Assembly (NCBI GenBank): GCA_964455285.1
Contig: CAYVVG010000007.1
Coordinates: 1,751-65,750 of the forward strand
Direction of reading: 5' to 3'
Length of the DNA: 64,000 nt
From: an uncultured Prolixibacteraceae bacterium
GTDB taxonomy: Bacteria > Bacteroidota > Bacteroidia > Bacteroidales > FEN-979
Shown here one piece after another: positions 1 to 64,000 of the stretch (the first letter of the stretch is position 1; each line of letters starts with the position of its first letter). Made by a program: the position numbers and the translations under genes. The notes under the pieces were generated by a model. That model searched no databases. It was not told the DNA's origin and was given only the letters and a program-made list of their open reading frames with translations.

Positions 1-584
1 ACTACAACGATGATTTTGCAGAGGTTCACCAGACGATTGTGAAACGGTTATCTAAGAAAAATGATAAGGGGATTGTTTTACTTCATGGAAAAAGTGGGAC
101 AGGTAAAACGTTTTACATCAGGCACTTAATCTCTACGCTAAATAAAAATGTGATTTTCCTACCGCCAAACATGGCTGCGAGCATTACCAACCCAGACTTG
201 ATCTCAATCCTGATTGACAATCCGAACTCAATATTTGTCATTGAGGATGCCGAGAACATCGTTATCGACAGGGAGAAGGAGGGTCATTCACCAGTAACAG
301 CCTTACTCAACATTTCTGATGGATTACTTTCAGATTGCCTCAACATTCAAGTCATTTGTTCATTCAATACCGATCTTTCAAGGATTGATAGTGCTCTGCT
401 AAGGAAGGGTAGGCTAATCGCCAACTATGAGTTCAAAGAGTTAAAACCCGAAAAGGCGCAAATGTTATCACAAAAGCTGGGGTTCTCAGGAAGTATCAGT
501 TCCCCAATGACATTAACGGCAATCTACAATCAGGATGAGAGGGACTTCTCGCAAATGAAAAAACGGAATCCAATTGGGTTTTAA
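1..584 (+). CDS. AAA+ ATPase (classical AAA clade), N-terminus outside window
   Basis: The frame is open from nt 3 (YNDDFAEVHQTIVKRL...), so the GTG at 39 in the ORF track is probably internal. Walker A GKSGTGKT, Walker B IFVIEDAE, and a C-terminal SALLRKGRL arginine motif typical of classical AAA modules. Confidence 0.75.
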   Translation, partial: YNDDFAEVHQTIVKRLSKKNDKGIVLLHGKSGTGKTFYIRHLISTLNKNVIFLPPNMAASITNPDLISILIDNPNSIFVIEDAENIVIDREKEGHSPVTALLNISDGLLSDCLNIQVICSFNTDLSRIDSALLRKGRLIANYEFKELKPEKAQMLSQKLGFSGSISSPMTLTAIYNQDERDFSQMKKRNPIGF

Positions 585-608
585 CCAAATGTCTTTCTGT
601 TTACACAA

Positions 609-1061
609 TCAGTTTTGTAACGCTGGGGGCTCTAATCCAATTTTAAAGAATTGCTTTAGTAACTCACAGTAGAAGTAGCAGATGATCTCTTTGGCTTCCA
701 GATCATGAAGTTTAAAATATGCGATTCCTTTTTTTTTAATGTATTCGAGCATGACCTCTTGTTCAAGGTGACGCTCCACATCTCTTAAATCAGCAGCTCG
801 TTCATATTCCTGTTTTCCTATAGAATCCATTTTCTGCTGACGAATCTCAAGCAACTTTGTGTATTTCGATTTCCCATTATCAGATAAGTAATCCGTCACA
901 ATGGAAGTTTTATCGTAAGGTTCAGAATATATGCGATAACCAAGGTCTTTAATTTCTTTGAAGACTTTGCGGATTTCATCACCCTCGGTGAAATTTTGCT
1001 CATCTGTAACAACTTTTCTGCATAGTTGATTCAGTCTGTCAATGAGTTCATCAACCATCAT
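609..1061 (-). CDS. hypothetical protein with UVR-like motif
   Basis: The ORF track gives 609..1127. I prefer the Met-Met at 1061/1058 (MMVDELIDRL...) because the first 22 codons read like AT-rich leader. QEYERAADLRDVERHLEQE resembles the UvrB/UvrC (UVR) helical-hairpin motif. Confidence 0.5.
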   Translation of the reverse strand: MMVDELIDRLNQLCRKVVTDEQNFTEGDEIRKVFKEIKDLGYRIYSEPYDKTSIVTDYLSDNGKSKYTKLLEIRQQKMDSIGKQEYERAADLRDVERHLEQEVMLEYIKKKGIAYFKLHDLEAKEIICYFYCELLKQFFKIGLEPPALQN

Positions 1062-1148
1062 ATGACAAGTAATTTGGTAAATGGTGGCAAAAAAGAAAGA
1101 GGTTACGAAACAATGTTTCGTAACCAAGGCATATAAACCAATTATCCG

Positions 1149-1400
1149 CTAAAGTGCTGGCTCGTGATGTCCCTTATGTGCACCTTTCGCATGTTTCGGG
1201 CATGTATTAAAGGTTAGGGCTGCAATGGTAGAATGCGTAATACCACAGAATTTACAGGTATATTTAGCCTTTTCGCTACCCTGATAAAGTGAATGTTTTC
1301 CTTTTCCTTGCCCGTTAGGGTGCTTGGGACATGCATTAAAAGTCAGATTTGATACGCTGTTGGATTTTAAACCGCAGTATTCACAATAAACATTAGGCAT
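1149..1400 (-). CDS. small duplicated zinc-ribbon-like protein (2 x CxxCG-x8-LTFNxCPKH)
   Basis: 83 aa with two internal repeats: CEYCG-x8-LTFNACPKHPNGQGKGKH and CKFCG-x8-LTFNTCPKHAKGAHKGHH. The Cys/His spacing suggests two metal sites. Confidence 0.55.
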   Translation of the reverse strand: MPNVYCEYCGLKSNSVSNLTFNACPKHPNGQGKGKHSLYQGSEKAKYTCKFCGITHSTIAALTFNTCPKHAKGAHKGHHEPAL

Positions 1401-1430
1401 GGTCTTAAAATTTAATTTTACCTACTCTGG

Positions 1431-2060
1431 TTAGTTTTCGGTATCCCTATGTTTGATCTCTTGATGATTCTGGATTGTTAACACAACATCGATCCAGATG
1501 TCCTCAACGTCAAGTAAATCCTGATAAGATAAAATACTATGTAGTGTTAAATCATGAAATAGGTAGCAGTGACTAAAACCAGATAGTGGGTGATTCTCAT
1601 GGAATATTTCTCGGTGATCGGTCTTGAAGAGCCAATCCTTATGGTTCTTGCTCTCTCCTTTCGGCTCATCATCTTTTACCTTGTGAAACATGATTGGTTT
1701 ACACTCGAAAAAAGGGTTCCCTTCTAAGTCAGGGATATGGGAGTATTTATTCTCGGCAAAGAAACTAAGTTCAAATTCGATTTCATAATCCATGATAAAT
1801 GGATCAGGCTTCTTCATTAAACTTACTATCTCCTTCTCCAGTAATTCTGCATGCTCATAAGCTGCTTCCCCTTTTTGCGCCAACAATGAATTTAAATCAC
1901 ATAGCTGTTTAATGGCTTCTTCCGTGAATACAAAGTCCTTATTTTTTAACTGTTTCCGTTCCCTTAAAATAACATCTGGACTTTTATCGTGATATCGATG
2001 CAATAGGTTGGCATACCCCAGACGGGCTTGCTTCAAAAACATTTTATCATATTTGCTCAT
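1431..2060 (-). CDS. hypothetical protein, translationally coupled to the upstream DnaA-like gene
   Basis: The ORF track starts at 2135, inside the upstream gene. The internal ATG at 2060 (MSKYDKMF...) lies 1 nt after the upstream stop (2062-2064). No motif recognised. Confidence 0.55.
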   Translation of the reverse strand: MSKYDKMFLKQARLGYANLLHRYHDKSPDVILRERKQLKNKDFVFTEEAIKQLCDLNSLLAQKGEAAYEHAELLEKEIVSLMKKPDPFIMDYEIEFELSFFAENKYSHIPDLEGNPFFECKPIMFHKVKDDEPKGESKNHKDWLFKTDHREIFHENHPLSGFSHCYLFHDLTLHSILSYQDLLDVEDIWIDVVLTIQNHQEIKHRDTEN

Positions 2061-2061
2061 A

Positions 2062-2919
2062 TTATTTAAGTAAGGTGCTATTTGCAATAAGTTTGATGAA
2101 GTGACCTTCAGCTTCCCTAATGTCGTTGTACTCAATGGAAAGTAGTTCCCTTAATATGGAATCGGAAAGTTCCATATTATAACGTTTTGCCTTTTCATTA
2201 AGAATTCTTCCTAAAGTCTGAGAATCCGCCATTCCCAAATTCACTGTCAATCCGTTTGAAATTCTGGATAATAATCGATCATTGATCTGTTTAAGCTCTG
2301 ATGGTAAAATCGAGGCAGAGAAGACTAATTGGCGTTCTCTGCTCAGTAGGAGATCAATAGCTTGTATTAAAACGTCTTGAGTTTTCTCTTTACCAGCCAA
2401 ACAATGAATGTCATCAATCAGCAATATGTCCTGTTCTGACAGATATTCTATGAATTCCGAGAAAAGATTATTTTTTACTGAATTAACCATCATTTCACAG
2501 AAATGCTCTGATGGCAAGTATAGAACGGCTGCTTCATGATTATTACTTTTCACTTTATTTACAATAGCATGCATCAAATGAGTTTTCCCCGACCCAACTG
2601 AACCAAATATGAACAAAGGGTTATAAATATTAGGATGTGACCCCTCGGCAATGGAAATAGCATGTGAACGTGCAAGTTTATTGCAATTACCCTCAATGAA
2701 ATTCTCAAATACATAGTCTGAACAGATTACATTTTTTTCAAGCAAGTACATCTGACTGCGGAGAGGGCAAATTAACCTTGATAGCTGATTGAGACTATTG
2801 TCAATATACTTTAGTGCTGGTGCTTCTTGTTTGCAATAATTTAGAAGGTCGGTTATTCGATCACTGCATTGAAGTAACTTTATCTGTAGTCTTTCTAAAT
2901 CCATAGTTTTTTTGTTCAT
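2062..2919 (-). CDS. DnaA/Hda-like AAA+ ATPase (DnaA domain III only, no DNA-binding domain IV)
   Basis: YVFENFIEGNCNKLARSHAISIAEG..YNPLFIFGSVGSGKTHLMHAI (DnaA-type Walker A context). LLIDDIHCLAGKEKTQDVLIQAIDLLLSRERQLVFSAS (Walker B/sensor 1, as in DnaA LLIDDIQFL.GKE.TQEE). The protein ends right after the AAA lid. Confidence 0.75.
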   Translation of the reverse strand: MNKKTMDLERLQIKLLQCSDRITDLLNYCKQEAPALKYIDNSLNQLSRLICPLRSQMYLLEKNVICSDYVFENFIEGNCNKLARSHAISIAEGSHPNIYNPLFIFGSVGSGKTHLMHAIVNKVKSNNHEAAVLYLPSEHFCEMMVNSVKNNLFSEFIEYLSEQDILLIDDIHCLAGKEKTQDVLIQAIDLLLSRERQLVFSASILPSELKQINDRLLSRISNGLTVNLGMADSQTLGRILNEKAKRYNMELSDSILRELLSIEYNDIREAEGHFIKLIANSTLLK

Positions 2920-3158
2920 ACCTCAGTTTGGAATTATTGGTTTTCTCAACAAGTTGAAAAACCGTTCAGGATATAATTAATTACCAGAGTTCGCTTTGCC
3001 TTGAGCATTATTGTCACTTACACAATGCTAAAGTAAACCATCACTGCGCCAATAGGTGACGTTGTAAGAAACCAATGCTTTTTTATTTTTCAACTCTACA
3101 ATGGAGCGATCAGACATTACAGACTATAGCAGATATTTTGTATTCATTTGAAATCCCG

Positions 3159-3166
3159 TACCTTTG
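3159..3166 (+). promoter_or_regulatory. candidate Bacteroidota -7 promoter box (TAnnTTTG)
   Basis: TACCTTTG lies 24 nt upstream of the ATG at 3191. The motif is short (about 30 chance hits expected in 64 kb), so only its position supports it. Confidence 0.3.
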
Positions 3167-3190
3167 CAACCTAAACCCAATTCAAAAAAG

Positions 3191-3940
3191 ATGAGATCGA
3201 TAAAATTTACAGATCAGGAATTAGATTCAATGATCGAAATGTATACGGCTGAGATGGAAGAAGCTCAACTGTATATCGCAAAGATTCAAGAACTTCTTAA
3301 GAAACTTGGTGCAAAACCAGAAAAAGCTGAGATTGTAGAAAAAGAGCCAAAGGTCGCCAAGAAGAGAGGTCGCAAGCCATCTGTAAAAGTTGTTGAAAAA
3401 GCCGAACCCAAGAAACGTGGCAGAAAACCTAAGGTAGTTGTACCCACACCTGAAGTAATTCTTCCTGTTAAACCTGTGAAGAAAGAAAAGAAGGTTGTCA
3501 AGACTATACCCACGGTTAAAGCTCCAGTTGAAAAGCCCAAAAAGGTTAAAGAACCTAAAAAGTTAGAACCTAAACCTTTACCCACAAAGCCAGCTCCAAT
3601 TGCCGCAAAGGCGAAGAAGGAAGTGGTGAAACCTGAACCTAAGCCCCAAAAAGTGAAGGTTGAGAAGAAACCTGTTGTGAAACCAGCTCCTAAAAAGAAG
3701 CCCGAACCCAAGGTTGCTGAACAGGTGAAGGCAGTCGTTGATTCCCTGCTCACATCTCCAAAGAAGGAAGCGGTGAAAAAAGTGGCGAAGAAAAAAGTGG
3801 TACGGAAAACAAAACCTAAGGGCGTGACGCTGGTTAAGCTGAGTAAGCCATTACCCAAAAAGGAGCCTGTAGTAGAGCCTATTACTGAGCCCGTTGGTGA
3901 ACCGACTGTGGTTCCGACTGGAGAACAGCCTAAGGAATAA
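3191..3940 (+). CDS. Lys/Pro-rich histone H1-like protein with two AT-hook-like KKRGRKP motifs
   Basis: I chose the ATG at 3191 (MRSIKFTDQELD...) over the TTG at 3164 given in the track. A helical N-terminus is followed by about 200 aa of K/P/V/E low complexity, with AKKRGRKPSVK and PKKRGRKPKVV. A hairpin terminator follows. Confidence 0.7.
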   Translation: MRSIKFTDQELDSMIEMYTAEMEEAQLYIAKIQELLKKLGAKPEKAEIVEKEPKVAKKRGRKPSVKVVEKAEPKKRGRKPKVVVPTPEVILPVKPVKKEKKVVKTIPTVKAPVEKPKKVKEPKKLEPKPLPTKPAPIAAKAKKEVVKPEPKPQKVKVEKKPVVKPAPKKKPEPKVAEQVKAVVDSLLTSPKKEAVKKVAKKKVVRKTKPKGVTLVKLSKPLPKKEPVVEPITEPVGEPTVVPTGEQPKE

Positions 3941-3960
3941 TCGGATCATGTGATCTTGAG

Positions 3961-3992
3961 AAAGCCTACCAGTTTGGTGGGCTTTTCTTATT
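3961..3992 (+). terminator. rho-independent terminator after the AT-hook gene
   Basis: Stem AAAGCCTACC / GGTGGGCTTT with one G-U pair, a 5-nt loop, then a T-rich tail TTTTCTTATT. Confidence 0.6.
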
Positions 3993-4268
3993 AAAGCGCA
4001 TAAACACCCCTCTATTCGTATTTGAATGTGGGATATAATATTGGATGTCTGTCGAATATATTGGTTTTCATGAAGAATTACTTTCCCTTAAACAACGATT
4101 TTCGACCTGTTTCAGGCGAATTGACCAAAAAAACAGCGGAAGTTGTTCGGAATCAAGATATACTACTGTAGCAACCTTGGTAGGTCGGGAAGCTGGTAAA
4201 TTGAAACAGTCTTTGACCCCAAACAAAAACTGTCTTGCTCTATATATTCAAATCTTACTAATCTCGTG

Positions 4269-5489
4269 CTATAAAGAAGTGTACAGGGCTAAGTTTTCGG
4301 TGTTCTTCTTTGAAGCGTATCTTCTTAACATCACGTTCATATCACTCCAGCCACCTACCTCTGAGACGGTTTGAGGACCCAACACAGGAAGGAAGATCGT
4401 AGCAAAGGTCTTCCTTCCACTGTGAAAGGTGAGTAACTTGTACTTAGGTTCATAACTATGCTTGGGTGTATTGCCTGTAATCTTCCAGTGCTGCGTGATC
4501 TCCACCCATGTCTCAGGCATTTCATCTTTGATCTTATCAAACACCGTAGCAAGGTTATCCCGTATTTTCTGTTCACTGAGGTTATTATCAAAGGTCAACC
4601 TATCAATGATCTTTAGGGCTGACTTACTAAGTGGGTAGGTGAGCATCTTATCATCTTTCTTACGGATAGTTGTACGTATCCAAGTCTGACCATTTTTAGG
4701 GTACAAATTAGCACGATCTTGTGCGAATTTACGAGCATCGTTAATACGTAACCCTGTATTACATGCCAGTAGGAAGAGGTTAATGGCGTACTGTTGATTA
4801 ACGCTGAACCCACTGAAGTCATAGTTCATCAGTGCATCATATTCAGCCCGTTCTAAACTGAAAAGGTTAACATCGTTAGTATAACCACCCAGCTCAATTT
4901 TAAACTTTCGCCAATCCCCTTCTACATCATTATCATCCAGAAATTTCTTGAAAGTCCTGAATCTTTTAAGGATGGTAGGGTTTGCAAGGTTCTTACCCAG
5001 CCAATATTGTTTAAGTTTTTCCATTTCCACCCTACTCACCTTCTCCATTGGGTAATTTTTACCCAGTACATCTTTCAAATCGTTAAAAATGGTTGTAAAC
5101 AGCTTTTCTGAACCCTTACGAATAGTTTTCTTTTCGTACCATACTGTGAACGCTTGGATAAGAGATTTTTCAACCTCAACCTTCTTTTCACCCTCATACA
5201 TTATTTTAAGGTCTTTAGGCTTTGGGTAGTTGTTACCCAGCCCGTTTTCCTTCCAATAACCTTGTACGAGATCGTGTACTTTATCGTAAACGAGCTTGAT
5301 CTTGTTTAATTTCTCACCGTTTGGGTCTTGCCAGAGTTTGACCCTGTTGGATTCGTTTACAAAATCATCTTTAAAGGTGTGAACACCAGTGCCAAATTCG
5401 ATACGGGTGCTGGCGTGGTTGTACACAACCTGAATTTCCTGTTGTCCAGCCTTGTTTGTGGTGGTTCTTAATCGATATTGAAGTTTCAT
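4269..5489 (-). CDS. tyrosine recombinase/integrase (Bacteroidota phage-integrase family with N-terminal arm-binding domain)
   Basis: The N-terminus MKLQYRLRTTTNKAGQQEIQVVY.. resembles the arm-type DNA-binding domain of Bacteroides integrases. Catalytic motifs: ACNTGLRINDARKF (Arg), HSGRKTFAT (His-x-x-Arg), GGWSDMNVMLRRYASK (Tyr). Confidence 0.9.
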   Translation of the reverse strand: MKLQYRLRTTTNKAGQQEIQVVYNHASTRIEFGTGVHTFKDDFVNESNRVKLWQDPNGEKLNKIKLVYDKVHDLVQGYWKENGLGNNYPKPKDLKIMYEGEKKVEVEKSLIQAFTVWYEKKTIRKGSEKLFTTIFNDLKDVLGKNYPMEKVSRVEMEKLKQYWLGKNLANPTILKRFRTFKKFLDDNDVEGDWRKFKIELGGYTNDVNLFSLERAEYDALMNYDFSGFSVNQQYAINLFLLACNTGLRINDARKFAQDRANLYPKNGQTWIRTTIRKKDDKMLTYPLSKSALKIIDRLTFDNNLSEQKIRDNLATVFDKIKDEMPETWVEITQHWKITGNTPKHSYEPKYKLLTFHSGRKTFATIFLPVLGPQTVSEVGGWSDMNVMLRRYASKKNTENLALYTSL

Positions 5490-5520
5490 AGGTCAAATTT
5501 TTTAAGGGTTAATACTTTGT

Positions 5521-5658
5521 TTACTGCTCGTTAGCTATTCGCTTGAAGAAAATTCTTAACCCATCACCGTACCCTTTAATTTCATCATATGTTGCAACAT
5601 CACCAACCTTATAAGGCTGGGAGGATGTATGTTCTTTATTAAATATGTAGTGCTTCAT
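5521..5658 (-). CDS. possible 45-aa ORF directly upstream of the integrase
   Basis: Hand translation: MKHYIFNKEHTSSQPYKVGDVATYDEIKGYGDGLRIFFKRIANEQ*. It ends 31 nt before the integrase start. It is below the ORF-track size cut-off and has no motif. Confidence 0.25.
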   Translation of the reverse strand: MKHYIFNKEHTSSQPYKVGDVATYDEIKGYGDGLRIFFKRIANEQ

Positions 5659-5958
5659 AGGGTTCGAAGATTACTTGGGTTCGCACTGCAAGTATACAAC
5701 CATTTTGCTCAGAAAAAAAACTCTTGACCATAATTTTACCACATTATTTTCAAAATCGACATAAATACCAGTATTATCAATCATTGTAAAAATATTCCTT
5801 TTTTTAACAATCTGATATACATTTTGTTATAATTTTTTTTGTTCGAACATATTATATATATTTAGATTATTGCATTAATATGATATACAGTATCTTTAAG
5901 TGATTTGATGGTTGGTGTGTGGGTAGGGTGCGAAGACAGTACGTCCCACATGAAAATC

Positions 5959-5996
5959 AGCCACTTGCAGGAGTTTTTGTGAGTGGCTTTTTGTTT
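5959..5996 (+). terminator. hairpin plus T-run near the island/chromosome junction (orphan terminator-like)
   Basis: AGCCACT (5959-5965) pairs with AGTGGCT (5982-5988), with a 16-nt loop, followed by TTTTGTTT. No obvious upstream gene on this strand. Confidence 0.3.
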
Positions 5997-6190
5997 GGGT
6001 ACACACCGAAGTACACACCAACTGTTTTTTCTAAACTTGCTTGTTATCTAACCAGGATCCCAACTTGAAAAACTCAACAATTACGCAAAATTTCTTACCC
6101 TATACTGACGATATCAAACGCTAGGCAAACTCACGCGGTTCATTTTATATTGCTTTGCGCAAAGTTTTTCCGTTGTTCGTGAGTAATCTG

Positions 6191-8617
6191 TTATTGTTTC
6201 ACTAGCTTGCGCAAGGCAATCTTTCCCTCCCGGGCCACCAAAACCAGGTAGATCCCTGGCCGCTGACCAGACATGGAGAGCTTATGCAATTTCCCGGGCC
6301 CCAGGCGTTGCTGCATCTCGATGACTCCCGCCAGGTTGTAAACAGTGACCAGACAGGAAGAGGTTTCCGCACCATCGGTGAACTCCAAAAAGAAATGACT
6401 CATCGCAGGATTGGGATACAGGGTAAAAGTGTTCTCCAGTAAAGGAGGAATAAGGTTTCCGGGTATGCCTGTAGTATCGGGAAGGGGATCCTTTTGTCCA
6501 CAATATTGCCCCGATGTGGTGATTTTACCGTTCAGATAACCCCCGGATTCAACATATGTTCCCGGAAGCAGGCGGATCTTCTGTCCTGCAATAATCGTGG
6601 CACTGCCGCTTTCCAATATGTTGAACGTGGCGCCATTGCCGGCAACCGTCACGATTTGCAAGGCATTGTGGCACTCCGACTGTCCGGCTCCTATGATTCC
6701 TGTAAGTGAGAGTTCTGAAGGGAGGGAAAAGAGTTGTATAGATCCATTCATCGTGGCCCAGAGGATGTTTTGCGAAAGAACATTCCCCAGTACTCCACCG
6801 GATAGCTGAAGAGGGACCGGCGATTGGCCAACGGGCGCGTGGATGGTGAATTTAAGTAAAATCACTGCACCGGTATCTCCGGAAATGGGCGCCTGGCCGG
6901 GCGAATAAGCGAGACAACGGATCTGTGTTCCGGAAAGACATTCGGCCTGTAACAGGTGATCCGGACATCGCGCAGTCAGCGAAGCCGAATTCGGGATATA
7001 ACTCATGCAAGAGGGGATCCCGAGGTCAAACTGAAATCCGATGACCGGCTCCAGGTTGTTGATTTTTATGGGAACAATGACGGTATCCACATACCGGGCC
7101 ATCAATTCGGGTATCAGGATACAATTCGGAACATAGGAAACGGCGTCGATCCCGACAAGGTAAGGGTATTCATCAGGGTCGTTCGAAAAGATCCTCATCG
7201 TTCCATGCACCTGACCACGGACAGCCCGGTGGAAGCCGATCACCACGTTGCCTTCCATCGAAGGCAGAAGGGTTATCGGCAATGGGGTCATCAGAAAGAA
7301 TGACGGATCATTGATCGTGATCTGGTCAATTTTCAGCGTATCAGAACCGACATTCCGGATTTGGTATGTCAGGGAAGCACTATCGGTAACCGACACATTT
7401 CCGAAATCAACCGTGGCATCTCCTGTAATGTCAGGCGCAGCAAGGATCAGATTCCCGTTGTAGAAATCCGAGAGAGCGTTATGTCCCAGGGAATCTCCCA
7501 GGATGACGTTTTCCAGTGTCAATGGGTAATAGCCGCCTGTTCCCTGGACATCGAAGGAAAGATTTACAATGTTCCCGGTATTTCCGGTAAAATTGCTCAT
7601 GCCGGGCGAATGGGCCACTACCCGCAACCGGTTCTCCGCGACCAGGCTGGCTGAAATCACATGATCGGTTTTCCGCACTGTCAGCACGGCCGATTGAGAG
7701 AGGTAGGTCAACGGAGCAGGGAGGATAAGGTCGAACTGGAATCCTGTCAGGGGTTCCATGTTGTTGACTGAAAAGGTCAGGGAGGCCCGGCTGCCGGAAT
7801 GGCAAAAAACTTCGCCCGTATGAAGCTCATTTACAGCGTATGCCCGGGCATGGAGCGCGATCTCCCGGGTGCCTTCGTCGGGATCGTTGCAGGTGATGGT
7901 AAGCGGGATATCAGATGTCCCCTTTTCCTGCGAGTTAAACCGGATCCAGATATCCTGGCTTTGTCCGGCCGGTATGGAAAACATGGCAGGCCCGGTCAGA
8001 GAAAACCAAGGAGAAGGAATGGCTATACTGAGGATCTGAAGCGGCTGGTTACCGGTATTAGAAAGGGACAACATTCGGTCAGTATAGCCGCCCAGTGGGG
8101 TACGATCAAAATTGATCAGGGTATCGGGGATGAAAAGATCGGGAGCCAGGAGTGTGACCATTCCACCGGTGAAACCGGTGAGGATGTTCGCGGCGGTTGC
8201 ATCTCCGATCATAGGCGAAAGCAGTGAAAGCGGATAATTCCCCGGCACCATGCCCGACTTCAGCTGGAAAGTCAGGATGGTTCCGGTAGTGTCGTTGAAT
8301 GGAACATTGTTCTGTGAATATCCGGCTATTCGAAGAATATTCCCCGACAGAAGGTTTGCCACAAGCTGATGTCCGTTCGACCGGGAAGCATCAAGCAGTG
8401 CGGTTCCCTGGATAAAGGTGAACCCGGGTGGAACGGTCAGATCGAATTGGAATGCGGTAAAAGGATCGCTGTTCCGGATCTCCACACTGACGGTGAATCC
8501 CTGGCCGGGGCCGGTCGAAGGACTGCTGACATGCAGGGTATTGGCGCCGTTTACGGCCGTCCAACCCGCCAGTACCAGGATCAGCCCGCCTGTCAATTGG
8601 AAAATCAGAGATTTCAT
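6191..8617 (-). CDS. T9SS-secreted protein with three cohesin-like modules
   Basis: Signal peptide MKSLIFQLTGGLILVLAGWTAVNG. Three modules share the signature ..PFTAFQFDLTVPPGF.., ..LTGFQFDLILPAPL.., ..VIGFQFDLGIPSCM... Choice-of-anchor-D-like stretches lie between them. C-terminal T9SS sorting domain FTLYPNPAMSHFFLEF...GIYLVLVAREGKIALRKLVKQ (TIGR04183-type). Confidence 0.85.
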   Translation of the reverse strand: MKSLIFQLTGGLILVLAGWTAVNGANTLHVSSPSTGPGQGFTVSVEIRNSDPFTAFQFDLTVPPGFTFIQGTALLDASRSNGHQLVANLLSGNILRIAGYSQNNVPFNDTTGTILTFQLKSGMVPGNYPLSLLSPMIGDATAANILTGFTGGMVTLLAPDLFIPDTLINFDRTPLGGYTDRMLSLSNTGNQPLQILSIAIPSPWFSLTGPAMFSIPAGQSQDIWIRFNSQEKGTSDIPLTITCNDPDEGTREIALHARAYAVNELHTGEVFCHSGSRASLTFSVNNMEPLTGFQFDLILPAPLTYLSQSAVLTVRKTDHVISASLVAENRLRVVAHSPGMSNFTGNTGNIVNLSFDVQGTGGYYPLTLENVILGDSLGHNALSDFYNGNLILAAPDITGDATVDFGNVSVTDSASLTYQIRNVGSDTLKIDQITINDPSFFLMTPLPITLLPSMEGNVVIGFHRAVRGQVHGTMRIFSNDPDEYPYLVGIDAVSYVPNCILIPELMARYVDTVIVPIKINNLEPVIGFQFDLGIPSCMSYIPNSASLTARCPDHLLQAECLSGTQIRCLAYSPGQAPISGDTGAVILLKFTIHAPVGQSPVPLQLSGGVLGNVLSQNILWATMNGSIQLFSLPSELSLTGIIGAGQSECHNALQIVTVAGNGATFNILESGSATIIAGQKIRLLPGTYVESGGYLNGKITTSGQYCGQKDPLPDTTGIPGNLIPPLLENTFTLYPNPAMSHFFLEFTDGAETSSCLVTVYNLAGVIEMQQRLGPGKLHKLSMSGQRPGIYLVLVAREGKIALRKLVKQ

Positions 8618-8623
8618 AAGCGG

Positions 8624-11600
8624 TTACGGGCGAATGTATTTGATGATAGCAGATGGATCGGCAGAAGGGGAAGGACACAGTTCCAGGAACCAGTTCCCGG
8701 CGTCTTTCAGTTCCCCGGTGAACCGGGTAATGTCCACTTCATGATCGCCCGCTTCAAAATTGCCCAGCGATGCCGTTTTCACCTTCTTCCCGTGCATGTC
8801 GAGGATACGCAGGAAAAGGTTACCCCCGTAGCAGGCATGGAAAGAGAGCGTCGCAGATAACTGTCCCGGATTAGGATAGACGGATGCTGTGCTGATCATC
8901 CCTTTTCCGGGCCGGTATTCATCCATTCCCAACGGGAAGACGGAAAGCATTCCCTCTTCGCCACCTCCCAGTATGTTCTGCGACTGATGGTTGCCGATGA
9001 TACCGTCTTCGGCGGCAAGGCGATATTCACCGCGGATATTGCCTATTGCCAGCCGGAAGGTCACAACCGCCCCATCATTACCCGTGAAAGATGAATTGTC
9101 GGGAGAATAGGAGAAAATGCGCAGGAGATTTTGATCGGTCAAGCTTCCGATCACAGCATGGTTGGCGCTTCGGCCGGTCAGTTGAAGAGAGTTTTCAATA
9201 AAAGTGGTATGTTCAGGAAGTGGAAGGTCAAGCTGGAAAGAGATAAAGGGATCGGTGTTGCGGATGTCGGCCGTGATAACGACCGTGTCGCCCGGCCGGG
9301 CCGAAGCCCCCAGGATAGAAAGGGTGTTCCCAGGTGTGTTCGGGGAATGTTTCTCCAGGAGCATCGGATCGCCGGGAAAGAATAACCCCGAATCACATGC
9401 AACGGCCGATTTCTTCTTCGCTGTGATGATGTTCACTACTCCGATCACGTCAAGGATGTTAATCTCATTATCACCGTTGACATCCGCGGCATCGTAAAGA
9501 AAAGGTTGCGGATTCTGGGCGATGATATATGCGATGATGGAGGTGATATCGAGCACGTTCACTACCATATCCCCGTTCGCATCTCCAAGGATCGTATTAT
9601 AGGGGATGGCGTCGGCAAAACGCGATGAATCGGACTCCCTGAAATCGGTATTCACCACCCGGTAAAAATACCAGTAGTGCTGTCCGGGAATCACATTAAA
9701 ATCGGTATAAGTCGTGTCGGTGATCAGTTCGGCATTGATTCTTTCCGGGGAGGTAAATGTCGTGTCGGTCAGGTTCCGGAACCGGTACAGATTGAATCCC
9801 AGAAGGTCGGAAATGCCGGCATTGTTCCACTCGAGATAGATTTTCCCGATCAACGGCTGGGCTATGAAGTCGATCGAGGCCGATCCCGCAGCCTGGATGT
9901 TGAACCGGAATCGTGTGTCTTCGACAGGAATTTCCATTCCGTCCGGGTCACGGGCTCCGGCGACCCGGATCTGCTGGAGACCGTCGCCGGTGAAAAGCTG
10001 GACCGGGAACACGGCATGCCACTCCTTCCGGTCAGCCGTCCACCCGGCCGAATCGGCCACTCTATTCTGGGTAAATGGCTGTCTCACACCGAAACTCAGG
10101 TTCGGCGGGAATGCGGTATCCATCGGCCGGTTGAAAAAGACCCGGAAGTGGACATTTCCCACTCCTGCGGGATCAGGAACCTCATCCTGCGCATCAATCC
10201 CGTTGACCAGCACTTTCCATACATGCCCGGGACATGAATCGGAGGGGGCGATGAGATAGGGATTGTAGATCAACAGGGGCAGGCCGGCATTTTTCCAGAA
10301 GTCGTAGTATTTCTGCCTGATCTTCAGGGTATCGGTGGTCCCCCAGTATTGCTGCTTGAAATCAATGGCATCGCTTCCGCCAGCCGATATCACAAAATAG
10401 TTCGGAGAATCATTGTTGATAAAGGTGTTCTTGACATAGTTCTGGTCATCATCCACACTTAAAAGGAAAGAAGGCAGCCACATAGAGGGCCAATTCGGAT
10501 ATAAGTACTTGTATAGGTTCACGATCTTGTTACAAACAGTGTACTTCATTGAGGGGATACTCTTGGTATAACTGAAGATCAGGTTGTCAAGAGTGCACCG
10601 GATCACCCTGCCTTCGAAATTACTATAGATTATGATGTTGTGGAATGCGGTGCCAATCATCGAATCAGCCTTGATCCACTCTCCGGAAATATTTTCGACC
10701 CGGCAATTGACGATTTTACTGACCTGCACACCGGCGCCGTTGGCTATATGGCAGTTTGAAACAGTGCCACTGGTGCCGAGAACGCTTCCATTCAGGTTGA
10801 AGTCGACGTATGCGTATTGGCATGTGCCGCCAATGGCGCCTTTGATCCGGACGAGGCTGTCGGAGGTGCCGACGGCACGGACCAGCCCCCGGTTGTCAAC
10901 CCCGGCGTTTACATGTAACTGTGTTCCGGGGAGAATCGTCATCGTTACCCCGGTGCCGATCCGAAGACTGTTATTGATCAGCCAGAGCCGGTCGGGAGTA
11001 AGGGTGATATCCTGGGATATGAGACCCGATAATTCGTTGCCGTTGTAAACCCTGAAACCGATTGTCTGGACGTATTCGGCAGTATCACCGGCGTTCTTCA
11101 TCACCACATCGAGCTGAACATTCTGATCGTTGATGGCCGAAGGTTTTATGAAAACCGTGAAGGGCAGCAGCTGGTTTGTCATTGTGGCCCATGTGCCGAT
11201 ACCGCCAAGGTAGGTGCTGTCGTTGAGAATCTGCACGCTGGCGGTGTCACCGTAAGGAGAGGGCTGAAGTTTCACAAAGGCGCTGTCGGCCGGGCCGAAT
11301 GTGTTGCGGACCTTTACCCATAGCTGGATCGTTTCTCCTGCGTCAGCCTGACCGTCGCGGTCGTCGCCCGGAAGGGTATCGGTTACCGTAGTTGCAAGCA
11401 GGTCGAATACCGGGTATTTGATCGAGTTGAACATGGCCTGCTGTATGTTGATTACCCCGGAAGCCGTATGAATGAGATCACCCCACAGGTCTTCATTTGA
11501 CCTTGCAGGATAGAATGCACGGTAGAGGGCAACCGCGCCCGATACGCAGGGGGCGGCCATGGAGGTGCCGCTCAGGGTTTTATAAGTCCCGTTGCGGAAG

Positions 11601-12826
11601 GTGCTGAGCAGTCCGGACCCTGGAGCGGTCAGTTCATAGTTGAACCCATCGGCATAAGCAGAGTAAATCGGTCCGTCGGGGTCGTAGTTGGAAAAATAGG
11701 CGTTGGCCTGTACCCCAAAAACATAGGGCAATCCGGCAGGATAGAATAACGTAGGATTCATCGGGTCGGCAGAATAAATGCTTTGATGGTCGTTCCCGGC
11801 AGCCGCCACCAGCACGGCGGTAAGATATGCGTTTTGCAGGGAGGTCTCCATGGTAAATGAGCGGGCATACGTTCCGAAGCTCATGTTCAGGATGGTCGCC
11901 CCGGCCGCCGCGGCATAATTGATCCCCTGGGCGATCGTAGCGGCATCGCCGTACCCATTGGCCTGGAATACTTTCAATGCCATGATCTTTGCCCGCGGGC
12001 TGATGCCCGAGATCCCGATGTTGTTGTTTCCCCTGGCCGCAGCGATGCCAGCCACATGAGTTCCGTGACCGTTGTCGTCCATGGGATTGTTGTCATTGTT
12101 CACCAGATCCCATCCCCTCACATCATCTGCGTACCCGTTGCCGTCGTCGTCGATACCGTTTCCGGGGATCTCTCCCGGATTGATCCACAGGTTGGGGCTC
12201 AGGTCGGGATGGAGCCAGTCAATTCCCGTGTCGAGGATGGCGATCACCTGGGTGCTGTCTTTACCGTTCACTGAATCCCACACGGCATCGGCATGAATAG
12301 CCGGAATATAGTTTTGCTGCCCATATAGCGGGTCATTCGGCGGGGAAGCAGGAGAGGAGAACGTTTCCGGCGGGACTGAGGGTGCTGCTCCATCAATGTT
12401 TAAAAGATAGTTGGGTTCAGCGAAGATCACGTTGGGATCACCGGTCAATGCTTCGATGACACGGAACGTAGCTCCGGGATCCCCTGTTTTCAGCCGGTAG
12501 ATGTTGTGGAGAGAAGGCCGTTCAAATGTCCGCCCATCATACCCTTTCAGTATTATTTTATCGGTTGGTGCAGTAACGCCAATGAAAAGCTTTTCTCCCG
12601 ACACAACCCCCTCCTGAACCAGGATCCGGTCGATCGATGCAATCCCAGTCTGAACCGTGTTTGACCGGGCAGCTAAGTTGACCTTTACCTCGTCGTGAAA
12701 TCTTACGAGGATCTCACCGGGAACCATCTTCTTTATCGGTAATTGATTGAATAAAACCGGTGAATTTTGTGCGTCGACGACATGACCGATCCACGCCAAC
12801 AGCGTCAGGAGGAGCAGTTTTTTCAT
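8624..12826 (-). CDS. S8 subtilisin-family protease with dockerin, cohesin-like module and T9SS C-terminal domain
   Basis: Signal peptide MKKLLLLTLLAWIGHVVDAQ. Catalytic triad contexts AILDTGIDW, HGTHVAGIAAA, SGTSMAAPCVSG. Dockerin-type duplicated Ca-loop GDANGDMVVNVLDITSIIAYI ... DVNGDNEINILDVIGVVNII (DNA about 9430-9600). Cohesin-like VVITADIRNTDPFISFQLDLPLP. CTD SVYPNPGQLSATLSF... Confidence 0.9.
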   Translation of the reverse strand: MKKLLLLTLLAWIGHVVDAQNSPVLFNQLPIKKMVPGEILVRFHDEVKVNLAARSNTVQTGIASIDRILVQEGVVSGEKLFIGVTAPTDKIILKGYDGRTFERPSLHNIYRLKTGDPGATFRVIEALTGDPNVIFAEPNYLLNIDGAAPSVPPETFSSPASPPNDPLYGQQNYIPAIHADAVWDSVNGKDSTQVIAILDTGIDWLHPDLSPNLWINPGEIPGNGIDDDGNGYADDVRGWDLVNNDNNPMDDNGHGTHVAGIAAARGNNNIGISGISPRAKIMALKVFQANGYGDAATIAQGINYAAAAGATILNMSFGTYARSFTMETSLQNAYLTAVLVAAAGNDHQSIYSADPMNPTLFYPAGLPYVFGVQANAYFSNYDPDGPIYSAYADGFNYELTAPGSGLLSTFRNGTYKTLSGTSMAAPCVSGAVALYRAFYPARSNEDLWGDLIHTASGVINIQQAMFNSIKYPVFDLLATTVTDTLPGDDRDGQADAGETIQLWVKVRNTFGPADSAFVKLQPSPYGDTASVQILNDSTYLGGIGTWATMTNQLLPFTVFIKPSAINDQNVQLDVVMKNAGDTAEYVQTIGFRVYNGNELSGLISQDITLTPDRLWLINNSLRIGTGVTMTILPGTQLHVNAGVDNRGLVRAVGTSDSLVRIKGAIGGTCQYAYVDFNLNGSVLGTSGTVSNCHIANGAGVQVSKIVNCRVENISGEWIKADSMIGTAFHNIIIYSNFEGRVIRCTLDNLIFSYTKSIPSMKYTVCNKIVNLYKYLYPNWPSMWLPSFLLSVDDDQNYVKNTFINNDSPNYFVISAGGSDAIDFKQQYWGTTDTLKIRQKYYDFWKNAGLPLLIYNPYLIAPSDSCPGHVWKVLVNGIDAQDEVPDPAGVGNVHFRVFFNRPMDTAFPPNLSFGVRQPFTQNRVADSAGWTADRKEWHAVFPVQLFTGDGLQQIRVAGARDPDGMEIPVEDTRFRFNIQAAGSASIDFIAQPLIGKIYLEWNNAGISDLLGFNLYRFRNLTDTTFTSPERINAELITDTTYTDFNVIPGQHYWYFYRVVNTDFRESDSSRFADAIPYNTILGDANGDMVVNVLDITSIIAYIIAQNPQPFLYDAADVNGDNEINILDVIGVVNIITAKKKSAVACDSGLFFPGDPMLLEKHSPNTPGNTLSILGASARPGDTVVITADIRNTDPFISFQLDLPLPEHTTFIENSLQLTGRSANHAVIGSLTDQNLLRIFSYSPDNSSFTGNDGAVVTFRLAIGNIRGEYRLAAEDGIIGNHQSQNILGGGEEGMLSVFPLGMDEYRPGKGMISTASVYPNPGQLSATLSFHACYGGNLFLRILDMHGKKVKTASLGNFEAGDHEVDITRFTGELKDAGNWFLELCPSPSADPSAIIKYIRP

Positions 12827-12872
12827 AGGTTGATAATTTTATTTCGTGAGTTAAGCAATCATTTTCATCAGG

Positions 12873-12890
12873 AATCCGGTATTCCGGATT
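12873..12890. promoter_or_regulatory. perfect palindrome AATCCGG-TATT-CCGGATT upstream of the protease operon
   Basis: 7-bp arms with a 4-nt spacer, 47-64 nt upstream of the ATG at 12826. Possible operator; no regulator identified. Confidence 0.25.
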
Positions 12891-13252
12891 GCCGTTTACA
12901 TGGTCTACCGGGTGGGGAACTGGGGGAAGCATGTAAATTTAGTTTTTTTCGGAAAAAAACATGCAATCGGATGTGAAATATTCTTTACAGCCGGCATTTC
13001 TCAACCGGATCGCTTCATCCAGGTCCCGGGGGGCACTTCGGTCACCCGTCTGCCGGAATGAGATAGGTCGTCCTATCATAACCCATTCACGAATTTTTGG
13101 ATTCCTTCTTTTGTTACGCCGGTAACAGGACCGGATATTGAAAAAATATCCATATGTTTTCCATTTGCACAAGATGCGTATAAACAATCAATTACCGGGA
13201 TAATTTTCCGGAATTGAAAAATATTTTCCTGTTTATTCCCTCACACCTTGGA

Positions 13253-13260
13253 TATATTTG
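13253..13260 (+). promoter_or_regulatory. candidate -7 promoter box (TATATTTG)
   Basis: Matches TAnnTTTG, 82 nt upstream of the ATG at 13343. Confidence 0.3.
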
Positions 13261-13342
13261 GAATCAGTCTTATTATTGCATATCCGTTACCGGAAGAACC
13301 TGAGAATACCATAATAAAAACATAAACCCAAACCAGACACCC

Positions 13343-16300
13343 ATGCGAATTCATCTACTTTTCCTGGCTCTGTTCCTTTTTGTGGCAGGAGGGACTCCTG
13401 CGCAGAACAGGAGCCTGAACACGCAGCCGGATCCCGATCGTGAACGGTTGCTGCGGATGGCCGAATCCTTCGACCAGAGATTTTTGCTCCGCCGGGCCGA
13501 ACTGGAACGGGTTGCCCGGGAAAAGGGCTGGACACTCAGGGAGGAGACCAACGAGGGGGTGACCGAGATCCAGTTTATCGACGAACGGGGCTTTCCCCAG
13601 GCCTATCGCACCACCAACCTCAACGCGGGCCGTACCACCAACACCGACGATATCTGGGTGGGCGGATCGACCGGGCTGAACCTCACGGGCAGCGGATACG
13701 TGGTGGGCGAATGGGACGGCGGTGGCGTGCTGACCACCCACCAGGAGTTCGACAACGGGGCAGGTACGCGGGTGACCCAGGTTGACGGGCCGGTGGCTTC
13801 TCATTACCATTCCACACATGTCGCCGGCACCATCATAGCCGAGGGACAGGTGGCCGCCGCCCACGGCATGGCCACACAAGCCTTGCTGAATGCCTACGAA
13901 TGGACCAACGATGTGGCCGAGATGACCACGGCGGCGGCCAACGGCCTTACCCTGTCGAACCATTCCTACGGCTGGAACCGGGGGTGGAACTCCAGCGGAG
14001 GAAACATGTACTGGTGGGGCGATCCTTCGGTCAGCGCGACCGAAGATTACCTGTTCGGATTTTACGACGCCTCCTCCCAGGCCTGGGACCAGATTGCCTA
14101 CAATGCGCCCAACTACCTGATCGTTAAATCGTCGGGCAATGACCGGAACGATGCTTATACAGGCAGTCACTATGTATATAACGGCGCCTCGTGGGTCCTT
14201 TCCAATGCGGTGCGTGATCCCGACGGAGGCGCCGACGGGTACGACTGCATCGAACAGCAGGGTGTGGCCAAGAACATCCTGACCATCGGGGCCGTGAACG
14301 ACATCCCCGCTGGATGGAGCAGTTCCGCCAGTGTCGTCCAGAGTGCTTTCAGCAGCTGGGGCCCCACCGACGACGGCCGGATCAAGCCCGACCTGGTGGC
14401 CAACGGCGTGGGCGTGTATTCCACCACCAACACCGGCAACACCGACTACACCACCCTCGACGGCACCTCGATGGCCACCCCGAATACCACGGGCACGCTT
14501 GTCCTGTTGCAGAGTTATTACCAGTCGCTGCGCGGAGGGACCATGAGCGCGGCTGCCCTGAAGGGTCTTGTCATCAACACCGCCAACGAGGCGGGACCAG
14601 CCAACGGTCCGGATTATCAGAACGGCTGGGGACTTCTGAACGCATCAGGCGCGGCCGCCCTGATCACTGCCGACAACACCCAGGGAGGGAGGATCGTACA
14701 GGGCATCCTTGTAAACGGTCAGACCACCGACTACACCTATTATTGCGACGGGACCACCAATGTCAATGTCACCCTGAGCTGGACCGACCCGGCAGGCACC
14801 CCCCCGGCGGCTTCGCTGAATCCCACCGCCCTTATGTTGGTTAACGACCTCGACATGAGGTTGATAGGAAGCACCACCACCAATCCATGGGTCCTGAACC
14901 CGGCTTCCCCCTCGACGGCCGCTTCGAAGAGCGATAATTTCCGCGACAACGTGGAGACCATCAACCTTCTCAGTCCGGCCGCCGGCTACTACACCATCCG
15001 GATCACCCACAAGGGCGCCCTCAGCGGAGGTCAGCAGGCCTATGCCCTCATCGTAAACGGCATGCGGACGGCACCGACCGGCACTTATTGCGCAGCAAGG
15101 TCGACCTCCTGGGCCTCCTTCGAATTTATCAGCAAAGTTGTCATGGGTTCCATCAGCAATACAACCGGGAGATCGCCCGGCGGATACCATGACTATACGG
15201 GGATGGTGAATAAACTGGTCAAGGGGGCGACCCAGTCATTATCTGTGACCATCAACGGTTATGCCAGTGATTACGGGCGGGTCTGGATCGACTGGAACCA
15301 GGACGGCTACTTCACCGGTGCCGGCGAAGAGTATGTGCTCGGCTCGGGTGCCGGACCTGTCTACTCCATCAACATCACCGCTCCCATGAACGCGGTCGTG
15401 GGCTTTACTGCCATGCGGGTGAGGCTTGGGTACAGTGTGGCACCCACTGCCTGCGGCACCACCGGATACGGAGAAACGGAGGATTACACCATCCAGGTGC
15501 AGTCGGGCTGTGATGCCGGCGGGGGATGCGACGAATACATCAGCCGCGTGCAGGCCGGCTCGATCGACAACAGCACCGGGTGCAGCGGGTACGCCGATTA
15601 CACGGCCACCCATTCGACCAGCCTTCCCGTGAACGGTATCGTGCATGTCACGGTTACGAACGGGGTATCCCTGTACAGCGCCGACCAGTGCGGGATATGG
15701 GTGGACTGGAACCGCAACGGCAGTTTCCTGGATGCCGGCGAACAGGTCACGGTGACGGGGACTCCGGGCAGCGGTCCTTACGCGGCAGCGGTGGTTCCTC
15801 CGTCGGGCCAGACGACCGGTATCGTAACGATGCGGGTCCGGATCACTTATACCGGCGCTGTCGGCCCCTGTGGTTCGACCACTTACGGGGAGGTGGAAGA
15901 CTATACCCTGAATCTCACCGCACAGGTACCGAACCAGTGGGTGGGGAACATCAGCAACGACTGGTTCGACCCGCTCAACTGGTCGCTGGAGCACATACCG
16001 GCCACGACCGAGGACGTCACCATCAGCACCGGTTATCTTTATTACCCGATCATCGGCAGCGGAGTGGGTGTATGCAACAATCTGACGGTAGGATCCGGTG
16101 CGAGGATCAGCGTGGGGAACGGCGATCTCAGCATTGCCGGGAACATGGACATTTACGGCCAGGCGGAAGAGACCAGCGTCAATTCCGACTTTGTGGTCGG
16201 GGGGAACATCCTGTGGCAATCCGGATCGACCGCCAATATCCTGGCCGGCGAGTTCTGGGTGACGGGAAACTGGGAATTCAGGAGTGGCGCCAACGCCAAC

Positions 16301-19300
16301 CTGGCCAACGGGATTGTTGTTTTTGATGGAGCCACTGCCTCCAACATCCGGAATTATACCGCAGCCTGTTCCTTCGCCTCCATTTACAATTACAAATCGT
16401 CGGGAGGCTATGTGAACTTCAGCGGAATGTCGACCGATACGACAAAAATCAACGGGAACCTGGTCAACTTTTATACCTCCAGCCTGACCGAATCGTACTC
16501 CTCTTACCCGGTCGTTCTGAAGGGCGGTTTCACCAACAGCGGGAACCTGCAATGTGTTTACGGCACATTCATTTTTAACGGGACTTCGCACACGATCAAC
16601 CTGAATACCGGCGATTTCTTCAATCACCTTGTGATCAACTCTTCCGGAAGTACTTCGCTGGCCGACTCCCTCCGTGTCCACGGGAACCTCACCATCCGGA
16701 GCGGAAGCCTGGCGGCGGGCGCCTTCCCCATCATAATCGAAGGGAACTGGACCAACCAGGTAGGGCCTGCGGGGTTTGACGAAGGTACCGGGAAGGTGGT
16801 TTTTGACGGTCCCGGACATCAGTACGTATTGTCGGACGAAACCTTTAACATCCTGGAAGCCAGCATGGGAGCTGCCTTACGCGTGGCCAGCGTATCGCAC
16901 ACGGTAAGCTGCAACCAGTATCTCTGGACCTCGGGGGGTATTGATGTGCTGGCGGGGACCTTCACCGCGCTGGACCTGGTCCAGAACGGACTCTACGGAG
17001 GTTTCTGGCTGAATCCCAACGGGACCATCAACCTGTACAACAACGATGGTTGGGTTGATCTGAACGGCGAGATCCACATCTATGGCGGGAATTTCAATGT
17101 TTACGGGGGGAACGGCTCGGCCAGCTTCTGGCCTTATGCCGCCAACGGGATCATCGAAATGAATGCGGGAACGCTTGATTTCAAGAATACGGGTATCCTG
17201 GTCTATAACACCGGAACCTATTCGCTGACTGAAAACATTACCGGCGGGACGATCCGCACGGCGGGGAGTTTCCTGGTCAACCGGGCCGATTATACCCCGT
17301 CGGGAGGGACCACCGAACTTTACGGCGCCACCGATGCCGGTGTTGAGACAACCAACGGAGGATACCTGTACCACCTGATCATAAACAAAGGGGTGGCCGA
17401 TGGCAGCAGCATTCCCGGTCCGGCAATGGTCCGTGACCGGTTTACGGGATGGGTGACCGATGCCCCGGCAAGCAATACGGTTGGTGCGACCAACCTGTTG
17501 GATGTCAACGGGAACATGCTGATCCAGTCGGGGATCTTCAATGCAGGCCTGCAGACGATCCAGGTAGCCGGAAACTGGACGAACCTGGCGGGAACCGGCG
17601 GTTTTCTGGAGGGTACCAGTACGGTGGTCTTCGACGGGGCCGATTGGAAAAGTGTGACGACCCCGGAGGATTTCTACAATCTTACACTGAACAAAACCTA
17701 TCCATCCGCAGGGGCTCTGGTCCTTACCGGAAATTGTAACGTAGCCAACGACCTGACGGCCAGCGACGGCGCATTCACCCTGTCCTCCAGTGTCAGTCTG
17801 AATGTCGACGGGAATCTGACCATTGCCGTGAATGGTGCGTTAAGTGCCAATCCGGGTTCCGTCATCAGCGTTGCAAAAAACTGGTTTGATGGAAATACCA
17901 CAGCCTATTCAGCCAATCATGGATTCAACCCGGTCGAATGCACGGTGATCTTCGACGGGAACGCCGATCAGTTCGTTACTGCCGCCAATCCATCTGAAAT
18001 GTTCTATCATCTGGTTATCAACAAAGCCTCCGGGAAATTCAGGTCGAATAATAATGCCCATTGTTTTGGCAACGTTACGATCACCAGCGGGACCTGGGAG
18101 GACAACGTGGCCGGTCTGGACCATCAGATTTTTGGCAATTTTACAACAGGGGCCTCAGGGGTTTTCAACACAACTACCATGGCGAATACGGTCACTTTCA
18201 CCGGTTTACAGCATTCGATCCTTACCTATAATGGCGCGTCAGGGTCTTTGCGGAACATCGAAGTGTTTAAAGGCATTGGTTTTTCGGTCATGCAGGCAGG
18301 AAATATCAACCTGCCATCCGGAGGGAATCTGACCATTCACCAGGGTTATTATATACTGAGCGGGAACCAGCTGAGTGTATCCGGTGATGTTGCAGTAAAT
18401 AATGCCGGATATCTTTACATGGGTGCGGGGTCGACCCTGGTGATGACCGACGCCCGCAGCATCAGCATTAATGCAGGCGGGAGGTTCGAAGGGATAGCGA
18501 CCATCTCTAATCCGGCCATTGTCAGGGCCAATGTCGGATCAGCACGCTACAATTTCAACATTAACAGCGGAGGAACAATATCAACCAACTACTGCCTTTT
18601 CCGGAACATGGGAACCGCCGGTGTGAACGTGACAGCCGGAGGATTTGTGGATGTTGCAAATGCCTTTTTTGGTTGCGGATTCCAGGATGGGGCTATCGGG
18701 GGCACCCTCCTGACCATCGACAACGGCCAGGTCCTGACCATCCGGAACGCCATTTTCCCGGCCAACACCTGGTCGGGGACAAGCAACGTCTCGAAGAACG
18801 TCAATGCAGGCCAGGTCTATTTCGTCGATTACACCGGCGGGTTCTCCGGTGAGTCGTTCGACAACGACCCCAACAACCGGGTGTCCTGGGTGCCGGCCCT
18901 GACCGCATCGGCTTCGGCGACTCCGCCGTCGATCTGCGCGGGATCATCCTCACAATTGAATACGACTGTCACCGGCGGGCTGGCTCCCTATGGATACCAG
19001 TGGTCGCCCGGTACCGGATTGTCGGGAACCACGCTGGCCAACCCGGTAGCCACGCCAAACACCTCCCGGACCTATTCGGTGACGGTGACCGACGCCCTGG
19101 GAACCACGGCCACCGGCAACGTGACTGTCACCGTGACCCCGGTATTGCCGGTCAGCGTCTCCATCGCAGCTTCGGCAAACCCCTCGCCTCCGGGAAATTT
19201 CGTCATGTTCACCGCGACTCCGGTCAACGGGGGTTCGTTGCCTTCCTACCAGTGGAAGGTGAACGGGGTGAATGCGGGAACCGGATTGCCGACATACAGT

Positions 19301-19954
19301 TACGTTCCCAACAACCATGACCAGGTGTCGTGTGTGCTCACCTCCAACTATGCCTGTCCATCGGGCAACCCGGCTACCTCGAACGTGATCACGATGGCCG
19401 TGCTGAATCCGGCCAACACCGTGACAGGGACCGTTCCGGCTCCGTTGACGTTGTGCTTCGACGCATCGAATACGGTAACTGTGGCGGGTGGCGGCAACAC
19501 CTTTATCGTGCAGAGCGGGGCCGGCGCGACCATGATCGCGGGGCAGAAGATCAGCTACCTGCCAGGAACCCGGGTGTTTCCGGGAGGATACATGCACGGG
19601 TACATCACCACGACGAACCAGTACTGCGGAGCGGTCCCGCCGGCCTCGCCGGTAACTGTCGCAGGTGGTAACGACGCCGGTGAGATGGATCCCGGGTTCG
19701 TCGATTCGCCCTGGTTTGCCCTCTACCCGAACCCCACGAGCGGGCGGTTCACCCTGGCACAGAAGGCCGGAGATGGAAACGGCATGCTGCAGGTGGAAAT
19801 GATGGATATGCGTGGCAGCCGGATTCTATCGGAGCAAATGAAGGGCGAACGATCGCACGTGTTCGATGTAACCGGGCTGCCGGCCGGGATCTACCTGGTG
19901 CGGGTGGTGAAGGACGACCATGTCGAGACCTTCAAGCTGGTGCTGAGCCGGTAG
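13343..19954 (+). CDS. giant S8 subtilase (kexin-like P-domain, 2 x GEVED, beta-helix repeats, Ig-like repeats, T9SS CTD)
   Basis: Signal peptide MRIHLLFLALFLFVAGGTPAQ. Triad contexts GEWDGGGV, HSTHVAGTI, DGTSMATPNTTG. P-domain-like ..VNDLDMRLIG..DNVETINL..YTIRITHKG. GYGETEDYTIQV and TYGEVEDYTLNL (GEVED). Long G/N/T-rich beta-helix region. CTD FALYPNPTSGRFTLAQ...GIYLVRVVKDDHVETFKLVLSR. Confidence 0.9.
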   Translation: MRIHLLFLALFLFVAGGTPAQNRSLNTQPDPDRERLLRMAESFDQRFLLRRAELERVAREKGWTLREETNEGVTEIQFIDERGFPQAYRTTNLNAGRTTNTDDIWVGGSTGLNLTGSGYVVGEWDGGGVLTTHQEFDNGAGTRVTQVDGPVASHYHSTHVAGTIIAEGQVAAAHGMATQALLNAYEWTNDVAEMTTAAANGLTLSNHSYGWNRGWNSSGGNMYWWGDPSVSATEDYLFGFYDASSQAWDQIAYNAPNYLIVKSSGNDRNDAYTGSHYVYNGASWVLSNAVRDPDGGADGYDCIEQQGVAKNILTIGAVNDIPAGWSSSASVVQSAFSSWGPTDDGRIKPDLVANGVGVYSTTNTGNTDYTTLDGTSMATPNTTGTLVLLQSYYQSLRGGTMSAAALKGLVINTANEAGPANGPDYQNGWGLLNASGAAALITADNTQGGRIVQGILVNGQTTDYTYYCDGTTNVNVTLSWTDPAGTPPAASLNPTALMLVNDLDMRLIGSTTTNPWVLNPASPSTAASKSDNFRDNVETINLLSPAAGYYTIRITHKGALSGGQQAYALIVNGMRTAPTGTYCAARSTSWASFEFISKVVMGSISNTTGRSPGGYHDYTGMVNKLVKGATQSLSVTINGYASDYGRVWIDWNQDGYFTGAGEEYVLGSGAGPVYSINITAPMNAVVGFTAMRVRLGYSVAPTACGTTGYGETEDYTIQVQSGCDAGGGCDEYISRVQAGSIDNSTGCSGYADYTATHSTSLPVNGIVHVTVTNGVSLYSADQCGIWVDWNRNGSFLDAGEQVTVTGTPGSGPYAAAVVPPSGQTTGIVTMRVRITYTGAVGPCGSTTYGEVEDYTLNLTAQVPNQWVGNISNDWFDPLNWSLEHIPATTEDVTISTGYLYYPIIGSGVGVCNNLTVGSGARISVGNGDLSIAGNMDIYGQAEETSVNSDFVVGGNILWQSGSTANILAGEFWVTGNWEFRSGANANLANGIVVFDGATASNIRNYTAACSFASIYNYKSSGGYVNFSGMSTDTTKINGNLVNFYTSSLTESYSSYPVVLKGGFTNSGNLQCVYGTFIFNGTSHTINLNTGDFFNHLVINSSGSTSLADSLRVHGNLTIRSGSLAAGAFPIIIEGNWTNQVGPAGFDEGTGKVVFDGPGHQYVLSDETFNILEASMGAALRVASVSHTVSCNQYLWTSGGIDVLAGTFTALDLVQNGLYGGFWLNPNGTINLYNNDGWVDLNGEIHIYGGNFNVYGGNGSASFWPYAANGIIEMNAGTLDFKNTGILVYNTGTYSLTENITGGTIRTAGSFLVNRADYTPSGGTTELYGATDAGVETTNGGYLYHLIINKGVADGSSIPGPAMVRDRFTGWVTDAPASNTVGATNLLDVNGNMLIQSGIFNAGLQTIQVAGNWTNLAGTGGFLEGTSTVVFDGADWKSVTTPEDFYNLTLNKTYPSAGALVLTGNCNVANDLTASDGAFTLSSSVSLNVDGNLTIAVNGALSANPGSVISVAKNWFDGNTTAYSANHGFNPVECTVIFDGNADQFVTAANPSEMFYHLVINKASGKFRSNNNAHCFGNVTITSGTWEDNVAGLDHQIFGNFTTGASGVFNTTTMANTVTFTGLQHSILTYNGASGSLRNIEVFKGIGFSVMQAGNINLPSGGNLTIHQGYYILSGNQLSVSGDVAVNNAGYLYMGAGSTLVMTDARSISINAGGRFEGIATISNPAIVRANVGSARYNFNINSGGTISTNYCLFRNMGTAGVNVTAGGFVDVANAFFGCGFQDGAIGGTLLTIDNGQVLTIRNAIFPANTWSGTSNVSKNVNAGQVYFVDYTGGFSGESFDNDPNNRVSWVPALTASASATPPSICAGSSSQLNTTVTGGLAPYGYQWSPGTGLSGTTLANPVATPNTSRTYSVTVTDALGTTATGNVTVTVTPVLPVSVSIAASANPSPPGNFVMFTATPVNGGSLPSYQWKVNGVNAGTGLPTYSYVPNNHDQVSCVLTSNYACPSGNPATSNVITMAVLNPANTVTGTVPAPLTLCFDASNTVTVAGGGNTFIVQSGAGATMIAGQKISYLPGTRVFPGGYMHGYITTTNQYCGAVPPASPVTVAGGNDAGEMDPGFVDSPWFALYPNPTSGRFTLAQKAGDGNGMLQVEMMDMRGSRILSEQMKGERSHVFDVTGLPAGIYLVRVVKDDHVETFKLVLSR

Positions 19955-19967
19955 GCGCCCGGTGTTT

Positions 19968-21278
19968 TTAATACACCACGGCCTTCCGCACCCGGACATG
20001 ATTTCCCGAGGTACCTCTGACGGTATAGACACCCGCCGGCCGGCCGGAAAGATCGATCACCGCCTGCCGGGTGCCGGGACGGTTTGAGTAAATGAGACGG
20101 CCTCCCGGGTCGGACACGGTGAGCGATTCCATATCCACCGGGGCGGAAACCACCAGTCGGCCGGAGGTGGGATTCGGGGATACCCGGAGGCTGACGGACA
20201 AGCCCGGGTCTTCCAGCCCCATTACCGTGTGGTAGCAGTAATATCCGCTGTCACCCTGCAGCACGTACTCCCCGGTGTAATGCCAGTCTTTGTTGGAATA
20301 GGCAGTGGTGAAATTATTTTCATCGAACCGGGAAAGCGACTGCCTTGAATTAATCCAACTACCGTTGTCCCATGCCTGTCGCAGGATTTCAGTTTGATTG
20401 TGCCCCTCATCGTAGGTGTAAAGAGTCTGCATGAAATCGTGCCACAACCCTCCATTGTAAAGTTGTGCCAGCATGCGGATGAGATCGGCGGCACCGTTGT
20501 AGGTGTAAAAGTGCTGGCTTGTGCTGGTCCAGGCGGTGTCATGCCAGTATTGTATTAGTTCCTTTTCGAGCAGGTTGTTACTGTTATAACTGTATATTGC
20601 CCTGTCCCAATCCTGCCAGTGTGTGCCGTCCCATTCCTGATGGAGGTATGACGTGATCTTTCCCAGGTTGTTGTAGGTGGACTGGTCCCGCGAATCATTG
20701 TACCAGGCGGAATTGTTCCATCGCCGGGTAAAATGTCCGGTCAGGTTGTAGCTTTCGTCGTAGGAATACAAGGTGAGTTCCGAGTTTATCCAGGTTGTCC
20801 CGTCCCAAAACTGATACAGGTAGCTCTGGAGGTAGTTGCCGGCATCATAGGTATATGCAAGACGCAACAAGTTTCTCCAGTCCGAATTATCCCAGTCCTG
20901 GTAGATTCGCTCCACCAGGTTATTTGAGGCATCATACGTGTAAAGGTAACGGTAGCTGTTCGTCAGGACACTGCCGTTAAATTGCTGCATCAGGTAAGAT
21001 GTCACGGAATGGTAATCATTATAGGTATAGGTTGTTTTGGATTTCTTTGCCCACCTGTCATCGTTCCAGATCCACATGATTGCATCCAACCGGTTGTTGT
21101 TTGCGTCGTAGTGGAAGTCGGACTCCTTGTTCCGGAGCCTCCACCCCGGCGAGGAGGTATCCCAGTCCCAAAAGAAAGATCTATCCACAATCCGGACCGG
21201 CTCGCGAAGATCCCGGGCGGACTGAGCGCACAGGATCAATGGAACCAGCAGAAAAAAGAATAACATCCTGATTTTCAT
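19968..21278 (-). CDS. T9SS-secreted YD-like repeat protein (paralog 1)
   Basis: Signal peptide MKIRMLFFFLLVPLILCAQS. About 10 copies of a roughly 24-aa repeat (W.N....YTYD..NN......Q.WDG..W). CTD LRVSPNPTSGRLVV...GVYTVRG. Confidence 0.85.
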   Translation of the reverse strand: MKIRMLFFFLLVPLILCAQSARDLREPVRIVDRSFFWDWDTSSPGWRLRNKESDFHYDANNNRLDAIMWIWNDDRWAKKSKTTYTYNDYHSVTSYLMQQFNGSVLTNSYRYLYTYDASNNLVERIYQDWDNSDWRNLLRLAYTYDAGNYLQSYLYQFWDGTTWINSELTLYSYDESYNLTGHFTRRWNNSAWYNDSRDQSTYNNLGKITSYLHQEWDGTHWQDWDRAIYSYNSNNLLEKELIQYWHDTAWTSTSQHFYTYNGAADLIRMLAQLYNGGLWHDFMQTLYTYDEGHNQTEILRQAWDNGSWINSRQSLSRFDENNFTTAYSNKDWHYTGEYVLQGDSGYYCYHTVMGLEDPGLSVSLRVSPNPTSGRLVVSAPVDMESLTVSDPGGRLIYSNRPGTRQAVIDLSGRPAGVYTVRGTSGNHVRVRKAVVY

Positions 21279-21289
21279 GGCTTGAAATC

Positions 21290-22711
21290 TTATTGATGGA
21301 TGATCTTTCTAACGAGTGAACGGAGGCCGGAGGTCACCTTCACCGTGTAGAGCCCCGCCGGCCGGCCTGAAAGATCGATCACCGCCTGCCGGGTGCCGGG
21401 ACGGATATTATGTATGGTAATGCCTCCGGGCGAGATGACTTCGACGGCATCGAGTGTACTTTCACTGCTGATCACGAACCGGCCCCGGGAAGGGTTGGGG
21501 CTCAGGGTGATCATTCCGGCGCCGGCCGGAAGGTCATGGATCCCGGTCACGGTATGATAATAGGAATAGCTGCTGTCGCCGTAAGTCACCTTGTCACCGG
21601 CGCTGTTCCATTCTTTGTATGAATAGCTCTTCTCGACATTGTCGTTGTCGTAGGCGGAAAGCGCCTGATATTCATTTTGCCACGCAGATCCGTTCCAGGA
21701 CTGGTACAGCGATCCCGTCGGGTTATGATTGGCATCGTAAGCATAGAGTCCCTGCCAGTAATCCTCCCATGCGCCGCCGTACCACTCCTGTCCCAATTCC
21801 CTGACCTGGTCATTCCAGGCATCGTAGAAGTAATACCATTGGGTGGAATTCTCCCAGCTGGTCCCGTTCCAATGCTGGTCAAGTTCATAGTTCACAAGGT
21901 CGCTGCTGTTATAGGTGTAAGTTCCCTGGATATCGTTCACCCATTCATTGCCATCCCAATCCTGGTTCAGGTAAGCGCTGATGTTGCCCGTCGAGGTGTA
22001 CGAGTAGAAATAGCGGTAGATGTTCTGCCAGGCGCTTCCATCCCACTGCTGGTAGAGGTAACCGGTACGGTTGTTATTGGCATCATACGAATAGAGCCAC
22101 TGCCAGTAGTTCACCCAGTCGCTTCCGTTCCAGGTACGGTAAAGGTAGCTTGTGCGGTTGTGGTTCTCGTCGTAGGTATAGCTCCTGTAAGTTACGTTCA
22201 TCCAGGAGTTGACATACCAGCCCTGGCCAACCCGGTCGGTCAGGTTGTTCCATGCGTCATACCCATACAGCGTCTGGCTGGAATTTTCCCACCCGGAACC
22301 GTTCCAGGACTGGGCCAGGTCGCTTGCCAGATAATTGCCGGATGTGTAAGTATGCGCGTAGCGGTAGCTGTTTTCCCAGGCGGTTCCGGTCCATGACAGG
22401 TAGATGCTGCTGAGCAGGTTGTGGTTCCAGTCGTAGGTGAACGCATTTTCTTTCGAATAGATTTTCCAGCCCGGTATCAAAGTGTCCCATTCCCAGTAAA
22501 AGATGCTGTCGTAAACCTGGATCAGGTCCCGCGGTGCGAGCGGCAGCATATCGTCGCTGCCTTCGCAGGCCGGGGGAAGTCCCGGTTTCGTGTGCCGGGC
22601 GGATTCCATCTTACGGGGCAGTTTTTTCCCGGCGTTCATTCCGGAATAGATCCCCTGCGACATGACCAGCAGGGGGAGGCAAAGGGCCATCAGGGAGAGT
22701 GCTTTTTTCAT
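21290..22711 (-). CDS. T9SS-secreted YD-like repeat protein (paralog 2)
   Basis: Signal peptide MKKALSLMALCLPLLVMSQG. Same repeat as paralog 1 (YSYDANNNRTGYLYQQWDGSAWQN etc.). CTD ITLSPNPSRGRFVI...GLYTVKV. It lies 11 nt upstream of paralog 1. Confidence 0.85.
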   Translation of the reverse strand: MKKALSLMALCLPLLVMSQGIYSGMNAGKKLPRKMESARHTKPGLPPACEGSDDMLPLAPRDLIQVYDSIFYWEWDTLIPGWKIYSKENAFTYDWNHNLLSSIYLSWTGTAWENSYRYAHTYTSGNYLASDLAQSWNGSGWENSSQTLYGYDAWNNLTDRVGQGWYVNSWMNVTYRSYTYDENHNRTSYLYRTWNGSDWVNYWQWLYSYDANNNRTGYLYQQWDGSAWQNIYRYFYSYTSTGNISAYLNQDWDGNEWVNDIQGTYTYNSSDLVNYELDQHWNGTSWENSTQWYYFYDAWNDQVRELGQEWYGGAWEDYWQGLYAYDANHNPTGSLYQSWNGSAWQNEYQALSAYDNDNVEKSYSYKEWNSAGDKVTYGDSSYSYYHTVTGIHDLPAGAGMITLSPNPSRGRFVISSESTLDAVEVISPGGITIHNIRPGTRQAVIDLSGRPAGLYTVKVTSGLRSLVRKIIHQ

Positions 22712-22765
22712 GGGTTTTGAGTTTTTATCGGAGAATTAACTTCATGGAGACGGACAGGAGGATCA

Positions 22766-24796
22766 CTATCGCCGGGTTTTCGTATAGAGGTTGAAAAGGG
22801 GTATGTCGACCACGAGCGAAGCGCTGTAGCGCCAGCTGGTGTTGTTGCCGTACTTGTTGATGCGCGAGCCGTCGGGCTGCAGCACATTCACTTCGCGCAG
22901 GTTGGGGCCCACCTGAAGGCCGAGGTTCAGCGACAGCGGGCAGCGTGGAAATCCGACCGACAGGAAAAGCCCGGGGGCGACAATGTCGCGGAGATGGATG
23001 GTCGGAACCTGGTCGACGGTTTCAGAGTGTTCGAACCGGAAGGCGGCCAGGGCTCCGACATCGATCAGCGAAGCGAAGAGGGAGTAGGACCAGTGGCCTT
23101 CGTTCTCCGGCCACAGGAACAGGAACGAGTGTCCTCCCGTGCTCACGGCGACCCCCACCGGGGCGGCCACCCCGTAGGTGTTGACCGAAAATCCGCCCTC
23201 CTCATAGCCGCTGATATGTTCATACCCCAGGAACAGTCCCGCATATGCGTTGAGCGATACATTCCAGGCCGATTCGCGCTTGATCCTCGAACTGCCCGAA
23301 GGAAGGGCGGCCGCCTCGATGGCCTGGCTGACTTCACCGGAGGTTTTCGCCGTGGCGACGGAGGAGATGAAGGCCCCGTATTTCGCCAGCTTTGCCAGGA
23401 CTTCGGTGGAATTCCCTGCGGCATCGGTTTCCGGACCGGTGCGGGCGAGCCGGTATATGTTCACCAGGTGGTTGACGGAAGCCGCGTAATTTTTCCGCAG
23501 GATCGAAGTGGTGAGGTCGCCCGTTTCACCCGCCAGGCGGAAACAGATGTCCAGCCTGTCGGGAAGGGTCACTCCGGTCACCTCGCTGAAATGAGGCAGT
23601 TCCGCAGCCCGGGTGCCATATTCGACAAGGTCGGCCGAAGCCCTGAAATAGCGGGCATAAAATTCAAAAGAGGCTGAATCGTTCTTCGGATCGGGAGCGT
23701 TCCGGAGCATCGTGCTCAACGCGTCGGTTTTCCGGGCAAAGCCGGTCACAAAATCCCGCCAGGCCGGGTAGTCGCTGCCGACGTCGATTTTCTCCAACAA
23801 TTCCGTCAGCGATCCCTTTTCAAAGGGGATGTTTTCGTACCGGTCGCTCTTTGCCATCTGGTACACCAGTCCCAGATAAAGCTGGAATGCATTCCTGTTG
23901 CGGAGCAGGAGAAGGACCTGGTCGGGGCCAATCCAGTACTGACCGCTCTCCGGGGAGGGATTTTGCAACGAAGCGCTGAGCAACTGCAGGGTCTGGATGG
24001 CCCCGCTCCAGTTGCGGTCGAAATATTCCGTTTCTCCGGGTTTGATCAGGTATTCGAGGGGATAATCCGCGAGAATGTCGCCGGGATGCTGCCGGTCGCG
24101 AAGCGAGCGCGAGAGGTAGCAGGCCGCATTCAGTCCGGCGGCGAGGCCGAAATGGGTCCGGAAGAAATCCGGATTATTTCCGATCAGCCCGGGAAGATGC
24201 GCATCGAGTGTCACAAGGTCGGCCAGGAACGCTTCCCGCAGGTTCTGGATATAGCGGTTGTAATCGTAGATCTCGCTGCCGATCGCAGTCAGCAGCATAT
24301 GGGTGTTGGGAAACAGCACGCAGATATCGGTGAACCGCGGCGACTCCAGCGTTTCCCGGAAACGGGTGAAAAAGGCCACGTTCAGCTCCTCTTTGGTCCT
24401 CGTCACCAGGAACCGGGCGAGTCCGTCGGCGATCGTGGTCACATCGATCCCCCCCAACGCCCCTCCCGGACCGGCAAACATTTCCGTTCCATCCTTTGCC
24501 GGCGACAGGGTGAATCCGCCCCCCGAACTCATGGAGGCGATGCGGGGCAGCGAAAGAAAAGGGTTGGAGGCGAACCGGAACCAGAGCGAGGAGTAGGTGG
24601 TGACCGTATCTTCGTATTTCCGCAGGATATTACTGATCACGACGCTGTCGCCGAGGTTGAAGGTGACCTTCCCGTCGAGGATGAGGCTCCGGCCGCTGAG
24701 AGCCAGTGCATCGGCGGCAGGGTGCTGGCCGGAGAGTCGGCCTGCGGCACACAGGAGCAGGATCAGGGAACCAACAAGGAATTTCTTCATGGACAT
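22766..24796 (-). CDS. secreted 676-aa protein of unknown function (last gene of the 27652-22766 cluster)
   Basis: Signal peptide MSMKKFLVGSLILLLCAAGRLSGQ. The central part looks helical, and the last ~180 aa look beta-rich with alternating hydrophobic residues. No motif recognised. Confidence 0.8.
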   Translation of the reverse strand: MSMKKFLVGSLILLLCAAGRLSGQHPAADALALSGRSLILDGKVTFNLGDSVVISNILRKYEDTVTTYSSLWFRFASNPFLSLPRIASMSSGGGFTLSPAKDGTEMFAGPGGALGGIDVTTIADGLARFLVTRTKEELNVAFFTRFRETLESPRFTDICVLFPNTHMLLTAIGSEIYDYNRYIQNLREAFLADLVTLDAHLPGLIGNNPDFFRTHFGLAAGLNAACYLSRSLRDRQHPGDILADYPLEYLIKPGETEYFDRNWSGAIQTLQLLSASLQNPSPESGQYWIGPDQVLLLLRNRNAFQLYLGLVYQMAKSDRYENIPFEKGSLTELLEKIDVGSDYPAWRDFVTGFARKTDALSTMLRNAPDPKNDSASFEFYARYFRASADLVEYGTRAAELPHFSEVTGVTLPDRLDICFRLAGETGDLTTSILRKNYAASVNHLVNIYRLARTGPETDAAGNSTEVLAKLAKYGAFISSVATAKTSGEVSQAIEAAALPSGSSRIKRESAWNVSLNAYAGLFLGYEHISGYEEGGFSVNTYGVAAPVGVAVSTGGHSFLFLWPENEGHWSYSLFASLIDVGALAAFRFEHSETVDQVPTIHLRDIVAPGLFLSVGFPRCPLSLNLGLQVGPNLREVNVLQPDGSRINKYGNNTSWRYSASLVVDIPLFNLYTKTRR

Positions 24797-24814
24797 GTGA
24801 GTTGACAGGATGGA

Positions 24815-25870
24815 TCAGGAAAAGAGGTCTTTCACATTCAGGATCTTTCCGAAGGGGGCCGGGGTGGCGCGATCCGCCAGGAGCCGGGGCAGGAGGGCGG
24901 CGCCCGCGGAGGGATCCTCCCTCCTTAGCTTTTCAAGCAGCAGGGCGCATATCCCGGCCACATATGGCGTCGCCTGGCTGGAGCCGGAAAGGGTGGCGAA
25001 TCCGTTGTCCGGGTAGGTGGAAAGGATGTTGTGTCCCGGCGCGAAGATCATCGTCTCGCCTGTCAGCAGCGAATCGCCGAGAGCCAGGTTCCGGTCGTCG
25101 ATGCCGCCGACGGAGAACACCCCGGGATAGCGGGCCGGGTAATAGATATGGTCGGAAGGAAATCCCGCGATCCTGTTCCCCGCCGCGGCGACCACGAGAA
25201 TCCCGGCGCCGGTGGCCTTTGCCACGGCCTCTGCCAGTTCTTTATGCCCGACGGGATCCCCCTTGCTTACCGAGATGATATCGGCCTTAAACGTGGTGGC
25301 CCATTCGATGGCTTTGACCAGGAAGCCAGGCCGGTCGCCCTGCTGGTCGTGCGTTACCTTGCCGACCAGCAGGGTGGAACCGAAAGCGATGCCTGTCGGA
25401 CCACGGCCGTAACCATATCCCTTGATGATCCCCGCGCAATGGGTCCCATGTCCGCTCAGGTCGGCGACTCCCGACGAACTGCCGGTGCAGTCGGTAAACA
25501 GTGCCGGATCCAGGTCGAGGTGGTCGTGGGGGTACGCAATGCCGGTATCCAGGACGGCCACGCGGATCCCTTTCCCGGTGAACCCTTTATGCCAGATCTC
25601 AGGGATGCCGAAACCTTTCAGCCAACCGTACTCCTGGTCCCCGGACAAGATCTTTTCGCGGATGGAGCCGGTTTCGATCCCCCCGCTCCAGTAATAGTTC
25701 CCTGCGTTGTCTTTCATCCAGAGATCGATGCCGTCGTAAGGATCGCCCGGGTAAAAGTTCCCGTCGACCACCAGTTCGCTGCCCGGTGCGAGGTACTGGT
25801 AGCAGGGGGCGTTCAGGCTGGGTCTCCCCGTACGGACGTTCAGGTATTTCGTGACGGTGACTTTCATCAT
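24815..25870 (-). CDS. S8 subtilase with N-terminal bacterial SH3-like domain, no signal peptide
   Basis: KYLNVRTGRPSLNAP...DLWMKDNAGNYYWSGGI (SH3b-like). Triad contexts RVAVLDTGIAY, GHGTHCAGIIKG, LSGSSQATPYVAG. The start overlaps the upstream stop (ATGA at 25867-25870). Confidence 0.85.
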   Translation of the reverse strand: MMKVTVTKYLNVRTGRPSLNAPCYQYLAPGSELVVDGNFYPGDPYDGIDLWMKDNAGNYYWSGGIETGSIREKILSGDQEYGWLKGFGIPEIWHKGFTGKGIRVAVLDTGIAYPHDHLDLDPALFTDCTGSSSGVADLSGHGTHCAGIIKGYGYGRGPTGIAFGSTLLVGKVTHDQQGDRPGFLVKAIEWATTFKADIISVSKGDPVGHKELAEAVAKATGAGILVVAAAGNRIAGFPSDHIYYPARYPGVFSVGGIDDRNLALGDSLLTGETMIFAPGHNILSTYPDNGFATLSGSSQATPYVAGICALLLEKLRREDPSAGAALLPRLLADRATPAPFGKILNVKDLFS

Positions 25871-27051
25871 CCGTGGATTTTGGGAGGGGAAATTCCGCTT
25901 TCCGCTTTCCCTTGCTTTGACGGAGAGGGGGTTGAAGAGGCAGCCACCTGGTTACGCACCTTCACCAGTTTGTTCAGGAGGTCAAACCAGAAGGGAGCGC
26001 CCAGTGAGATGGCCAGGGCCGTGAGGATCCAACCCACCACCGACCACAGGATGCACCGGATGTCGCACGGGCCGCAATCGAAACTTCCGGGACCCAGTCC
26101 CAGCACACTGTTCACTTTCCCGATGTCGGACCGAAGCAGGGAATCGGCCGCATCGATCAGCGAATCCCGTTTGACGGCCAGTTTCGAAGCCAGCGCCACC
26201 GCGATGGAATCTTCGGCCCGTCTTTGCGCAAGACTGTCGAGGGTGGCCGGGGGGAGGTTCCCGCCAGTCATTTGCCGGCGCAGGGCGCTGAGTTCGGCCT
26301 GCTGGCGGGCCAGGTCCTGGTCGAGGGTGGGATGCGATTTTGCAAAGGCATCGGCCTGTTGCACGATCGCTTCCCGAAGTTTCGGGTCTTTCTCCAGTTT
26401 TCCCACGATCCGGAGGGTATCGATATTGAAAACGATGGCCAGTCCGAGCCCGATGAAGAAGAGGATGAACTGGGTCTTCCGTTTGTACCACCCCGTGGCG
26501 CGTTCCATGGTCTCGTCGAACCAGTTCTCCAGGGAAGCCCGGAACTGGTCGACGCTTCCCTGGGCGTCGGTCCACACCGATTCGAGGTATTTGACCGTTT
26601 CGGGGCCGATCGCCGCCTGTCCCCAGAGGGTTTGTTTTTGGGCAAGCGCCTTTTCGATGAGCGGGCGAAGGTCGGCTCCAGGCCTGATCTTTTCTCCCCG
26701 CAGAAGGTCGATGATCACCTTCGAGAAGGATTCCCGCTTGAGGTAGGCGGGTTTCCCCGAGCGGTTGTTCTCGCCCAGGAAGGTGATGAGCGGGTGGCGG
26801 TAAAAAGAGTCGACCGCCCGTTTCCCGTCTCCTCCTGCCGTGGAGGGACGGAACAGCGCCCAGAGGCCACGCCACCGGGCGACGGTTCCTTCCCCGTCCT
26901 CCAGCATGCGGACAATCGCCTGTTCAAGGACCTTGGCGCGGAAGTTGCACGCGGTGGCGATCATTTCCTGGAGGATGGTGGCCAGCAGGCTGTAGAGAAG
27001 GTAGATGAATACCAGCCCGATGACGACATCCAGAATGCCTGTGTTGAACAT
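25867..27051 (-). CDS. 394-aa membrane protein, three predicted TM helices and coiled-coil segments
   Basis: TM candidates ILDVVIGLVFIYLLYSLLATIL, FILFFIGLGLAIVF and ILWSVVGWILTALAISLGAPFWFDLL. The long helical stretch ..LDQDLARQQAELSALRRQM.. lies between TM2 and TM3. Confidence 0.8.
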   Translation of the reverse strand: MFNTGILDVVIGLVFIYLLYSLLATILQEMIATACNFRAKVLEQAIVRMLEDGEGTVARWRGLWALFRPSTAGGDGKRAVDSFYRHPLITFLGENNRSGKPAYLKRESFSKVIIDLLRGEKIRPGADLRPLIEKALAQKQTLWGQAAIGPETVKYLESVWTDAQGSVDQFRASLENWFDETMERATGWYKRKTQFILFFIGLGLAIVFNIDTLRIVGKLEKDPKLREAIVQQADAFAKSHPTLDQDLARQQAELSALRRQMTGGNLPPATLDSLAQRRAEDSIAVALASKLAVKRDSLIDAADSLLRSDIGKVNSVLGLGPGSFDCGPCDIRCILWSVVGWILTALAISLGAPFWFDLLNKLVKVRNQVAASSTPSPSKQGKAESGISPPKIHG

Positions 27052-27103
27052 AGAGAATGGTTTTTGATGATGGTTCCGTTAACTGATCCGTTGAATTTCA
27101 AAT

Positions 27104-27652
27104 TCAGGCCTCTTTCTCCGAGAGTTTTCCCGATTCGGGGAGGAAGATCTGCCTGACATTCTTGGGCTGGTTGATATAGTTGGGGCGCCTGGCCACGTAA
27201 AGTTTGCTTTTCTCTTTTCTCACGATGCAGACCCGGTCGGACTGGTTTCCTCCGAGAATGTGGTAGCAGGCGGCGTCTTCGCCGACATACAGCGCCACGT
27301 GCCCGGCTCTCCGTCCGTCGGGAGTGTTGCGGACAAAGGCCAGCACATCGCCCAGCATCGGGGTTTCGGTGTATTTGCCGAAGGTGCCCCAGTTGAGCGC
27401 CCAGAGCGGATCTTTGACCACCTGGCGGCCGCTGCGCCGGACGATGATGGCCATGAAAAGCCCGCACCAGGGGATCTCGTCGGCTTTATAGATGTTGGCG
27501 ACATTGGCGCCGATCTCCCGGGCCCAGGAGAGGATGACCGGGTTGTTGGCGGTGCCCGGGGCTTCGATCACGTCGATCAGTTTCAGCGCCTCGTTGAGCA
27601 TTCTCGGCCCGCCTTCTGCGGCCAGCCACCGGTATTCTTTCTGTAAAGGCAT
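27104..27652 (-). CDS. NlpC/P60-like cysteine peptidase resembling the TIGR02594 family, no signal peptide
   Basis: NNPVILSWAREIG...DEIPWCGLFMA (Cys), RRAGHVALYVGED (His), and ILGGNQSDRV, which I recall as typical of TIGR02594-type proteins. Confidence 0.8.
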   Translation of the reverse strand: MPLQKEYRWLAAEGGPRMLNEALKLIDVIEAPGTANNPVILSWAREIGANVANIYKADEIPWCGLFMAIIVRRSGRQVVKDPLWALNWGTFGKYTETPMLGDVLAFVRNTPDGRRAGHVALYVGEDAACYHILGGNQSDRVCIVRKEKSKLYVARRPNYINQPKNVRQIFLPESGKLSEKEA

Positions 27653-27682
27653 GATTCAGGAAATTTCATGTTTATATTAGGA

Positions 27683-27690
27683 CAAAGATA
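27683..27690 (-). promoter_or_regulatory. candidate -7 box (TATCTTTG) for the 27652-> cluster
   Basis: The reverse complement of CAAAGATA matches TAnnTTTG, 30 nt upstream of the ATG at 27652. Confidence 0.35.
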
Positions 27691-27752
27691 CAGTTAACAA
27701 AAGCAAAAACAATTGTGGAGCGACGGGAAACTTCCATCCTGTCGAAAAATGA

Positions 27753-27760
27753 TACTTTTG
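27753..27760 (+). promoter_or_regulatory. candidate -7 box (TACTTTTG) for the HD-domain gene
   Basis: Matches TAnnTTTG, 17 nt upstream of the ATG at 27778. It is divergent from the box at 27683. Confidence 0.35.
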
Positions 27761-27777
27761 CAGGAAAGATAGCCGAA

Positions 27778-28359
27778 ATGAACATGGATCCGACCCTGCT
27801 ACCCCTTGATCATACCGCCGCCCTGCAACTGCTTCACCGGTATGTCAAAAATGAAAAGATGATCTTTCACTGCCTGGCTTCGGAGGCGGTGATGGCCGGG
27901 ATCGCCCGGAGGCTGGGCCGTGACGAACAGGCATGGGGGCTTGCCGGCCTCCTTCACGACCTCGACGTGGAGATCACCAACGCCGATCCCCTGGTACATG
28001 GAACGCAGACCGAAGTGCTGCTGAAAGATTACGACTTGCCGCCCGAGATCCTCGACGCCATCCGGATGCACAACGAATGTTCATCGGGGAAGGAGCGCAG
28101 CACCGAATTCCAGCACGCCCTGGCGGCCGGCGAGACCATCACGGGGCTGATCTTCGCCACCACCTATGTCTATCCCGAAAAGAGACTGGCCGTCGTGAAG
28201 CCGAAATCGGTGGTCAAGCGGATGAAGGAGAAGATGTTCGCCGCCTCGGTGAAGCGGGAGAACATCCTCGAATGCGAAAAGATCGGGATCCCCATCGACG
28301 AATTCGCCGCCCTGGCGATTGCCGCCATGCTGCCGGTTGCGGGGGAGATAGGGTTGTGA
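27778..28359 (+). CDS. HD-domain phosphohydrolase
   Basis: I chose the ATG at 27778 (MNMDPTLLPL...). H..(29)..LLHDLD metal-binding pattern and ..IRMHNE... The stop codon lies inside the heptamer array at 28354-28381. Confidence 0.8.
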   Translation: MNMDPTLLPLDHTAALQLLHRYVKNEKMIFHCLASEAVMAGIARRLGRDEQAWGLAGLLHDLDVEITNADPLVHGTQTEVLLKDYDLPPEILDAIRMHNECSSGKERSTEFQHALAAGETITGLIFATTYVYPEKRLAVVKPKSVVKRMKEKMFAASVKRENILECEKIGIPIDEFAALAIAAMLPVAGEIGL

Positions 28360-28381
28360 GTTGTGAGTCGTGAGTTGTGAG
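28354..28381. repeat. heptamer tandem array 4 x (TYGTGAG)
   Basis: ttgtgag ttgtgag tcgtgag ttgtgag. It contains the stop codon of the HD gene and lies 16 nt from the stop of the convergent 194-aa gene. Confidence 0.9.
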
Positions 28382-28397
28382 CCAAGTCAGGTGATTT

Positions 28398-28982
28398 CTA
28401 CTTTGACAGCATGCAATCAGCAATTTCCGACAGGTTGTGTCCCAGCTTGTCCGACGAAATTTCATATTCGAAGAACATAGAGCCATCTTCATCCACCTGT
28501 GCGGAGGATATCGTCTTGTCTGCTGAAATATGGAGAATAAAGGACTTTAGTCGACCGCCCTCGGCAATCTGTTTGAGTTGTTCACGCGTAACTGAATAAA
28601 AACCGGCAATGTTGCAATCCAGCAGAGGCAGGGACTTGGCAGTAAAGGTACCGCACGGATACAGCGCGAGGTGCGCTCCGTCGTTAAAGAACAATTCCAG
28701 TGAATTATTCTTTTCAAACCCGAATTTCGAACTGCTGCTCCGGGTGATATAGAAATACAAATAATATTCTTCACCCGACTTTACAAAGCTCACAACCGAT
28801 GCGGTAGAGAAGCCATACAGCGTCTTTCGAATCTCGGTTGCGATATCAGGTTTTACCGAACAATCATCCGAACGGATCATTTTCAGATAATTCTTTGGGA
28901 ATTTCTTCCATTTGCATTGAGCTTCCGTGCCCAATGAAAATATCAGGCAGAAGCCGGCGACAAGGATAAATAGTTTTTTCAT
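28398..28982 (-). CDS. secreted hypothetical protein (low-GC cassette)
   Basis: Signal peptide MKKLFILVAGFCLIFSLGTEAQ. GC is clearly lower than in the flanks. Confidence 0.65.
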   Translation of the reverse strand: MKKLFILVAGFCLIFSLGTEAQCKWKKFPKNYLKMIRSDDCSVKPDIATEIRKTLYGFSTASVVSFVKSGEEYYLYFYITRSSSSKFGFEKNNSLELFFNDGAHLALYPCGTFTAKSLPLLDCNIAGFYSVTREQLKQIAEGGRLKSFILHISADKTISSAQVDEDGSMFFEYEISSDKLGHNLSEIADCMLSK

Positions 28983-28991
28983 GGCGTTGTT

Positions 28992-29543
28992 TTAAATAGT
29001 GATATATAAACCGATTAAAAACACATCCTTGAATTGGAATCCGGGAAGGATCATAACGGTCGGAGCCGACTCCTTGTTTTTAATATAGAGTCTTTTCCAC
29101 TTCGGATCGAAGGCTCCTATTATGGCGCCGGTAACTCCACAGCCCAGGGTCATGCCCGCATACAGGGTCGCCCAGTTAAAATCATCCATCGACCGATCGC
29201 CACTGTATTTCAGATGCGTTATGGCGACGGAGAAAAGACCGATTCCTGAGCCAATCAAACCGTATGCCAGGGCATGGTTTCCTTTCCGGACAGAAATATA
29301 GCGAAGGTCATCAACCCGGATCCGGGAGGGTTGCACAGCTCCTCCGTCGTTATAGGTAATAACGCTGTCGTTGATCAATATCAGGTTTCTGACCTTCAAT
29401 ATTTTATAGTCTTTTTTATAAATCTTGGCCCGGCCATAAGTAGTCTCTTTCCTGATAAATTCTTTTTGTGCACTGAGTGGATGAGAAAATATGACCATGA
29501 GGCAGACTGAAATGCTGAAACTTATGGTGCGAATGAAGTCCAT
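28992..29543 (-). CDS. hypothetical membrane protein (low-GC cassette)
   Basis: N-terminal hydrophobic segment ISFSISVCLMVIFSHPLSA plus two C-terminal TM candidates (ALAYGLIGSGIGLFSVAITHL, YAGMTLGCGVTGAIIGAF). Confidence 0.6.
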   Translation of the reverse strand: MDFIRTISFSISVCLMVIFSHPLSAQKEFIRKETTYGRAKIYKKDYKILKVRNLILINDSVITYNDGGAVQPSRIRVDDLRYISVRKGNHALAYGLIGSGIGLFSVAITHLKYSGDRSMDDFNWATLYAGMTLGCGVTGAIIGAFDPKWKRLYIKNKESAPTVMILPGFQFKDVFLIGLYITI

Positions 29544-29717
29544 ATTACTGTATATTAATTGATTAATAAATGGTATGTAACAGTTTCGGAAGTAATGGAA
29601 TGGTTACAAATTCGCAAACATGTAAAAATATGGTATATTTTCGATTCTTCCAAACCGCAGGAAAAAAACGGATGTTCATCCCGGTCACCATGACTGTTGC
29701 CAGAAGCGCTCGAAACG

Positions 29718-29752
29718 GTGAGCCGTGAGTCGTGAGCCGTGAGCCGTGAGTC
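29718..29752. repeat. heptamer tandem array 5 x (GTGAGYC)
   Basis: gtgagcc gtgagtc gtgagcc gtgagcc gtgagtc, ending 1 nt before the stop codon (29754-29756) of the 695-aa gene. Same motif and orientation as 28354-28381. Confidence 0.9.
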
Positions 29753-29753
29753 G

Positions 29754-31841
29754 TCACTTTACCACTAACTTACCCCGTGTTGCGGCGCCGTTGTTTCGGA
29801 TGACTTCCACCAGGTACATGCCCCGGGACAAACCGGCCAGGTCGAGACGGAAATCGGTTGTTGCTTGAAGTAGCCGGTGTTTCCTGACGGGCCGGCCGAA
29901 AAGGTCGGTCACATGTACCGCCTGCGGATGGCCCTCACCCCGTGAGTTAAACAGCAGGCGTGTGTAACCGGAGGCAGGGTTGGGAGTTATCGTAAAATCC
30001 CTCCCCGGTTGTTTATAAGCGGGTTCCGTCACCCCCACCGCAAAGGGTGACCGGGTAGAGAGAATTCCGCCCTGGGAACATCCGATCCAGCCGGTGCCGT
30101 CGGGTGAAACGGCCAGGGAGACCAGGTTCTGGATGGTCGTCACCGGTTCTGCAAGCCACTGATCACCGGATAGGGTAAATAACTCTGAACTGCCGATGGC
30201 ATACACATGTTCAGGGTCGGGATGACAGACATTGATAAGCCCGCCGGTTGATTCCGGACCGGGAGTCCAGGTGGATCCGTCAAAGTGATAGCTGACCCCG
30301 TGCATGTTGAATGAGGAATAGCCTACCGCCCATCCCGAGTTGGGGGAACAGAAAGAAACGGCTTGCATTACCTGGTCCGGCGGCGCAGCCATCTCCTCTG
30401 TCCAGGATCCCAACTGGTACCGGATGATCGCGTACTGAAATCCCGGGGATTTCCTGGCGATTCCCCAACCATGCGACGGATCCGTGAAGCTGAGGGAGCA
30501 TATCAGGCGGAGATCCGGGAAATAATAGGTGATCATTGAATTCCCGCTCAACAGGTAAACCCGGGCGCCACCGGAGACATAATCGGCCGCCAGCCAGGCG
30601 CCGCCATCTGGTAACGCACACACCACGCCGATCGGCACGCTAAGTGTGTCGGTGATCAGCTGCCAGCCCGAAGAAGAGTATCTGTACAGGAAAGTCTTGT
30701 GCAACCGGTTCGACCAACCGGCAGCGATTCCATGGTTCGTATCGGCAAAATGGATGTGCCGGATGTTCACTTCGCCGAAAGAGGTATCGGGAGCGAGGGT
30801 TCCGTGGTGATAACGAAGAATGTATTTTCCGTCGCCGGCCAGCCAGCCATGGGCCGTGTCGGGAAACGACAGGTCGATCCTGCCTTCGGCCAGGGTGTTT
30901 GAATAGTCCCAGCCCGACGCATCATGCCTTAGAATATGGCCCCACTCGGTTGCCACGTACATCTGCCCGGCACTGCCGGGAGCCAGGGCGTTGGGTGTGC
31001 CCGGATTCACATAAGAGCCTGTCCACCGGTTGCCGTCGAACTCAAAAACTGTCGTATCCGTCCAGAACCAGTTCGTTTGTCCTCCGCAACTCCACCCATG
31101 CTCCGGATTGTCAAAATGCAGATCATTGGAGGTGCATGGGGGATTCGACGGCGCCCATGACCAGGATGAGCCGTCGTAATTCATGATAAAATTCATCCCA
31201 TCGCTGTAAACGCCACCGATCCATCCGTGATCGGCATCATAAAAGAAGAGTGATCTGATATCGAGGATGTCGGAAGAAACCAGGGGATTCCAGTGCCAGC
31301 CTGTTTGGTCGTAACGGTAAAATTGCATGAATCCGCCGCACCATCCGTGATCCGGATCCGTAAAGCACACCTCGGTCACCCCTCCGTAACCGAGCGTATC
31401 GAGCGTGGTCCAGGCGGTACCGTCATAGTGCATTCTTACCTGGCCCACGGCCCAGCCATTGTCGGGCGAGGGAAAGCAAACGTCGTACAAATCCCTGGTG
31501 GTCCCTGCGTTTTCCTGTATCCAATCTCCGTTCGAGTACCTGAGCAGGGTGCCATGATTGCCCACCGCCCAGCCGTGGTTTTCATCGGTAAACCAAAGGG
31601 CGTTCAGATCCTGAAAAGTGATCCGGTCATACATGCTCCATCTTGTGCCGATGTAATGAAGAAGCTTCCCACCGTTCCCGACCGCCCATCCCTCGCCGGC
31701 CGAAGGAAAACAGAGATCATTCAGATGGTTGCCATCCCCTGAGGGGTTGTGCCAGTACCAGGTATGCTGGGCCCCGGCGGGCAGGTTCCCACAGAGAAGT
31801 CCGATTATCAGGAGGATTGCAGGTAACGGGAAGATCTTCAT
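29754..31841 (-). CDS. T9SS-secreted beta-propeller protein (Ycf48/BNR-like repeats)
   Basis: Signal peptide MKIFPLPAILLIIGLLCGNLPAGA. Repeated ..GWAVGN.G.LL.Y.G..W.. blades. CTD FTITPNPASGYTRLLF...GMYLVEVIRNNGAATRGKLVVK. Confidence 0.85.
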   Translation of the reverse strand: MKIFPLPAILLIIGLLCGNLPAGAQHTWYWHNPSGDGNHLNDLCFPSAGEGWAVGNGGKLLHYIGTRWSMYDRITFQDLNALWFTDENHGWAVGNHGTLLRYSNGDWIQENAGTTRDLYDVCFPSPDNGWAVGQVRMHYDGTAWTTLDTLGYGGVTEVCFTDPDHGWCGGFMQFYRYDQTGWHWNPLVSSDILDIRSLFFYDADHGWIGGVYSDGMNFIMNYDGSSWSWAPSNPPCTSNDLHFDNPEHGWSCGGQTNWFWTDTTVFEFDGNRWTGSYVNPGTPNALAPGSAGQMYVATEWGHILRHDASGWDYSNTLAEGRIDLSFPDTAHGWLAGDGKYILRYHHGTLAPDTSFGEVNIRHIHFADTNHGIAAGWSNRLHKTFLYRYSSSGWQLITDTLSVPIGVVCALPDGGAWLAADYVSGGARVYLLSGNSMITYYFPDLRLICSLSFTDPSHGWGIARKSPGFQYAIIRYQLGSWTEEMAAPPDQVMQAVSFCSPNSGWAVGYSSFNMHGVSYHFDGSTWTPGPESTGGLINVCHPDPEHVYAIGSSELFTLSGDQWLAEPVTTIQNLVSLAVSPDGTGWIGCSQGGILSTRSPFAVGVTEPAYKQPGRDFTITPNPASGYTRLLFNSRGEGHPQAVHVTDLFGRPVRKHRLLQATTDFRLDLAGLSRGMYLVEVIRNNGAATRGKLVVK

Positions 31842-31873
31842 GGCTTTTTTAATTTGGTTTCCAGGCTATGCTT

Positions 31874-32755
31874 TCATTCCTTGATAAACTTGATGTTTTT
31901 CACCCAACCGGCAGAGATGGCCCGCAACATATAGAATCCGGGTGGGAGGTCGGCGACCGGTAAGGTCACTTTCTGCTGATAAGCGGGGGGATATTGTTTA
32001 ACAAGCCTGGTATTCATGTTTAAAACCTGGATGGAAACCGTTTCCGCTCCCCATGGTAAGTCCAGGTACAGGTAATCCTGAACGGGGTTGGGATATACTA
32101 CCGGTCCAGCTTCCCGAGTGATCGCAGGATCCACCGGCAGAGCAGGATCTGAATGGAGCACGATGGTATAGGTAAGGGTGTCCCCGCCGCGGGTCAGTTT
32201 GTAATGCAATTCCGTTAATTCATCGCACAATGCAAATCCCGGAATTGTATCATGGACGGTGATATTTGAATCCGGTTCGATATCGTAAATGATCGAACGA
32301 ACGGGATAAAGGTCGGAGCAATGCATCACATTTACATGGCGGGGCCAGCCATAGAACCTAAAGTCGATGACGTAATAGGCTAAATGATCATTTACGATAA
32401 ATAATCCTCCAAAATCTCCGGCTTCCGATCCAAGCAGGGTGCAGGTATTGTCGGCAATTTTATACAGTGTGTATTCACTGCCGGCCCGGTAATCCACGAA
32501 ATAGCCGCATGGAGGAATCATCCGGAGCAAGTAGCCCCAATAGGATTCATCGGGTTGCGCGCTTTGATGGCTCAGGATTCCCGTCAGATAATGATACAAG
32601 ACATACCCCGAGCCATGATAGCCGTAACTGTAATTGTCGAAGTGATAATCGGGATTGATCACCAGCATGCACTCCTTTTCCTGAAAGCCAAGCCTCTGAG
32701 CTGAGGTGAAAGAGGCGATCGTCAGAAGGAAAAGAAATACCATAAAAGCCTTCAT
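31874..32755 (-). CDS. T9SS-secreted hypothetical protein
   Basis: Start moved to the ATG at 32755 (MKAFMVFLFLLTIASFTSAQ signal peptide). The track start at 32830 would add a non-signal extension. CTD VVYPNPVQDYLYLDL...GFYMLRAISAGWVKNIKFIKE. Confidence 0.8.
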   Translation of the reverse strand: MKAFMVFLFLLTIASFTSAQRLGFQEKECMLVINPDYHFDNYSYGYHGSGYVLYHYLTGILSHQSAQPDESYWGYLLRMIPPCGYFVDYRAGSEYTLYKIADNTCTLLGSEAGDFGGLFIVNDHLAYYVIDFRFYGWPRHVNVMHCSDLYPVRSIIYDIEPDSNITVHDTIPGFALCDELTELHYKLTRGGDTLTYTIVLHSDPALPVDPAITREAGPVVYPNPVQDYLYLDLPWGAETVSIQVLNMNTRLVKQYPPAYQQKVTLPVADLPPGFYMLRAISAGWVKNIKFIKE

Positions 32756-32780
32756 AAACAAAAGGTTACATGTGTGTGGT

Positions 32781-33365
32781 TTAGCGCTCCCCGGTCCGGA
32801 GGGGCTTTCCGGCTTTGGTCCTGACGGCACAACTTTTCACCTTTAGCTTCACCCGGTAATTATCCCAGTCAACCATCACCCAACCGTAATATTGTTTTCC
32901 GCCTTTGCTGATCATTAAACCGAGATATTTTGACGTATCGGAAAGGCATCGATAATAACTCGCCGTTGGAATGTTGAAAAGGAAATAGGTTTCGCTCCTC
33001 CATCTGCTGAATGAGGCATCAAATGCGATTCCTGCATCATAGAGGTACAGAGAATCCCATTTCTTTGGATTTTGATTGGGCAGGGTAACCTGGTTGCCGT
33101 TATGTCCGGTACATTCAAATGTGTACCCCCAATCGGAGCCGGAGGGTAAAATCACCTCGACCCTGTTGGCTGAAAAACTGAAATCGGTCACACTGTCATG
33201 ATCCGGATCGATCGTGAAACAGGTGGTATCCTGGATATAGTTGTAACTGACCGTGACGTCCGGCTCAAAATCCGTGTAGATGATTTGATCCTGCTCCGGT
33301 TGCTGATCCTTTTTGCAGGAAACGGAGAAGACGAGCAACAGAACCAGAAACGAGTATCTTTTCAT
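32781..33365 (-). CDS. lipoprotein, unknown function
   Basis: MKRYSFLVLLLVFSVSCKKD, a signal peptide with a lipobox Cys. Confidence 0.7.
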   Translation of the reverse strand: MKRYSFLVLLLVFSVSCKKDQQPEQDQIIYTDFEPDVTVSYNYIQDTTCFTIDPDHDSVTDFSFSANRVEVILPSGSDWGYTFECTGHNGNQVTLPNQNPKKWDSLYLYDAGIAFDASFSRWRSETYFLFNIPTASYYRCLSDTSKYLGLMISKGGKQYYGWVMVDWDNYRVKLKVKSCAVRTKAGKPLRTGER

Positions 33366-33567
33366 ACCCTTGACCGGCGATACAGTCAGAAAGCCTGACG
33401 AGTCCTTCGTTAGACTGAAATTCGTGTAAAGATAACCCTGATGCCCGGATAATGCAAGGGAAAAATTTACACTTTCTTATGCCCGAAAATCGGGCATACT
33501 CTGCCCTTATAGATATAATAGATTGGTTCACAATTATATGAAAATATCTATCCGCTCTGGAATTCAA

Positions 33568-33658
33568 GCCAGGTGCCCAATGCCAAGTGCCAAGTGCCAG
33601 GTGCCAGGTGCCAAGAGCCAAGAGCCAAGAGCCAGGTGCCAAGTGCCAGGTGCCAGGT
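33568..33658. repeat. heptamer tandem array 13 x (GCCARGW)
   Basis: gccaggt gcccaat gccaagt x2 gccaggt x2 gccaaga x3 gccaggt gccaagt gccaggt x2. It lies in the divergent intergenic region, 105 nt upstream of the ATG at 33763. Confidence 0.95.
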
Positions 33659-33675
33659 CAGCCGCGAAGCGTTCT

Positions 33676-33703
33676 GTCACCCGTCACCTGTCACGCGTCA
33701 CCA
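33676..33703. repeat. heptamer tandem array 4 x (GTCACNN)
   Basis: gtcaccc gtcacct gtcacgc gtcacca. This is the reverse complement of the GTGACGS motif seen at 47487 and 62621. Confidence 0.9.
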
Positions 33704-33762
33704 AAAGTTATCAACACCCCTGTCACCTTTTCCCCTTTCGCCGATTAAGCGGGAAAAAACCC

Positions 33763-36700
33763 ATGAAAACACTTTTCCTCTTTATCCCGGCCATCGCCGC
33801 ATGCGTTGCCGTCCGGGGCCAGGTCGCCGCGTGGGACGTGTACGGGCTTTCATTTCCCGTGACGGCGCCGGCCACCACGTGGAATCCCGGGCTGATCTCC
33901 GCCGGCGGGTCCTCCGACCTCACCCGCGGGCCCGGCGCCCCGGCCTCGGGCGGGGTGAACTCCTTCCGCACGCTGGGGTTCCAGAACAACGGGATCTCGA
34001 CATCGGCCAACGACTATTTCCAGGTCACCCTGCAGCCCCTGCCGGGCTACCGGCTGGCGCTCGCCACGATCGACGCCCGCCTTAACGGCACTTCCACCTT
34101 CTTCGCCAGTCCGGGCGTCACCTCGCAATTCGCCTACAGCCTCGACGGCGTTTCTTTTACCCTGATCGGGAGCCCGGTGCAGACGACCTCGCTCACCCTT
34201 CCGCAGATCGACCTTTCGGGCATCACGGACCTTCAGAACATCTACAACGGCACCACCGTGACGCTGCGGTATTACGCCAGCGGCCAGACCGCCACGGGAG
34301 GCTGGGGCTTCTATTCCGGATCGGCAGGCATCAACGGGCTGGCCATCGGCGGAACGGTCGAAGCAGCTGCGATTACTGCGCCGACCCAACAGGCCACGAC
34401 GATCGTGTTCTCCAACGTCCAGCAAACCTCCATGACGGTCGCCTGGACGCCGGGCAACGGGGAGAAGCGGGTGGTCAAGATCAACACGGCCGACAGTTTC
34501 ACACCGCCCGCCGACGGCACCGACCCCCCGGCCAACCCCGTATACATCGGTACGGGCGAGCAGGTGATCTACAACTATTCCGGGGCCTCGGTGCCGTCGG
34601 TCACCGGGCTCACAGCCGGTACGACCTACTGGTTCCGTGCCTACGAGTACAACGGCTCCGGCACGCTGACCCTGTACAACACCTCGTCCGCCTCAGGAAA
34701 CCCCTCAGCGCAGGCCGCTTCCGCCACCCTGCTGCCCCCGGCGATCGGCGCTCCTTCGCTCACTCAGCTGACTCCAACCTCGGCCCGGCTCGGCGGATGC
34801 ATCACCTCCGGCGGGGGGAGTCCGCTGCTGGAAAGGGGTACCGTGTGGAGCCTTGCCACGCCGGTGACCCTGGCCGATCACCCCATGGCGGAAGGTGGAA
34901 CCGACACCGGCGCATTCAGCCACCTGCGCGACACCCTGCCGGCCGCGTCGCTGATCCGGTTCCGGGCATATGCACGCAATCCGGTCGGAGCCTCCCTGAC
35001 CAGCGAACGCTCCTTTTACACGCCAGCCTTCGAGCCGCCCGCCCAGGTGACCGGGTTCGATGCCGTGGCGGCGGGCACCACCGGCATCGAACTTTCCTGG
35101 ATTCCGGCCGCCGCGGGGGCCGACGGCTACCTGATCCTCATGAAGACCGGCACTTTCGCCAGTTCCGGGATCCCCTCCGACACCATCGCCTACCTTCCCG
35201 GTTCCCCCCTCGGCGACGGGACCGTGGCTGCCGTTGTCACCCCCGGAAACGCGTCCTTCGCCTCAATTGCAGGTCTTTCTCCGGGAACCGAGTACACCTT
35301 CACGATCTTTCCTTATGCATGGGACGGCATTCATCCGCAAACGATGAATTACCTGACCCAGCCCCCGGTGCCTTCAGCGATGGCCGCCACCAACATCCCT
35401 TCGGTGATGATCTACCACTGGACCGGGGCGACGGGCACCTCCTGGACCGCCGCCTCCAACTGGAGCCCGGCACGCAACGTTCCCGCCCCGAATGATAGGC
35501 TGATTTTCGACATCGGCGGCGCCTGGACCCTCTCCGACATCCCCGTCCAGACCCTCGGGCAGATGAAGATACAATCCAACACCTCGGTCACCCTGCCGGG
35601 CACGGCCACGCTTACCCTGGCAGGCGACACGGGCGACGACCTCGTGGTGGAGGCGGGTTGCCAGCTGAATGCTTCGGGTTCCGGGGCGATCGCCATTTCA
35701 CTCTCCCCGGGAGCATCGGGCGCGATCGGCGGTGCCATGACCTTTTCGGGCGGAGGACACCGGCTGCTGGCAGCCTCGGCCGGGGGGATCCGTTTTTTAC
35801 AGGGAAGCCAGTTCAAGGCGGCTGCCGGTTTCTCGGGCAACCCGTTCGGCACCTCCAGCCTGAATTCTGTCGTGTTCGATCCAGGCTCGGTTTACCTGAG
35901 CCTTGCCGGAGGCAATCCCTTCGGGGCCACGGCTCCTGCCTCGGTGGTGGTCTTTCAGCCGGGAAGCCTCTTCCGGATCGACGCCTACGTGGTTCCCTCG
36001 TTTGGCGGAAGGACGTACGGCGATTTCGAGATGAACTATGCCGGGCTGATCACCGCCACAGGTTCGGCGGCGGTGTCGATCGGGAACTTCACCGCCACGC
36101 AGGGGAATTTCTATTTCAACGTCACCGGCAACCCTGGCCATACCATCCGCGGGAATATCCAGGTGGGACACCTGGGGACCCTTTTCTTCTCCCCGTCATC
36201 ACCCGGGACGGTCAAGTTCAACGGCACATCCGCCCAGACGATCTCCGGTGCCGGCTCCCTCATGGCGGGGGTCCATTCCACCCTCCTCGTATCCAACCCG
36301 GCCGGCGTCACCCTGAACATGCAGGCGCAGCTCCAGAACCTCACCATCCAGGCGGGTGCCCGGTTTACCGTTGCTCCGGCGGCAAGGCTCACCGTTTCGG
36401 GCGACCTGGTCAACGGGGCTGCCGCCACCGGACTGGTGGTCGAACCTGACGGATCGCTGATCCACAGCACCCCGGGAGTGGAAGGAACGGTGAAACGCAC
36501 CATCGGGGCGGCCGACTGGGGCGACTGGCAGGACGGCTGGCATTTTCTCGCTTCGCCGGTATCGGGACAGCCTTTCGATACCAGCGGGGGATTTATCGCC
36601 ACCGGGGCAGGGAACGACTATGATCTGTACACCTGGTCGGAGCAGGACCAGTTGTGGGTCAACCACAAGAATACAGGCGCCCCCCCGCTTTTCACGACCG

Positions 36701-37752
36701 TTAACGGCAGCGACCTTTTTGAAACCGGCCGGGGGTATCTGGCTGCCTACCAGCAGGCCGGGGTGAAGGTCTTCAGGGGATTGCTGCATGCGGAAGATGT
36801 GGCCATCGGTGGGCTGACCCGGACCGGGGTCCCGGCCGACTACCGGGGCTGGCACCTGCTGGGTAATCCCTTCCCCTGTGCCCTTGCATGGTACACGGGG
36901 TGGGAGGTGGTGAACCTGGGAGGGGTGGCCCAGGTATGGAACGAAGCGGGCCGCAGTTACACCCCCCGGAATCCCGGCGAGGTCATCCCGGCATGCAACG
37001 GGTTTATGGCCGAGGTGACCGGCGGGACCGGCTCGCTGGTCATCCCGGCTGCCGCAAGGATCTTCGACACCACGAGATGGTTCAAAGCGGAAAAGGTGCC
37101 GGTGTTGAAACTGCTTGCGCGGAGTCTCGACGAACCGTCGTTCCAGGAGTGCCAGTTGCGATTCGATCCGGGATCCGATTCCGGCTATGATCCCTATTCC
37201 GACGGAAGGTTCCTGCCAGGTTATGCCCCGAAGCTCTACACGGAGGAAGAGGGTACAGCCCTGGCCGTGAACACCCGTCCCTTTCCCGAAGAGGATGTCG
37301 GGATCCCGCTCCATTTCGAGAAGAACAGGGGGTCCCGGTTCCGGATCGAGGCGACCTGGACGGGAAAGGCACCGGGGCAGGTGTTCCTCTCCGACCGGGT
37401 GACCGGACAGGAGCATGACCTGACGGTGGATCCGGAATATGCCTTTACGTCGGGCGACGGGGAGGAACCCGGCCGGTTTCTTCTCTCGTTCCGGGGCGGG
37501 GATTTGCCCGGGCCGGTGGATCCGGGTCACCGGGTAACGGTCACCGGCCGGACGATCGTGGCGACGGTGACCGACGACACCCGGGCGGAGGTCTTCTCGC
37601 TTTCGGGAGAGCGGCTGGTTCAACGTTACATCACCGGGCCGGGGTCCGGGCGACTGATTACGGAAGCGCCGGCCGGCTGGTATTTTGTAAAACTTACCTC
37701 GGCCGGGAGGACCGGTGTCATCCGGGTGCTGGTTGCGGGGTCACATCTTTAA
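33763..37752 (+). CDS. large secreted adhesin-like protein (fibronectin-III-like domains, probable T9SS CTD)
   Basis: The true start is taken at the ATG at 33763 (MKTLFLFIPAIAACVAVRGQ). The track start at 33523 translates the heptamer arrays. FN3-like TTIVFSNVQQTSMTVAWTPGNGEKRVVKIN...TYWFRAYEYNG. C-terminus ..AEVFSLSGERLVQRY...GWYFVKLTSAGRTGVIRVLV resembles a T9SS CTD but lacks the PNP motif. Confidence 0.85.
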   Translation: MKTLFLFIPAIAACVAVRGQVAAWDVYGLSFPVTAPATTWNPGLISAGGSSDLTRGPGAPASGGVNSFRTLGFQNNGISTSANDYFQVTLQPLPGYRLALATIDARLNGTSTFFASPGVTSQFAYSLDGVSFTLIGSPVQTTSLTLPQIDLSGITDLQNIYNGTTVTLRYYASGQTATGGWGFYSGSAGINGLAIGGTVEAAAITAPTQQATTIVFSNVQQTSMTVAWTPGNGEKRVVKINTADSFTPPADGTDPPANPVYIGTGEQVIYNYSGASVPSVTGLTAGTTYWFRAYEYNGSGTLTLYNTSSASGNPSAQAASATLLPPAIGAPSLTQLTPTSARLGGCITSGGGSPLLERGTVWSLATPVTLADHPMAEGGTDTGAFSHLRDTLPAASLIRFRAYARNPVGASLTSERSFYTPAFEPPAQVTGFDAVAAGTTGIELSWIPAAAGADGYLILMKTGTFASSGIPSDTIAYLPGSPLGDGTVAAVVTPGNASFASIAGLSPGTEYTFTIFPYAWDGIHPQTMNYLTQPPVPSAMAATNIPSVMIYHWTGATGTSWTAASNWSPARNVPAPNDRLIFDIGGAWTLSDIPVQTLGQMKIQSNTSVTLPGTATLTLAGDTGDDLVVEAGCQLNASGSGAIAISLSPGASGAIGGAMTFSGGGHRLLAASAGGIRFLQGSQFKAAAGFSGNPFGTSSLNSVVFDPGSVYLSLAGGNPFGATAPASVVVFQPGSLFRIDAYVVPSFGGRTYGDFEMNYAGLITATGSAAVSIGNFTATQGNFYFNVTGNPGHTIRGNIQVGHLGTLFFSPSSPGTVKFNGTSAQTISGAGSLMAGVHSTLLVSNPAGVTLNMQAQLQNLTIQAGARFTVAPAARLTVSGDLVNGAAATGLVVEPDGSLIHSTPGVEGTVKRTIGAADWGDWQDGWHFLASPVSGQPFDTSGGFIATGAGNDYDLYTWSEQDQLWVNHKNTGAPPLFTTVNGSDLFETGRGYLAAYQQAGVKVFRGLLHAEDVAIGGLTRTGVPADYRGWHLLGNPFPCALAWYTGWEVVNLGGVAQVWNEAGRSYTPRNPGEVIPACNGFMAEVTGGTGSLVIPAAARIFDTTRWFKAEKVPVLKLLARSLDEPSFQECQLRFDPGSDSGYDPYSDGRFLPGYAPKLYTEEEGTALAVNTRPFPEEDVGIPLHFEKNRGSRFRIEATWTGKAPGQVFLSDRVTGQEHDLTVDPEYAFTSGDGEEPGRFLLSFRGGDLPGPVDPGHRVTVTGRTIVATVTDDTRAEVFSLSGERLVQRYITGPGSGRLITEAPAGWYFVKLTSAGRTGVIRVLVAGSHL

Positions 37753-37763
37753 AAAGAATCAGG

Positions 37764-37997
37764 ATGAAAACTAGAAAGATCGTTTTGGGAATAGTGGTAC
37801 TTCTTTTGGCCGGAACTGCGGTGCCTGCCATGGCCGATCCTCCCTCCGAACCTCCTCCCATGCCGGGAAGTCACGGTTCGGGAGGGAATCAGGGTCCTTC
37901 CGGGGCCCCGATCGACGGCGGGTTGGGAATTCTCTTCCTGCTGGGAACGGTGTGGGCGGGAATGCAGATCAGGCAGGAGAGGAAGGAGCGACGGTAG
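37764..37997 (+). CDS. 77-aa secreted mini-protein ending in a PEP-CTERM-style sorting tail (P-I-D motif, TM helix, basic cluster)
   Basis: MKTRKIVLGIVVLLLAGTAVPAMA | DPPSEPPPMPGSHGSGGNQGPSGA | PID GGLGILFLLGTVWAGMQI RQERKERR. It starts 11 nt after the upstream stop. Confidence 0.6.
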   Translation: MKTRKIVLGIVVLLLAGTAVPAMADPPSEPPPMPGSHGSGGNQGPSGAPIDGGLGILFLLGTVWAGMQIRQERKERR

Positions 37998-38022
37998 GGA
38001 GTACGGGATGTATCCGATTGAT

Positions 38023-38030
38023 TATCTTTG
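38023..38030 (+). promoter_or_regulatory. candidate -7 box (TATCTTTG)
   Basis: Matches TAnnTTTG, 40 nt upstream of the TTG start at 38071. Confidence 0.3.
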
Positions 38031-38070
38031 CAGGGAATTTCGAAGATGATCCACCGATAAACCCGATACT

Positions 38071-39987
38071 TTGCCCGAACTGAACCGGCATTCCCGTAAA
38101 ATTTTCCTGCTGTTAGCGGTTCTCTTATTCCCGGCAGGCCGTATCCTGGCCGTCATTCCCCCGGGGTATTATAACAATGCGGCCGGGAAGACCGGGGAGG
38201 CACTCCAGGTAGCCCTTTACGACATCATCAAGGGGCACACGGTGATCAGTTATACGCCGGGTGTATGGAATGCATTTTATTCGACCGATAAAAAAGCCAA
38301 CGGCAAGGTGTGGGACATGTACACCGACATTCCCGGGGGCACCCCGGTGTACGAATATGATTTCGGTTCCGATCAATGCGGATCGGGCGGGGGAGGCACC
38401 GAGGGGGATTGCTACAGCCGGGAACACTCCTTCCCCAAGAGCTGGTTCAACGACGACCCGCCGATGAACACCGATCTTCATCATATTTTCCCGACCGACC
38501 AGTACGTGAACAACATGCACAGCAACTATCCCTTTGCCGAGGTGGCGACGGCCACCGCCACCTCTTCCAACGGCAGCAAGAAGGGAACCTGTGCCACCCC
38601 GGGTTACTCGGGTGTCGTCTTCGAGCCGATCGACGAATACAAGGGCGATTTCTCCCGGGCTTACTTTTACATGGCCACCCGGTACGAGAATGTCATCGCC
38701 ACCTGGTACGCCTACGATCCGATCGCCAATGCCGTGCTCGACGGAACCTCTTACCCTGCGTTTGAGACCTGGTACAGGGACCTTCTTCTGTCCTGGCATC
38801 AGCAGGACCCCGTATCGGCCAAGGAGATCGCACGCAACGACTCCATCTGGGAGATCCAGGGGAACCGGAATCCCTTCATCGATCACCCCGAATATGTGGC
38901 GGCGGTGTGGATGCCGTCGGGAACCTTACCCGAACCGTCGAACCATGTCACCGGATTTGCAGCCGCTCCCGGAACTCCTCCCTACAGCGCCATCAATCTG
39001 ACCTGGACGGATGCCACCGGAACCGTCGTTCCGGGAGGATACCTGGTGCGGGGCAGTGCGGTGGGATATTCTTCGATCGTACCCCCGGTCGACGGCATGC
39101 CGGTCTCCAACGGCGCATTGGATAAAAATGTGGGGGTGGGGGTCCAGGAATGCGCATTTACCGGATTGCTTGCTGATACGACCTACTATTTCAAGATATT
39201 TCCTTACACCAATGCCGGGACCGCGATCGATTACAAGACCGACGGTATTGTTCCGGCCGCCAGCCAGGCAACCAGCAGCGGGACCAGCGTGCTGCAGCCC
39301 AACGATATCGCCATTATCGAAGTGGCTTCGCTGACCACCGACAAGCTGTCGTTCGTAGTGCTGAACCAGTTGAATGCCGGCACGCAGATCCATTTTACCG
39401 ACAACGGGTACACAAGCTCTACCGCCGTTTACACCAACGAAGGTTCCATCAGCTGGACCGCGCCTGCGGTGATCACGCCAGGAACGGTAATATCGTGGTA
39501 TTACGGGATGAATGTCACAGGAACAGGATGGAGCACGGGTACTCCGGGTTCGTTCGCCTTAAGTACCAGCGGCGACCAGGTTTTTGCCTACCAGGGAACC
39601 TGGGGATCCGGCCACACCGTGATCTGCGGCGTGAATTTCGGAAACACGGGGTGGATCACTTCCGGTACCACCAACTCCAACACCTCCTATTTCCCGGCTG
39701 CCCTCACCGGCGAAGTCAATGCGCTTACCTTTCCGGAAAAGAACGGGTATTATAACCTGATCAGCACGGCCACCCCCGGGGCGCTCGGCAGCCTGGCCGC
39801 CAACTCCCTCAACTGGACCCGGAGTGCCCTGACACTGGCTACCCCGGCCTGGGCGTTCAGCGTGGGCATCGTCACCCATATCGACCTGGATGCAACGGTC
39901 TTCAATATGGAGGTGGGAACCGAAGAGATCCTTGCTGTTGACGAAGGAGTTTCATTTACGGTAACGGGGGATCTGACGATCCACTAA
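38071..39987 (+). CDS. extracellular endonuclease I family nuclease with FN3-like and C-terminal beta-rich domains
   Basis: Signal-like RKIFLLLAVLLFPAGRILA. YSREHSFPKSWFNDDPPMNTDLHHIFPTDQYVNNMHSNYPFAEV matches the endonuclease I active-site region. The TTG start is the only one preceding the signal peptide. Confidence 0.8.
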   Translation: MPELNRHSRKIFLLLAVLLFPAGRILAVIPPGYYNNAAGKTGEALQVALYDIIKGHTVISYTPGVWNAFYSTDKKANGKVWDMYTDIPGGTPVYEYDFGSDQCGSGGGGTEGDCYSREHSFPKSWFNDDPPMNTDLHHIFPTDQYVNNMHSNYPFAEVATATATSSNGSKKGTCATPGYSGVVFEPIDEYKGDFSRAYFYMATRYENVIATWYAYDPIANAVLDGTSYPAFETWYRDLLLSWHQQDPVSAKEIARNDSIWEIQGNRNPFIDHPEYVAAVWMPSGTLPEPSNHVTGFAAAPGTPPYSAINLTWTDATGTVVPGGYLVRGSAVGYSSIVPPVDGMPVSNGALDKNVGVGVQECAFTGLLADTTYYFKIFPYTNAGTAIDYKTDGIVPAASQATSSGTSVLQPNDIAIIEVASLTTDKLSFVVLNQLNAGTQIHFTDNGYTSSTAVYTNEGSISWTAPAVITPGTVISWYYGMNVTGTGWSTGTPGSFALSTSGDQVFAYQGTWGSGHTVICGVNFGNTGWITSGTTNSNTSYFPAALTGEVNALTFPEKNGYYNLISTATPGALGSLAANSLNWTRSALTLATPAWAFSVGIVTHIDLDATVFNMEVGTEEILAVDEGVSFTVTGDLTIH

Positions 39988-40439
39988 GCCGTACGGGAGA
40001 GCTGCCCTCTTTTTTCGAGTTCCAGCAGGCAGTTGTTCAGCTCATCTTCAATTTTTTTCCGGTTGATGGCCAGCCGGATGCTGACCAGCGCCTGGTGAAT
40101 GTCGAAAGGCTTGATCAGGAATGCGTGGGGGTTGGTCTCAAAAGCCTCCTCAAAGACATCGAGCTGGCTCATGCCCGTCAGGAATACCAGGGTAAAATTG
40201 AAATCCTGCCGGAGGATCCGGGCGGCTTCGATCCCGTTCATTTTACCGGCCAGGGAGATATCCATCAGGATGATCTGAGGGAGATCTTCGGGACGCCCGA
40301 TCGACCGGATGAATTCGATGCCCTCTTCCGCTTTCCGGAACAACGCGATCACTTCATAGCCGTGTTTCTGGATCTGCTGTTTCAGGTCGGTGGCGAGGAG
40401 GAATTCATCCTCGAAAATGATGATCTTCTGCGAAACCAT
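39984..40439 (-). CDS. single-domain response regulator (CheY-like receiver)
   Basis: KIIIFEDEFLLATDL...PQIILMDISLAGKMNGIEAARIL...LVFLTGMS. Its stop overlaps the convergent nuclease stop. Confidence 0.85.
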   Translation of the reverse strand: MVSQKIIIFEDEFLLATDLKQQIQKHGYEVIALFRKAEEGIEFIRSIGRPEDLPQIILMDISLAGKMNGIEAARILRQDFNFTLVFLTGMSQLDVFEEAFETNPHAFLIKPFDIHQALVSIRLAINRKKIEDELNNCLLELEKRGQLSRTA

Positions 40440-40454
40440 ACAACACCTTTACGG

Positions 40455-40462
40455 CAAATATA
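40455..40462 (-). promoter_or_regulatory. candidate -7 box (TATATTTG)
   Basis: The reverse complement of CAAATATA, 15 nt upstream of the ATG at 40439. Confidence 0.35.
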
Positions 40463-40511
40463 CGAAGAAATAATGCATAGTCAAGCAGAACGATCCTCTT
40501 CCTTTCCCGGT

Positions 40512-41309
40512 TCACCCTATTTCCTTCCCTGCATTCCTGCACAGGAACCAGATACGAGCGGCTTTGGCCAGAAGGTCGAGGTGATCGAAGGCCTCCGGGA
40601 GATCGTTGCCGACGGCCATGCATCCGTGCCGTTCCCAGATCACGGCCTTGCGGTTTCCGAATCCCTGCAGGGTCGCGGCTGCCAGGCTTTCGCTTCCCGG
40701 CAGGTCAAAAGGAATGAAACCGGCTCCTGCAGGAAGGAACATCCCGATCTCAGGATGCATCTTTTCCAGCATTTCGTTGATCGCGCTCTCCGACCGGAAC
40801 TCCGGCAGGTGGGTAAGGGCGATCAGTTCGGTGACATGGGCGTGAAGCACCGCCTTCTCCGCGGCCCCGGTACGGATCAGCATTTGCTGGATCGCAAGGT
40901 GGGTGGCCAGTTCGGAGGTGGGCCTGATCCCGACACCCTCCTGGTTCTCGCCGATGATGTGACAGGCGCCGCCCGATTCGCCCACATACACGAAACAGGT
41001 GAACAGGGGAGGATTCAGGGCCAGGTCCCTCATCCGCGAACCGGTTCCGCTTACCAGGAATACCTGCTTTTCCAGGCCCGGGTATTCGTGCGGGAGGGGA
41101 TGGACGGGGTAATTGGAAAAACGGTCGGTTTCCTTCGCGGTAAAGCACGGAGTGACGTTCACGGAGAAATTCCCGGCATTGCGTTCCGCCCATCCGCGTT
41201 CCCACAGGTACCGGGCCGTCGAAATCATACCGGCCACATAAGGTCGCAGCTCCTTCTTCCGAAACAGGTCGCCGGCAAGGTTGAGCAGGTTGTCGAGGTC
41301 AGGGATCAT
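40512..41309 (-). CDS. rhaD: class II aldolase, rhamnulose-1-phosphate aldolase-like
   Basis: GWAERNAGNFSVNV, VSGTGSRMRDL, PTSELATHL and LHAHVTELIALTH parallel, from memory, the E. coli RhaD motifs GWDERNGGNLT / TGSGKF / PTSELPAH / MHCHATNLIALT. The ATGA overlaps the tadA stop. Confidence 0.7.
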   Translation of the reverse strand: MIPDLDNLLNLAGDLFRKKELRPYVAGMISTARYLWERGWAERNAGNFSVNVTPCFTAKETDRFSNYPVHPLPHEYPGLEKQVFLVSGTGSRMRDLALNPPLFTCFVYVGESGGACHIIGENQEGVGIRPTSELATHLAIQQMLIRTGAAEKAVLHAHVTELIALTHLPEFRSESAINEMLEKMHPEIGMFLPAGAGFIPFDLPGSESLAAATLQGFGNRKAVIWERHGCMAVGNDLPEAFDHLDLLAKAARIWFLCRNAGKEIG

Positions 41310-41764
41310 CGTCTTTTTTCTTTAAAGAAGCCGGTCAGGATGCGGCTGCACTCCGGTGCCAGCACGCCTCCGGCAACCTGGGTTTTCGGATGCAGCACCG
41401 GATGGCCGGTAAGGGTATACCCCCTTTTCTCGTCGGAGGCACCGTAGATCAAACCTCCCAGCTGGACCCAGAAAGAGGCCCCGGCACACATGACGCACGG
41501 TTCGAGGGTGACATACAGGGTGCATTCGCTGAGGTACTTGCCTCCCAGGAACGAGGCTGCCGCCGTGAAGGCCTGCATCTCGGCATGGGCGGTGGCGTCG
41601 TTCAGCGTTTCGGTGAGGTTGTGTGCCCGGGCAATGATGGTGCGGTTGCACACCACCACGGCACCCACCGGGACTTCGTCGCGCTGCAGGGCCTTTTCGG
41701 CCTCTTTCAGAGCCTCGTTCATGTAGTATTCAGGGGAGAAGAGAGGATAGGAGATGACCGCCAT
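41306..41764 (-). CDS. tadA: tRNA-specific adenosine deaminase
   Basis: EVPVGAVVV..., HAEMQAF, and TLEPCVMCAGA (CDA zinc motifs H-A-E and PC-x-x-C). Confidence 0.9.
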   Translation of the reverse strand: MAVISYPLFSPEYYMNEALKEAEKALQRDEVPVGAVVVCNRTIIARAHNLTETLNDATAHAEMQAFTAAASFLGGKYLSECTLYVTLEPCVMCAGASFWVQLGGLIYGASDEKRGYTLTGHPVLHPKTQVAGGVLAPECSRILTGFFKEKRR

Positions 41765-41779
41765 GCCGTATCAGTTTGA

Positions 41780-44560
41780 CTAGTAAAGCACTACTTTGTT
41801 CGTCATAACCGGGTTTCCGGCAGCCGACACGGATACAAGGTAGTTTCCCTTCGGCAGGGATTCCAGATTGATCGAACGGCGGAAAAGGCCGGCGGCTGCC
41901 ATCGCGTCGACACCCTGAACGGTTTTTCCCGTTAAATCGGTCACCGTGATCACGACCCGTCCCGTCGTGGGGATATTTGTCGTGATGAAGACCCTCCCTT
42001 GCGAGGGATTCGGATAAACCCCCGGGGAACTTACAGCCGGTTCTTCCTTTCCCGAGATCACATCCCAGGTCATGGTGAACAGTCCGCGCCCATGGGTCGC
42101 CGCCAGCACCGTGTTGTCGGATTCCCTCACCCGCAGCATATCGACGCGCACGTTGGCCATGCCGTCGTTGTGCGGGAACCATTTCACGGGCACTTCGCCC
42201 GGGTTGGCGCATTCCCATACGCCGGTCTCGGTGGCCAGCAGGACCTGGCGGTCGTTTTGCGGGTGGAAGATCGCCCACCGTACCGGCATGTCGGGGAGAT
42301 TTCCTTCGATCTCCTGCCAGTTCTGCCCGCCGTCGGTGGTCAGCCACACCGAAGAAACGCCGTAATTGGAGAAGGTGACCAGCAGGGTGTTTTCCGATTG
42401 GCCGGTTTCGACACAGGAGATGGAGGCAGCCGGGAAGTTGTTTCCCCCGATCTCGGTGACTGCCGGCGAGTTGCTTTGTGCTTCGCGGACCACGAAAAGC
42501 CGTCCCGATTCGGTGCCCAGGAAGAGGGTCGATTTTCCGTCGGGGCTGAAGGGCGATAATTTCAGGGCGGTGAAGATGACCTGCGTGCCGGTGTTGAGAT
42601 TGACATAAGTGCCTGTGGGGTTGCTTTCCAGGTTTTCGAGTCGGAGGAGCCGGTCGCTGTGGTTGCCCAGGTAATCGACCGGGTTGCAGTAAAGGATCTT
42701 CAGCCGGGGGTCGTAATCGGCCGGGCTCACGAAGGTGCCGCTGGACCAGTTGCTGACATTGTTGATGAAGGCGCCGTTGCGGAAGAGGTAGTAGTTGTTG
42801 TAATAATACGAGGTCATTGTGAAAGCCGGGTCGTCTGCATCGAAAAAGCAGTAAGCCCCGTCGCCTCCGCACACCATGTCGTTGATGGTGAGCGGGGTGC
42901 CGGTGTAAAAGAGGGTCCCGTTGTCCTGGAGTCCCCCGTAGTAGTATTCCGTTCCCGCTTCGGGGTGGATGGCGCAGGTATAGAACTGGAGCGTGGAGTA
43001 TCCGTTATTTCTTTCCTCAAAGTCAGGGTAGGGGATATTTCCCAGGGAGGTGAAAAATACACCTCCGTCGGTGGCGAAGAGGATCTCAGAGGATGAGCCC
43101 GGCTTGTAAACGATGGCATGCTGGTCGGCATGGATATACATTGTTCCGCCTCCGGCGTACATCAGCGACCAGTCGCTCACCCGGGTCCAGGAGGATCCGC
43201 CGTTCGACGAAAGATGTACGTCGAGCCCGCCGATGTAGAGCCGGTTGGCATTGTTGGGATCGACCGCGATATCCAGTGCATGCCAGGCGATGGTGGCGAA
43301 ATTGTTTCCCGAGGTGAGGTCGGAAGGAAGGCTTTTTTTCGTCCAGGAAGCACCCCCGTTGGCAGAGCGCAGGATGTGGTAGCAGTTGAAATAGTTGAAC
43401 CCGTTGACGGAGTTGACATACCCGCTGGCGATGAGGGCGTAGACAATACCGGAGTCGGAAGGTGCCGGCGCGAGCACCACGCGGCCGGGAATGTTGTTGG
43501 CGCTGCCCAGGATCTCGGCCTGGTAAGTGGTGTTGGCAGTCCAGGTGAGGCCGTCGCCGGAGGTGAGGATCACCGCGCCTCCTTCGCCGTCGAGGTTCGG
43601 ACGGGTGCCGACGTACAGCCGGTTGTCTTTTCCGAGGGCGATGTCGGAGACGCAGTAGGGGACGGTCGAGCCGGGGATGAGGGGCAGCACCTGCGTCCAG
43701 GTGGCGCCGCCGTCGGCCGAACGGAAGAGTCCGTCGGAGGGCTGGCTTTGATGCTGGCTTCCCTTGTAGAGCCCCGAGGCGACCCCGGCGTAGATCACGC
43801 CGATGCCGTTTTCAGGGCGCACCACGAGGTCGGTCACGTAGGCGAATTGTTCGGTTCCGGCGACATGGTACCAGGTCTGCCCGCCGTCGTCGGACCGGCC
43901 GATGCCGTAGCCCAGCCCCGAGCTCTCGCGGTAGGTCTCCATGGCGGTCTCCACCTCGCCGGTACCCACAAAGAAAGTCTGGGTGTCGGTAGGATCATAG
44001 GCCAGGCACCGGATGGCGAGGGTGCTCCAGAAATCGCCCACGGGAATCCAGGCACTCTGGGCGTTGGTGATATCGTTGTTGTACCAAAGTCCGCCGGTCA
44101 CCCCGCCGGCCCACACTTTCTTTTTGGCCGGATCGTTGGGGTCGTACATGAGGGCCCGGGTGCGGCCGCCCATGTCGGAGGGATAGCCCTGCCACAGGAT
44201 CGACCGGGTGCTTTTCAGCGAGGAGAGGGCCCGGGTTTCCTCGATGGCTTTGACCATCCGTTCGCGCGGAACGGTCCCGGTGGCGGGGTCGAAGGTCATG
44301 AGGAAATCGTGGAAGGCGGCCATCCCGGGTTCGTCGGTACGCCGGGGGTCGCGGTTTTTCTCGTATTTATAAGGGCCGCGGGCGTTGATCTGTTTCAGCA
44401 GCTGTTCCTGCTGGCTGCGTTTTGCTCTGGCTTCCCGTTCTTTCCGGGTGAACAGGTAATACCCGCCGCTGAGGATCAGCCAGGCGGCCAGGCCGGGGAG
44501 CACGACGCGGGTGAGGAAGAAGGTGATATTTTTTTTCATACTGGAGGGGTGGAAATGCAA
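41780..44560 (-). CDS. T9SS-secreted BNR/Asp-box repeat (sortilin/VPS10-like) protein
   Basis: Asp-boxes SDDGGQTW, SADGGATW, SANGGASW, SSNGGSSW, TTDGGQNW. CTD GVYPNPSQGRVFITTN...GNYLVSVSAAGNPVMTNKVVLY. Confidence 0.85.
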   Translation of the reverse strand: MHFHPSSMKKNITFFLTRVVLPGLAAWLILSGGYYLFTRKEREARAKRSQQEQLLKQINARGPYKYEKNRDPRRTDEPGMAAFHDFLMTFDPATGTVPRERMVKAIEETRALSSLKSTRSILWQGYPSDMGGRTRALMYDPNDPAKKKVWAGGVTGGLWYNNDITNAQSAWIPVGDFWSTLAIRCLAYDPTDTQTFFVGTGEVETAMETYRESSGLGYGIGRSDDGGQTWYHVAGTEQFAYVTDLVVRPENGIGVIYAGVASGLYKGSQHQSQPSDGLFRSADGGATWTQVLPLIPGSTVPYCVSDIALGKDNRLYVGTRPNLDGEGGAVILTSGDGLTWTANTTYQAEILGSANNIPGRVVLAPAPSDSGIVYALIASGYVNSVNGFNYFNCYHILRSANGGASWTKKSLPSDLTSGNNFATIAWHALDIAVDPNNANRLYIGGLDVHLSSNGGSSWTRVSDWSLMYAGGGTMYIHADQHAIVYKPGSSSEILFATDGGVFFTSLGNIPYPDFEERNNGYSTLQFYTCAIHPEAGTEYYYGGLQDNGTLFYTGTPLTINDMVCGGDGAYCFFDADDPAFTMTSYYYNNYYLFRNGAFINNVSNWSSGTFVSPADYDPRLKILYCNPVDYLGNHSDRLLRLENLESNPTGTYVNLNTGTQVIFTALKLSPFSPDGKSTLFLGTESGRLFVVREAQSNSPAVTEIGGNNFPAASISCVETGQSENTLLVTFSNYGVSSVWLTTDGGQNWQEIEGNLPDMPVRWAIFHPQNDRQVLLATETGVWECANPGEVPVKWFPHNDGMANVRVDMLRVRESDNTVLAATHGRGLFTMTWDVISGKEEPAVSSPGVYPNPSQGRVFITTNIPTTGRVVITVTDLTGKTVQGVDAMAAAGLFRRSINLESLPKGNYLVSVSAAGNPVMTNKVVLY

Positions 44561-44753
44561 AAATACGCGGTTTCTCGCATGTCGGGAGCAACGGCATATT
44601 CATAAATTTATACACATCTCAAAGATCATTTTTTCGCCATTCCCCCAGCTCCAGAAGGAACAGATGAACAATCGATTAACGAACTTTGATTTCAGATCGA
44701 AATTACTTCATAATTCCAAGATTCCTGCCTGCCGGTTACACTGCCGCAGACAG

Positions 44754-45449
44754 TCAGGATGCGGCAAAGTGGTCCTGCAGCCATCCTTCCAGATCTTCGA
44801 TCGAATATGCGTCGCGCAGGTGATAGGGGCCGATGCGGGTGCGGCAGAGGGCGGTGAGGTGGGCGCCGCAGCCGAGGTATTCGCCGAAGTCGCGGGCCAG
44901 CGCCCGGATGTAAGTTCCCTTGCTGCAGGCGATGCGGAAATCGACGTCGGGCAGTTCGAACCGGGTGATCTCGAAGGCGCTGACGGTGACCTGCCGGGGT
45001 TTGATCTCCACGGCGATATCCTTCCTGGCCGCGGCGTAGGCCCGTTTTCCATCCACCTGGATGGCGGAGAACTGCGGCGGCACCTGGTCGAAGGTGCCGG
45101 TGAAGTGGCGGGCGGCGTCGGTGAGGTCCCCCCACCCCGTCAGGGGGTAGGTGCGGTCGATCTCCGTCTCGAGGTCGAACGACGGAGTGGTCGCCCCCAG
45201 CCGGAAGGTGCCGGTGTACTCCTTCTCCAGCCCCTGGAACTCCCCGATGCGCTTGGTGAAACGCCCGGTGCATAGGATCAGCAGCCCGGTGGCAAGCGGA
45301 TCGAGGGTGCCGGCGTGGCCGGTCTTCAGCTTCCGGATGCCGGCATGCTGCCTGACGAGGCTGCGGAATTTTCCCACCACATCAAAAGAGGTCCAGCGGT
45401 AGGGTTTGTTCACCAGCAGGATCTCGCCCGATTCGAGGTTCAGCTCCAT
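44754..45449 (-). CDS. truB: tRNA pseudouridine(55) synthase
   Basis: Start at the ATG at 45449 ([25 protein letters not shown]). GHAGTLDPLATGLL catalytic Asp motif. It overlaps the uppP stop by 1 nt (TGATG). Confidence 0.9.
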   Translation of the reverse strand: MELNLESGEILLVNKPYRWTSFDVVGKFRSLVRQHAGIRKLKTGHAGTLDPLATGLLILCTGRFTKRIGEFQGLEKEYTGTFRLGATTPSFDLETEIDRTYPLTGWGDLTDAARHFTGTFDQVPPQFSAIQVDGKRAYAAARKDIAVEIKPRQVTVSAFEITRFELPDVDFRIACSKGTYIRALARDFGEYLGCGAHLTALCRTRIGPYHLRDAYSIEDLEGWLQDHFAAS

Positions 45450-46228
45450 CAGGAGAGGGTTAAGGTGTGACCCGTGAAAAGAAGCAGGAGGATGATCAGA
45501 CCGACGACAATGCGGTACCAGCCGAACCATTTGAAGCCGTACCGGGTGAGAATGGCAATGAAACTCTTGATGGCAGCCATGGCCACCACGAACGCCACCA
45601 AATTGCCCAGGATCAGCAGACCGAGGTTTTCGCCGGTGATCAGCTTGTAATTCTCAGTCAGCTTGAGGGCCGAGGCTGCGAACATGGTGGGCACCGCCAG
45701 GAAAAAGGAGAACTCGGCGGCCGCCTTGCGGCTCAGCTTCTGGGTCATCCCGCCTACGATGGTGGCGGCCGACCGGCTCACCCCGGGGATCACCGATATG
45801 ATCTGGAACAACCCGATGAGAAACGATTTTTTGCAGGTCAGCGGGGTCTCTGCCCCCGGCACCTGCGGGAACCAGCGGTCGACGAAGATCAGGACGATCC
45901 CGCCCAGCAGCAGGGCCACCGCCACGATCGCCACGCTGCCGAGCATGGCGTCGATCTGTTTCTCCAGCACATAGGCGATCACCAGCGGTAGGCAGGCGAC
46001 GAAGAGCCGGAAATAGAAGTTCCACGACTGGAAAAATCGCTTCCAGTAGAGTACGATGACCGAAAGGATGGCCCCGAACTGGATGTTGACGGTAAAGGCT
46101 TTTACGAATTCGGTGCTTTCAATCCCCAGGATCGACTGGGTAATGATCATGTGACCGGTAGAGGAGATGGGAAGGAATTCGGTGATCCCCTCCACGATGG
46201 CGATGAGGACGGCCTGGAACCAGGTCAT
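45449..46228 (-). CDS. uppP: undecaprenyl-diphosphate phosphatase
   Basis: [17 protein letters not shown] signature with about 8 TM segments. It overlaps the upstream stop by 1 nt. Confidence 0.9.
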
Positions 46229-46533
46229 CAGTCTTTGGGCTTTTTCATGATCGCGAAGATCTCCACCACGTATCCCGCCAGGATCAGGATGGGAGCAAGG
46301 GTGATGCGCTGGAAGCTGAAGATCTCGGGGTTGAACTTGGAGGGATCGTCGGAGCCGCCCCCTGACATGAGCAGGAATCCCACAACGATGAGCGCCAGCC
46401 CGATCAGCATCAGGCGGTAGTTCTCTTTGCCGAAGGCGAACTGCCCGACATTGGACTGTTTCGCGGCGAGGTCGTCGCCTTTGGCCGGTTTCGCCGGTGC
46501 CGTTTGTTTGGTTTGAGCCGGTTTTTTATCCAT
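46228..46533 (-). CDS. small 2-TM membrane protein (DUF3098-like)
   Basis: [10 protein letters not shown]...[26 protein letters not shown]...[25 protein letters not shown]. This is the 3' part of a spurious 417-aa track ORF. From memory, the ftsX / small TM protein / uppP order is conserved in Bacteroidota. Confidence 0.7.
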
Positions 46534-46577
46534 GACAAGGGGAATTGAGGAGCAAAAGTAGGGATAATTTGCGTATG

Positions 46578-47453
46578 TCAGGTGTACAATAAGTCGGTGC
46601 GCAGGCGCAGGTACTTGCGCACGGCCAGCCGGGTCGAGATCCAGGAGATCGCCATGCCGAGCAGCGGGATGGCGCCGGCGATCACCGCCAGGACCAGCGG
46701 GTCCTCCAACTCTGCCAGTTCCGGGATGCGGTCGAGGGCAAGCCAGGTCACCCCCATGAGCGCGAGCAGGGCGAAAAAGGCGCTGATCAATCCGTGCAGC
46801 AGGCTGCGGTAAAGCAGGGGCCGGCGGATGAAACCTTCGGTGGCGCCCACCAGTTGCATGCTGCGGATGATGAACCGGCGTGCGTACACGGCCAGCCGGA
46901 TGGTGTTGTTGATCAGCACGATGGCGATGAAGAGCAGGATGGCGCCGAAGCCCAGCAGCAGAAAACTGATCTTCTCGATGTTGCGGTTGATGGCATCGAC
47001 CAGCGACGGTTGGTAGAACACCTCCTTCACCCCGGGCAGGGCCAGCAGTTTCTTTTCGATCTTCCGGGCCGAGTCGGGGCGGGCCCAGGGTGCGTTGATG
47101 CGCATCTCGATGGAGGAGAGCAGGGGATTGTATCCGAGAAAACCGGTGAAATCCTCTCCCAGTTCGGTCTTTAACCTTTCGGCCGCCTTCTCGCGCGAAA
47201 GGTATTCGCACGATTTGACGAAGGGCTGCAGATCGAGCATCTTCTTGATCTGCAGGATCTCCGGTTCCCGCACACCTTCGCGGATCATGACGGAGAAACC
47301 GATGTTCTCGCGGACATGATCGGAAAGGATGCGGGCGTGCAGCAGGATCATCCCCGCAAGACCGGTGAGGAACAGCACCAGGGTGATGCTGATGACCGTG
47401 GTGACCTGCGATGCGGCGATGCGGCGGCGGTAGTAACGCTGTTCGTGGCTCAT
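46578..47453 (-). CDS. ftsX: cell-division ABC permease-like protein FtsX
   Basis: 291 aa with one N-terminal TM, a periplasmic domain and three C-terminal TMs (..ISFLLLGFGAILLFIAIVLINNTIRLAVYARRFIIRSMQLVGAT..), the typical FtsX pattern. Confidence 0.85.
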   Translation of the reverse strand: MSHEQRYYRRRIAASQVTTVISITLVLFLTGLAGMILLHARILSDHVRENIGFSVMIREGVREPEILQIKKMLDLQPFVKSCEYLSREKAAERLKTELGEDFTGFLGYNPLLSSIEMRINAPWARPDSARKIEKKLLALPGVKEVFYQPSLVDAINRNIEKISFLLLGFGAILLFIAIVLINNTIRLAVYARRFIIRSMQLVGATEGFIRRPLLYRSLLHGLISAFFALLALMGVTWLALDRIPELAELEDPLVLAVIAGAIPLLGMAISWISTRLAVRKYLRLRTDLLYT

Positions 47454-47486
47454 GGCGGAATAGAGGGGTAAAGGTAAACAAATTTT

Positions 47487-47672
47487 GTAACGGGTGACGG
47501 GTGATATATCTACGATCTATGATGTGCGATCTACGATCTGATGAGGCAATAGGGAATAGGCAACAGGCAATAGTTGCCAGTCAACAGTCTACAGTCGGCA
47601 GTCGCCAGTCTTACTCTGTTACTTTGTCACTCTGTCACTTTGTTATTCTGTCACTTTGTTACTCTGTCACTC
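47487..47672. repeat. composite mosaic STR element: blocks A(GTRACGG) B(ATCTAYG) C(nAGGCAA) D(CAGTCnn) E(ACTYTGTY)
   Basis: 18 consecutive heptads (47487-47612) run in one unbroken register across four motif blocks, followed by 7.5 octamers (47613-47672). The element fills almost the whole gap between the ftsX start (47453) and the stop codon of the 454-aa gene (47671-47673). Confidence 0.95.
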
Positions 47673-49035
47673 AATAGAGTATGATCTTTGAGGTCAGATT
47701 TAATCTGCCGTCGCGGCTAGTAACACGAACCACGTAAAACCCGTCGGGGATTCCTGCCCGTGAAAGAGAATAGGGATCCGTTTGGATGCCGCTGCGAAAA
47801 ATCTCCCGTCCGGTGCAATCATAAAGGGAAAGTTCTGCCGATTCTCCGGAGGCAATTCCTGTCACTTTGATCACACAGCCGTCTGTGGCTGGGTTGGGGG
47901 CGATTGACAGGGCCGGCAAGGTGTCCGCCGGCGTTTCATTGACATCGAGCAGCAATTCAGAACAGTCGGATGCAAGTGGCGTTCCCCAGGTTTCATTGCC
48001 TTTGCGGTAATACACCAGCCGCCAGTCATAAGTGACAGTTATCCATTGCTGGTTTGGATCCTGGATGAGATATTGATTGAAAAAGCGGGTCTGTCCCAGC
48101 CCTTCGGCATATTCATAATACGGTTTATTATCATTGTAACTCCAACAGTTGGATGAGGGCAGATTCTTTATGTAATAGTTCACATAAAACCTTTTCTTTG
48201 GATGGTTATTGAAACCGCCACTGTAGCGCAGAAACAGATCGCAAGCAGTAGAGGATTTAGGTTCAAATTCGAAAGGCTGCCGGTAAAACGAAGAATAAAA
48301 ATCATGATTGTGGAGGATGATCGTGTCGGCAGTCGTATCATGATTGTTGTAATAGGTAATGGGCGGAAAATTCATTGAATGAGAACAACGGTCGGTCAGG
48401 TAAACGATTGTGTCACCGGTCGCCGACATGCTCTTTGAAAGGATAATGCGGATTTCCCGAATACCAGTCGCACCCAGTGTGCAACCTGCGTAGTAATCCG
48501 TGTGAAACTCATCCCCGACATTAAAATCGTATGCATCCCCGATCGGGAAATCCTGGAGCCCGATCGGCGGGGTGCATTTTCCCGATAAGGTCCTGGGAAT
48601 AGTATCCTTGGGGAAAAGAACCATGTCGAAAACGTGGGTCAAACCGTAATTCTTTGATAAGATGATCTTTTTGTCATTGATGATATGCGCGATGTTCTGG
48701 TTCATCCCGTTTTTCGCCTGGAGAGAGATCACCTTTACCTGGTCTGTCACACCGCACACGGAATCGGTCCTGATTTCAGCTATCGTGGCCTGAATGTACC
48801 CGGCCAGGGGCAACGATGCCATTTTCCATGATTGGTTTAAACCGGCATCGCATTTCAGAAAGATGGAATCTCCCTCATGGTTGAAAAAAACGAACGTTCC
48901 ACCGGCCTTCCCGAGTACTTTATTGCCGAGTATCGACCCGTTCCAGATATCATAACACCATTGGCCCGAAGTGAACTTCCGGAAAGTATTGTATGAGTAA
49001 AACATCGTATCGGAGGGATTCCCCGGAACTGCCAC
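47671..49035 (-). CDS. T9SS-CTD protein, apparently lacking an N-terminal signal peptide (possibly 5'-truncated)
   Basis: CTD LSIAPNPATDGCVIKV...GFYVVRVTSRDGRLNLTSKIILY. The ORF opens with GTG (MAVPGNPSD..). The in-frame upstream sequence ..AQCGRLSIICTPGITSWEDP.. is closed by a TGA at 49132-49134 without an ATG. No signal peptide appears in any frame up to 49228. Confidence 0.6.
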   Translation of the reverse strand: MAVPGNPSDTMFYSYNTFRKFTSGQWCYDIWNGSILGNKVLGKAGGTFVFFNHEGDSIFLKCDAGLNQSWKMASLPLAGYIQATIAEIRTDSVCGVTDQVKVISLQAKNGMNQNIAHIINDKKIILSKNYGLTHVFDMVLFPKDTIPRTLSGKCTPPIGLQDFPIGDAYDFNVGDEFHTDYYAGCTLGATGIREIRIILSKSMSATGDTIVYLTDRCSHSMNFPPITYYNNHDTTADTIILHNHDFYSSFYRQPFEFEPKSSTACDLFLRYSGGFNNHPKKRFYVNYYIKNLPSSNCWSYNDNKPYYEYAEGLGQTRFFNQYLIQDPNQQWITVTYDWRLVYYRKGNETWGTPLASDCSELLLDVNETPADTLPALSIAPNPATDGCVIKVTGIASGESAELSLYDCTGREIFRSGIQTDPYSLSRAGIPDGFYVVRVTSRDGRLNLTSKIILY

Positions 49036-49228
49036 CGCAGAATCGAGCCGGAAGGAAGAGATGTTCTTATTCGGATCTTCCCAGGAGGTGATCCCGGGTG
49101 TGCAGATGATTGAGAGGCGACCGCATTGGGCTCATTCCTTGAGAGTATTTTGTCAAATATAACCATAATATTGTTCTTCGCGTTTCTTCGTGCAGCCACT
49201 TCCCCGGGGATCCATTCGATCAGTTGTG

Positions 49229-49378
49229 GTAACAGGGTAAAAGAGTGACAGAGTGACAAAGTAACAAAGTGACAGAGTAAGACTGGCGACTGTAGACAGT
49301 AGACTGGCAATTATTGCCTGCTGCCTACTGCCTATTGCCTCATCAGATCGTAGATCGTAAATCGTACATCGTAAATCC
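49229..49378. repeat. composite mosaic STR element, inverted copy (E' D' C' B')
   Basis: 6.5 octamers GTRACARA (49229-49280) are followed by 14 in-register heptads (49281-49378): gactggc.. / gcctnnt.. / nagatcg... It ends 2 nt before the stop codon (49381-49383) of the 547-aa gene. Its reverse complement is collinear with 47508-47672. Confidence 0.95.
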
Positions 49379-49380
49379 CT

Positions 49381-51000
49381 TCACCTCACCACCACCTTCC
49401 CGCTTGCCACGGTTTGGTCGTGGTACGACAACCGGATGAGGTACAGGCCCGGCTGCCATCCCGAAACGCTTAAGGTGACCTCTTTTTCGCCGTATTTCAG
49501 TTCCCGCGTAAAGCGTTGCCGGCCGAACAGGTCGAACACCGCCAATGTGGTGGCCTCCCACCGTGCCCGCCAGGTGGTGATGCTGAAAGCCGTTGTTTTC
49601 TGTGTTGTTTTGATTTGGTTGGGCAAAACAATATGAAGCACATCCTCCGCCGGGTTCGGGAATATCAGTATCTCCGTGCGCTCATCCTCAGCCTGTTGCT
49701 CCTCCGTGCCAACCAGCACGCAGTTCAATGGAATGGTATCTGAGGGGATGGGATGAGGACACAGACTGTCGTAAGTGAACGGCCGGGTGTAAATGGAATC
49801 AAACTCCAGATTGGAGTTGAATTTATAGGCCTGGGTGGTCCATGTGCTATTTTTAAAACCTCCAACCAGTAATAACTTATTGTCAAATGTAGAAACTCCA
49901 TCGCCGAACATGTATTGATTTACAAACAAAGGTTTATCAATAAGGATGTCGCCATTTTGATTGCATTTGACAACTCCGACCATCCCATCTAACGTTGAGG
50001 TAAGCGTATCCGTCCATCCATAACCGAGGGCCAGGGTTGAATCGGCGAACCAGTTGATGGTGGAACAGGCGCCCATTTTGGATAAAGGAAAGATATCGTG
50101 GTAGCTGAGTTCATTCCCGCTTGAATCTGTTTTCATCATACAGGGTTTATCTCCAGCATTGGTCCCGCCAATGACGATATGCCGGCCGGCGGTATAGATT
50201 GTCCCATGGTTATCGGAAACAGAGCTATATGATTCTCCATAGAAATTCTCACTATTGATCAATGACCAGGGAAGTTCCCATTCCGCCGTACCGGTACTGT
50301 CTGTTTTGATGACGAACGGGCGAAGGTAATAAGGTGTCGAACTCCCCGGATCAGGATAATAGCAAAACCCTGAGATAATAAAGTGAAAATCAGAAGTCAA
50401 ATAGAGATCTTCGCCTTGCTCAAATTTAATATCTGTACTGGTCTGGCCATATAGATTTTTCCAGAGTAAATCTCCATTGTTATCCAGGCGATAAAGCCAG
50501 ACACGTTCGTGAATGGGATCATCACCATAGGAATAAATAAGAGCAATATAACCACCAGGAATCGGCCAAATTGCCTGACCCCATTCATCATTTGGATTTG
50601 GGGTGTTATAAATGCGGCACCATTCAGGTTCTGCGCATTTATTCAATTTCATAATGAAGGGATTATGTTGATTTGTTTGCTCTCCTGTGATTCCTGTCAA
50701 GATAATACCATCGTCGTATGTTTGATTGATATCCCGGATATCCGTAACATCATTTACATTTGAAACCGTCTTATACCACAGCATCTCACCGTTAATATCT
50801 GTTTTAATGATCATACCTTTTTTTGGTATTACACCTGAAACAAAGCCACCACCAATGACATACCCCTTATCATAGCCTTCAAATACTCCGCCGAACCAAT
50901 TTGACCTATTCAGAAAATAAATCTTATGCCATTCTTGGGCTTCAAGCCCGAGTGCCGACATTAAAATAAATAAAGAAAATAATGGAGTAATTTGTTTCAT
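49381..51000 (-). CDS. T9SS-secreted hypothetical protein (low-GC body, GC-rich CTD)
   Basis: Start at the ATG at 51000 (MKQITPLFSLFILMSALGLEAQ). CTD ILIFPNPAEDVLHIVL...GLYLIRLSYHDQTVASGKVVVR. Confidence 0.8.
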   Translation of the reverse strand: MKQITPLFSLFILMSALGLEAQEWHKIYFLNRSNWFGGVFEGYDKGYVIGGGFVSGVIPKKGMIIKTDINGEMLWYKTVSNVNDVTDIRDINQTYDDGIILTGITGEQTNQHNPFIMKLNKCAEPEWCRIYNTPNPNDEWGQAIWPIPGGYIALIYSYGDDPIHERVWLYRLDNNGDLLWKNLYGQTSTDIKFEQGEDLYLTSDFHFIISGFCYYPDPGSSTPYYLRPFVIKTDSTGTAEWELPWSLINSENFYGESYSSVSDNHGTIYTAGRHIVIGGTNAGDKPCMMKTDSSGNELSYHDIFPLSKMGACSTINWFADSTLALGYGWTDTLTSTLDGMVGVVKCNQNGDILIDKPLFVNQYMFGDGVSTFDNKLLLVGGFKNSTWTTQAYKFNSNLEFDSIYTRPFTYDSLCPHPIPSDTIPLNCVLVGTEEQQAEDERTEILIFPNPAEDVLHIVLPNQIKTTQKTTAFSITTWRARWEATTLAVFDLFGRQRFTRELKYGEKEVTLSVSGWQPGLYLIRLSYHDQTVASGKVVVR

Positions 51001-51075
51001 GTTAATCCGATGATAATAAACCACAAAGTTTCATGATGTGCCTGGCAATTGACTCGGGGTAAATTGAATGATCAA

Positions 51076-54000
51076 CTACCTGGTAAGGGTTACTTTGGCT
51101 TGCTGAAGGGCCTTTCCCTTGGTGTTCAGTGTCACGATATAAACACCCTGGCTCAGATCAACAACCGGAATTACTTTTTGGTCATCCCTTAGTGTTATTG
51201 GTACTATCAGGAGTGTTCTTCCTAAGATGTCAGTTATCTCGATATTGCAACCTGCGCTGATATCTTGCAGATGATACTCCACAATGAAATGAGTGTTTGC
51301 CGGATTGGGATAAACCTTAAGCAGATTTCCTTCAAAATGAAATATAACGCCGCGGTACTTATCCCGTTTCGATGATTTTAAACCGGATTCCGGTAACAGG
51401 ATTGGCTCCGTGTACGTGATTTTCTCTGCAGCGAGAAGAAGGTTTCGGGCAAACGCACTCACTTGCCCCTGGTCTGAATTACTAATGAACAAAAGTGTTT
51501 GCACGTCCGTACTGTCAATATTCAGAACGGCAAGGGTATCCGTCGCAACTTTTTTAACAATTTCAAAAAGATATTCAAATGACTGTTGAGTTTCTTGCTG
51601 TTTTTCATCTAGAGAAAAGGAGACAGGAATCAGCGAAAGGGCATTTAATCCTATCTGATATTCCCCCTGCTGAAAATATGTAGCGACCCTATCATACCAG
51701 GAATCAATAGTATTCCTTTGTAGCAGGATATAGATCAGGCTGTCATTGGCAAACCCGTCCGCTGTATCGTTACGGTAATATCGCAGGAGGTTGTGATAAT
51801 GTTTGCTCCGTTCCTCATTCCAAAAGGCCTTCTGTGATTCAAGGCGCTCTTTGCCGCTGACTGAATCTTCTCCCTGCAGAATCTCCGCCATCAGGTAGTC
51901 GGGCATTGGTATGGTGCGATTCTCCAGCATATCAACCAGCATTTCCGATTTGGCCGAATGCGGATTGGCCACCATGATATCGCGTATCATCGCGTTGCTC
52001 AGTACCTCTTCCTTTTCTATGGCTGTTTGCATCACGGTATCTGACACATAGGGCGATGTGGCCAATAGCTCATCGCGGGTGGGCAATGCTTCAGGAGGGG
52101 TGCTGGTTGCAACTTCCTCAGAGAGGGTTTCGGTAGAACCCCCATCGACAAGTGTATTTAAAATAGTATTGATGCTGTCGGATGCTTCTGCAGATGACAC
52201 CATAGCATCAATTTCTTCATTGCCATTTCCACCCACGCTAATGCTTGATGGACAAGCTAATATCTCATCAAATCCAATGCCAACTGGATATGGGGTAATA
52301 GGTCCATTTGGATAATCAGGCTTAAGACGATATTGAGGCACCTGTACATTATGAAAATAGTAATTAATTAAAGCAAGCCCATTATCCAAATCAAAATGAG
52401 AAGGAAGGGGTGTATAATCGAACATATTACCAGCCGGCCCTGTTGGAGTGGCTGAATTTGTTCCCTGGTTTTCCGCTATCCCGAAGTCTTGTTGATTTGG
52501 AATATTAGGGTCTTTGGTAACGGCGATATCGGAGTAATTGTCGAAGAATTTGTTGCATTTGTAACAAAGACCTTCTTTTGTAACGGCGTTCCGGTTCCGG
52601 TTCTGGGCTATGGTGGCATAGGATAGGTTGGTAAAGGTATTCCGGTAGATCCGGTTGATTTCGGCGGGATTGTTGACAATGGAATTATTGATGATCAATC
52701 CGATGCCGTCGCAGTATTCGCCTTCGGAATAGAAAGTATTTTCCTCCACCTGGTACCCGCCACATTCATTGAGGTACATTCCGTACGTATCGACATATTC
52801 CTCGCCGGGCCGGTAAGACCGGAAATTGCAATTCACCACCGTGGAGTTTGCCGCGCCGCTGGAAGCGCTGATATATAAGCCTTTCACGTTGTCGTAAAAG
52901 TTAGTGTGCCGAATATTGACGTAGGTAAGGCTACCGGAATTCAGAGAGACGACTCCCTTTGAAAGCTTTTCAAACGCAGAAGGGACGGGTTCATTGCAGG
53001 GAACTTCATCCACCAGGCATCCCTCATCCATAATCAGGCGCGAATTATCACAATAAATACCCGTACCGCGTACCGAAAGGGGTACGCTCTCCCAACTCCG
53101 GGTATTTTTAAAGGAACATCCGTAAACGGTAACATCGGCCACGCCATAAGCCTTGATGAAGCAATCGGGCGTCACCGATTCATTCAGCACTGCATTGGTA
53201 ATGAAACTTGAATTCTTGAAATAGGATCGATTGAAATATGTATAGGGGGAAAAGAGGACCGCAACTTTATTGTTGATAAAATTACCATCGGTACACCAAA
53301 TCAAACCCCCGGCATACCTGGGAGCGAATCCGCTTCCGTCGTCCAGCATTTTTCCTGCCAGGATCCCAATCTCGGCATTTTCAATGGTGCCACCGTTGAT
53401 AATTTGAAGCCTTCCCTGGTTGGTCACCGGTATCTGTGCCAGGTCGCGATCGCCCCAAACCTCGATACCTTTCCATAAATAACCACAGTTCTGCGTAATC
53501 CTTCCCCCATTGAGAATCAGTCTTGCACCTTGTTCGATTATGATACGTGAGCCTTTAGGCATATAAAGGGTGCCGGTGACTGTCAATGTATTTGGCGCTT
53601 TAATCTTGAAGCTATTTTCAAGGATACGGTCATTAGACCATGTTTCAGTTGCGGTTACCTCCTGATAAATATTATCGGACGATAACAAATCGGTCTCCCA
53701 CAAACCCCTTCCGAAAGTAGCGGCCACCAGTTTGCCGGTGCATGGGTTTATTTTGATCTCGGTCACCCTCACGTTTGGAATATTGCCATACCGGGTCCAG
53801 TTAGCAGTCGGGGCAGTTTTGACATACACTCCGGCGTCGGTGGCGATGTACAGCCGGTCGTTGGTTCCTTCCTGGTAAACGATTCCGTTGATGGGCAGGT
53901 TAGGGAGCGATCCTGTCGGATCATAATTTGACCAGGAGTACCCGCCGTTCGAGGAATAATATACTTTTAATGTCGGGTAATACCCGGTTAAACTGATCCA

Positions 54001-56244
54001 GATCTTATTCGGGTCACTGGGATGGACGGCGATACCGGTGATAATCGGATGATATATGGTGGTATCGCCCGGAATGACCGGCAGGGAGTCGGTCAGATCG
54101 GCAAACTTGTCGATGGAGTAATTTCCGTTGTTGCCGCCGGTGGTGGAACGGTACAACTGGGGAGGAACAACACCCCAGGTAGGATCAATCTGACCTCCCA
54201 CGACGATGTAAATGTAGTTTTTATTGCTGGGAGCAATGGCGAATTCGGTAATCTGCCTTAAATCAATCGTTGACATGTATTTAGAAATATCCGATTGAAG
54301 TTTCCACAGCGTGTCTCCCAGGTCATCCGGACGCATTTTCTTGCGTTCAAATAGTTCTGTGAATCCAAATATTGGATTATTCTCTGATATATGTTTATGT
54401 ACCTGAAATGTCTTGGGAAGTTTTACAGTTAAATTGGTAATAGGATCAAGCGGCAAAAAGTGAGTGTTGCCGTATTCTTCAGCAACCACACTACTGGATG
54501 ATGGCACGTATTCATGTCTCCAAAAGGTATCGCTCTTGTCGATGAATGAAATTCTTTCAGCCTGATAACCTATTTGCGCTCCATAACCATCTCCGTCAGC
54601 AATTGGAGACCATAGTAAATTTCCATTATTCAAATGTCTGATTTTAGTGCCATTGCACTGAAAACCTGTAATAGTATAGTCTTTGTACATTTTCGAAATA
54701 TCAAAACTCCAAATCATTGAGACATTCAATCCGGAATATTTGCGTGTCCAATAAGGTGTCACAACTGATGTTTTAACTTCATGCACGCTTATCCCGCCAT
54801 GTGTTGCAGCAAAAAGCTTTGGCTCTTGCGATACATTGGGCTGAAAACACAGTGTATGACAATCAGCATGATAACCGTGTTCATTGTATCTGCATTCAAT
54901 ATTCCAGACCGGAGATGATGCTAAGACATTTCGACACCCACAAACCCGGGTATGACCATAAAAGAGTTGATTGGCATCGACAGGTGAAGAAGCAATCCCC
55001 AGCCAATCTGGAGAAAATTGTCCATACAAATTTACCTCATGGTTATATTTATGACTATTGTCAACGCGTAGTTGGGTCCAAGTGTTATTTCTAAACATAA
55101 AAATATAAGCAATTTGTGATGCCCTGCATTGAGGATTTGTGCAAAGGTACGTTCCCTCAATATAAGCATAAAGTCGCGTCGAATCTGCAGGTGTAACGGC
55201 AATATTGATCCTGTTAACTTCGCATTGCGGTAATGAATCTATAATGAGACCAAAGGGGAATGTCATTGATTGCCATGTATTCCCACCGTCTGTTGATCTG
55301 TAAATATCCTTTCCACTGGTATAGATCGTCGAAGGATGCCCGGGTTGAAATTCCAAGCCCCGGTATTCATAGTCGGTCGAATCAAGCCCGATGAGACACC
55401 TTGTCCATAATGGCGCATTTGCAAGGGCATTGTTTGTCCTGAATATTCCTTTTGAGGTCGCAACAAAAAGTTGATTTGAGTTTTGAGGATTGATAATCAC
55501 TCTTCGTGTTGTACCTGATGTTTGAAAATATTCGATAAAGCCATTATTAATTGGTTGCCAGGTAATCCCGGCATTGGTCGATCTATAAATGCCGCTGGTC
55601 GAAATGGGATTGATTATTCCCCAGTTGGGATTTGATTTAAACGAGACTCCGGCATCACCCAGCCCTGTGGATATAAATAACGCGTTTGAGTTGTCATAAG
55701 CAATCGCAATATCTGAGACACTAGTCATGGGAAGTTGATGATCAGTATTTACAACCTCCCATAAGTCTCCATTATTGATCGTTTTCCATAGTCCGCCGTA
55801 AAAAGAAGCTGCATAGATCACTTGATTGCTGGTACTATTGTATTGAGGGTCAAATGTTATTCGATGAATTTGGCCGTTTCCATTTGTTTCTGGTACCCCC
55901 TCTTCATCTGACCCGATCGGACCTAAAGGGGTCCAGGTAATCGAACTTAATTCAGTGCTATCCGGACCATTGTTTAAGAAGTCCATGTAATATTCTGAAA
56001 GGGCCTGCATTGCTACCCCAGCATTGCCATGCGGATATAACCGTGGTCCCCAGATGGAAAAGGTCCTGTCATACTCTTTTGCAAATCCACTCCGCCGATT
56101 GGTGTCGCCAATAGCAGGCATTGGATTATCCTGATAAAAATTCAGCATGAATTCGTACAGGTTGTTGCCGTCCTGGTTTTGAGCCAATGATGCAAGTTGA
56201 CAAATAATCAACATAATCGTGATAATGAAATGCCGCGTTTTCAT
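51076..56244 (-). CDS. 1722-aa T9SS-secreted protein (N-terminal BNR/sortilin-like propeller, right-handed beta-helix region, CTD)
   Basis: Signal peptide MKTRHFIITIMLIICQLASLAQ. Asp-box-like STDGGNTW, SSNGGYSW, STTGGNNG. CTD LKVYPNPANTHFIVEY...GVYIVTLNTKGKALQQAKVTLTR. GC is markedly lower than in the core genes. Confidence 0.85.
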   Translation of the reverse strand: MKTRHFIITIMLIICQLASLAQNQDGNNLYEFMLNFYQDNPMPAIGDTNRRSGFAKEYDRTFSIWGPRLYPHGNAGVAMQALSEYYMDFLNNGPDSTELSSITWTPLGPIGSDEEGVPETNGNGQIHRITFDPQYNSTSNQVIYAASFYGGLWKTINNGDLWEVVNTDHQLPMTSVSDIAIAYDNSNALFISTGLGDAGVSFKSNPNWGIINPISTSGIYRSTNAGITWQPINNGFIEYFQTSGTTRRVIINPQNSNQLFVATSKGIFRTNNALANAPLWTRCLIGLDSTDYEYRGLEFQPGHPSTIYTSGKDIYRSTDGGNTWQSMTFPFGLIIDSLPQCEVNRINIAVTPADSTRLYAYIEGTYLCTNPQCRASQIAYIFMFRNNTWTQLRVDNSHKYNHEVNLYGQFSPDWLGIASSPVDANQLFYGHTRVCGCRNVLASSPVWNIECRYNEHGYHADCHTLCFQPNVSQEPKLFAATHGGISVHEVKTSVVTPYWTRKYSGLNVSMIWSFDISKMYKDYTITGFQCNGTKIRHLNNGNLLWSPIADGDGYGAQIGYQAERISFIDKSDTFWRHEYVPSSSSVVAEEYGNTHFLPLDPITNLTVKLPKTFQVHKHISENNPIFGFTELFERKKMRPDDLGDTLWKLQSDISKYMSTIDLRQITEFAIAPSNKNYIYIVVGGQIDPTWGVVPPQLYRSTTGGNNGNYSIDKFADLTDSLPVIPGDTTIYHPIITGIAVHPSDPNKIWISLTGYYPTLKVYYSSNGGYSWSNYDPTGSLPNLPINGIVYQEGTNDRLYIATDAGVYVKTAPTANWTRYGNIPNVRVTEIKINPCTGKLVAATFGRGLWETDLLSSDNIYQEVTATETWSNDRILENSFKIKAPNTLTVTGTLYMPKGSRIIIEQGARLILNGGRITQNCGYLWKGIEVWGDRDLAQIPVTNQGRLQIINGGTIENAEIGILAGKMLDDGSGFAPRYAGGLIWCTDGNFINNKVAVLFSPYTYFNRSYFKNSSFITNAVLNESVTPDCFIKAYGVADVTVYGCSFKNTRSWESVPLSVRGTGIYCDNSRLIMDEGCLVDEVPCNEPVPSAFEKLSKGVVSLNSGSLTYVNIRHTNFYDNVKGLYISASSGAANSTVVNCNFRSYRPGEEYVDTYGMYLNECGGYQVEENTFYSEGEYCDGIGLIINNSIVNNPAEINRIYRNTFTNLSYATIAQNRNRNAVTKEGLCYKCNKFFDNYSDIAVTKDPNIPNQQDFGIAENQGTNSATPTGPAGNMFDYTPLPSHFDLDNGLALINYYFHNVQVPQYRLKPDYPNGPITPYPVGIGFDEILACPSSISVGGNGNEEIDAMVSSAEASDSINTILNTLVDGGSTETLSEEVATSTPPEALPTRDELLATSPYVSDTVMQTAIEKEEVLSNAMIRDIMVANPHSAKSEMLVDMLENRTIPMPDYLMAEILQGEDSVSGKERLESQKAFWNEERSKHYHNLLRYYRNDTADGFANDSLIYILLQRNTIDSWYDRVATYFQQGEYQIGLNALSLIPVSFSLDEKQQETQQSFEYLFEIVKKVATDTLAVLNIDSTDVQTLLFISNSDQGQVSAFARNLLLAAEKITYTEPILLPESGLKSSKRDKYRGVIFHFEGNLLKVYPNPANTHFIVEYHLQDISAGCNIEITDILGRTLLIVPITLRDDQKVIPVVDLSQGVYIVTLNTKGKALQQAKVTLTR

Positions 56245-56413
56245 GGCAGTGGGGTAATGATGTTATAAAAATTATTGGGAATTCGAAAGATGGGAATAAA
56301 ATTACAATATAATAAAGCCATTGTCAAGGGAAACTTTTACACGGATTTTGTCCGAAAATCGGACGGATTGGTGCCTTTGAAAAAGCTATCCAATTGGATG
56401 ACTGACGACTGAC

Positions 56414-56449
56414 AAAAAAAATCGGGGCAACTTTTCTGCCCGGATTTTT
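56414..56449. terminator. orphan bidirectional terminator-like hairpin (A-run, stem, T-run)
   Basis: AAAAAAA ATCGGGGCA-acttttc-TGCCCGGAT TTTT, with 8 of 9 stem pairs. No annotated gene ends here. Confidence 0.3.
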
Positions 56450-56533
56450 CAGGGTATCGTGCATTTCCGGCGGGAAAATCCCCTTCGTGAAGGTGAAAAT
56501 ATCTGATCCGGACCATGGAATTCCATCCGGGAT

Positions 56534-56578
56534 GCAGTCAGCAGGTACTCTGTTATTCGGTCACTCGTCACCTCACCA
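56534..56578. repeat. degenerate D/E-type STR block
   Basis: gcagtca gcaggt actctgtt attcggtc actcgtc acctcacc. It resembles the CAGTC and ACTYTGTY blocks of 47578-47672. Confidence 0.5.
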
Positions 56579-56659
56579 ACACTTCATGACACTTCTTTCG
56601 TTTGGCAAATAAAACGAATCGTGACTCGATGCAACCCGACGGGCCCGGTTGGTTATTTG

Positions 56660-56701
56660 GTGATATATCTACGATTTACGATGTGCGATCTACGATCTGA
56701 A
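56660..56701. repeat. dispersed copy of the 42-nt A-tail/B block
   Basis: gtgatat atctacg atttacg atgtgcg atctacg atctgaa matches 47501-47542 at 39 of 42 positions. Confidence 0.9.
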
Positions 56702-56895
56702 AGCTGTCGCTTCGTGTTGCCATTTTCCTTTTTTCACCACAATAGGCACAATAGGACCCCATTGGGGTTTCCCTGATGTGTTTTCTGTTTGGCCTATGTG
56801 ACTGATATGGTTATTCCCACGGAAAGGCTAACTTTGCAGATTCCCGGCGTTCATCGTGAAAATCCGGGAAGATGAAGGAATTTCTATAAAATAAC

Positions 56896-57114
56896 CGCAG
56901 AGACGCAGAGACGCAGAGAATTCCCCTCCCTGTTTGGGGAGGGGAAGGCCGAAGGCCGGGGTGGGGCAAAATCTGCAGAGACGTAAAGGATGAATCGGAA
57001 TAACACAGGAAATATAAAGACGCAGAGTATTGAATCGGGAGAACATCCAGGTAAGCTGATACGCACCGGGAGGAGGCATAGAGCAAGATTTCTCTGCGTC
57101 TCTGCGTCTCCGCG
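56896..57114. repeat. inverted pair of octamer arrays 3 x CGCAGAGA ... 3 x TCTCTGCG enclosing 171 nt
   Basis: The left arm 56896-56919 and right arm 57091-57114 are complementary at 23 of 24 positions. The interior holds hairpins CCCCTCC-ctgtttg-GGAGGGG and GGCC-gaa-GGCC, plus a ~40-nt imperfect tandem duplication (..CAGAGACGTAAAGGATGAATCGGAATAACACAGG / ..CAGAGTATTGAATCGGGAGAACATCCAGG). It ends 60 nt before the leuS ATG. Confidence 0.9.
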
Positions 57115-57174
57115 GTCATTTAATATAGTTACAAAGTAACCAAGCCACCCCGGGGTGGGAACAAATTTCAAGTT

Positions 57175-59988
57175 ATGGATTACAATTTTCCGGAGATCGA
57201 GAAGAAATGGCAGCAATACTGGGTCGATCATAAGACCTACCGCACCACCGAAGACCCGTCGAAACCGAAGTTCTACGTGCTCGACATGTTCCCCTACCCG
57301 TCGGGCGCAGGGCTGCATGTGGGTCACCCGCTGGGCTACATTGCCAGCGACATCTATGCCCGCTACAAACGGCTGAAGGGCTTCAACGTCCTCCACCCGA
57401 TGGGCTACGATGCCTACGGACTTCCTGCCGAGCAATACGCCATCCAGACGGGCACCCACCCGGCGGTCACCACTGAAAAGAACATCGCCCGCTACCGCGA
57501 ACAGATGGACAAACTCGGCTTCTGCTTCGACTGGGACCGTGAAGTGAAGACCTGCGACCCCGACTACTACAAGTGGACCCAGTGGACCTTCATCCAGCTT
57601 TTCCATCACTGGTACAACAACCTCTCCGGAAAAGCGGAACCCATCGAATCCCTCGTGAAGATCTTCGAAACGGAGGGCAACAGCGGCGTTCAGGCCGCCG
57701 TAACCCCGAACTGGGGAAAGGAGCTGGCGAAGCGCGACCGGACCTTCCCCGAAGAGTGGGACGGCATCTTCACCGCCGACCAGTGGAATTCGTTCCACGA
57801 AAAGCACCGGCACGACATCCTGATGAACTACCGGCTGGCCTACCTCTCCGACGCCCTGGTCAACTGGTGCCCCGAACTGGGCACGGTGCTGGCCAACGAC
57901 GAGGTGGCCAACGGTTTTTCCGTCCGCGGCGGCCACCCGGTCGAACGCAAGCTCATGCGCCAGTGGTTCCTCCGCATCACCGCGTACGCCCAGCGCCTCC
58001 TCGACGGGCTGGAGAAGGTCGAATTCTCCGACTCGCTCATCGAGATGCAGCGCAACTGGATCGGTCGCTCCGAAGGCGCCGAGGTGCACTTCCCCGTCCA
58101 GGGAAAAGAGCTGCAGCTCTCCATCTTCACCACCCGCCCCGACACCATCTTCGGCTCCACCTTCATGGTGCTGGCACCCGAACATGAGCTGCTGCCCGAA
58201 CTCATCACCCCCGACCGGAAAGAGGCGGTCGAACAGTATGTGCTTACCGCGAAGAACCGCTCGGAGCGCGAGCGCATGGCCGAGGTGAAGCGGGTCACCG
58301 GCGAATTCACGGGCTCATACTGCCTCAACCCGTTCAACGGCACCCCCATCCCCATCTGGGTGGCCGATTACGTGCTGGCCGGCTACGGCACCGGCGCCAT
58401 CATGGCGGTGCCGGCCCACGACAGCCGCGACTATGACTTTGCCCGGCATTTCGGGCTCCCGATCATCGAAGTGGTGTCGGGCGGCGATATCTCTGAAAGC
58501 TCGTACGATGCCAAAGACGGCATCCTCATCAACTCCGACTTTATCGACGGCCTGCCCGTGAAAGAGGCCATCCGCGCAGTGATCGGGCGGGTGGAGGAGA
58601 TGGGCATCGGGAAGGGAACGGTCAACTACCGCCTGCGCGACGCCATCTTCAGCCGGCAACGTTACTGGGGAGAGCCTTTCCCCGTCTATTTCCGCGACGG
58701 CATCGCCTGCACCCTGCCCGAAGACCGGCTCCCGCTGCTGCTTCCGGAGGTGGACGCATACCTGCCCACCGAGACGGGCGAACCACCGCTGGCCCGGGCG
58801 AAGAACTGGTGCACCCCCGAAGGTTACCCTTACGAAACCAGCACCATGCCCGGCTTCGCAGGATCGAGCGGCTATTACCTCCGCTACATGGACCCCCGGA
58901 ACGACCAGGAATATTTCTCGAAAGAGGCGGTCACCTACTGGCAGGATGTGGACCTGTACATCGGCGGCGACGAGCACGCCACCGGCCACCTGATCTACGC
59001 CCGGTTCTGGAACAAATTCCTGTTCGATACCGGTCTTTCAGTGAAGGATGAACCCTTTAAAAAGCTGATCAACCAGGGAAAGATCCAGGGCCGTTCGAGT
59101 CTCGTTTACCGCGTGAAGGGCACCAACACCTTTGTTTCCGCCGGGTTGAAGGATGAGCACGACACGCTCGAGATGCATGTGGATGTGAGCCTGGTGGAGA
59201 ACGACCTGCTCGATACCGAAGGATTCCGCGCCTGGCGGCCCGACCTGGCCAACGCCGAATTCATCCTCGAGAATGGCAAGTACCATTGCGGCTGGGCGGT
59301 GGAGAAGATGTCGAAATCGCTCTACAACGTAGTCAACCCCGACGACCTGGTCGAACGTTACGGCGCCGACACCTTCCGGCTGTACGAGATGTTCCTCGGT
59401 CCGCTGGAGCAGTCGAAGCCGTGGGACACCAACGGCATCGAAGGCGTCTTCCGCTTCATCCGCAAGTTCTGGCGCCTCTTCCACGACGAGAAGAACCAGT
59501 TCCGGGTGAGCGGGGAAGCGCCTGCGGCCGAAGAGTTGCGCGTGCTGCACCGGACGATCAAAAAGGTGCAGGACGACATCGAGCGGCTCTCATTCAACAC
59601 CGCCGTGAGCACCTTCATGATCTGCGTGAATGAGCTCACCGACCTGAAATGCAGCAAGCGCGCGATCCTGGGCGACCTGGTGGTGCTGATCGCGCCTTAC
59701 GCGCCGCACATCGCCGAAGAGCTGTGGAGCCTGCTGGGGAACGGCGCCAGCGTCACGGCGGCCGCCTTCCCGGTGTTCGATGCGCAGCATCTCGTGGAGA
59801 ACACCTTCGAATACCCGGTGTCGTTCAACGGCAAGACTCGCTTCAAACTGGAACTCCCGGCCGATCTCTCCATCGCAGAGATCGAAAAAGCTGCTTTGGC
59901 TGCCCCCGAATCGGCGAAATGGTTACAGGGCAATCCCCCGAGGAAGGTGATCATCGTGCCGAAGAAGATCATCAACGTGGTGATCTGA
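57175..59988 (+). CDS. leuS: leucine--tRNA ligase
   Basis: 937 aa. [16 protein letters not shown] (HIGH), KMSKSLYN (KMSKS), and the CP1 editing domain. Confidence 0.95.
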
Positions 59989-60018
59989 CCCGGCTCGCCG
60001 GGAGGATGAAAAAGCCGT

Positions 60019-60276
60019 TCAGCAGCCCGGTTTTACGTAAGTATAAAAAGGACAGTGACTCTCCTGCTGCAGCCGGGGAAAATGCTTCTCATTCAGCCAG
60101 CCCGACCGGAGGGTTCGCGGGTCGTAGCGGTGCTTCGCCGCCCGCACGGAATCGGCGGCGGACTGTTCCACATTTTTTTTAACTTTTCCGTTCTCATTTT
60201 TTCCTTTGTCATCCTGGGTAAAGGAGAGCAGGGTCAGGGCAATCGCGATCAGAAGCAGATGGAATCCGGTTTTCAT
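60019..60276 (-). CDS. possible small secreted protein
   Basis: The internal ATG at 60276 gives MKTGFHLLLIAIALTLLSFTQ.. (signal-like). The longer track ORF start at 60414 lies inside the inverted-repeat element. No motif. Confidence 0.3.
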   Translation of the reverse strand: MKTGFHLLLIAIALTLLSFTQDDKGKNENGKVKKNVEQSAADSVRAAKHRYDPRTLRSGWLNEKHFPRLQQESHCPFYTYVKPGC

Positions 60277-60363
60277 GTTTATGGGGTTTTTTAACTGACA
60301 AATCGCTTTCGTACCAGTAAGATCATCCACTCTTGTATCGCAAGAGATATCGGGAACTGAGCC

Positions 60364-60462
60364 TTCCGTGTCTTCCGTGAAACCTTTTATCAACAGGATA
60401 TCATCACATTTCATGGAAATGGGAACACGGAATTCACGGAAAAAGGCACGGAAGACACGGAA
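60364..60462. repeat. inverted TTCCGTG-type short-repeat arms enclosing 67 nt
   Basis: TTCCGTGTCTTCCGTG (60364-60379) is the exact reverse complement of CACGGAAGACACGGAA (60447-60462). The right side carries two further CACGGAA units (60426-60440). Confidence 0.9.
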
Positions 60463-60621
60463 TATCAGTTTGAGATGTTCAAGCCTGGAAATGTACTGAT
60501 ATAAAAGTGACTGATCATTTTTTTATTTACCATTGAAATATAGGTTGACAGAAAAACAGTTTTTGAGTTATGCCAATCTCTGATTTCATGCAGCAAAAGT
60601 ATCCCGGAAACATGCCGCAAC

Positions 60622-60665
60622 CGGTTAACGACTGGTTATCGGGTTGTTAATGAGTTGTTAATGGC
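60622..60665 (+). promoter_or_regulatory. four phased 11-nt direct repeats with kGTTAw core (candidate OmpR-family regulator binding array)
   Basis: GGTTAACGACT GGTTATCGGGT TGTTAATGAGT TGTTAATGGCG. The last two are 10/11 identical. The array ends 23 nt upstream of the -7 box of the kinase/regulator operon. Confidence 0.35.
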
Positions 60666-60688
60666 GGCCGGAAGTCGCGGAAACCGAC

Positions 60689-60696
60689 TACTTTTG
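60689..60696 (+). promoter_or_regulatory. candidate -7 box (TACTTTTG)
   Basis: Matches TAnnTTTG, 9 nt upstream of the ATG at 60706. Confidence 0.4.
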
Positions 60697-60705
60697 TGGA
60701 CCCGT

Positions 60706-61941
60706 ATGAAACACAGCCGAACCTACCTCTTCATCGCAGTCACAACCGTTGCCCTCCTGGCCATCCTGGGGATCCAGGTGTCGTGGATCCTGCAGACTGC
60801 CCGGATCAAGGAAGAGCTTTTCAGCGAAAAGGCGAACATGGTCCTTTCCCGGACGGCGGATGCCCTGAGCAGCGACCAGGCAACCTGTAAAAGCCTGCAG
60901 ATCAGTGCCGGCAGGAACGAAGTCAGAAAAGTGGACTCGATTTTAAACCATTTCATGCAGGTGTACAAGATCCACATCCGGTACTCTTTCGATGTGAAGC
61001 CCGCGGCAGGAGCTGCCTATATGGGGGACGGCGTACCGAAAAACGATCCTGCCTTCCAACCGGGCGCCTATGCCACCTGTGTGGGAGGTGAGGACGACCC
61101 AAAGGGACTGTTGCTGAAACTGGTCTTCCCGGATAAAAAGCAGTTCATCCTGGCCGAGATGGGCCCGATGTTCATCACTTCGGTGATCCTGATCCTCGTG
61201 GTGCTGGTGCTTTCGTGGCGAACCATCCTGTTCCTGCTGAAAGAAAAGGAGATCTCGGAGCACACTTCGGATTTCCTGAACAACATGACCCATGAGTTCA
61301 AAACGCCCCTCACCAACATTTCGCTGGCCGGGAGGCTGATCCTGAAGGAAGGCAACAGCGGGCAGGAAGATAAGACCCGGCAGTATGCAGAGATCATCCT
61401 CGATGAGAATGAGAAACTCCGGCTCCAGGTCGAGCAGGTGCTGAGCATGACGGCGCTGGAACGGGGTGAGATCCCGTTGACCCGGGCCCGGGTGGACATC
61501 CATGATCTCATCCGGGATTCGGTCAAACGCATGAATCTCCGGATCGATCACAAGCAGGCGACCCTGATCCTGCACCAGGACGCGGAAAATCCGGTGGTGA
61601 CGGGCGACGGGATCCATCTCACCGGCGCCCTGTGCAACCTGATCGACAATGCCCTGAAATACTCCCGCGAAAACCCTGCGATCACGATCCGGACCTTCAA
61701 TTCCGGACCGGCCGTGGTCATCGAAGTTTCCGATAACGGGACGGGCATTGAAAAGAGATACCAGAAGAAGGTGTTCGACAAGTTCTTCCGGGTTCCCACG
61801 GGGGATGTGCATGACGTAAAGGGATTCGGACTCGGGTTGGCCTATATCAAAAAGATCGTCGGAATGCATGGCGGGACCCTCCGGCTTCAGAGCGAACCGG
61901 GAAAAGGAACGACCTTTGCAATCAGTTTACCCAATGCCTGA
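60706..61941 (+). CDS. sensor histidine kinase
   Basis: Start at the ATG at 60706 (MKHSRTYLFIAVTTVALLAILGIQ, TM1), with a second TM FITSVILILVVLVLSW. H-box NMTHEFKTPLTNI, N-box LIDNALKYS, G1 SDNGTGI, G2 GFGLGLAY. Confidence 0.85.
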   Translation: MKHSRTYLFIAVTTVALLAILGIQVSWILQTARIKEELFSEKANMVLSRTADALSSDQATCKSLQISAGRNEVRKVDSILNHFMQVYKIHIRYSFDVKPAAGAAYMGDGVPKNDPAFQPGAYATCVGGEDDPKGLLLKLVFPDKKQFILAEMGPMFITSVILILVVLVLSWRTILFLLKEKEISEHTSDFLNNMTHEFKTPLTNISLAGRLILKEGNSGQEDKTRQYAEIILDENEKLRLQVEQVLSMTALERGEIPLTRARVDIHDLIRDSVKRMNLRIDHKQATLILHQDAENPVVTGDGIHLTGALCNLIDNALKYSRENPAITIRTFNSGPAVVIEVSDNGTGIEKRYQKKVFDKFFRVPTGDVHDVKGFGLGLAYIKKIVGMHGGTLRLQSEPGKGTTFAISLPNA

Positions 61942-62638
61942 AGATAAGACCCGGATATTGCTCGCCGAGGACGACCTGAACCTGGGGGTCCTGCTGGTGG
62001 ATTACCTCGAAGCGGAAGGGTACGATGTCAAGCTGTGCAAAGACGGGGAGCTGGCGCTGAAAGCTTTTCAGGGCAGCCCGTTCGACCTCTGCCTGCTGGA
62101 TGTCATGATGCCGAAGATGGACGGTTTCGCAGTGGCAAAAGCCATCAGGAGGGTGGATAAGGCCATTCCGGTCATCTTCATCACGGCCCGGTCGATGAAG
62201 GAAGACAAGCTGAAGGGCTACGACCTGGGGGCCGATGACTATATCACCAAGCCGTTTGACGAAGAGGAGCTGCTCTGGAAGATCCGGGCGGTCATCCGCC
62301 GCATCCCGGAAAACCGGAACGAAAAACCCGCGGAGATCATCCCGCTTGGGAGATATACCTTCGACGTCCATAACCAATCGCTATCCATTGATGGAAAAAC
62401 CAGGCGGATCACCGAAAAAGAGAGGGAGATCCTTCTCTACCTGACCCGCCATGCCAACCGGCTGATCAAACGCGACGACATGGTCAAGGATCTCTGGGGC
62501 AGGAAAGATTATTTTCTGGGAAGAAGCCTCGACGTGTTCATCACCAAGATCCGCAGGTACCTGAATGAAGATCCGGCGCTGGAGATCGAAAGCGTGTTCG
62601 GCGTGGGTTTTATTTTTCACGTGACGCGTGACGCGTGA
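61934..62638 (+). CDS. OmpR/PhoB-family response regulator
   Basis: Start at the ATG at 61934 (MPEDKTRILLAEDD), overlapping the kinase stop by 8 nt. Receiver LCLLDVMMPKMDGF and winged-helix output ..LTEKEREILLYL..VFGVGFIF. The last codons (..HVTRDA*) are encoded by the GTGACGC heptamer array. Confidence 0.9.
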   Translation: MPEDKTRILLAEDDLNLGVLLVDYLEAEGYDVKLCKDGELALKAFQGSPFDLCLLDVMMPKMDGFAVAKAIRRVDKAIPVIFITARSMKEDKLKGYDLGADDYITKPFDEEELLWKIRAVIRRIPENRNEKPAEIIPLGRYTFDVHNQSLSIDGKTRRITEKEREILLYLTRHANRLIKRDDMVKDLWGRKDYFLGRSLDVFITKIRRYLNEDPALEIESVFGVGFIFHVTRDA

Positions 62639-62648
62639 CGGGTGCCAT
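62621..62648. repeat. heptamer tandem array (GTGACGS) x3 plus partial
   Basis: gtgacgc gtgacgc gtgacgg gtgccat. It contains the regulator stop codon (62636-62638). Confidence 0.9.
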
Positions 62649-62737
62649 TGGGTTTCATTTCCGGTTAAATTTTATTTGACAAATGAAAAATATCGGGTAT
62701 TTTCAATTTGTGAAATAATAATACTCCTTGTCTGAAA

Positions 62738-63355
62738 TTGTTTTTCACGATGGAAACGTTGAAGAGAAAATTATTTCAGAACCTTGCCGGCCATTTGAAA
62801 CAAAGGGGTGAAGAGGTTTATCAGTTGACCCTCGAGGACCATGCGATCCTGGCGCGGCTGAATCAACATCCCGGGAATCTGTTCGAATTTGTGGCTGCAA
62901 AACCCGGGAAACGACTGTTTGTCCTGATCGATGAAATCCAGTATCTCGAAGATCCTTCCAATTTTCTGAAGCTGATCTACGATAAATATCATTCGCGGGT
63001 AAAGATCATTGCGACCGGAAGCAGCGCTTTTTACCTGGACCGGAAATTCAAGGACTCTCTGGCCGGCCGTAAACAACTGTTTGAGTTGTACACCCTTGAT
63101 TTTGATGAGTTCCTCCTTTTCCGGACGCTTCATGGCACCGATGATCTTCGATTCTGGCGCACCACGGATGGATCGGAAGTTGATTTTATCATTCCCTCGG
63201 GACCCGGAAATGGCAGCGCCATTGAAGTTAAATTTGAAGAGACCGGCTATAATCCTTCAAAATACCGGAAATTTCGCGAAAATTACCCGGGTTATCCCCT
63301 CCGGCTCAGGGCATTCCGGTCATCGGAAAACCAGACTTCGCTGATAGCCCTGTGA
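62738..63355 (+). pseudogene. remnant of an AAA_14/DUF4143-type ATPase
   Basis: It retains LFVLIDEIQYLEDPSNFLKLIYD..KIIATGSSAFYL..DSLAGR (Walker B region) and the C-terminal ..WRTTDGSEVDFII... It lacks the Walker A segment and most of the DUF4143 middle. It is 205 aa, versus the roughly 390 aa I recall for this family. Low-GC segment. Confidence 0.55.
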
Positions 63356-63387
63356 GGTCACCATTCTGCCGGGATACAGAACCACAG

Positions 63388-63450
63388 TTGCCTGTTGCCT
63401 GTTGCCTGATGCCTGATCAGATCGTCGATCGTAGATCGTACATCGTAGAT
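63388..63450. repeat. composite STR element (C' B' blocks), 9 in-register heptads
   Basis: gcctgtt gcctgtt gcctgat gcctgat cagatcg tcgatcg tagatcg tacatcg tagatcg. Same block order and junction as 49316-49378. Confidence 0.9.
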
Positions 63451-63528
63451 CGGAATTCCGGTACACTCTTTGTTCCCTCCTTCCCTTTTGGTAATATTGT
63501 CCTCTCTTCCGGACGAAATCAAACCCGT

Positions 63529-64000
63529 ATGAAAATTTCCGCACGTTTCCTTCTGCCGTTCATGCTTGTGACGGCTGCCATCATCTCTGTTCCCCTCTAT
63601 TCCCAAAAGAAAGTAAAACCACCGGCTCCCTCTTTCGTCCGCTCGTCCGCTCATCCCTTCGCTATCTTGTGGCAGCAGGCCGACTCCCTTGCCGCCCTTG
63701 GCCAGCCCCGCTCGGCGCTGGAGGTGGTCGAAAAGATCTACCGGCAGGCAAAAAAAGATCAGAACGATCCGCAATGGATCAAAGCGGTCATATACCGCAT
63801 CCGGCTGAATTCGGAATTCCAGGAGGATTTCCTTCCCCGGATCATGGCCGGGCTGAAGAAGGAGATGGAAGAGGCACAGCCGCCATCCCGTCAGATCCTG
63901 CAATCCATCCTGGCCGAGGTTTACTGGAAATATTACCAGAACAACCAGTACCGGTTCCGCGACCGGACCCGCATCGGCGGCAACCTTCCCGACAGTGTCG
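63529..64000 (+). CDS. secreted protein, C-terminus outside window (N-terminus reminiscent of Bacteroidota alpha-2-macroglobulin-family proteins)
   Basis: Hand translation from the ATG at 63529: MKISARFLLPFMLVTAAIISVPLYSQKKVKPP...WQQADSLAALGQPRSALEVVEKIYRQAKKDQNDPQWIKAVIYRIRL..., open to the window end. It is not in the ORF track because it has no stop. The family assignment is from memory only. Confidence 0.55.
   Translation, partial: MKISARFLLPFMLVTAAIISVPLYSQKKVKPPAPSFVRSSAHPFAILWQQADSLAALGQPRSALEVVEKIYRQAKKDQNDPQWIKAVIYRIRLNSEFQEDFLPRIMAGLKKEMEEAQPPSRQILQSILAEVYWKYYQNNQYRFRDRTRIGGNLPDSV

Follow-up and report, generated by a model that had tools for sequence, protein, structure and literature searches.

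A composite heptamer array beside ftsX as a member of a dispersed intergenic repeat family in an uncultured Bacteroidales bacterium

The spacer upstream of ftsX in an uncultured Bacteroidales bacterium is occupied by a 186-bp mosaic of short tandem repeats (element A), and we are highly confident that this mosaic belongs, as one of several copies, to a dispersed and composite SSR family of STRR-like type. The window, meaning the whole 64-kb stretch of this genome that was analysed, was compared with ~20 kb from each of its relatives (FtsX 72-88% identical). FtsX homologues place the organism among the uncultured Bacteroidales, the nearest of them (88% identity) being annotated 'MAG TPA: Bacteroidales bacterium'. 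Repeats of this kind are already described in the phylum: although the earlier note on this DNA knew of no description of such elements for Bacteroidota, heptamer arrays have been documented in five Bacteroidetes genomes (MacGregor 2015, PMC4679880).

The coordinates and composition first given for element A (three, five, five and five heptads, then 7.5 octamers) proved right, both in the sequence and by TRF, which returned four period-7 arrays over 47487-47612 and a period-8 array besides, in agreement with manual parsing. The heptad portion is indeed 126 nt, or 18 x 7. The element, and the genes on either side of it, are as follows.

46578-47453, minus strand: ftsX, with FtsX_ECD and FtsX domains, downstream of element A
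47487-47507, plus strand: block 1 of element A, GTAACGG GTGACGG GTGATAT, with a GTRAC core, upstream of ftsX and 33 nt from its start codon
47508-47542, plus strand: block 2, four units of ATnTACG and then the hybrid ATCTGAT (in order ATCTACG, ATCTATG, ATGTGCG, ATCTACG, ATCTGAT), the wobble being at unit position 3
47543-47577, plus strand: block 3, four units of nAGGCAA and then the degenerate TAGTTGC (in order GAGGCAA, TAGGGAA, TAGGCAA, CAGGCAA, TAGTTGC)
47578-47612, plus strand: block 4, five units of CAGTCnn (in order CAGTCAA, CAGTCTA, CAGTCGG, CAGTCGC, CAGTCTT), kin to block 3 in register (CAGGCAA to CAGTCAA)
47613-47672, plus strand: block 5, 7.5 octamers of ACTYTGTY in which C and T alternate to give a 16-nt super-repeat (TRF score 101)
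47671-49107, minus strand: a T9SS-cargo gene, bracketed by element A and an inverted copy of it, element B

Within element A all units are direct repeats, arranged head-to-tail and non-palindromic. A small palindrome, GGCAA-TAG-TTGCC, is formed by the end of block 3, and the only hint of symmetry across the element is that GTRAC cores occur in inverted orientation in blocks 1 and 5. The description of the element as filling the gap to ftsX also held: the neighbouring gene's stop codon (47671-47673, minus strand) is separated from the ftsX ATG at 47453 by 217 nt, and 184 of these belong to the element.

A sequence so rich in tandem repeats, taken from a metagenome-assembled genome, could have arisen by mis-assembly of low-complexity reads. 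We give this possibility almost no credence. Separate assemblies of runs SRR10083293 and SRR10083294 each have a contig that runs through element A into unique flanking sequence, at 100% and 99.96% identity, and analogous arrays are found in four independent assemblies of a sister species as well as in several relatives from different projects.

The mosaic is real, but it is not unique: the window has at least three more copies, listed below.

49229-49380, minus strand: element B, an inverted copy of element A with blocks 2-5 in the same order and a degenerate, GGTGA-rich block 1
56659-56700, plus strand: element C, a partial copy in direct orientation (GGTGATAT followed by block 2), 95% identical to 47500-47541
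63388-63451, minus strand: element D, a partial inverted copy comprising blocks 2 and 3, 86% identical to element B

The four copies have in common their block order, their exact junctions (CGATCTGATGAGGCAATAGG; CAGTCGCCAGTCTTACTCTGT) and their unit-by-unit variants, at 84-95% identity, while their flanks are unrelated. The arms of A and B are complementary over 96 nt at 88% and over 78 nt at 83%, and the sole indel between them is exactly one heptad. A MITE or other non-autonomous transposon was considered and rejected, as the alignment of the copies is ragged and partial, without shared termini, terminal inverted repeats or target-site duplications.

Beyond these copies, the window holds further arrays built from other units.

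28353-28381, plus strand: array G, GTTGTGA x 4.1, in a convergent spacer, with the TGA stop of an HD-domain gene inside its first unit
29718-29754, plus strand: array H, GTGAGYC x 5.3, abutting the stop codon of a T9SS-cargo gene
33568-33702, plus strand: array E, GCCARGT x 12.6, a 16-nt spacer and CNGTCAC x 4 (GTCAC core), in a divergent spacer
56896-56919 and 57091-57114: an inverted pair of octamer arrays
62620-62647, plus strand: array F, GTGACGC x 3.6, entered for four codons by a response-regulator ORF

In all, at least 10 different unit types occur within 64 kb, and GTGAC, GTCAC or GTGAG cores underlie many of the arrays. A sliding self-match census of the window found 12 arrays of period 7 (470 nt), three of period 8 and one of period 9; periods 4-6 and 10-12 gave zero. 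First-order Markov simulations yielded ~0 arrays, which puts the element far beyond chance. The arrays are concentrated between genes: 692 of their 721 nucleotides are intergenic, amounting to 11.7% of the intergenic DNA of the window, and with an intergenic fraction of 9.2% the probability that all eight loci would be intergenic by chance is ~5e-9. Fifteen spacers reach 90 nt or more, and seven of them carry arrays, all seven lying within 28-64 kb; the left part of the window, which bears an integrase, has none. Variation within units is also ordered. Wobble sites (as in ATnTACG, nAGGCAA and CAGTCnn) hold up to three or four different bases and the core none, a concentration with chi-square P values of 5e-4 to 3.5e-3 that are approximate because units are not independent. 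Such a pattern could reflect selection on the core.

The earlier note rested its argument for a templated or selected periodicity on phase, stating that a single 7-nt register is never broken across the motif switches. We scored the unit similarity of adjacent blocks in all seven rotations. At the junction of blocks 3 and 4 the in-register rotation was the best of the seven (3.6 matches against at most 2.6 for the others), the units CAGGCAA and CAGTCAA being one base apart. Between blocks 1 and 2 the in-register rotation scored 1.8 matches and another rotation reached 2.9; between blocks 2 and 3 it scored 0.64 matches, the worst of the seven. Phase at these two junctions depends on counting the hybrids GTGATAT and ATCTGAT as 7-nt units post hoc. 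Unit homology in register is thus confined to the 3-to-4 junction. That the blocks are held in one register is an argument of little information, since the phase of unrelated units is set by the rotation chosen. A strict 7-nt rule fails as well, given the period of 8 in block 5 and the 8-9-nt arrays that the sister species builds on a GTGAC core; octamer and nonamer arrays on the same cores are present in both the window and the sister. Nor is the further step, from kept phase to a templated or selected 7-nt periodicity, supported: the sole in-register junction fits in-place divergence of a single array. Nor did independent events at this site build the mosaic, which is a copied unit, with junctions and unit-by-unit variants shared by A, B, C and D.

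The positions of the arrays relative to genes resemble those of repeat DNA more than those of a signal. Five of the six arrays that adjoin the 3' end of a gene overlap or abut (0 nt) its stop codon. Element A shares 2 nt with the stop codon of the T9SS-cargo gene (47671-49107), element B abuts that of a 547-aa gene at 49381, and where array F enters the response-regulator ORF the product ends in ...FHVTRDA*, compared with ...FHV* in the sister protein. Distances from arrays to start codons range from 33 to 474 nt. Spacers with arrays are tandem, divergent and convergent alike, and orientation relative to transcription is mixed, A and D lying one way and B, together with a related array in the relative L018, the opposite way. 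This placement looks like repeat DNA spreading into unconstrained space, unlike a strand-specific signal. The T9SS-cargo gene bracketed by A and B lacks a signal peptide and is probably 5'-truncated: its homology to ~500-aa orthologues sets in only at residue 15-24 of theirs, with in-frame stops ahead of it.

Searches for a structured or regulatory RNA gave no support for one at element A. The whole window had zero Rfam matches at gathering thresholds, and a promoter and terminator scan found nothing convincing, with no terminator-like site in 47454-47680. Folding, as RNA or as DNA, was not significant against shuffles on either strand (z-scores: spacer -1.5, element A -0.8, element B +0.6). 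By inspection, there is no properly spaced TTTG for a Bacteroidetes-type promoter (TAnnTTTG; block 1 at -33), and only 'TACCTTTA' is conserved between this species and the sister. Strong folding does occur elsewhere. The strong folders in relatives are arrays followed by their own reverse complement, for example in L022 (3995-4140, z -11.5) and L024 (1062-1205, z -8.8); L023 has two elements of this design, both folding strongly, and overall the palindromic arrays of relatives have z values of -6 to -11.5. An element at 56885-57125 in the window has a z of -8.

Comparison with relatives showed that arrays turn over rapidly between species. In the sister species (assemblies L014-L017) leuS and ftsX are divergent neighbours 708 nt apart, and in farther relatives (FtsX 72-73%) two DUF748 genes lie between them; in the window the interval holds three T9SS-cargo genes and elements A, B and C. 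Synteny breaks were taken from a nucleotide map of the window against the sister. One, at 47477-57040, has the left part of A at one edge and element C with the octamer pair at the other; the left part of A and C form 42-nt direct repeats bracketing a 9,159-nt three-gene segment missing in the sister. A break at 62624-63455 has F and D at its two edges and encloses an AAA_14/DUF4143 fragment, D lying where an 832-nt segment that the sister lacks ends on the right. At a third, 59989-60018, the sister carries (CAGTCGS)6 three nucleotides past the leuS stop and the window has no array; the fourth, 44568-44786, has an array on neither side, and the sister has an intact AAA_14 gene there. Arrays thus lie exactly at the edges in two of the three gene-content differences from the sister.

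At orthologous spacers the arrays themselves differ. In the three such spacers compared between the window and L014, they differ in length and sequence. Just upstream of ftsX both species have a GTGAC-core array, but that of the window has period 7, that of the sister period 8-9, and the two are oppositely oriented. Downstream of the response regulator the window has (GTGACGC)n, and the sister (CAGTCGG)n followed by ACTCTTTTACTCT. Unit, period, orientation and presence therefore all change between sister species. Within species we saw no variation in unit number across two assemblies of this species and four of the sister, which are possibly clonal; the four sister assemblies agree throughout the leuS-ftsX spacer, and at that timescale the arrays are therefore not hypervariable. 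Unit-sized indels do occur, as the one-heptad difference between A and B attests. As regards a phase-variable contingency SSR, the available assemblies show no variation in unit number, and a housekeeping gene such as ftsX would be an improbable locus for one.

Intergenic arrays of 7-9 nt are present in all relatives, and some of their units are those of the window. The sister shares ACGCAGAG and ACTGCCG (reported as the reverse complement of CAGTCGG), L018 has AGGCAAC followed by ACTCTGTY, and L024 has AATCGTA. The recurring unit types sit at non-orthologous spacers, and the block orders 4-to-5 and 3...5 recur in relatives. When the units of relatives were shuffled with their composition preserved, 0.3 exact matches to the window were expected and three were found (P ~0.002), and 3.2 matches within one mismatch were expected and 12 found (P <0.0005). 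These figures come from small samples of units that are not independent, and the shuffle null is only approximate, because permutations of one unit vary widely in background (0-8 matches in a viral collection, against four for the real block-5 octamer). As a cross-taxon motif that octamer was rejected: its four matches are in unrelated viral contigs of 35-61% GC, and three column-permuted controls gave 8, 0 and 1.

The composite itself seems to be species-specific, because the sister contigs present in the metagenome collection were unmatched by the block-2 pattern. That pattern, a degenerate one, had nine matches among metagenome contigs, essentially all due to chance, with only L013 having a related array (ACGATCT). 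The block 2/3 junction had two matches among species-representative genomes, a set from which the species itself is absent, and both were chance hits in high-GC coding sequence with no repeats near. In viral contigs neither the block-2 pattern nor the block 4/5 junction had any match.

We infer, as an account that on balance seems probable when its parts are taken jointly, that element A arose through slippage or unequal exchange, in-place divergence and recombinational copying between spacers, and that it has no sequence-specific function. Replication slippage or unequal exchange would amplify units of 7-8 nt, and these units would then diverge in place with their register kept automatically, as block 3 may have given rise to block 4. 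Ectopic recombination, gene conversion or inverted duplication would carry copies of whole multi-block stretches into further spacers, whichever way round. Growth would proceed into constraint-free DNA, from the stop codon, and sometimes past it, to ~30-200 nt before the next start. We think that element A has no sequence-specific, strand-specific job of its own, and that it probably matters chiefly as a source of homologous substrates on which rearrangement can act. The recurrence of unit types and block orders at non-orthologous spacers of relatives counts against this explanation, as purely local slippage does not predict it, and so do the concentration of variation at wobble sites and the constant unit number among the available, possibly clonal assemblies.

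A rival reading makes the arrays binding sites, with cores of 5-6 nt set 7-8 nt apart and occupied by a protein of ribbon-helix-helix type that polymerises on contiguous units; in a variant, the binder would be a single-strand- or RNA-binding protein of OB-fold or cold-shock type, with a footprint of ~7 nt. In both forms, transcription or translation of flanking genes such as ftsX would be modulated. There is precedent for both forms, in ParB/omega of pSM19035, which needs at least four contiguous, gap-free 7-bp heptads in any orientation (PMC9499535), and in CspB, which binds one heptamer per monomer (discussed in PMC4679880). The core-plus-wobble architecture of contiguous heptads, the unit repertoire common to relatives and the GTGAC-core array that this genome and the sister alike carry ~35-110 nt ahead of the ftsX ATG would all suit such a role. 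We nevertheless consider either form unlikely. At least 10 unit types in 64 kb would call for many binders or a very loose one, and a Pfam scan of the larger ORFs of the window found no candidate binder gene beside the arrays. Moreover, arrays also occupy a promoterless convergent spacer (array G), they occur in both orientations relative to transcription, which argues against a role at the RNA level, and they turn over in unit, period, orientation and presence at orthologous spacers of the sister species. A broader possibility is that the clade keeps a limited 'alphabet' of 7-8-nt units (GTGACnn, ACGATYT, AGGCAAY, CAGTCSS, ACTYTGTY and ACGCAGAG) with preferred adjacencies from block 3 to 4 to 5, maintained by a dedicated mechanism. 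We regard this as decidedly improbable, and equally so the form that such a mechanism might take, namely array-binding proteins or a templated activity that adds or copies repeats, with the arrays serving as recombination sites for the entry and exit of cassettes. If it were true, composite arrays would be a functional heritable module and not slippage debris.

Rearrangement might instead be what the arrays are for, as attachment or recombination sites of a non-autonomous mobile or integration module whose cassettes are the T9SS-cargo genes and the AAA_14 fragment. Dispersed copies that keep their block order, the 42-nt direct repeats around a 9,159-nt segment where the sister has leuS and ftsX adjacent, and arrays F and D exactly at the edges of the 832-nt insertion all invite this reading, and a part in rearrangement has been proposed for the arrays of other Bacteroidetes (PMC4679880). 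However, the copies lack defined ends as well as the inverted repeats and duplications looked for above; no recombinase or transposase lies near the arrays, the sole integrase in the window being 42 kb distant in an array-free region; and, with 7 of 15 long spacers carrying arrays, co-location with insertions is fairly expected by chance. The sister's spacer, in addition, holds two direct GGTGAC arrays without an insertion, and the element junctions were not found in viral contigs; we think such a module distinctly doubtful. The narrower proposal that A and B are the terminal repeats of a mobile cassette, with the 454-aa gene inside it, was rejected, since the homologues of that gene in L019 and L021 are not flanked by arrays; the one in L019 sits inside a T9SS-cargo cluster without repeats. 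Alternatively, A and B could act as RNA: if co-transcribed on the minus strand they would form a duplex of ~150 bp looping out the 454-aa ORF, predicted at -216 kcal/mol compared with -56 +/- 6 for shuffled partners and merely -36 to -40 kcal/mol for the self-folds. Such pairing is automatic for inverted copies, however, and the idea presumes co-transcription, encloses a gene that is apparently 5'-truncated and leaves C and D without comparably placed partners. We judge the duplex very improbable, and just as improbable its putative role as a signal for RNase III processing or for insulation of the cargo genes from ftsX.

Several repeat systems known from other bacteria are close to these arrays. 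Heptanucleotides are the most abundant class of long SSRs in many bacteria, for which polymerase slippage has been proposed (Mrazek 2007, summarised in PMC4679880). Among Bacteroidetes, spacers of Gramella and Aequorivita hold several different heptamer arrays together, and Elizabethkingia has 'larger assemblages of heptamer repeats' in near-identical intergenic regions; close relatives lack the arrays at the orthologous spacers, and it was suggested that the arrays take part in rearrangement (MacGregor 2015, PMC4679880). Phylum, side-by-side heptamer arrays, recurring near-identical multi-heptamer regions, absence from relatives' orthologous spacers and the suggested link to rearrangement are all shared with the arrays described here. 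The units differ, TRF finding no TAACTGA array in the window, as does the lineage, here uncultured Bacteroidales; block order, junctions and the sharing of units with relatives are documented here beyond that account.

In the GGGAATC arrays of Xanthomonas and GGGGAYT arrays of Nostoc some unit positions are conserved and others variable, four is the modal number of units, inverted array pairs occur, and one spacer can vary greatly in length and sequence among close relatives (Rehm 2015, PMC4692102). Our arrays match these long SSRs in their excess of period 7, intergenic location, core and variable positions, ~4-5 units, occasional inverted pairs and the divergence of the same spacer in length and sequence between close relatives. 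They differ in that the units here are not G-rich, so that no G-quadruplex is possible, in the many units that coexist, and in the five-block composite copied to several spacers. Heptads are also found in contiguous, promoter-proximal runs in the pSM19035 omega/ParB system and in the heptamer promoter SSR of Haemophilus influenzae hmw (PMC8262952, PMC12721329). As far as the cited accounts describe them, those systems have one unit type at few loci, with a known binder or strain-to-strain variation in unit number, whereas here there are many unit types and loci, no known binder and no variation in unit number.

Two further analogies had been drawn, to the enterobacterial BIME mosaics and to the cyanobacterial STRR. 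The first does not survive: BIMEs consist of imperfectly palindromic REP units of ~35 nt that alternate in orientation and form hairpins, whereas element A consists of non-palindromic direct repeats of 7-8 nt with no significant fold, and the likeness is confined to both being intergenic mosaics between genes of one transcription direction. The second is apt, because the arrays repeat in tandem between genes, are for the most part heptameric and set unlike units next to one another.

The family of element A is a fresh example of a known, poorly understood kind of bacterial repeat, and it leaves the knowledge of intergenic heptamer arrays as such unchanged. Intergenic repeats in which heptamers dominate (STRR, long SSRs, TAACTGA arrays) were recognised decades ago, yet their mechanism and function are still unexplained. 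What the locus offers is a clean comparative case, with a composite copied within one genome, units shared across species and fast turnover at orthologous spacers, and testable material for asking whether arrays drive rearrangement and whether proteins bind them. It also carries a warning for annotation, in that ORFs can have their 3' ends lengthened or replaced by arrays, which should be treated as a class of repeat, not as regulatory RNAs or terminators.

The STRR are represented by three tandemly repeated heptanucleotides in Calothrix PCC 7601 (cited in PMC4692102). They resemble the arrays of the window in comprising several families of tandem heptanucleotides that are intergenic, abundant and of unknown function, and differ from them in phylum and unit sequences. 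Among STRR units is CAACAGT, and rotating it gives CAGTCAA, a unit present once in element A (47578-47584); this serves as a lead and not as a test.

Two genes in the window are bordered by the fast-evolving intergenic arrays of 7-8-nt tandem repeats to which element A belongs, and an intact form of the second is found in the sister species (locus L014, FtsX 88% identical):

Window 47671-49107, minus strand: T9SS-cargo gene between the mosaic copies B and A
Window 62738-63355: AAA_14/DUF4143 remnant of 205 aa with an internal deletion
L014 12825-14144: intact AAA_14/DUF4143 gene of 439 aa

The T9SS-cargo gene lacks a signal-peptide region, its alignment with orthologues of ~500 aa starts at orthologue residue 15-24, and in-frame stop codons lie upstream of the homologous part. 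The gene is probably 5'-truncated or a pseudogene. The AAA_14/DUF4143 remnant is flanked exactly by arrays F, a short heptamer array, and D, a partial inverted copy of the mosaic. The intact 439-aa gene of the sister lies at another locus, between truB and a sortilin-like T9SS gene, and it seems that this gene moves or decays between spacers.

On the 3' side of leuS the window has a short GC-rich hairpin, CCCGGC-TCG-CCGGG (59989-60018), and the orthologous position in the sister (L014 6393-6478) has a (CAGTCGS)6 array together with AT-rich sequence; hairpin and array are alternative occupants of this 3' region. Upstream of the gene lies a longer element:

Window 56885-57125: 241-nt element, ~50 nt upstream of leuS

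Its edges are formed by the inverted octamer arrays (CGCAGAGA)3 and (TCTCTGCG)3, and inside it is the perfect hairpin CCCCTCCC-TGTT-TGGGGAGGGG. The element folds far more stably than its shuffles (MFE -98.6 vs -63.5 +/- 4.4, z -8), and no Rfam family matches it. Octamers related to these occur in the sister species, as GACGCAAA x2 on the upstream side of leuS and as TGCGTCTC x2.5 at L014 6064-6083.

In relatives, an array is followed directly by an array of its own reverse complement:

L022 3999-4134
L023 4010-4100 and 12777-12860
L024 1062-1205

In one example (GGGTGAAC)9 directly adjoins (GTTTACCC)8. Such pairs (z -6 to -11.5) are predicted to have the potential to form very stable long hairpins or cruciforms. 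One of them sits between two stop codons in a convergent spacer and could serve as a bidirectional terminator.

Octamer arrays are also present in L026, a phage-like IMG/VR contig of 61% GC:

L026 4822-4856: (ACTYTGTC)4.4
L026 5348-5381: (CCTTTGTG)4.4

They occupy very short spacers separating structural genes and again adjoin stop codons; permuted-pattern controls indicate that octamer arrays of this kind are common in viral contigs in general.

Repeats with longer units lie at three places:

Window 60624-60663: 11-nt direct repeats GTTAACGAGTT
L014 5892-5932: 11-nt direct repeats TCATTAACAAC of the sister
L014 12306-12377: 19-nt unit ACCCCGACGGGGTGGGGGG x3.8, inside the sister truB ORF

Unlike the fast-evolving 7-8-nt arrays, the 11-nt repeats keep their position in the sister, directly upstream of a histidine kinase/OmpR-type response-regulator operon, and are putative response-regulator binding sites for autoregulation. 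The 19-nt repeat is absent from truB of the window.

No 7-8-nt array of at least four units was found in window 1-27000, though five spacers there measure 244-701 nt. T9SS-cargo subtilases bearing cohesin, dockerin and GEVED domains follow one another in this part, which also contains two further genes:

Window 2062-2919: DnaA/IstB-like ATPase
Window 4269-5489: tyrosine recombinase

Window 1-27000 may be an island acquired more recently.

Follow-up and report, generated by a model that had tools for sequence, protein, structure and literature searches.

Why should two tandem-repeat arrays of the same composition face each other across a single T9SS cargo gene? The question arises in the window described here (the whole stretch of DNA that was analysed, 64 kb in length), which derives from a metagenome-assembled genome that FtsX and T9SS homologues place in the uncultured Bacteroidales. 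A first-pass annotation had offered three readings: a cassette delimited by recombinogenic inverted repeats, an mRNA whose two ends pair and a decaying insertion. The answer that we prefer, with a probability of roughly 0.6, is that both arms are paralogues of one STRR/LSSR-like intergenic mosaic, which is typical of the lineage and was copied locally, and that their inverted orientation is incidental.

Two copies of one mosaic

The left arm (47490..47672, + strand) is a mosaic tandem-repeat array that occupies the whole gap separating the stop codon of the enclosed gene from ftsX (46578..47453, − strand), the syntenic core gene downstream. It consists of block A (ACGGGTG twice, 47490-47504), block B (ATCTACG-type, 47508-47541), block C (AGGCAAT, 47544-47573), block D (AGTCGCC, 47574-47610) and block E (CTYTGTYA 8-mers, 47611-47672), the last of which overlaps the stop codon of the enclosed gene (47671-47673). 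Units of blocks B, C and D are 7 nt long, and the 8-nt unit of block E is CTCTGTCA; TRF gives periods of 7, 7, 7 and 8 nt, with 3.7–7.5 copies per block. The right arm (49229..49378, − strand) is a reversed copy of the mosaic in the left arm, with E′ at ~49229-49278, D′ at ~49279-49311, C′ at ~49312-49342 and B′ at ~49343-49378, and it begins 2 nt past the stop codon of the upstream T9SS gene (gene 2). Block A, one D unit, one E unit and 2 nt at the inner end of E are absent from it relative to the left arm.

Alignment bears out the earlier description of the arms as collinear, inverted and equal in block order. Between 47508-47672 and the reverse complement of 49229-49378 there are 130 identities in 148 positions (87.8%, gapped alignment), and two inverted repeats span the arms, one of 96 nt (47508-47603 versus 49281-49376, 88% complementary) and one of 78 nt (47585-47662 versus 49229-49306, 83% complementary). 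Three indels separate the arms (7, 8 and 2 nt), and those of 7 and 8 nt each correspond to one repeat unit. The B/C and C/D junctions reported previously are both found in both arms: the 18-nt B/C junction, ATCTGATGAGGCAATAGG, is exact at 47536-47553 (+) and 49331-49348 (−), with 0 occurrences expected by chance, and the C/D junction, TTGCCAGTC, lies at 47574-47582 and 49302-49310. An exact 21-nt D/E junction, CAGTCGCCAGTCTTACTCTGT, is shared as well (47599-47619 and 49272-49292). The repeat and junction patterns had 0 expected matches in shuffles. Because three exact junctions and the block order are common to both, we regard the arms as copies of one mosaic that have since diverged, as had been proposed, and not as products of independent slippage.

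It is highly improbable that this arrangement is an assembly artefact in which contigs were mis-joined at the repetitive arrays, leaving the enclosed segment misplaced or mis-oriented. Such an error would be in keeping with the metagenomic origin of the window and with the right junction, for which look-ups of gene 2 (with two starts), gene 3 and P0001 found no independent assembly on record. Against it, ftsX, the left arm and the 3′ part of the enclosed gene recur with 99.96% identity in a Logan assembly that was made independently (L001). The longest exact tract common to both arms (~27 nt) is also shorter than the usual assembly k-mers, and gene 2 is followed by the enclosed gene in the same order as in another genome (L025).

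A decayed cargo gene in a low-GC island

The enclosed gene (47671..49131, − strand) belongs to a T9SS cargo family of ~495-aa proteins, and its body and type A CTD are intact. The CTD recognized in the first-pass annotation is confirmed by TIGR04183 (E = 8.2e-8; 32.1 bits, above the cutoff of 23), and PF18962 matches the last 89 aa of the product (E = 7.6e-7). The C-terminal hallmark of type A cargo is present, whereas the N-terminal Sec signal peptide is lacking. An in-frame TGA (49134-49136) lies directly upstream of the conserved body, the frame opens only past this codon, at AQCGRL, and no usable start codon occurs in frame with the body; the earliest listed start is a GTG at 49035, and the NCBI annotation extends to only 383 aa. 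The previous statement that the gene has neither a signal peptide nor an ATG is correct for its reading frame.

The accompanying claim that 190 nt upstream are non-coding was inaccurate, as family homology continues in frame to 49131 and a vestigial signal-peptide remnant, TRRTILWLYL (family: MKSLTFLWLVLL), is encoded at 49154..49183 (− strand, read from 49183 to 49154) in a frame that differs from that of the gene body. Homologues (n = 13) have a hydrophobic N-terminal leader with the consensus MKxxxFxxLLLLPLxxEAQ, although two are called a few residues shorter, and 21 of 2,000 shuffles score as well as the remnant does. ACG (49181-49183) occupies the expected start-codon site. With the remnant out of frame and ACG in place of a start, a frameshift (a putative extra base near 49135-49140) and the loss of the start are implied; the enclosed gene is a pseudogene that has lost its start codon and whose signal peptide is frameshifted. 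The suggestion that the missing signal peptide resides elsewhere found no support in the window, where a search with the N termini of 10 homologues returned only generic similarity to the leader of gene 2 (E = 0.04–0.19). The remnant sits in an AT-rich spacer that separates the right arm from the in-frame gene body (49132..49228, − strand). This spacer also holds TATATTTG, a putative promoter motif spotted by eye for its likeness to the Bacteroidetes −7 box. No second copy of the 95-nt spacer at 49134-49228 occurs in the window or in the fetched loci.

The low GC content attributed to the enclosed segment was confirmed (48.1%, compared with 57.3% in the syntenic flanks), but it is not limited to that segment: the whole 9.3-kb island between ftsX and leuS (47477..56813, unstranded) has a GC content of 45.0%. 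The island comprises arrays and three T9SS cargo genes, namely the enclosed gene, its upstream partner gene 2 (49381..51000, − strand; ~539–547 aa, with signal peptide and CTD) and gene 3 (51076..56244, − strand; 1,722 aa, with BNR/sortilin-like repeats and a CTD). In the closest relative (L008), leuS and ftsX are adjacent, and the island replaces a 485-nt stretch of the spacer between them. The island is horizontally acquired and the enclosed gene is its distal, decaying gene. Of the original readings, the decaying insertion therefore fits, given a gene in a horizontally acquired low-GC island that has lost its start and signal peptide.

The gene order itself is conserved elsewhere. In L025, a 516-aa homologue of gene 2 (E = 3e-92) is followed after an 11-nt spacer by a 59%-identical homologue of the enclosed gene. 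Because the pair has so short a spacer there, we interpret the right arm as an array inserted into an operon-type spacer; the left arm fills the next spacer, before ftsX. As the second member of a conserved gene pair, the enclosed gene does not support the idea of a cassette delimited by the arms. We also rejected the notion that this gene family is regularly flanked by arrays, as homologues in L003, L021, L024 and L025 have no flanking arrays; in L005, all that precedes the homologue is a B-like run of 2.5 units behind the stop codon of the gene before it.

Recombination between the arms could in principle invert or exchange the 1.56-kb segment, as a phase-variation-like switch or a cassette shuffle. 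The arms are ~150 nt long with exact tracts of ~21–27 nt, which is near the minimum homology for RecA recombination, and the region is an insertion hotspot, the content of which differs among the window, L008 and L012. We nevertheless consider this very unlikely. Inversion would move the gene together with its own upstream spacer and could not switch expression, because the possible promoter would move with the gene. The segment holds the whole gene and the upstream spacer with its in-frame stops, and would be a signal-less pseudogene in either orientation. The only left junction seen is the one common to the window, L001 and L002, a Logan contig crosses the arm unbroken, and the enclosed gene and its conserved partner point in the same direction, just as in L025. 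Nor is there an invertase nearby: the earlier remark that no transposase is present is true locally, with no transposase ORF in the island, and the sole recombinase gene of the 64 kb, which encodes a tyrosine integrase (4269-5489), is 42 kb distant. No recombinase was found at 38–64 kb when the ORFs of the island and its flanks were scanned against Pfam and the rest were judged by L008 synteny, with several ORFs at 38–45 kb and 60–62 kb placed solely by synteny with annotated L008 genes.

Invertons have short inverted repeats on either side of a promoter, and a dedicated recombinase flips them. As in those of Bacteroides, the inverted repeats here flank a segment beside genes for surface or secreted proteins in a member of the Bacteroidales; unlike them, 150-nt arrays enclose an entire pseudogene and the spacer upstream of it, the nearest 42 kb are free of recombinase genes and a single orientation is seen in the three available assemblies (at the left junction). 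Integron cassettes are not a better match, as the arms have fold z-scores of ~0, with no attC-like folding, and no integron integrase is adjacent. The ends of the arms are not inverted repeats of each other. Together, the arms look like intergenic arrays and not like the ends of a mobile or invertible cassette.

An array family in the window and its relatives

The two arms are not the only copies of the mosaic. A third, partial copy with blocks A–B (56659-56700, + strand) is 95% identical to 47500-47541, lies towards the island's far end in direct orientation relative to the left arm and is followed by two C-like units, CACAATAGG (56738-56755). A fourth copy, with blocks B–C and the junction GATCTGATCAGGCA (63383-63455, − strand), matches the right arm at 86% of positions across 64 nt and terminates exactly at a breakpoint of synteny with L008. 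The inner boundary of block B, CGATCTGA, is invariant in all four window copies, which lie within 16 kb, and recurs in a copy from outside this genome (L013/L015). Further 7–9-nt arrays occupy window spacers at 28350, 29714, 33568, 56885/57087 and 62615, and every array in the window lies between ORFs or overlaps just a stop codon. In our survey of one 64-kb window of the source genome and loci of relatives, there are ~10 unit types, and 11 of the 16 arrays examined begin no more than 10 nt from a stop codon. Arrays edge every segment that is specific to the window relative to L008 (47477-56813, 56876-57040 and 62624-63455) and could participate in rearrangement.

Beyond the window, a metagenome contig (L013/L015) has blocks B–C–D in the same order at a locus that is unrelated. 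C and E blocks are present in L012 (FtsX 73% identical), D-type arrays in L008 (FtsX 88% identical) and B-like arrays in L005 and L025; the C-, D- and E-type arrays of related Bacteroidales contigs are for the most part no further than 10 nt from a stop codon, and E-type arrays also occur in unrelated contigs with 35–61% GC. Orthologous spacers in L008 hold other arrays or none, and the arrays in relatives are found singly. A possible decayed C′–B′ remnant in an L008 spacer, which would make the left arm ancestral, was not significant (24/500 and 82/500 shuffles reached an equal score). The arrays are not hypervariable VNTRs, a candidate that we rejected on finding four samples of the L008 species to be 100% identical across both arrays. 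The conservation of units and block order at 73% FtsX identity, together with the E-type arrays in unrelated contigs, counts against our preferred reading, in that it suggests constraint or active spread rather than neutral junk.

Database scans returned little. A pattern scan for block B in 185,579 species genomes, with the source species not among the representatives, gave just two hits, one in a MAG from the Gammaproteobacteria and one in a MAG from the Rhodobacteraceae, neither of which is mosaic, and the B/C junction had zero matches in IMG/VR. Rfam at the gathering threshold found nothing in the whole window, and with a permissive E-value it yielded one meaningless snoRNA match in 47300-49500 (E = 0.96).

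These distributions bear on the possibility that the mosaics are mobile but non-autonomous (MITE- or REP/BIME-like) and are moved by an enzyme encoded elsewhere to sites past stop codons, so that the pair would represent two independent insertions. The same block order at non-orthologous loci of different organisms, the presence or absence of arrays at orthologous spacers, the preference for sites abutting stop codons and the E-type arrays in unrelated contigs all agree with it. We consider it unlikely, however: neither terminal inverted repeats nor target-site duplications nor fixed ends were found, the copies stop at different blocks, the units are non-palindromic and the arms unstructured, no transposase or RAYT-like gene is present among the window ORFs scanned, and the genome scan gave only the two unrelated hits for block B. 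The REP/BIME elements of enterobacteria are dispersed, intergenic and mosaic, often lie just past stop codons and occur in both orientations; their REP units, which have a link to RAYT transposases, fold as imperfect palindromes. The mosaics here are likewise dispersed and intergenic, near stop codons and in both orientations, but are built from 7–8-mers with neither palindromic symmetry nor a significant fold. A Porphyromonas gingivalis MITE that is reported to carry a minisatellite (PMC4596501) is similar in being a dispersed, non-coding element with tandem repeats in the Bacteroidales; in contrast, the element here has no detectable terminal inverted repeats and consists wholly of 7–8-nt blocks.

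Closer parallels come from short tandem repeats of other bacteria. STRR arrays are 7-bp repeats of several kinds that are dispersed over the genome in non-coding spacers, with proposed roles in transcript stability or translational coupling (PMC2670836). Like these cyanobacterial arrays, those described here are tandem 7-nt units of several kinds in non-coding spacers, and complementary copies between genes could pair. Unlike them, they occur in a Bacteroidales MAG, have different unit sequences and include one block with an 8-nt period; their block order and junctions are conserved across copies and organisms, and the complementary copies lie 1.56 kb apart around a gene instead of in one spacer. 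Direct repeats of heptamers such as TAACTGA have been described between genes in a few Bacteroidetes and in Cyanobacteria, with several kinds per spacer; close relatives have shorter spacers without the heptamers, and certain sets extend into the 3′ end of the ORF upstream (MacGregor 2015, PMC4679880). The present arrays share the intergenic location, the several kinds per spacer, the absence from relatives and the occasional overlap with the end of an ORF, but their units are not TAACTGA, most abut stop codons rather than start codons, and whole mosaics have been duplicated with junctions intact. The ‘long simple sequence repeats’ (LSSRs) of other bacteria (Mrazek et al. 2007, as cited in PMC4679880) are arrays of this kind too. 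STRR/LSSR-type arrays repeat a unit of 5–11 nt, typically 7 nt, head to tail; ours do so with units of 7 and 8 nt beyond chance, in many spacers and with several unit types. They work like STRRs, although they are not members of that class in the strict sense, which is confined to heterocystous cyanobacteria.

Possible pairing of the arms and the probable origin of the arrangement

The inverted arms are necessarily complementary, and a functional long-range RNA duplex has to be weighed. Gene 2, the enclosed gene and ftsX would form one transcript in which the right arm (sense) and the left arm (antisense) pair into an imperfect stem of ~150 bp; this stem would loop out the enclosed gene as an RNase III substrate, such that the pseudogene is silenced or excised, or the expression of ftsX is uncoupled from the island. 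The genes all lie on one strand, and a consensus scan found 0 terminators where 2.2 were expected from shuffles, with none in 47300-49500. The arm–arm duplex has an energy of −213 kcal/mol, compared with −54 ± 7 for shuffles, and is thermodynamically possible. Because no terminator-like site lies between the arms, co-transcription and formation of this duplex are plausible. Cyanobacterial STRR arrays, moreover, have been reported as intergenic hairpins that are proposed to act on transcript stability (PMC2670836). Promoter-like sites number 5, compared with 3.0 expected from shuffles, with a sigma-70 consensus that is ill-suited to Bacteroidetes. Each arm alone shows no significant fold on either strand (z = −0.2 to +1.1). 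A functional duplex nonetheless seems quite unlikely to us. Complementarity follows automatically from duplication in inverted orientation, two copies allow no assessment of compensatory changes, the other family copies are unpaired or direct, and the arrays of relatives occur singly.

We therefore return to local copying of a lineage-typical mosaic. One mosaic may have been copied into several nearby spacers by recombination or template switching, and the copies would then have diverged as single positions changed and complete units of 7 or 8 nt were added or dropped. The right arm would have landed in the normally 11-nt spacer of a conserved T9SS cargo pair, and the opposite orientation of the arms would be incidental. 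The sequences show how the arms are built, that an array family exists, and that there is an island, a gene pair and a pseudogene; we infer this copying mechanism, and likewise that the inverted arrangement has no dedicated function. Any process able to place a copy of a 150-nt array in another spacer, whichever way round, is putative.

A more ambitious proposal, which we regard as a long shot, is that the arrays constitute a previously undescribed Bacteroidales class of intergenic elements with the fixed grammar ATCTACG, AGGCAAT, AGTCGCC, CTCTGTCA, actively copied past stop codons and marking or mediating junctions with new DNA. The inverted pair would then pin the enclosed gene inside a double-stranded stem of 150 bp in a polycistronic RNA, silencing or excising a defective foreign gene and insulating ftsX.

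If the preferred reading is true, an odd inverted repeat is explained as two copies of a lineage-typical array, and a mis-annotated pseudogene is flagged in a horizontally acquired T9SS cargo island. More widely, an uncultured Bacteroidales lineage carries STRR-like arrays of 7- and 8-mers, the units and order of which are conserved down to 73% FtsX identity while their presence in individual spacers turns over, and which keep close to stop codons and to the borders of lineage-specific DNA. Having such arrays, with a conserved block grammar, in a second and unrelated phylum provides comparative material for deciding whether such arrays are products of neutral slippage, protein-binding platforms, RNA elements or by-products of DNA repair.

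Two inverted copies of one repeat mosaic

The inverted arms on either side of the enclosed T9SS cargo gene are the longest repeats of the entire 64-kb window. A repeat finder reports them as a 96-nt pair (47508–47603 and 49281–49376, 88% complementary) and a 78-nt pair (47585–47662 and 49229–49306, 83% complementary). Gapped alignment of 47508–47672 with the reverse complement of 49229–49378 yields 130 identities in 148 aligned positions (87.8%), which confirms the inverted, collinear mosaics described in the first-pass annotation. The three indels between the arms measure 7, 8 and 2 nt, those of 7 and 8 nt being one repeat unit each. Within each arm, TRF resolves block B (period 7, ATCTACG), block C (period 7, AGGCAAT), block D (period 7, AGTCGCC) and block E (period 8 (16), CTCTGTCA/CTTTGTCA). 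The B/C junction ATCTGATGAGGCAATAGG (47536–47553, plus strand; 49331–49348, minus strand; 0 expected in shuffles) and the C/D string TTGCCAGTC (47574–47582 and 49302–49310) lie exactly where they had been placed, and the arms have a further junction in common, an exact 21-nt D/E string, CAGTCGCCAGTCTTACTCTGT. Because shared junctions between unlike blocks cannot come from independent slippage, the arms are copies of one mosaic, diverged as the annotation had proposed. An assembly artefact is highly improbable; in L001 (SRR10083294), a Logan assembly made independently, ftsX, the left arm and the enclosed gene's 3′ part match at 99.96% identity.

The arms are members of a dispersed mosaic family, not a special pair. 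A degenerate pattern search found four B-block copies in the window: both arms, an A–B copy at 56659–56700 (in the same orientation as the left arm, 95% identical to 47500–47541) and a B–C copy at 63383–63455 (sharing 86% identity with the right arm across 64 nt). In each of the four, block B ends with CGATCTGA, and all cluster within 16 kb, with none in the other 48 kb; blocks B to E have no further occurrence in the window.

Other 7–9-nt arrays, unrelated in unit, occupy further window spacers: GTTGTGA (28350), GTGAGCC (29714), GCCAAGT ×12 with GTCACCC (33568–33702), an inverted CGCAGAGA pair (56885/57087) and CGTGACG (62615). The array at 33568–33702 is the longest single one (GCCAAGT/GCCAGGT ×12.6, then GTCACCC ×3.9) and occupies a divergent spacer upstream of a 1,328-aa fn3 and purple-acid-phosphatase-like gene. 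The second inverted pair (56885–56923, CGCAGAGA ×3; 57087–57125, TCTCTGCG ×3; 39 nt long and 90% complementary) is located upstream of leuS and encloses 163 nt, including a GC-rich hairpin, cccctccctgtttggggagggg; most of this stretch (56876–57040) is missing from the closest relative, L008, which has related arrays GACGCAAA and TGCGTCTC at 9381 and 6064. A window-specific segment, 62624–63455, has arrays at both edges (CGTGACG, 62615–62648, and the B–C copy) and holds a truncated AAA_14/DUF4143 gene of 205 aa, whose intact counterpart in L008 has 439 aa and sits at another locus (12825–14144).

A low-GC island between ftsX and leuS

FtsX homologs place the host among uncultured Bacteroidales. 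In L008 (FtsX 88% identical), leuS and ftsX are divergent neighbours 708 nt apart; in the window the distance is 9.7 kb, and blastn shows L008 9492–9976 replaced by window 47477–56813. GC is 45.0% in this 9.3-kb stretch and 57.3% in the syntenic flanks; the stretch contains three T9SS cargo genes, all on the minus strand: a 1,722-aa gene (51076–56244), a 539-aa gene (gene 2, 49381–51000) and the enclosed gene (gene 1, 47671–49131). Its absence from L008, its low GC and its T9SS cargo genes identify it as a horizontally acquired island. The site is a variable insertion hotspot, since two different genes occupy it in a more distant relative, L012 (FtsX 73% identical). The low GC ascribed earlier to the enclosed segment is real but belongs to the whole island.

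The absence of a transposase likewise holds for the island, which has no transposase or recombinase, but the window does contain one tyrosine integrase (4269–5489), its sole recombinase, 42 kb off and inside a separate low-GC element. That element (window 1–6000, 36–42% GC, no heptamer arrays) also has a DnaA-like/IstB-like ATPase (2062–2919) and an AAA ATPase fragment (39–584), and is probably an integrated mobile element. Movement of the mosaics by an unseen enzyme is unlikely. The region 6191–32830 is a dense T9SS cargo cluster with at least seven more Por_Secre_tail genes, including subtilases of 1,400 and 2,203 aa and a cohesin/dockerin-bearing pair.

A decayed leader within a conserved gene pair

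As first recognized, the enclosed gene ends in a type A T9SS sorting domain (TIGR04183, E = 8e-8) and has no in-frame signal peptide. A search identified 80 homologs, mostly of 480–515 aa, the closer ones spanning 98% of the open frame. Alignment with 13 homologs gives a family N-terminus of MKxxxFxxLLLLPLxxEAQNWQNIC, and the window frame opens only at AQCGRLSIIC (49131), immediately past an in-frame TGA. About 14 codons upstream in another frame, TRRTILWLYL (49183–49154) resembles the family MKSLTFLWLVLL at the expected distance, a score matched by only 21 of 2,000 shuffles of the 95-nt spacer, and ACG stands where the start codon is expected. The simplest account is a lost start codon and a frameshifted leader; alternatively, a one-base error in the assembly would be combined with a divergent leader. 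A search of the window for a signal-peptide exon elsewhere, as envisaged earlier, found none. A CTD protein without a Sec signal cannot reach the T9SS, and for this reason the enclosed gene is a pseudogene with an otherwise intact body; the NCBI call covers 383 aa only (P0001). Gene 2 has a leader (...LGLEAQEW) similar to the one of the enclosed-gene family (...LEAQNW). Of the readings offered initially, a decaying insertion agrees with both the inserted island and the decayed leader.

In L025, a lower-GC genome, the enclosed-gene homolog (59% identical) follows a full-length gene 2 homolog (34% identity, E = 3e-92) across an 11-nt spacer; gene 2 and gene 1, in that order, are therefore a conserved pair. 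In the window this spacer has expanded to roughly 200 nt, the right arm making up 150 nt of it, and the following spacer, between the gene-1 stop and ftsX, is taken up by the left arm. No arrays flank the enclosed-gene homologs in L003, L021, L024 and L025, and the L005 homolog has just a 2.5-unit B-like run. The conserved pair, these homologs and an island without a recombinase argue against the suggestion that the arms delimit a cassette or switch. Homologous recombination between the arms, inverting the enclosed segment, is improbable; it would move the gene together with its own upstream spacer and in-frame stops, and therefore neither switch nor repair it. We also rejected an inverton, transposon, MITE or integron cassette, as the arms fail defining tests of each. 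The L005 run (9786–9803, ATTACGATTTACGATCTG) lies 5 nt past the stop of the upstream OTCase gene, in the spacer preceding the 51%-identical enclosed-gene homolog, and is missing in the syntenic L021.

Arrays at coding boundaries and in other genomes

In the window and relatives, 11 of the 16 arrays examined start no more than 10 nt from a stop codon. Many overlap or contain the upstream gene's stop (window 28350–28383, 29714–29759, 47611–47673 and 62615–48; L012 12734–12757; L005 8550–8588), which suggests that arrays reach right to the coding boundary or favour that site. In L012 a C block overlaps the truB stop, and an E block lies 70 nt upstream of a sigma-factor gene; the repeat unit itself sometimes supplies the stop, as with TAG within AGGCAATAGG at the truB end. 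D-type arrays in L008 abut the stops of leuS and a response-regulator gene; their unit, ACTGCCG, reads AGTCGGC on the opposite strand when set in register. L005 and L025, genomes of lower GC that contain enclosed-gene homologs, have B-like arrays. Scanning metagenomes for the B/C junction brought up L013/L015, in which B and C, a spacer, D-like AGTCCGC and a TAATTTT block form a mosaic that fills the space from one gene's stop to the ATG of the gene after it; this locus has no relation to the window. E-block arrays, alternating CTCTGTCA and CTTTGTCA, are also present in four unrelated IMG/VR 'viral' contigs (L017–L020, 35–61% GC); judged by eye, the array in L018 (4831–4855) apparently occupies a spacer flanked by two genes of one strand and, like the left arm, may touch the stop of the upstream gene. 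These occurrences may reflect either convergence or spread. Orthologous spacers of the window and L008 differ in array content, and arrays are identical across four samples of the L008 species; the arrays therefore turn over as species diverge and are not hypervariable.

Taken singly, neither arm folds better than shuffles (z, −0.2 to +1.1), and Rfam gives no match. On a minus-strand read-through transcript the two arms could pair over about 150 bp (duplex energy −213 kcal/mol, versus −54 ± 7 for shuffles), with no terminator-like site between them. A functional RNA duplex is nevertheless rather unlikely, as complementarity of the arms is a consequence of duplication; such a duplex is still the most interesting possibility remaining, because inter-genic hairpins have been reported for cyanobacterial STRRs (PMC2670836). 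We favour, with a probability of roughly 0.6, a pre-formed mosaic that would have been copied to nearby spacers in either orientation, through recombination or replication template switching, the copies then drifting by slippage and the inverted placement of the arms being incidental.

The window elements work like cyanobacterial STRR arrays, although a different phylum and different units keep them outside STRRs sensu stricto. They work equally like the intergenic heptamer repeats of a few Bacteroidetes, which occur as several kinds per spacer and are missing from close relatives (PMC4679880). They bear a general resemblance to LSSRs and are like REP/BIME elements in placement and mosaicism, but their units are not palindromic. 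The arms are thus diverged copies in a decaying insertion, neither cassette nor switch; new here are the specific unit set and a block order conserved across organisms.
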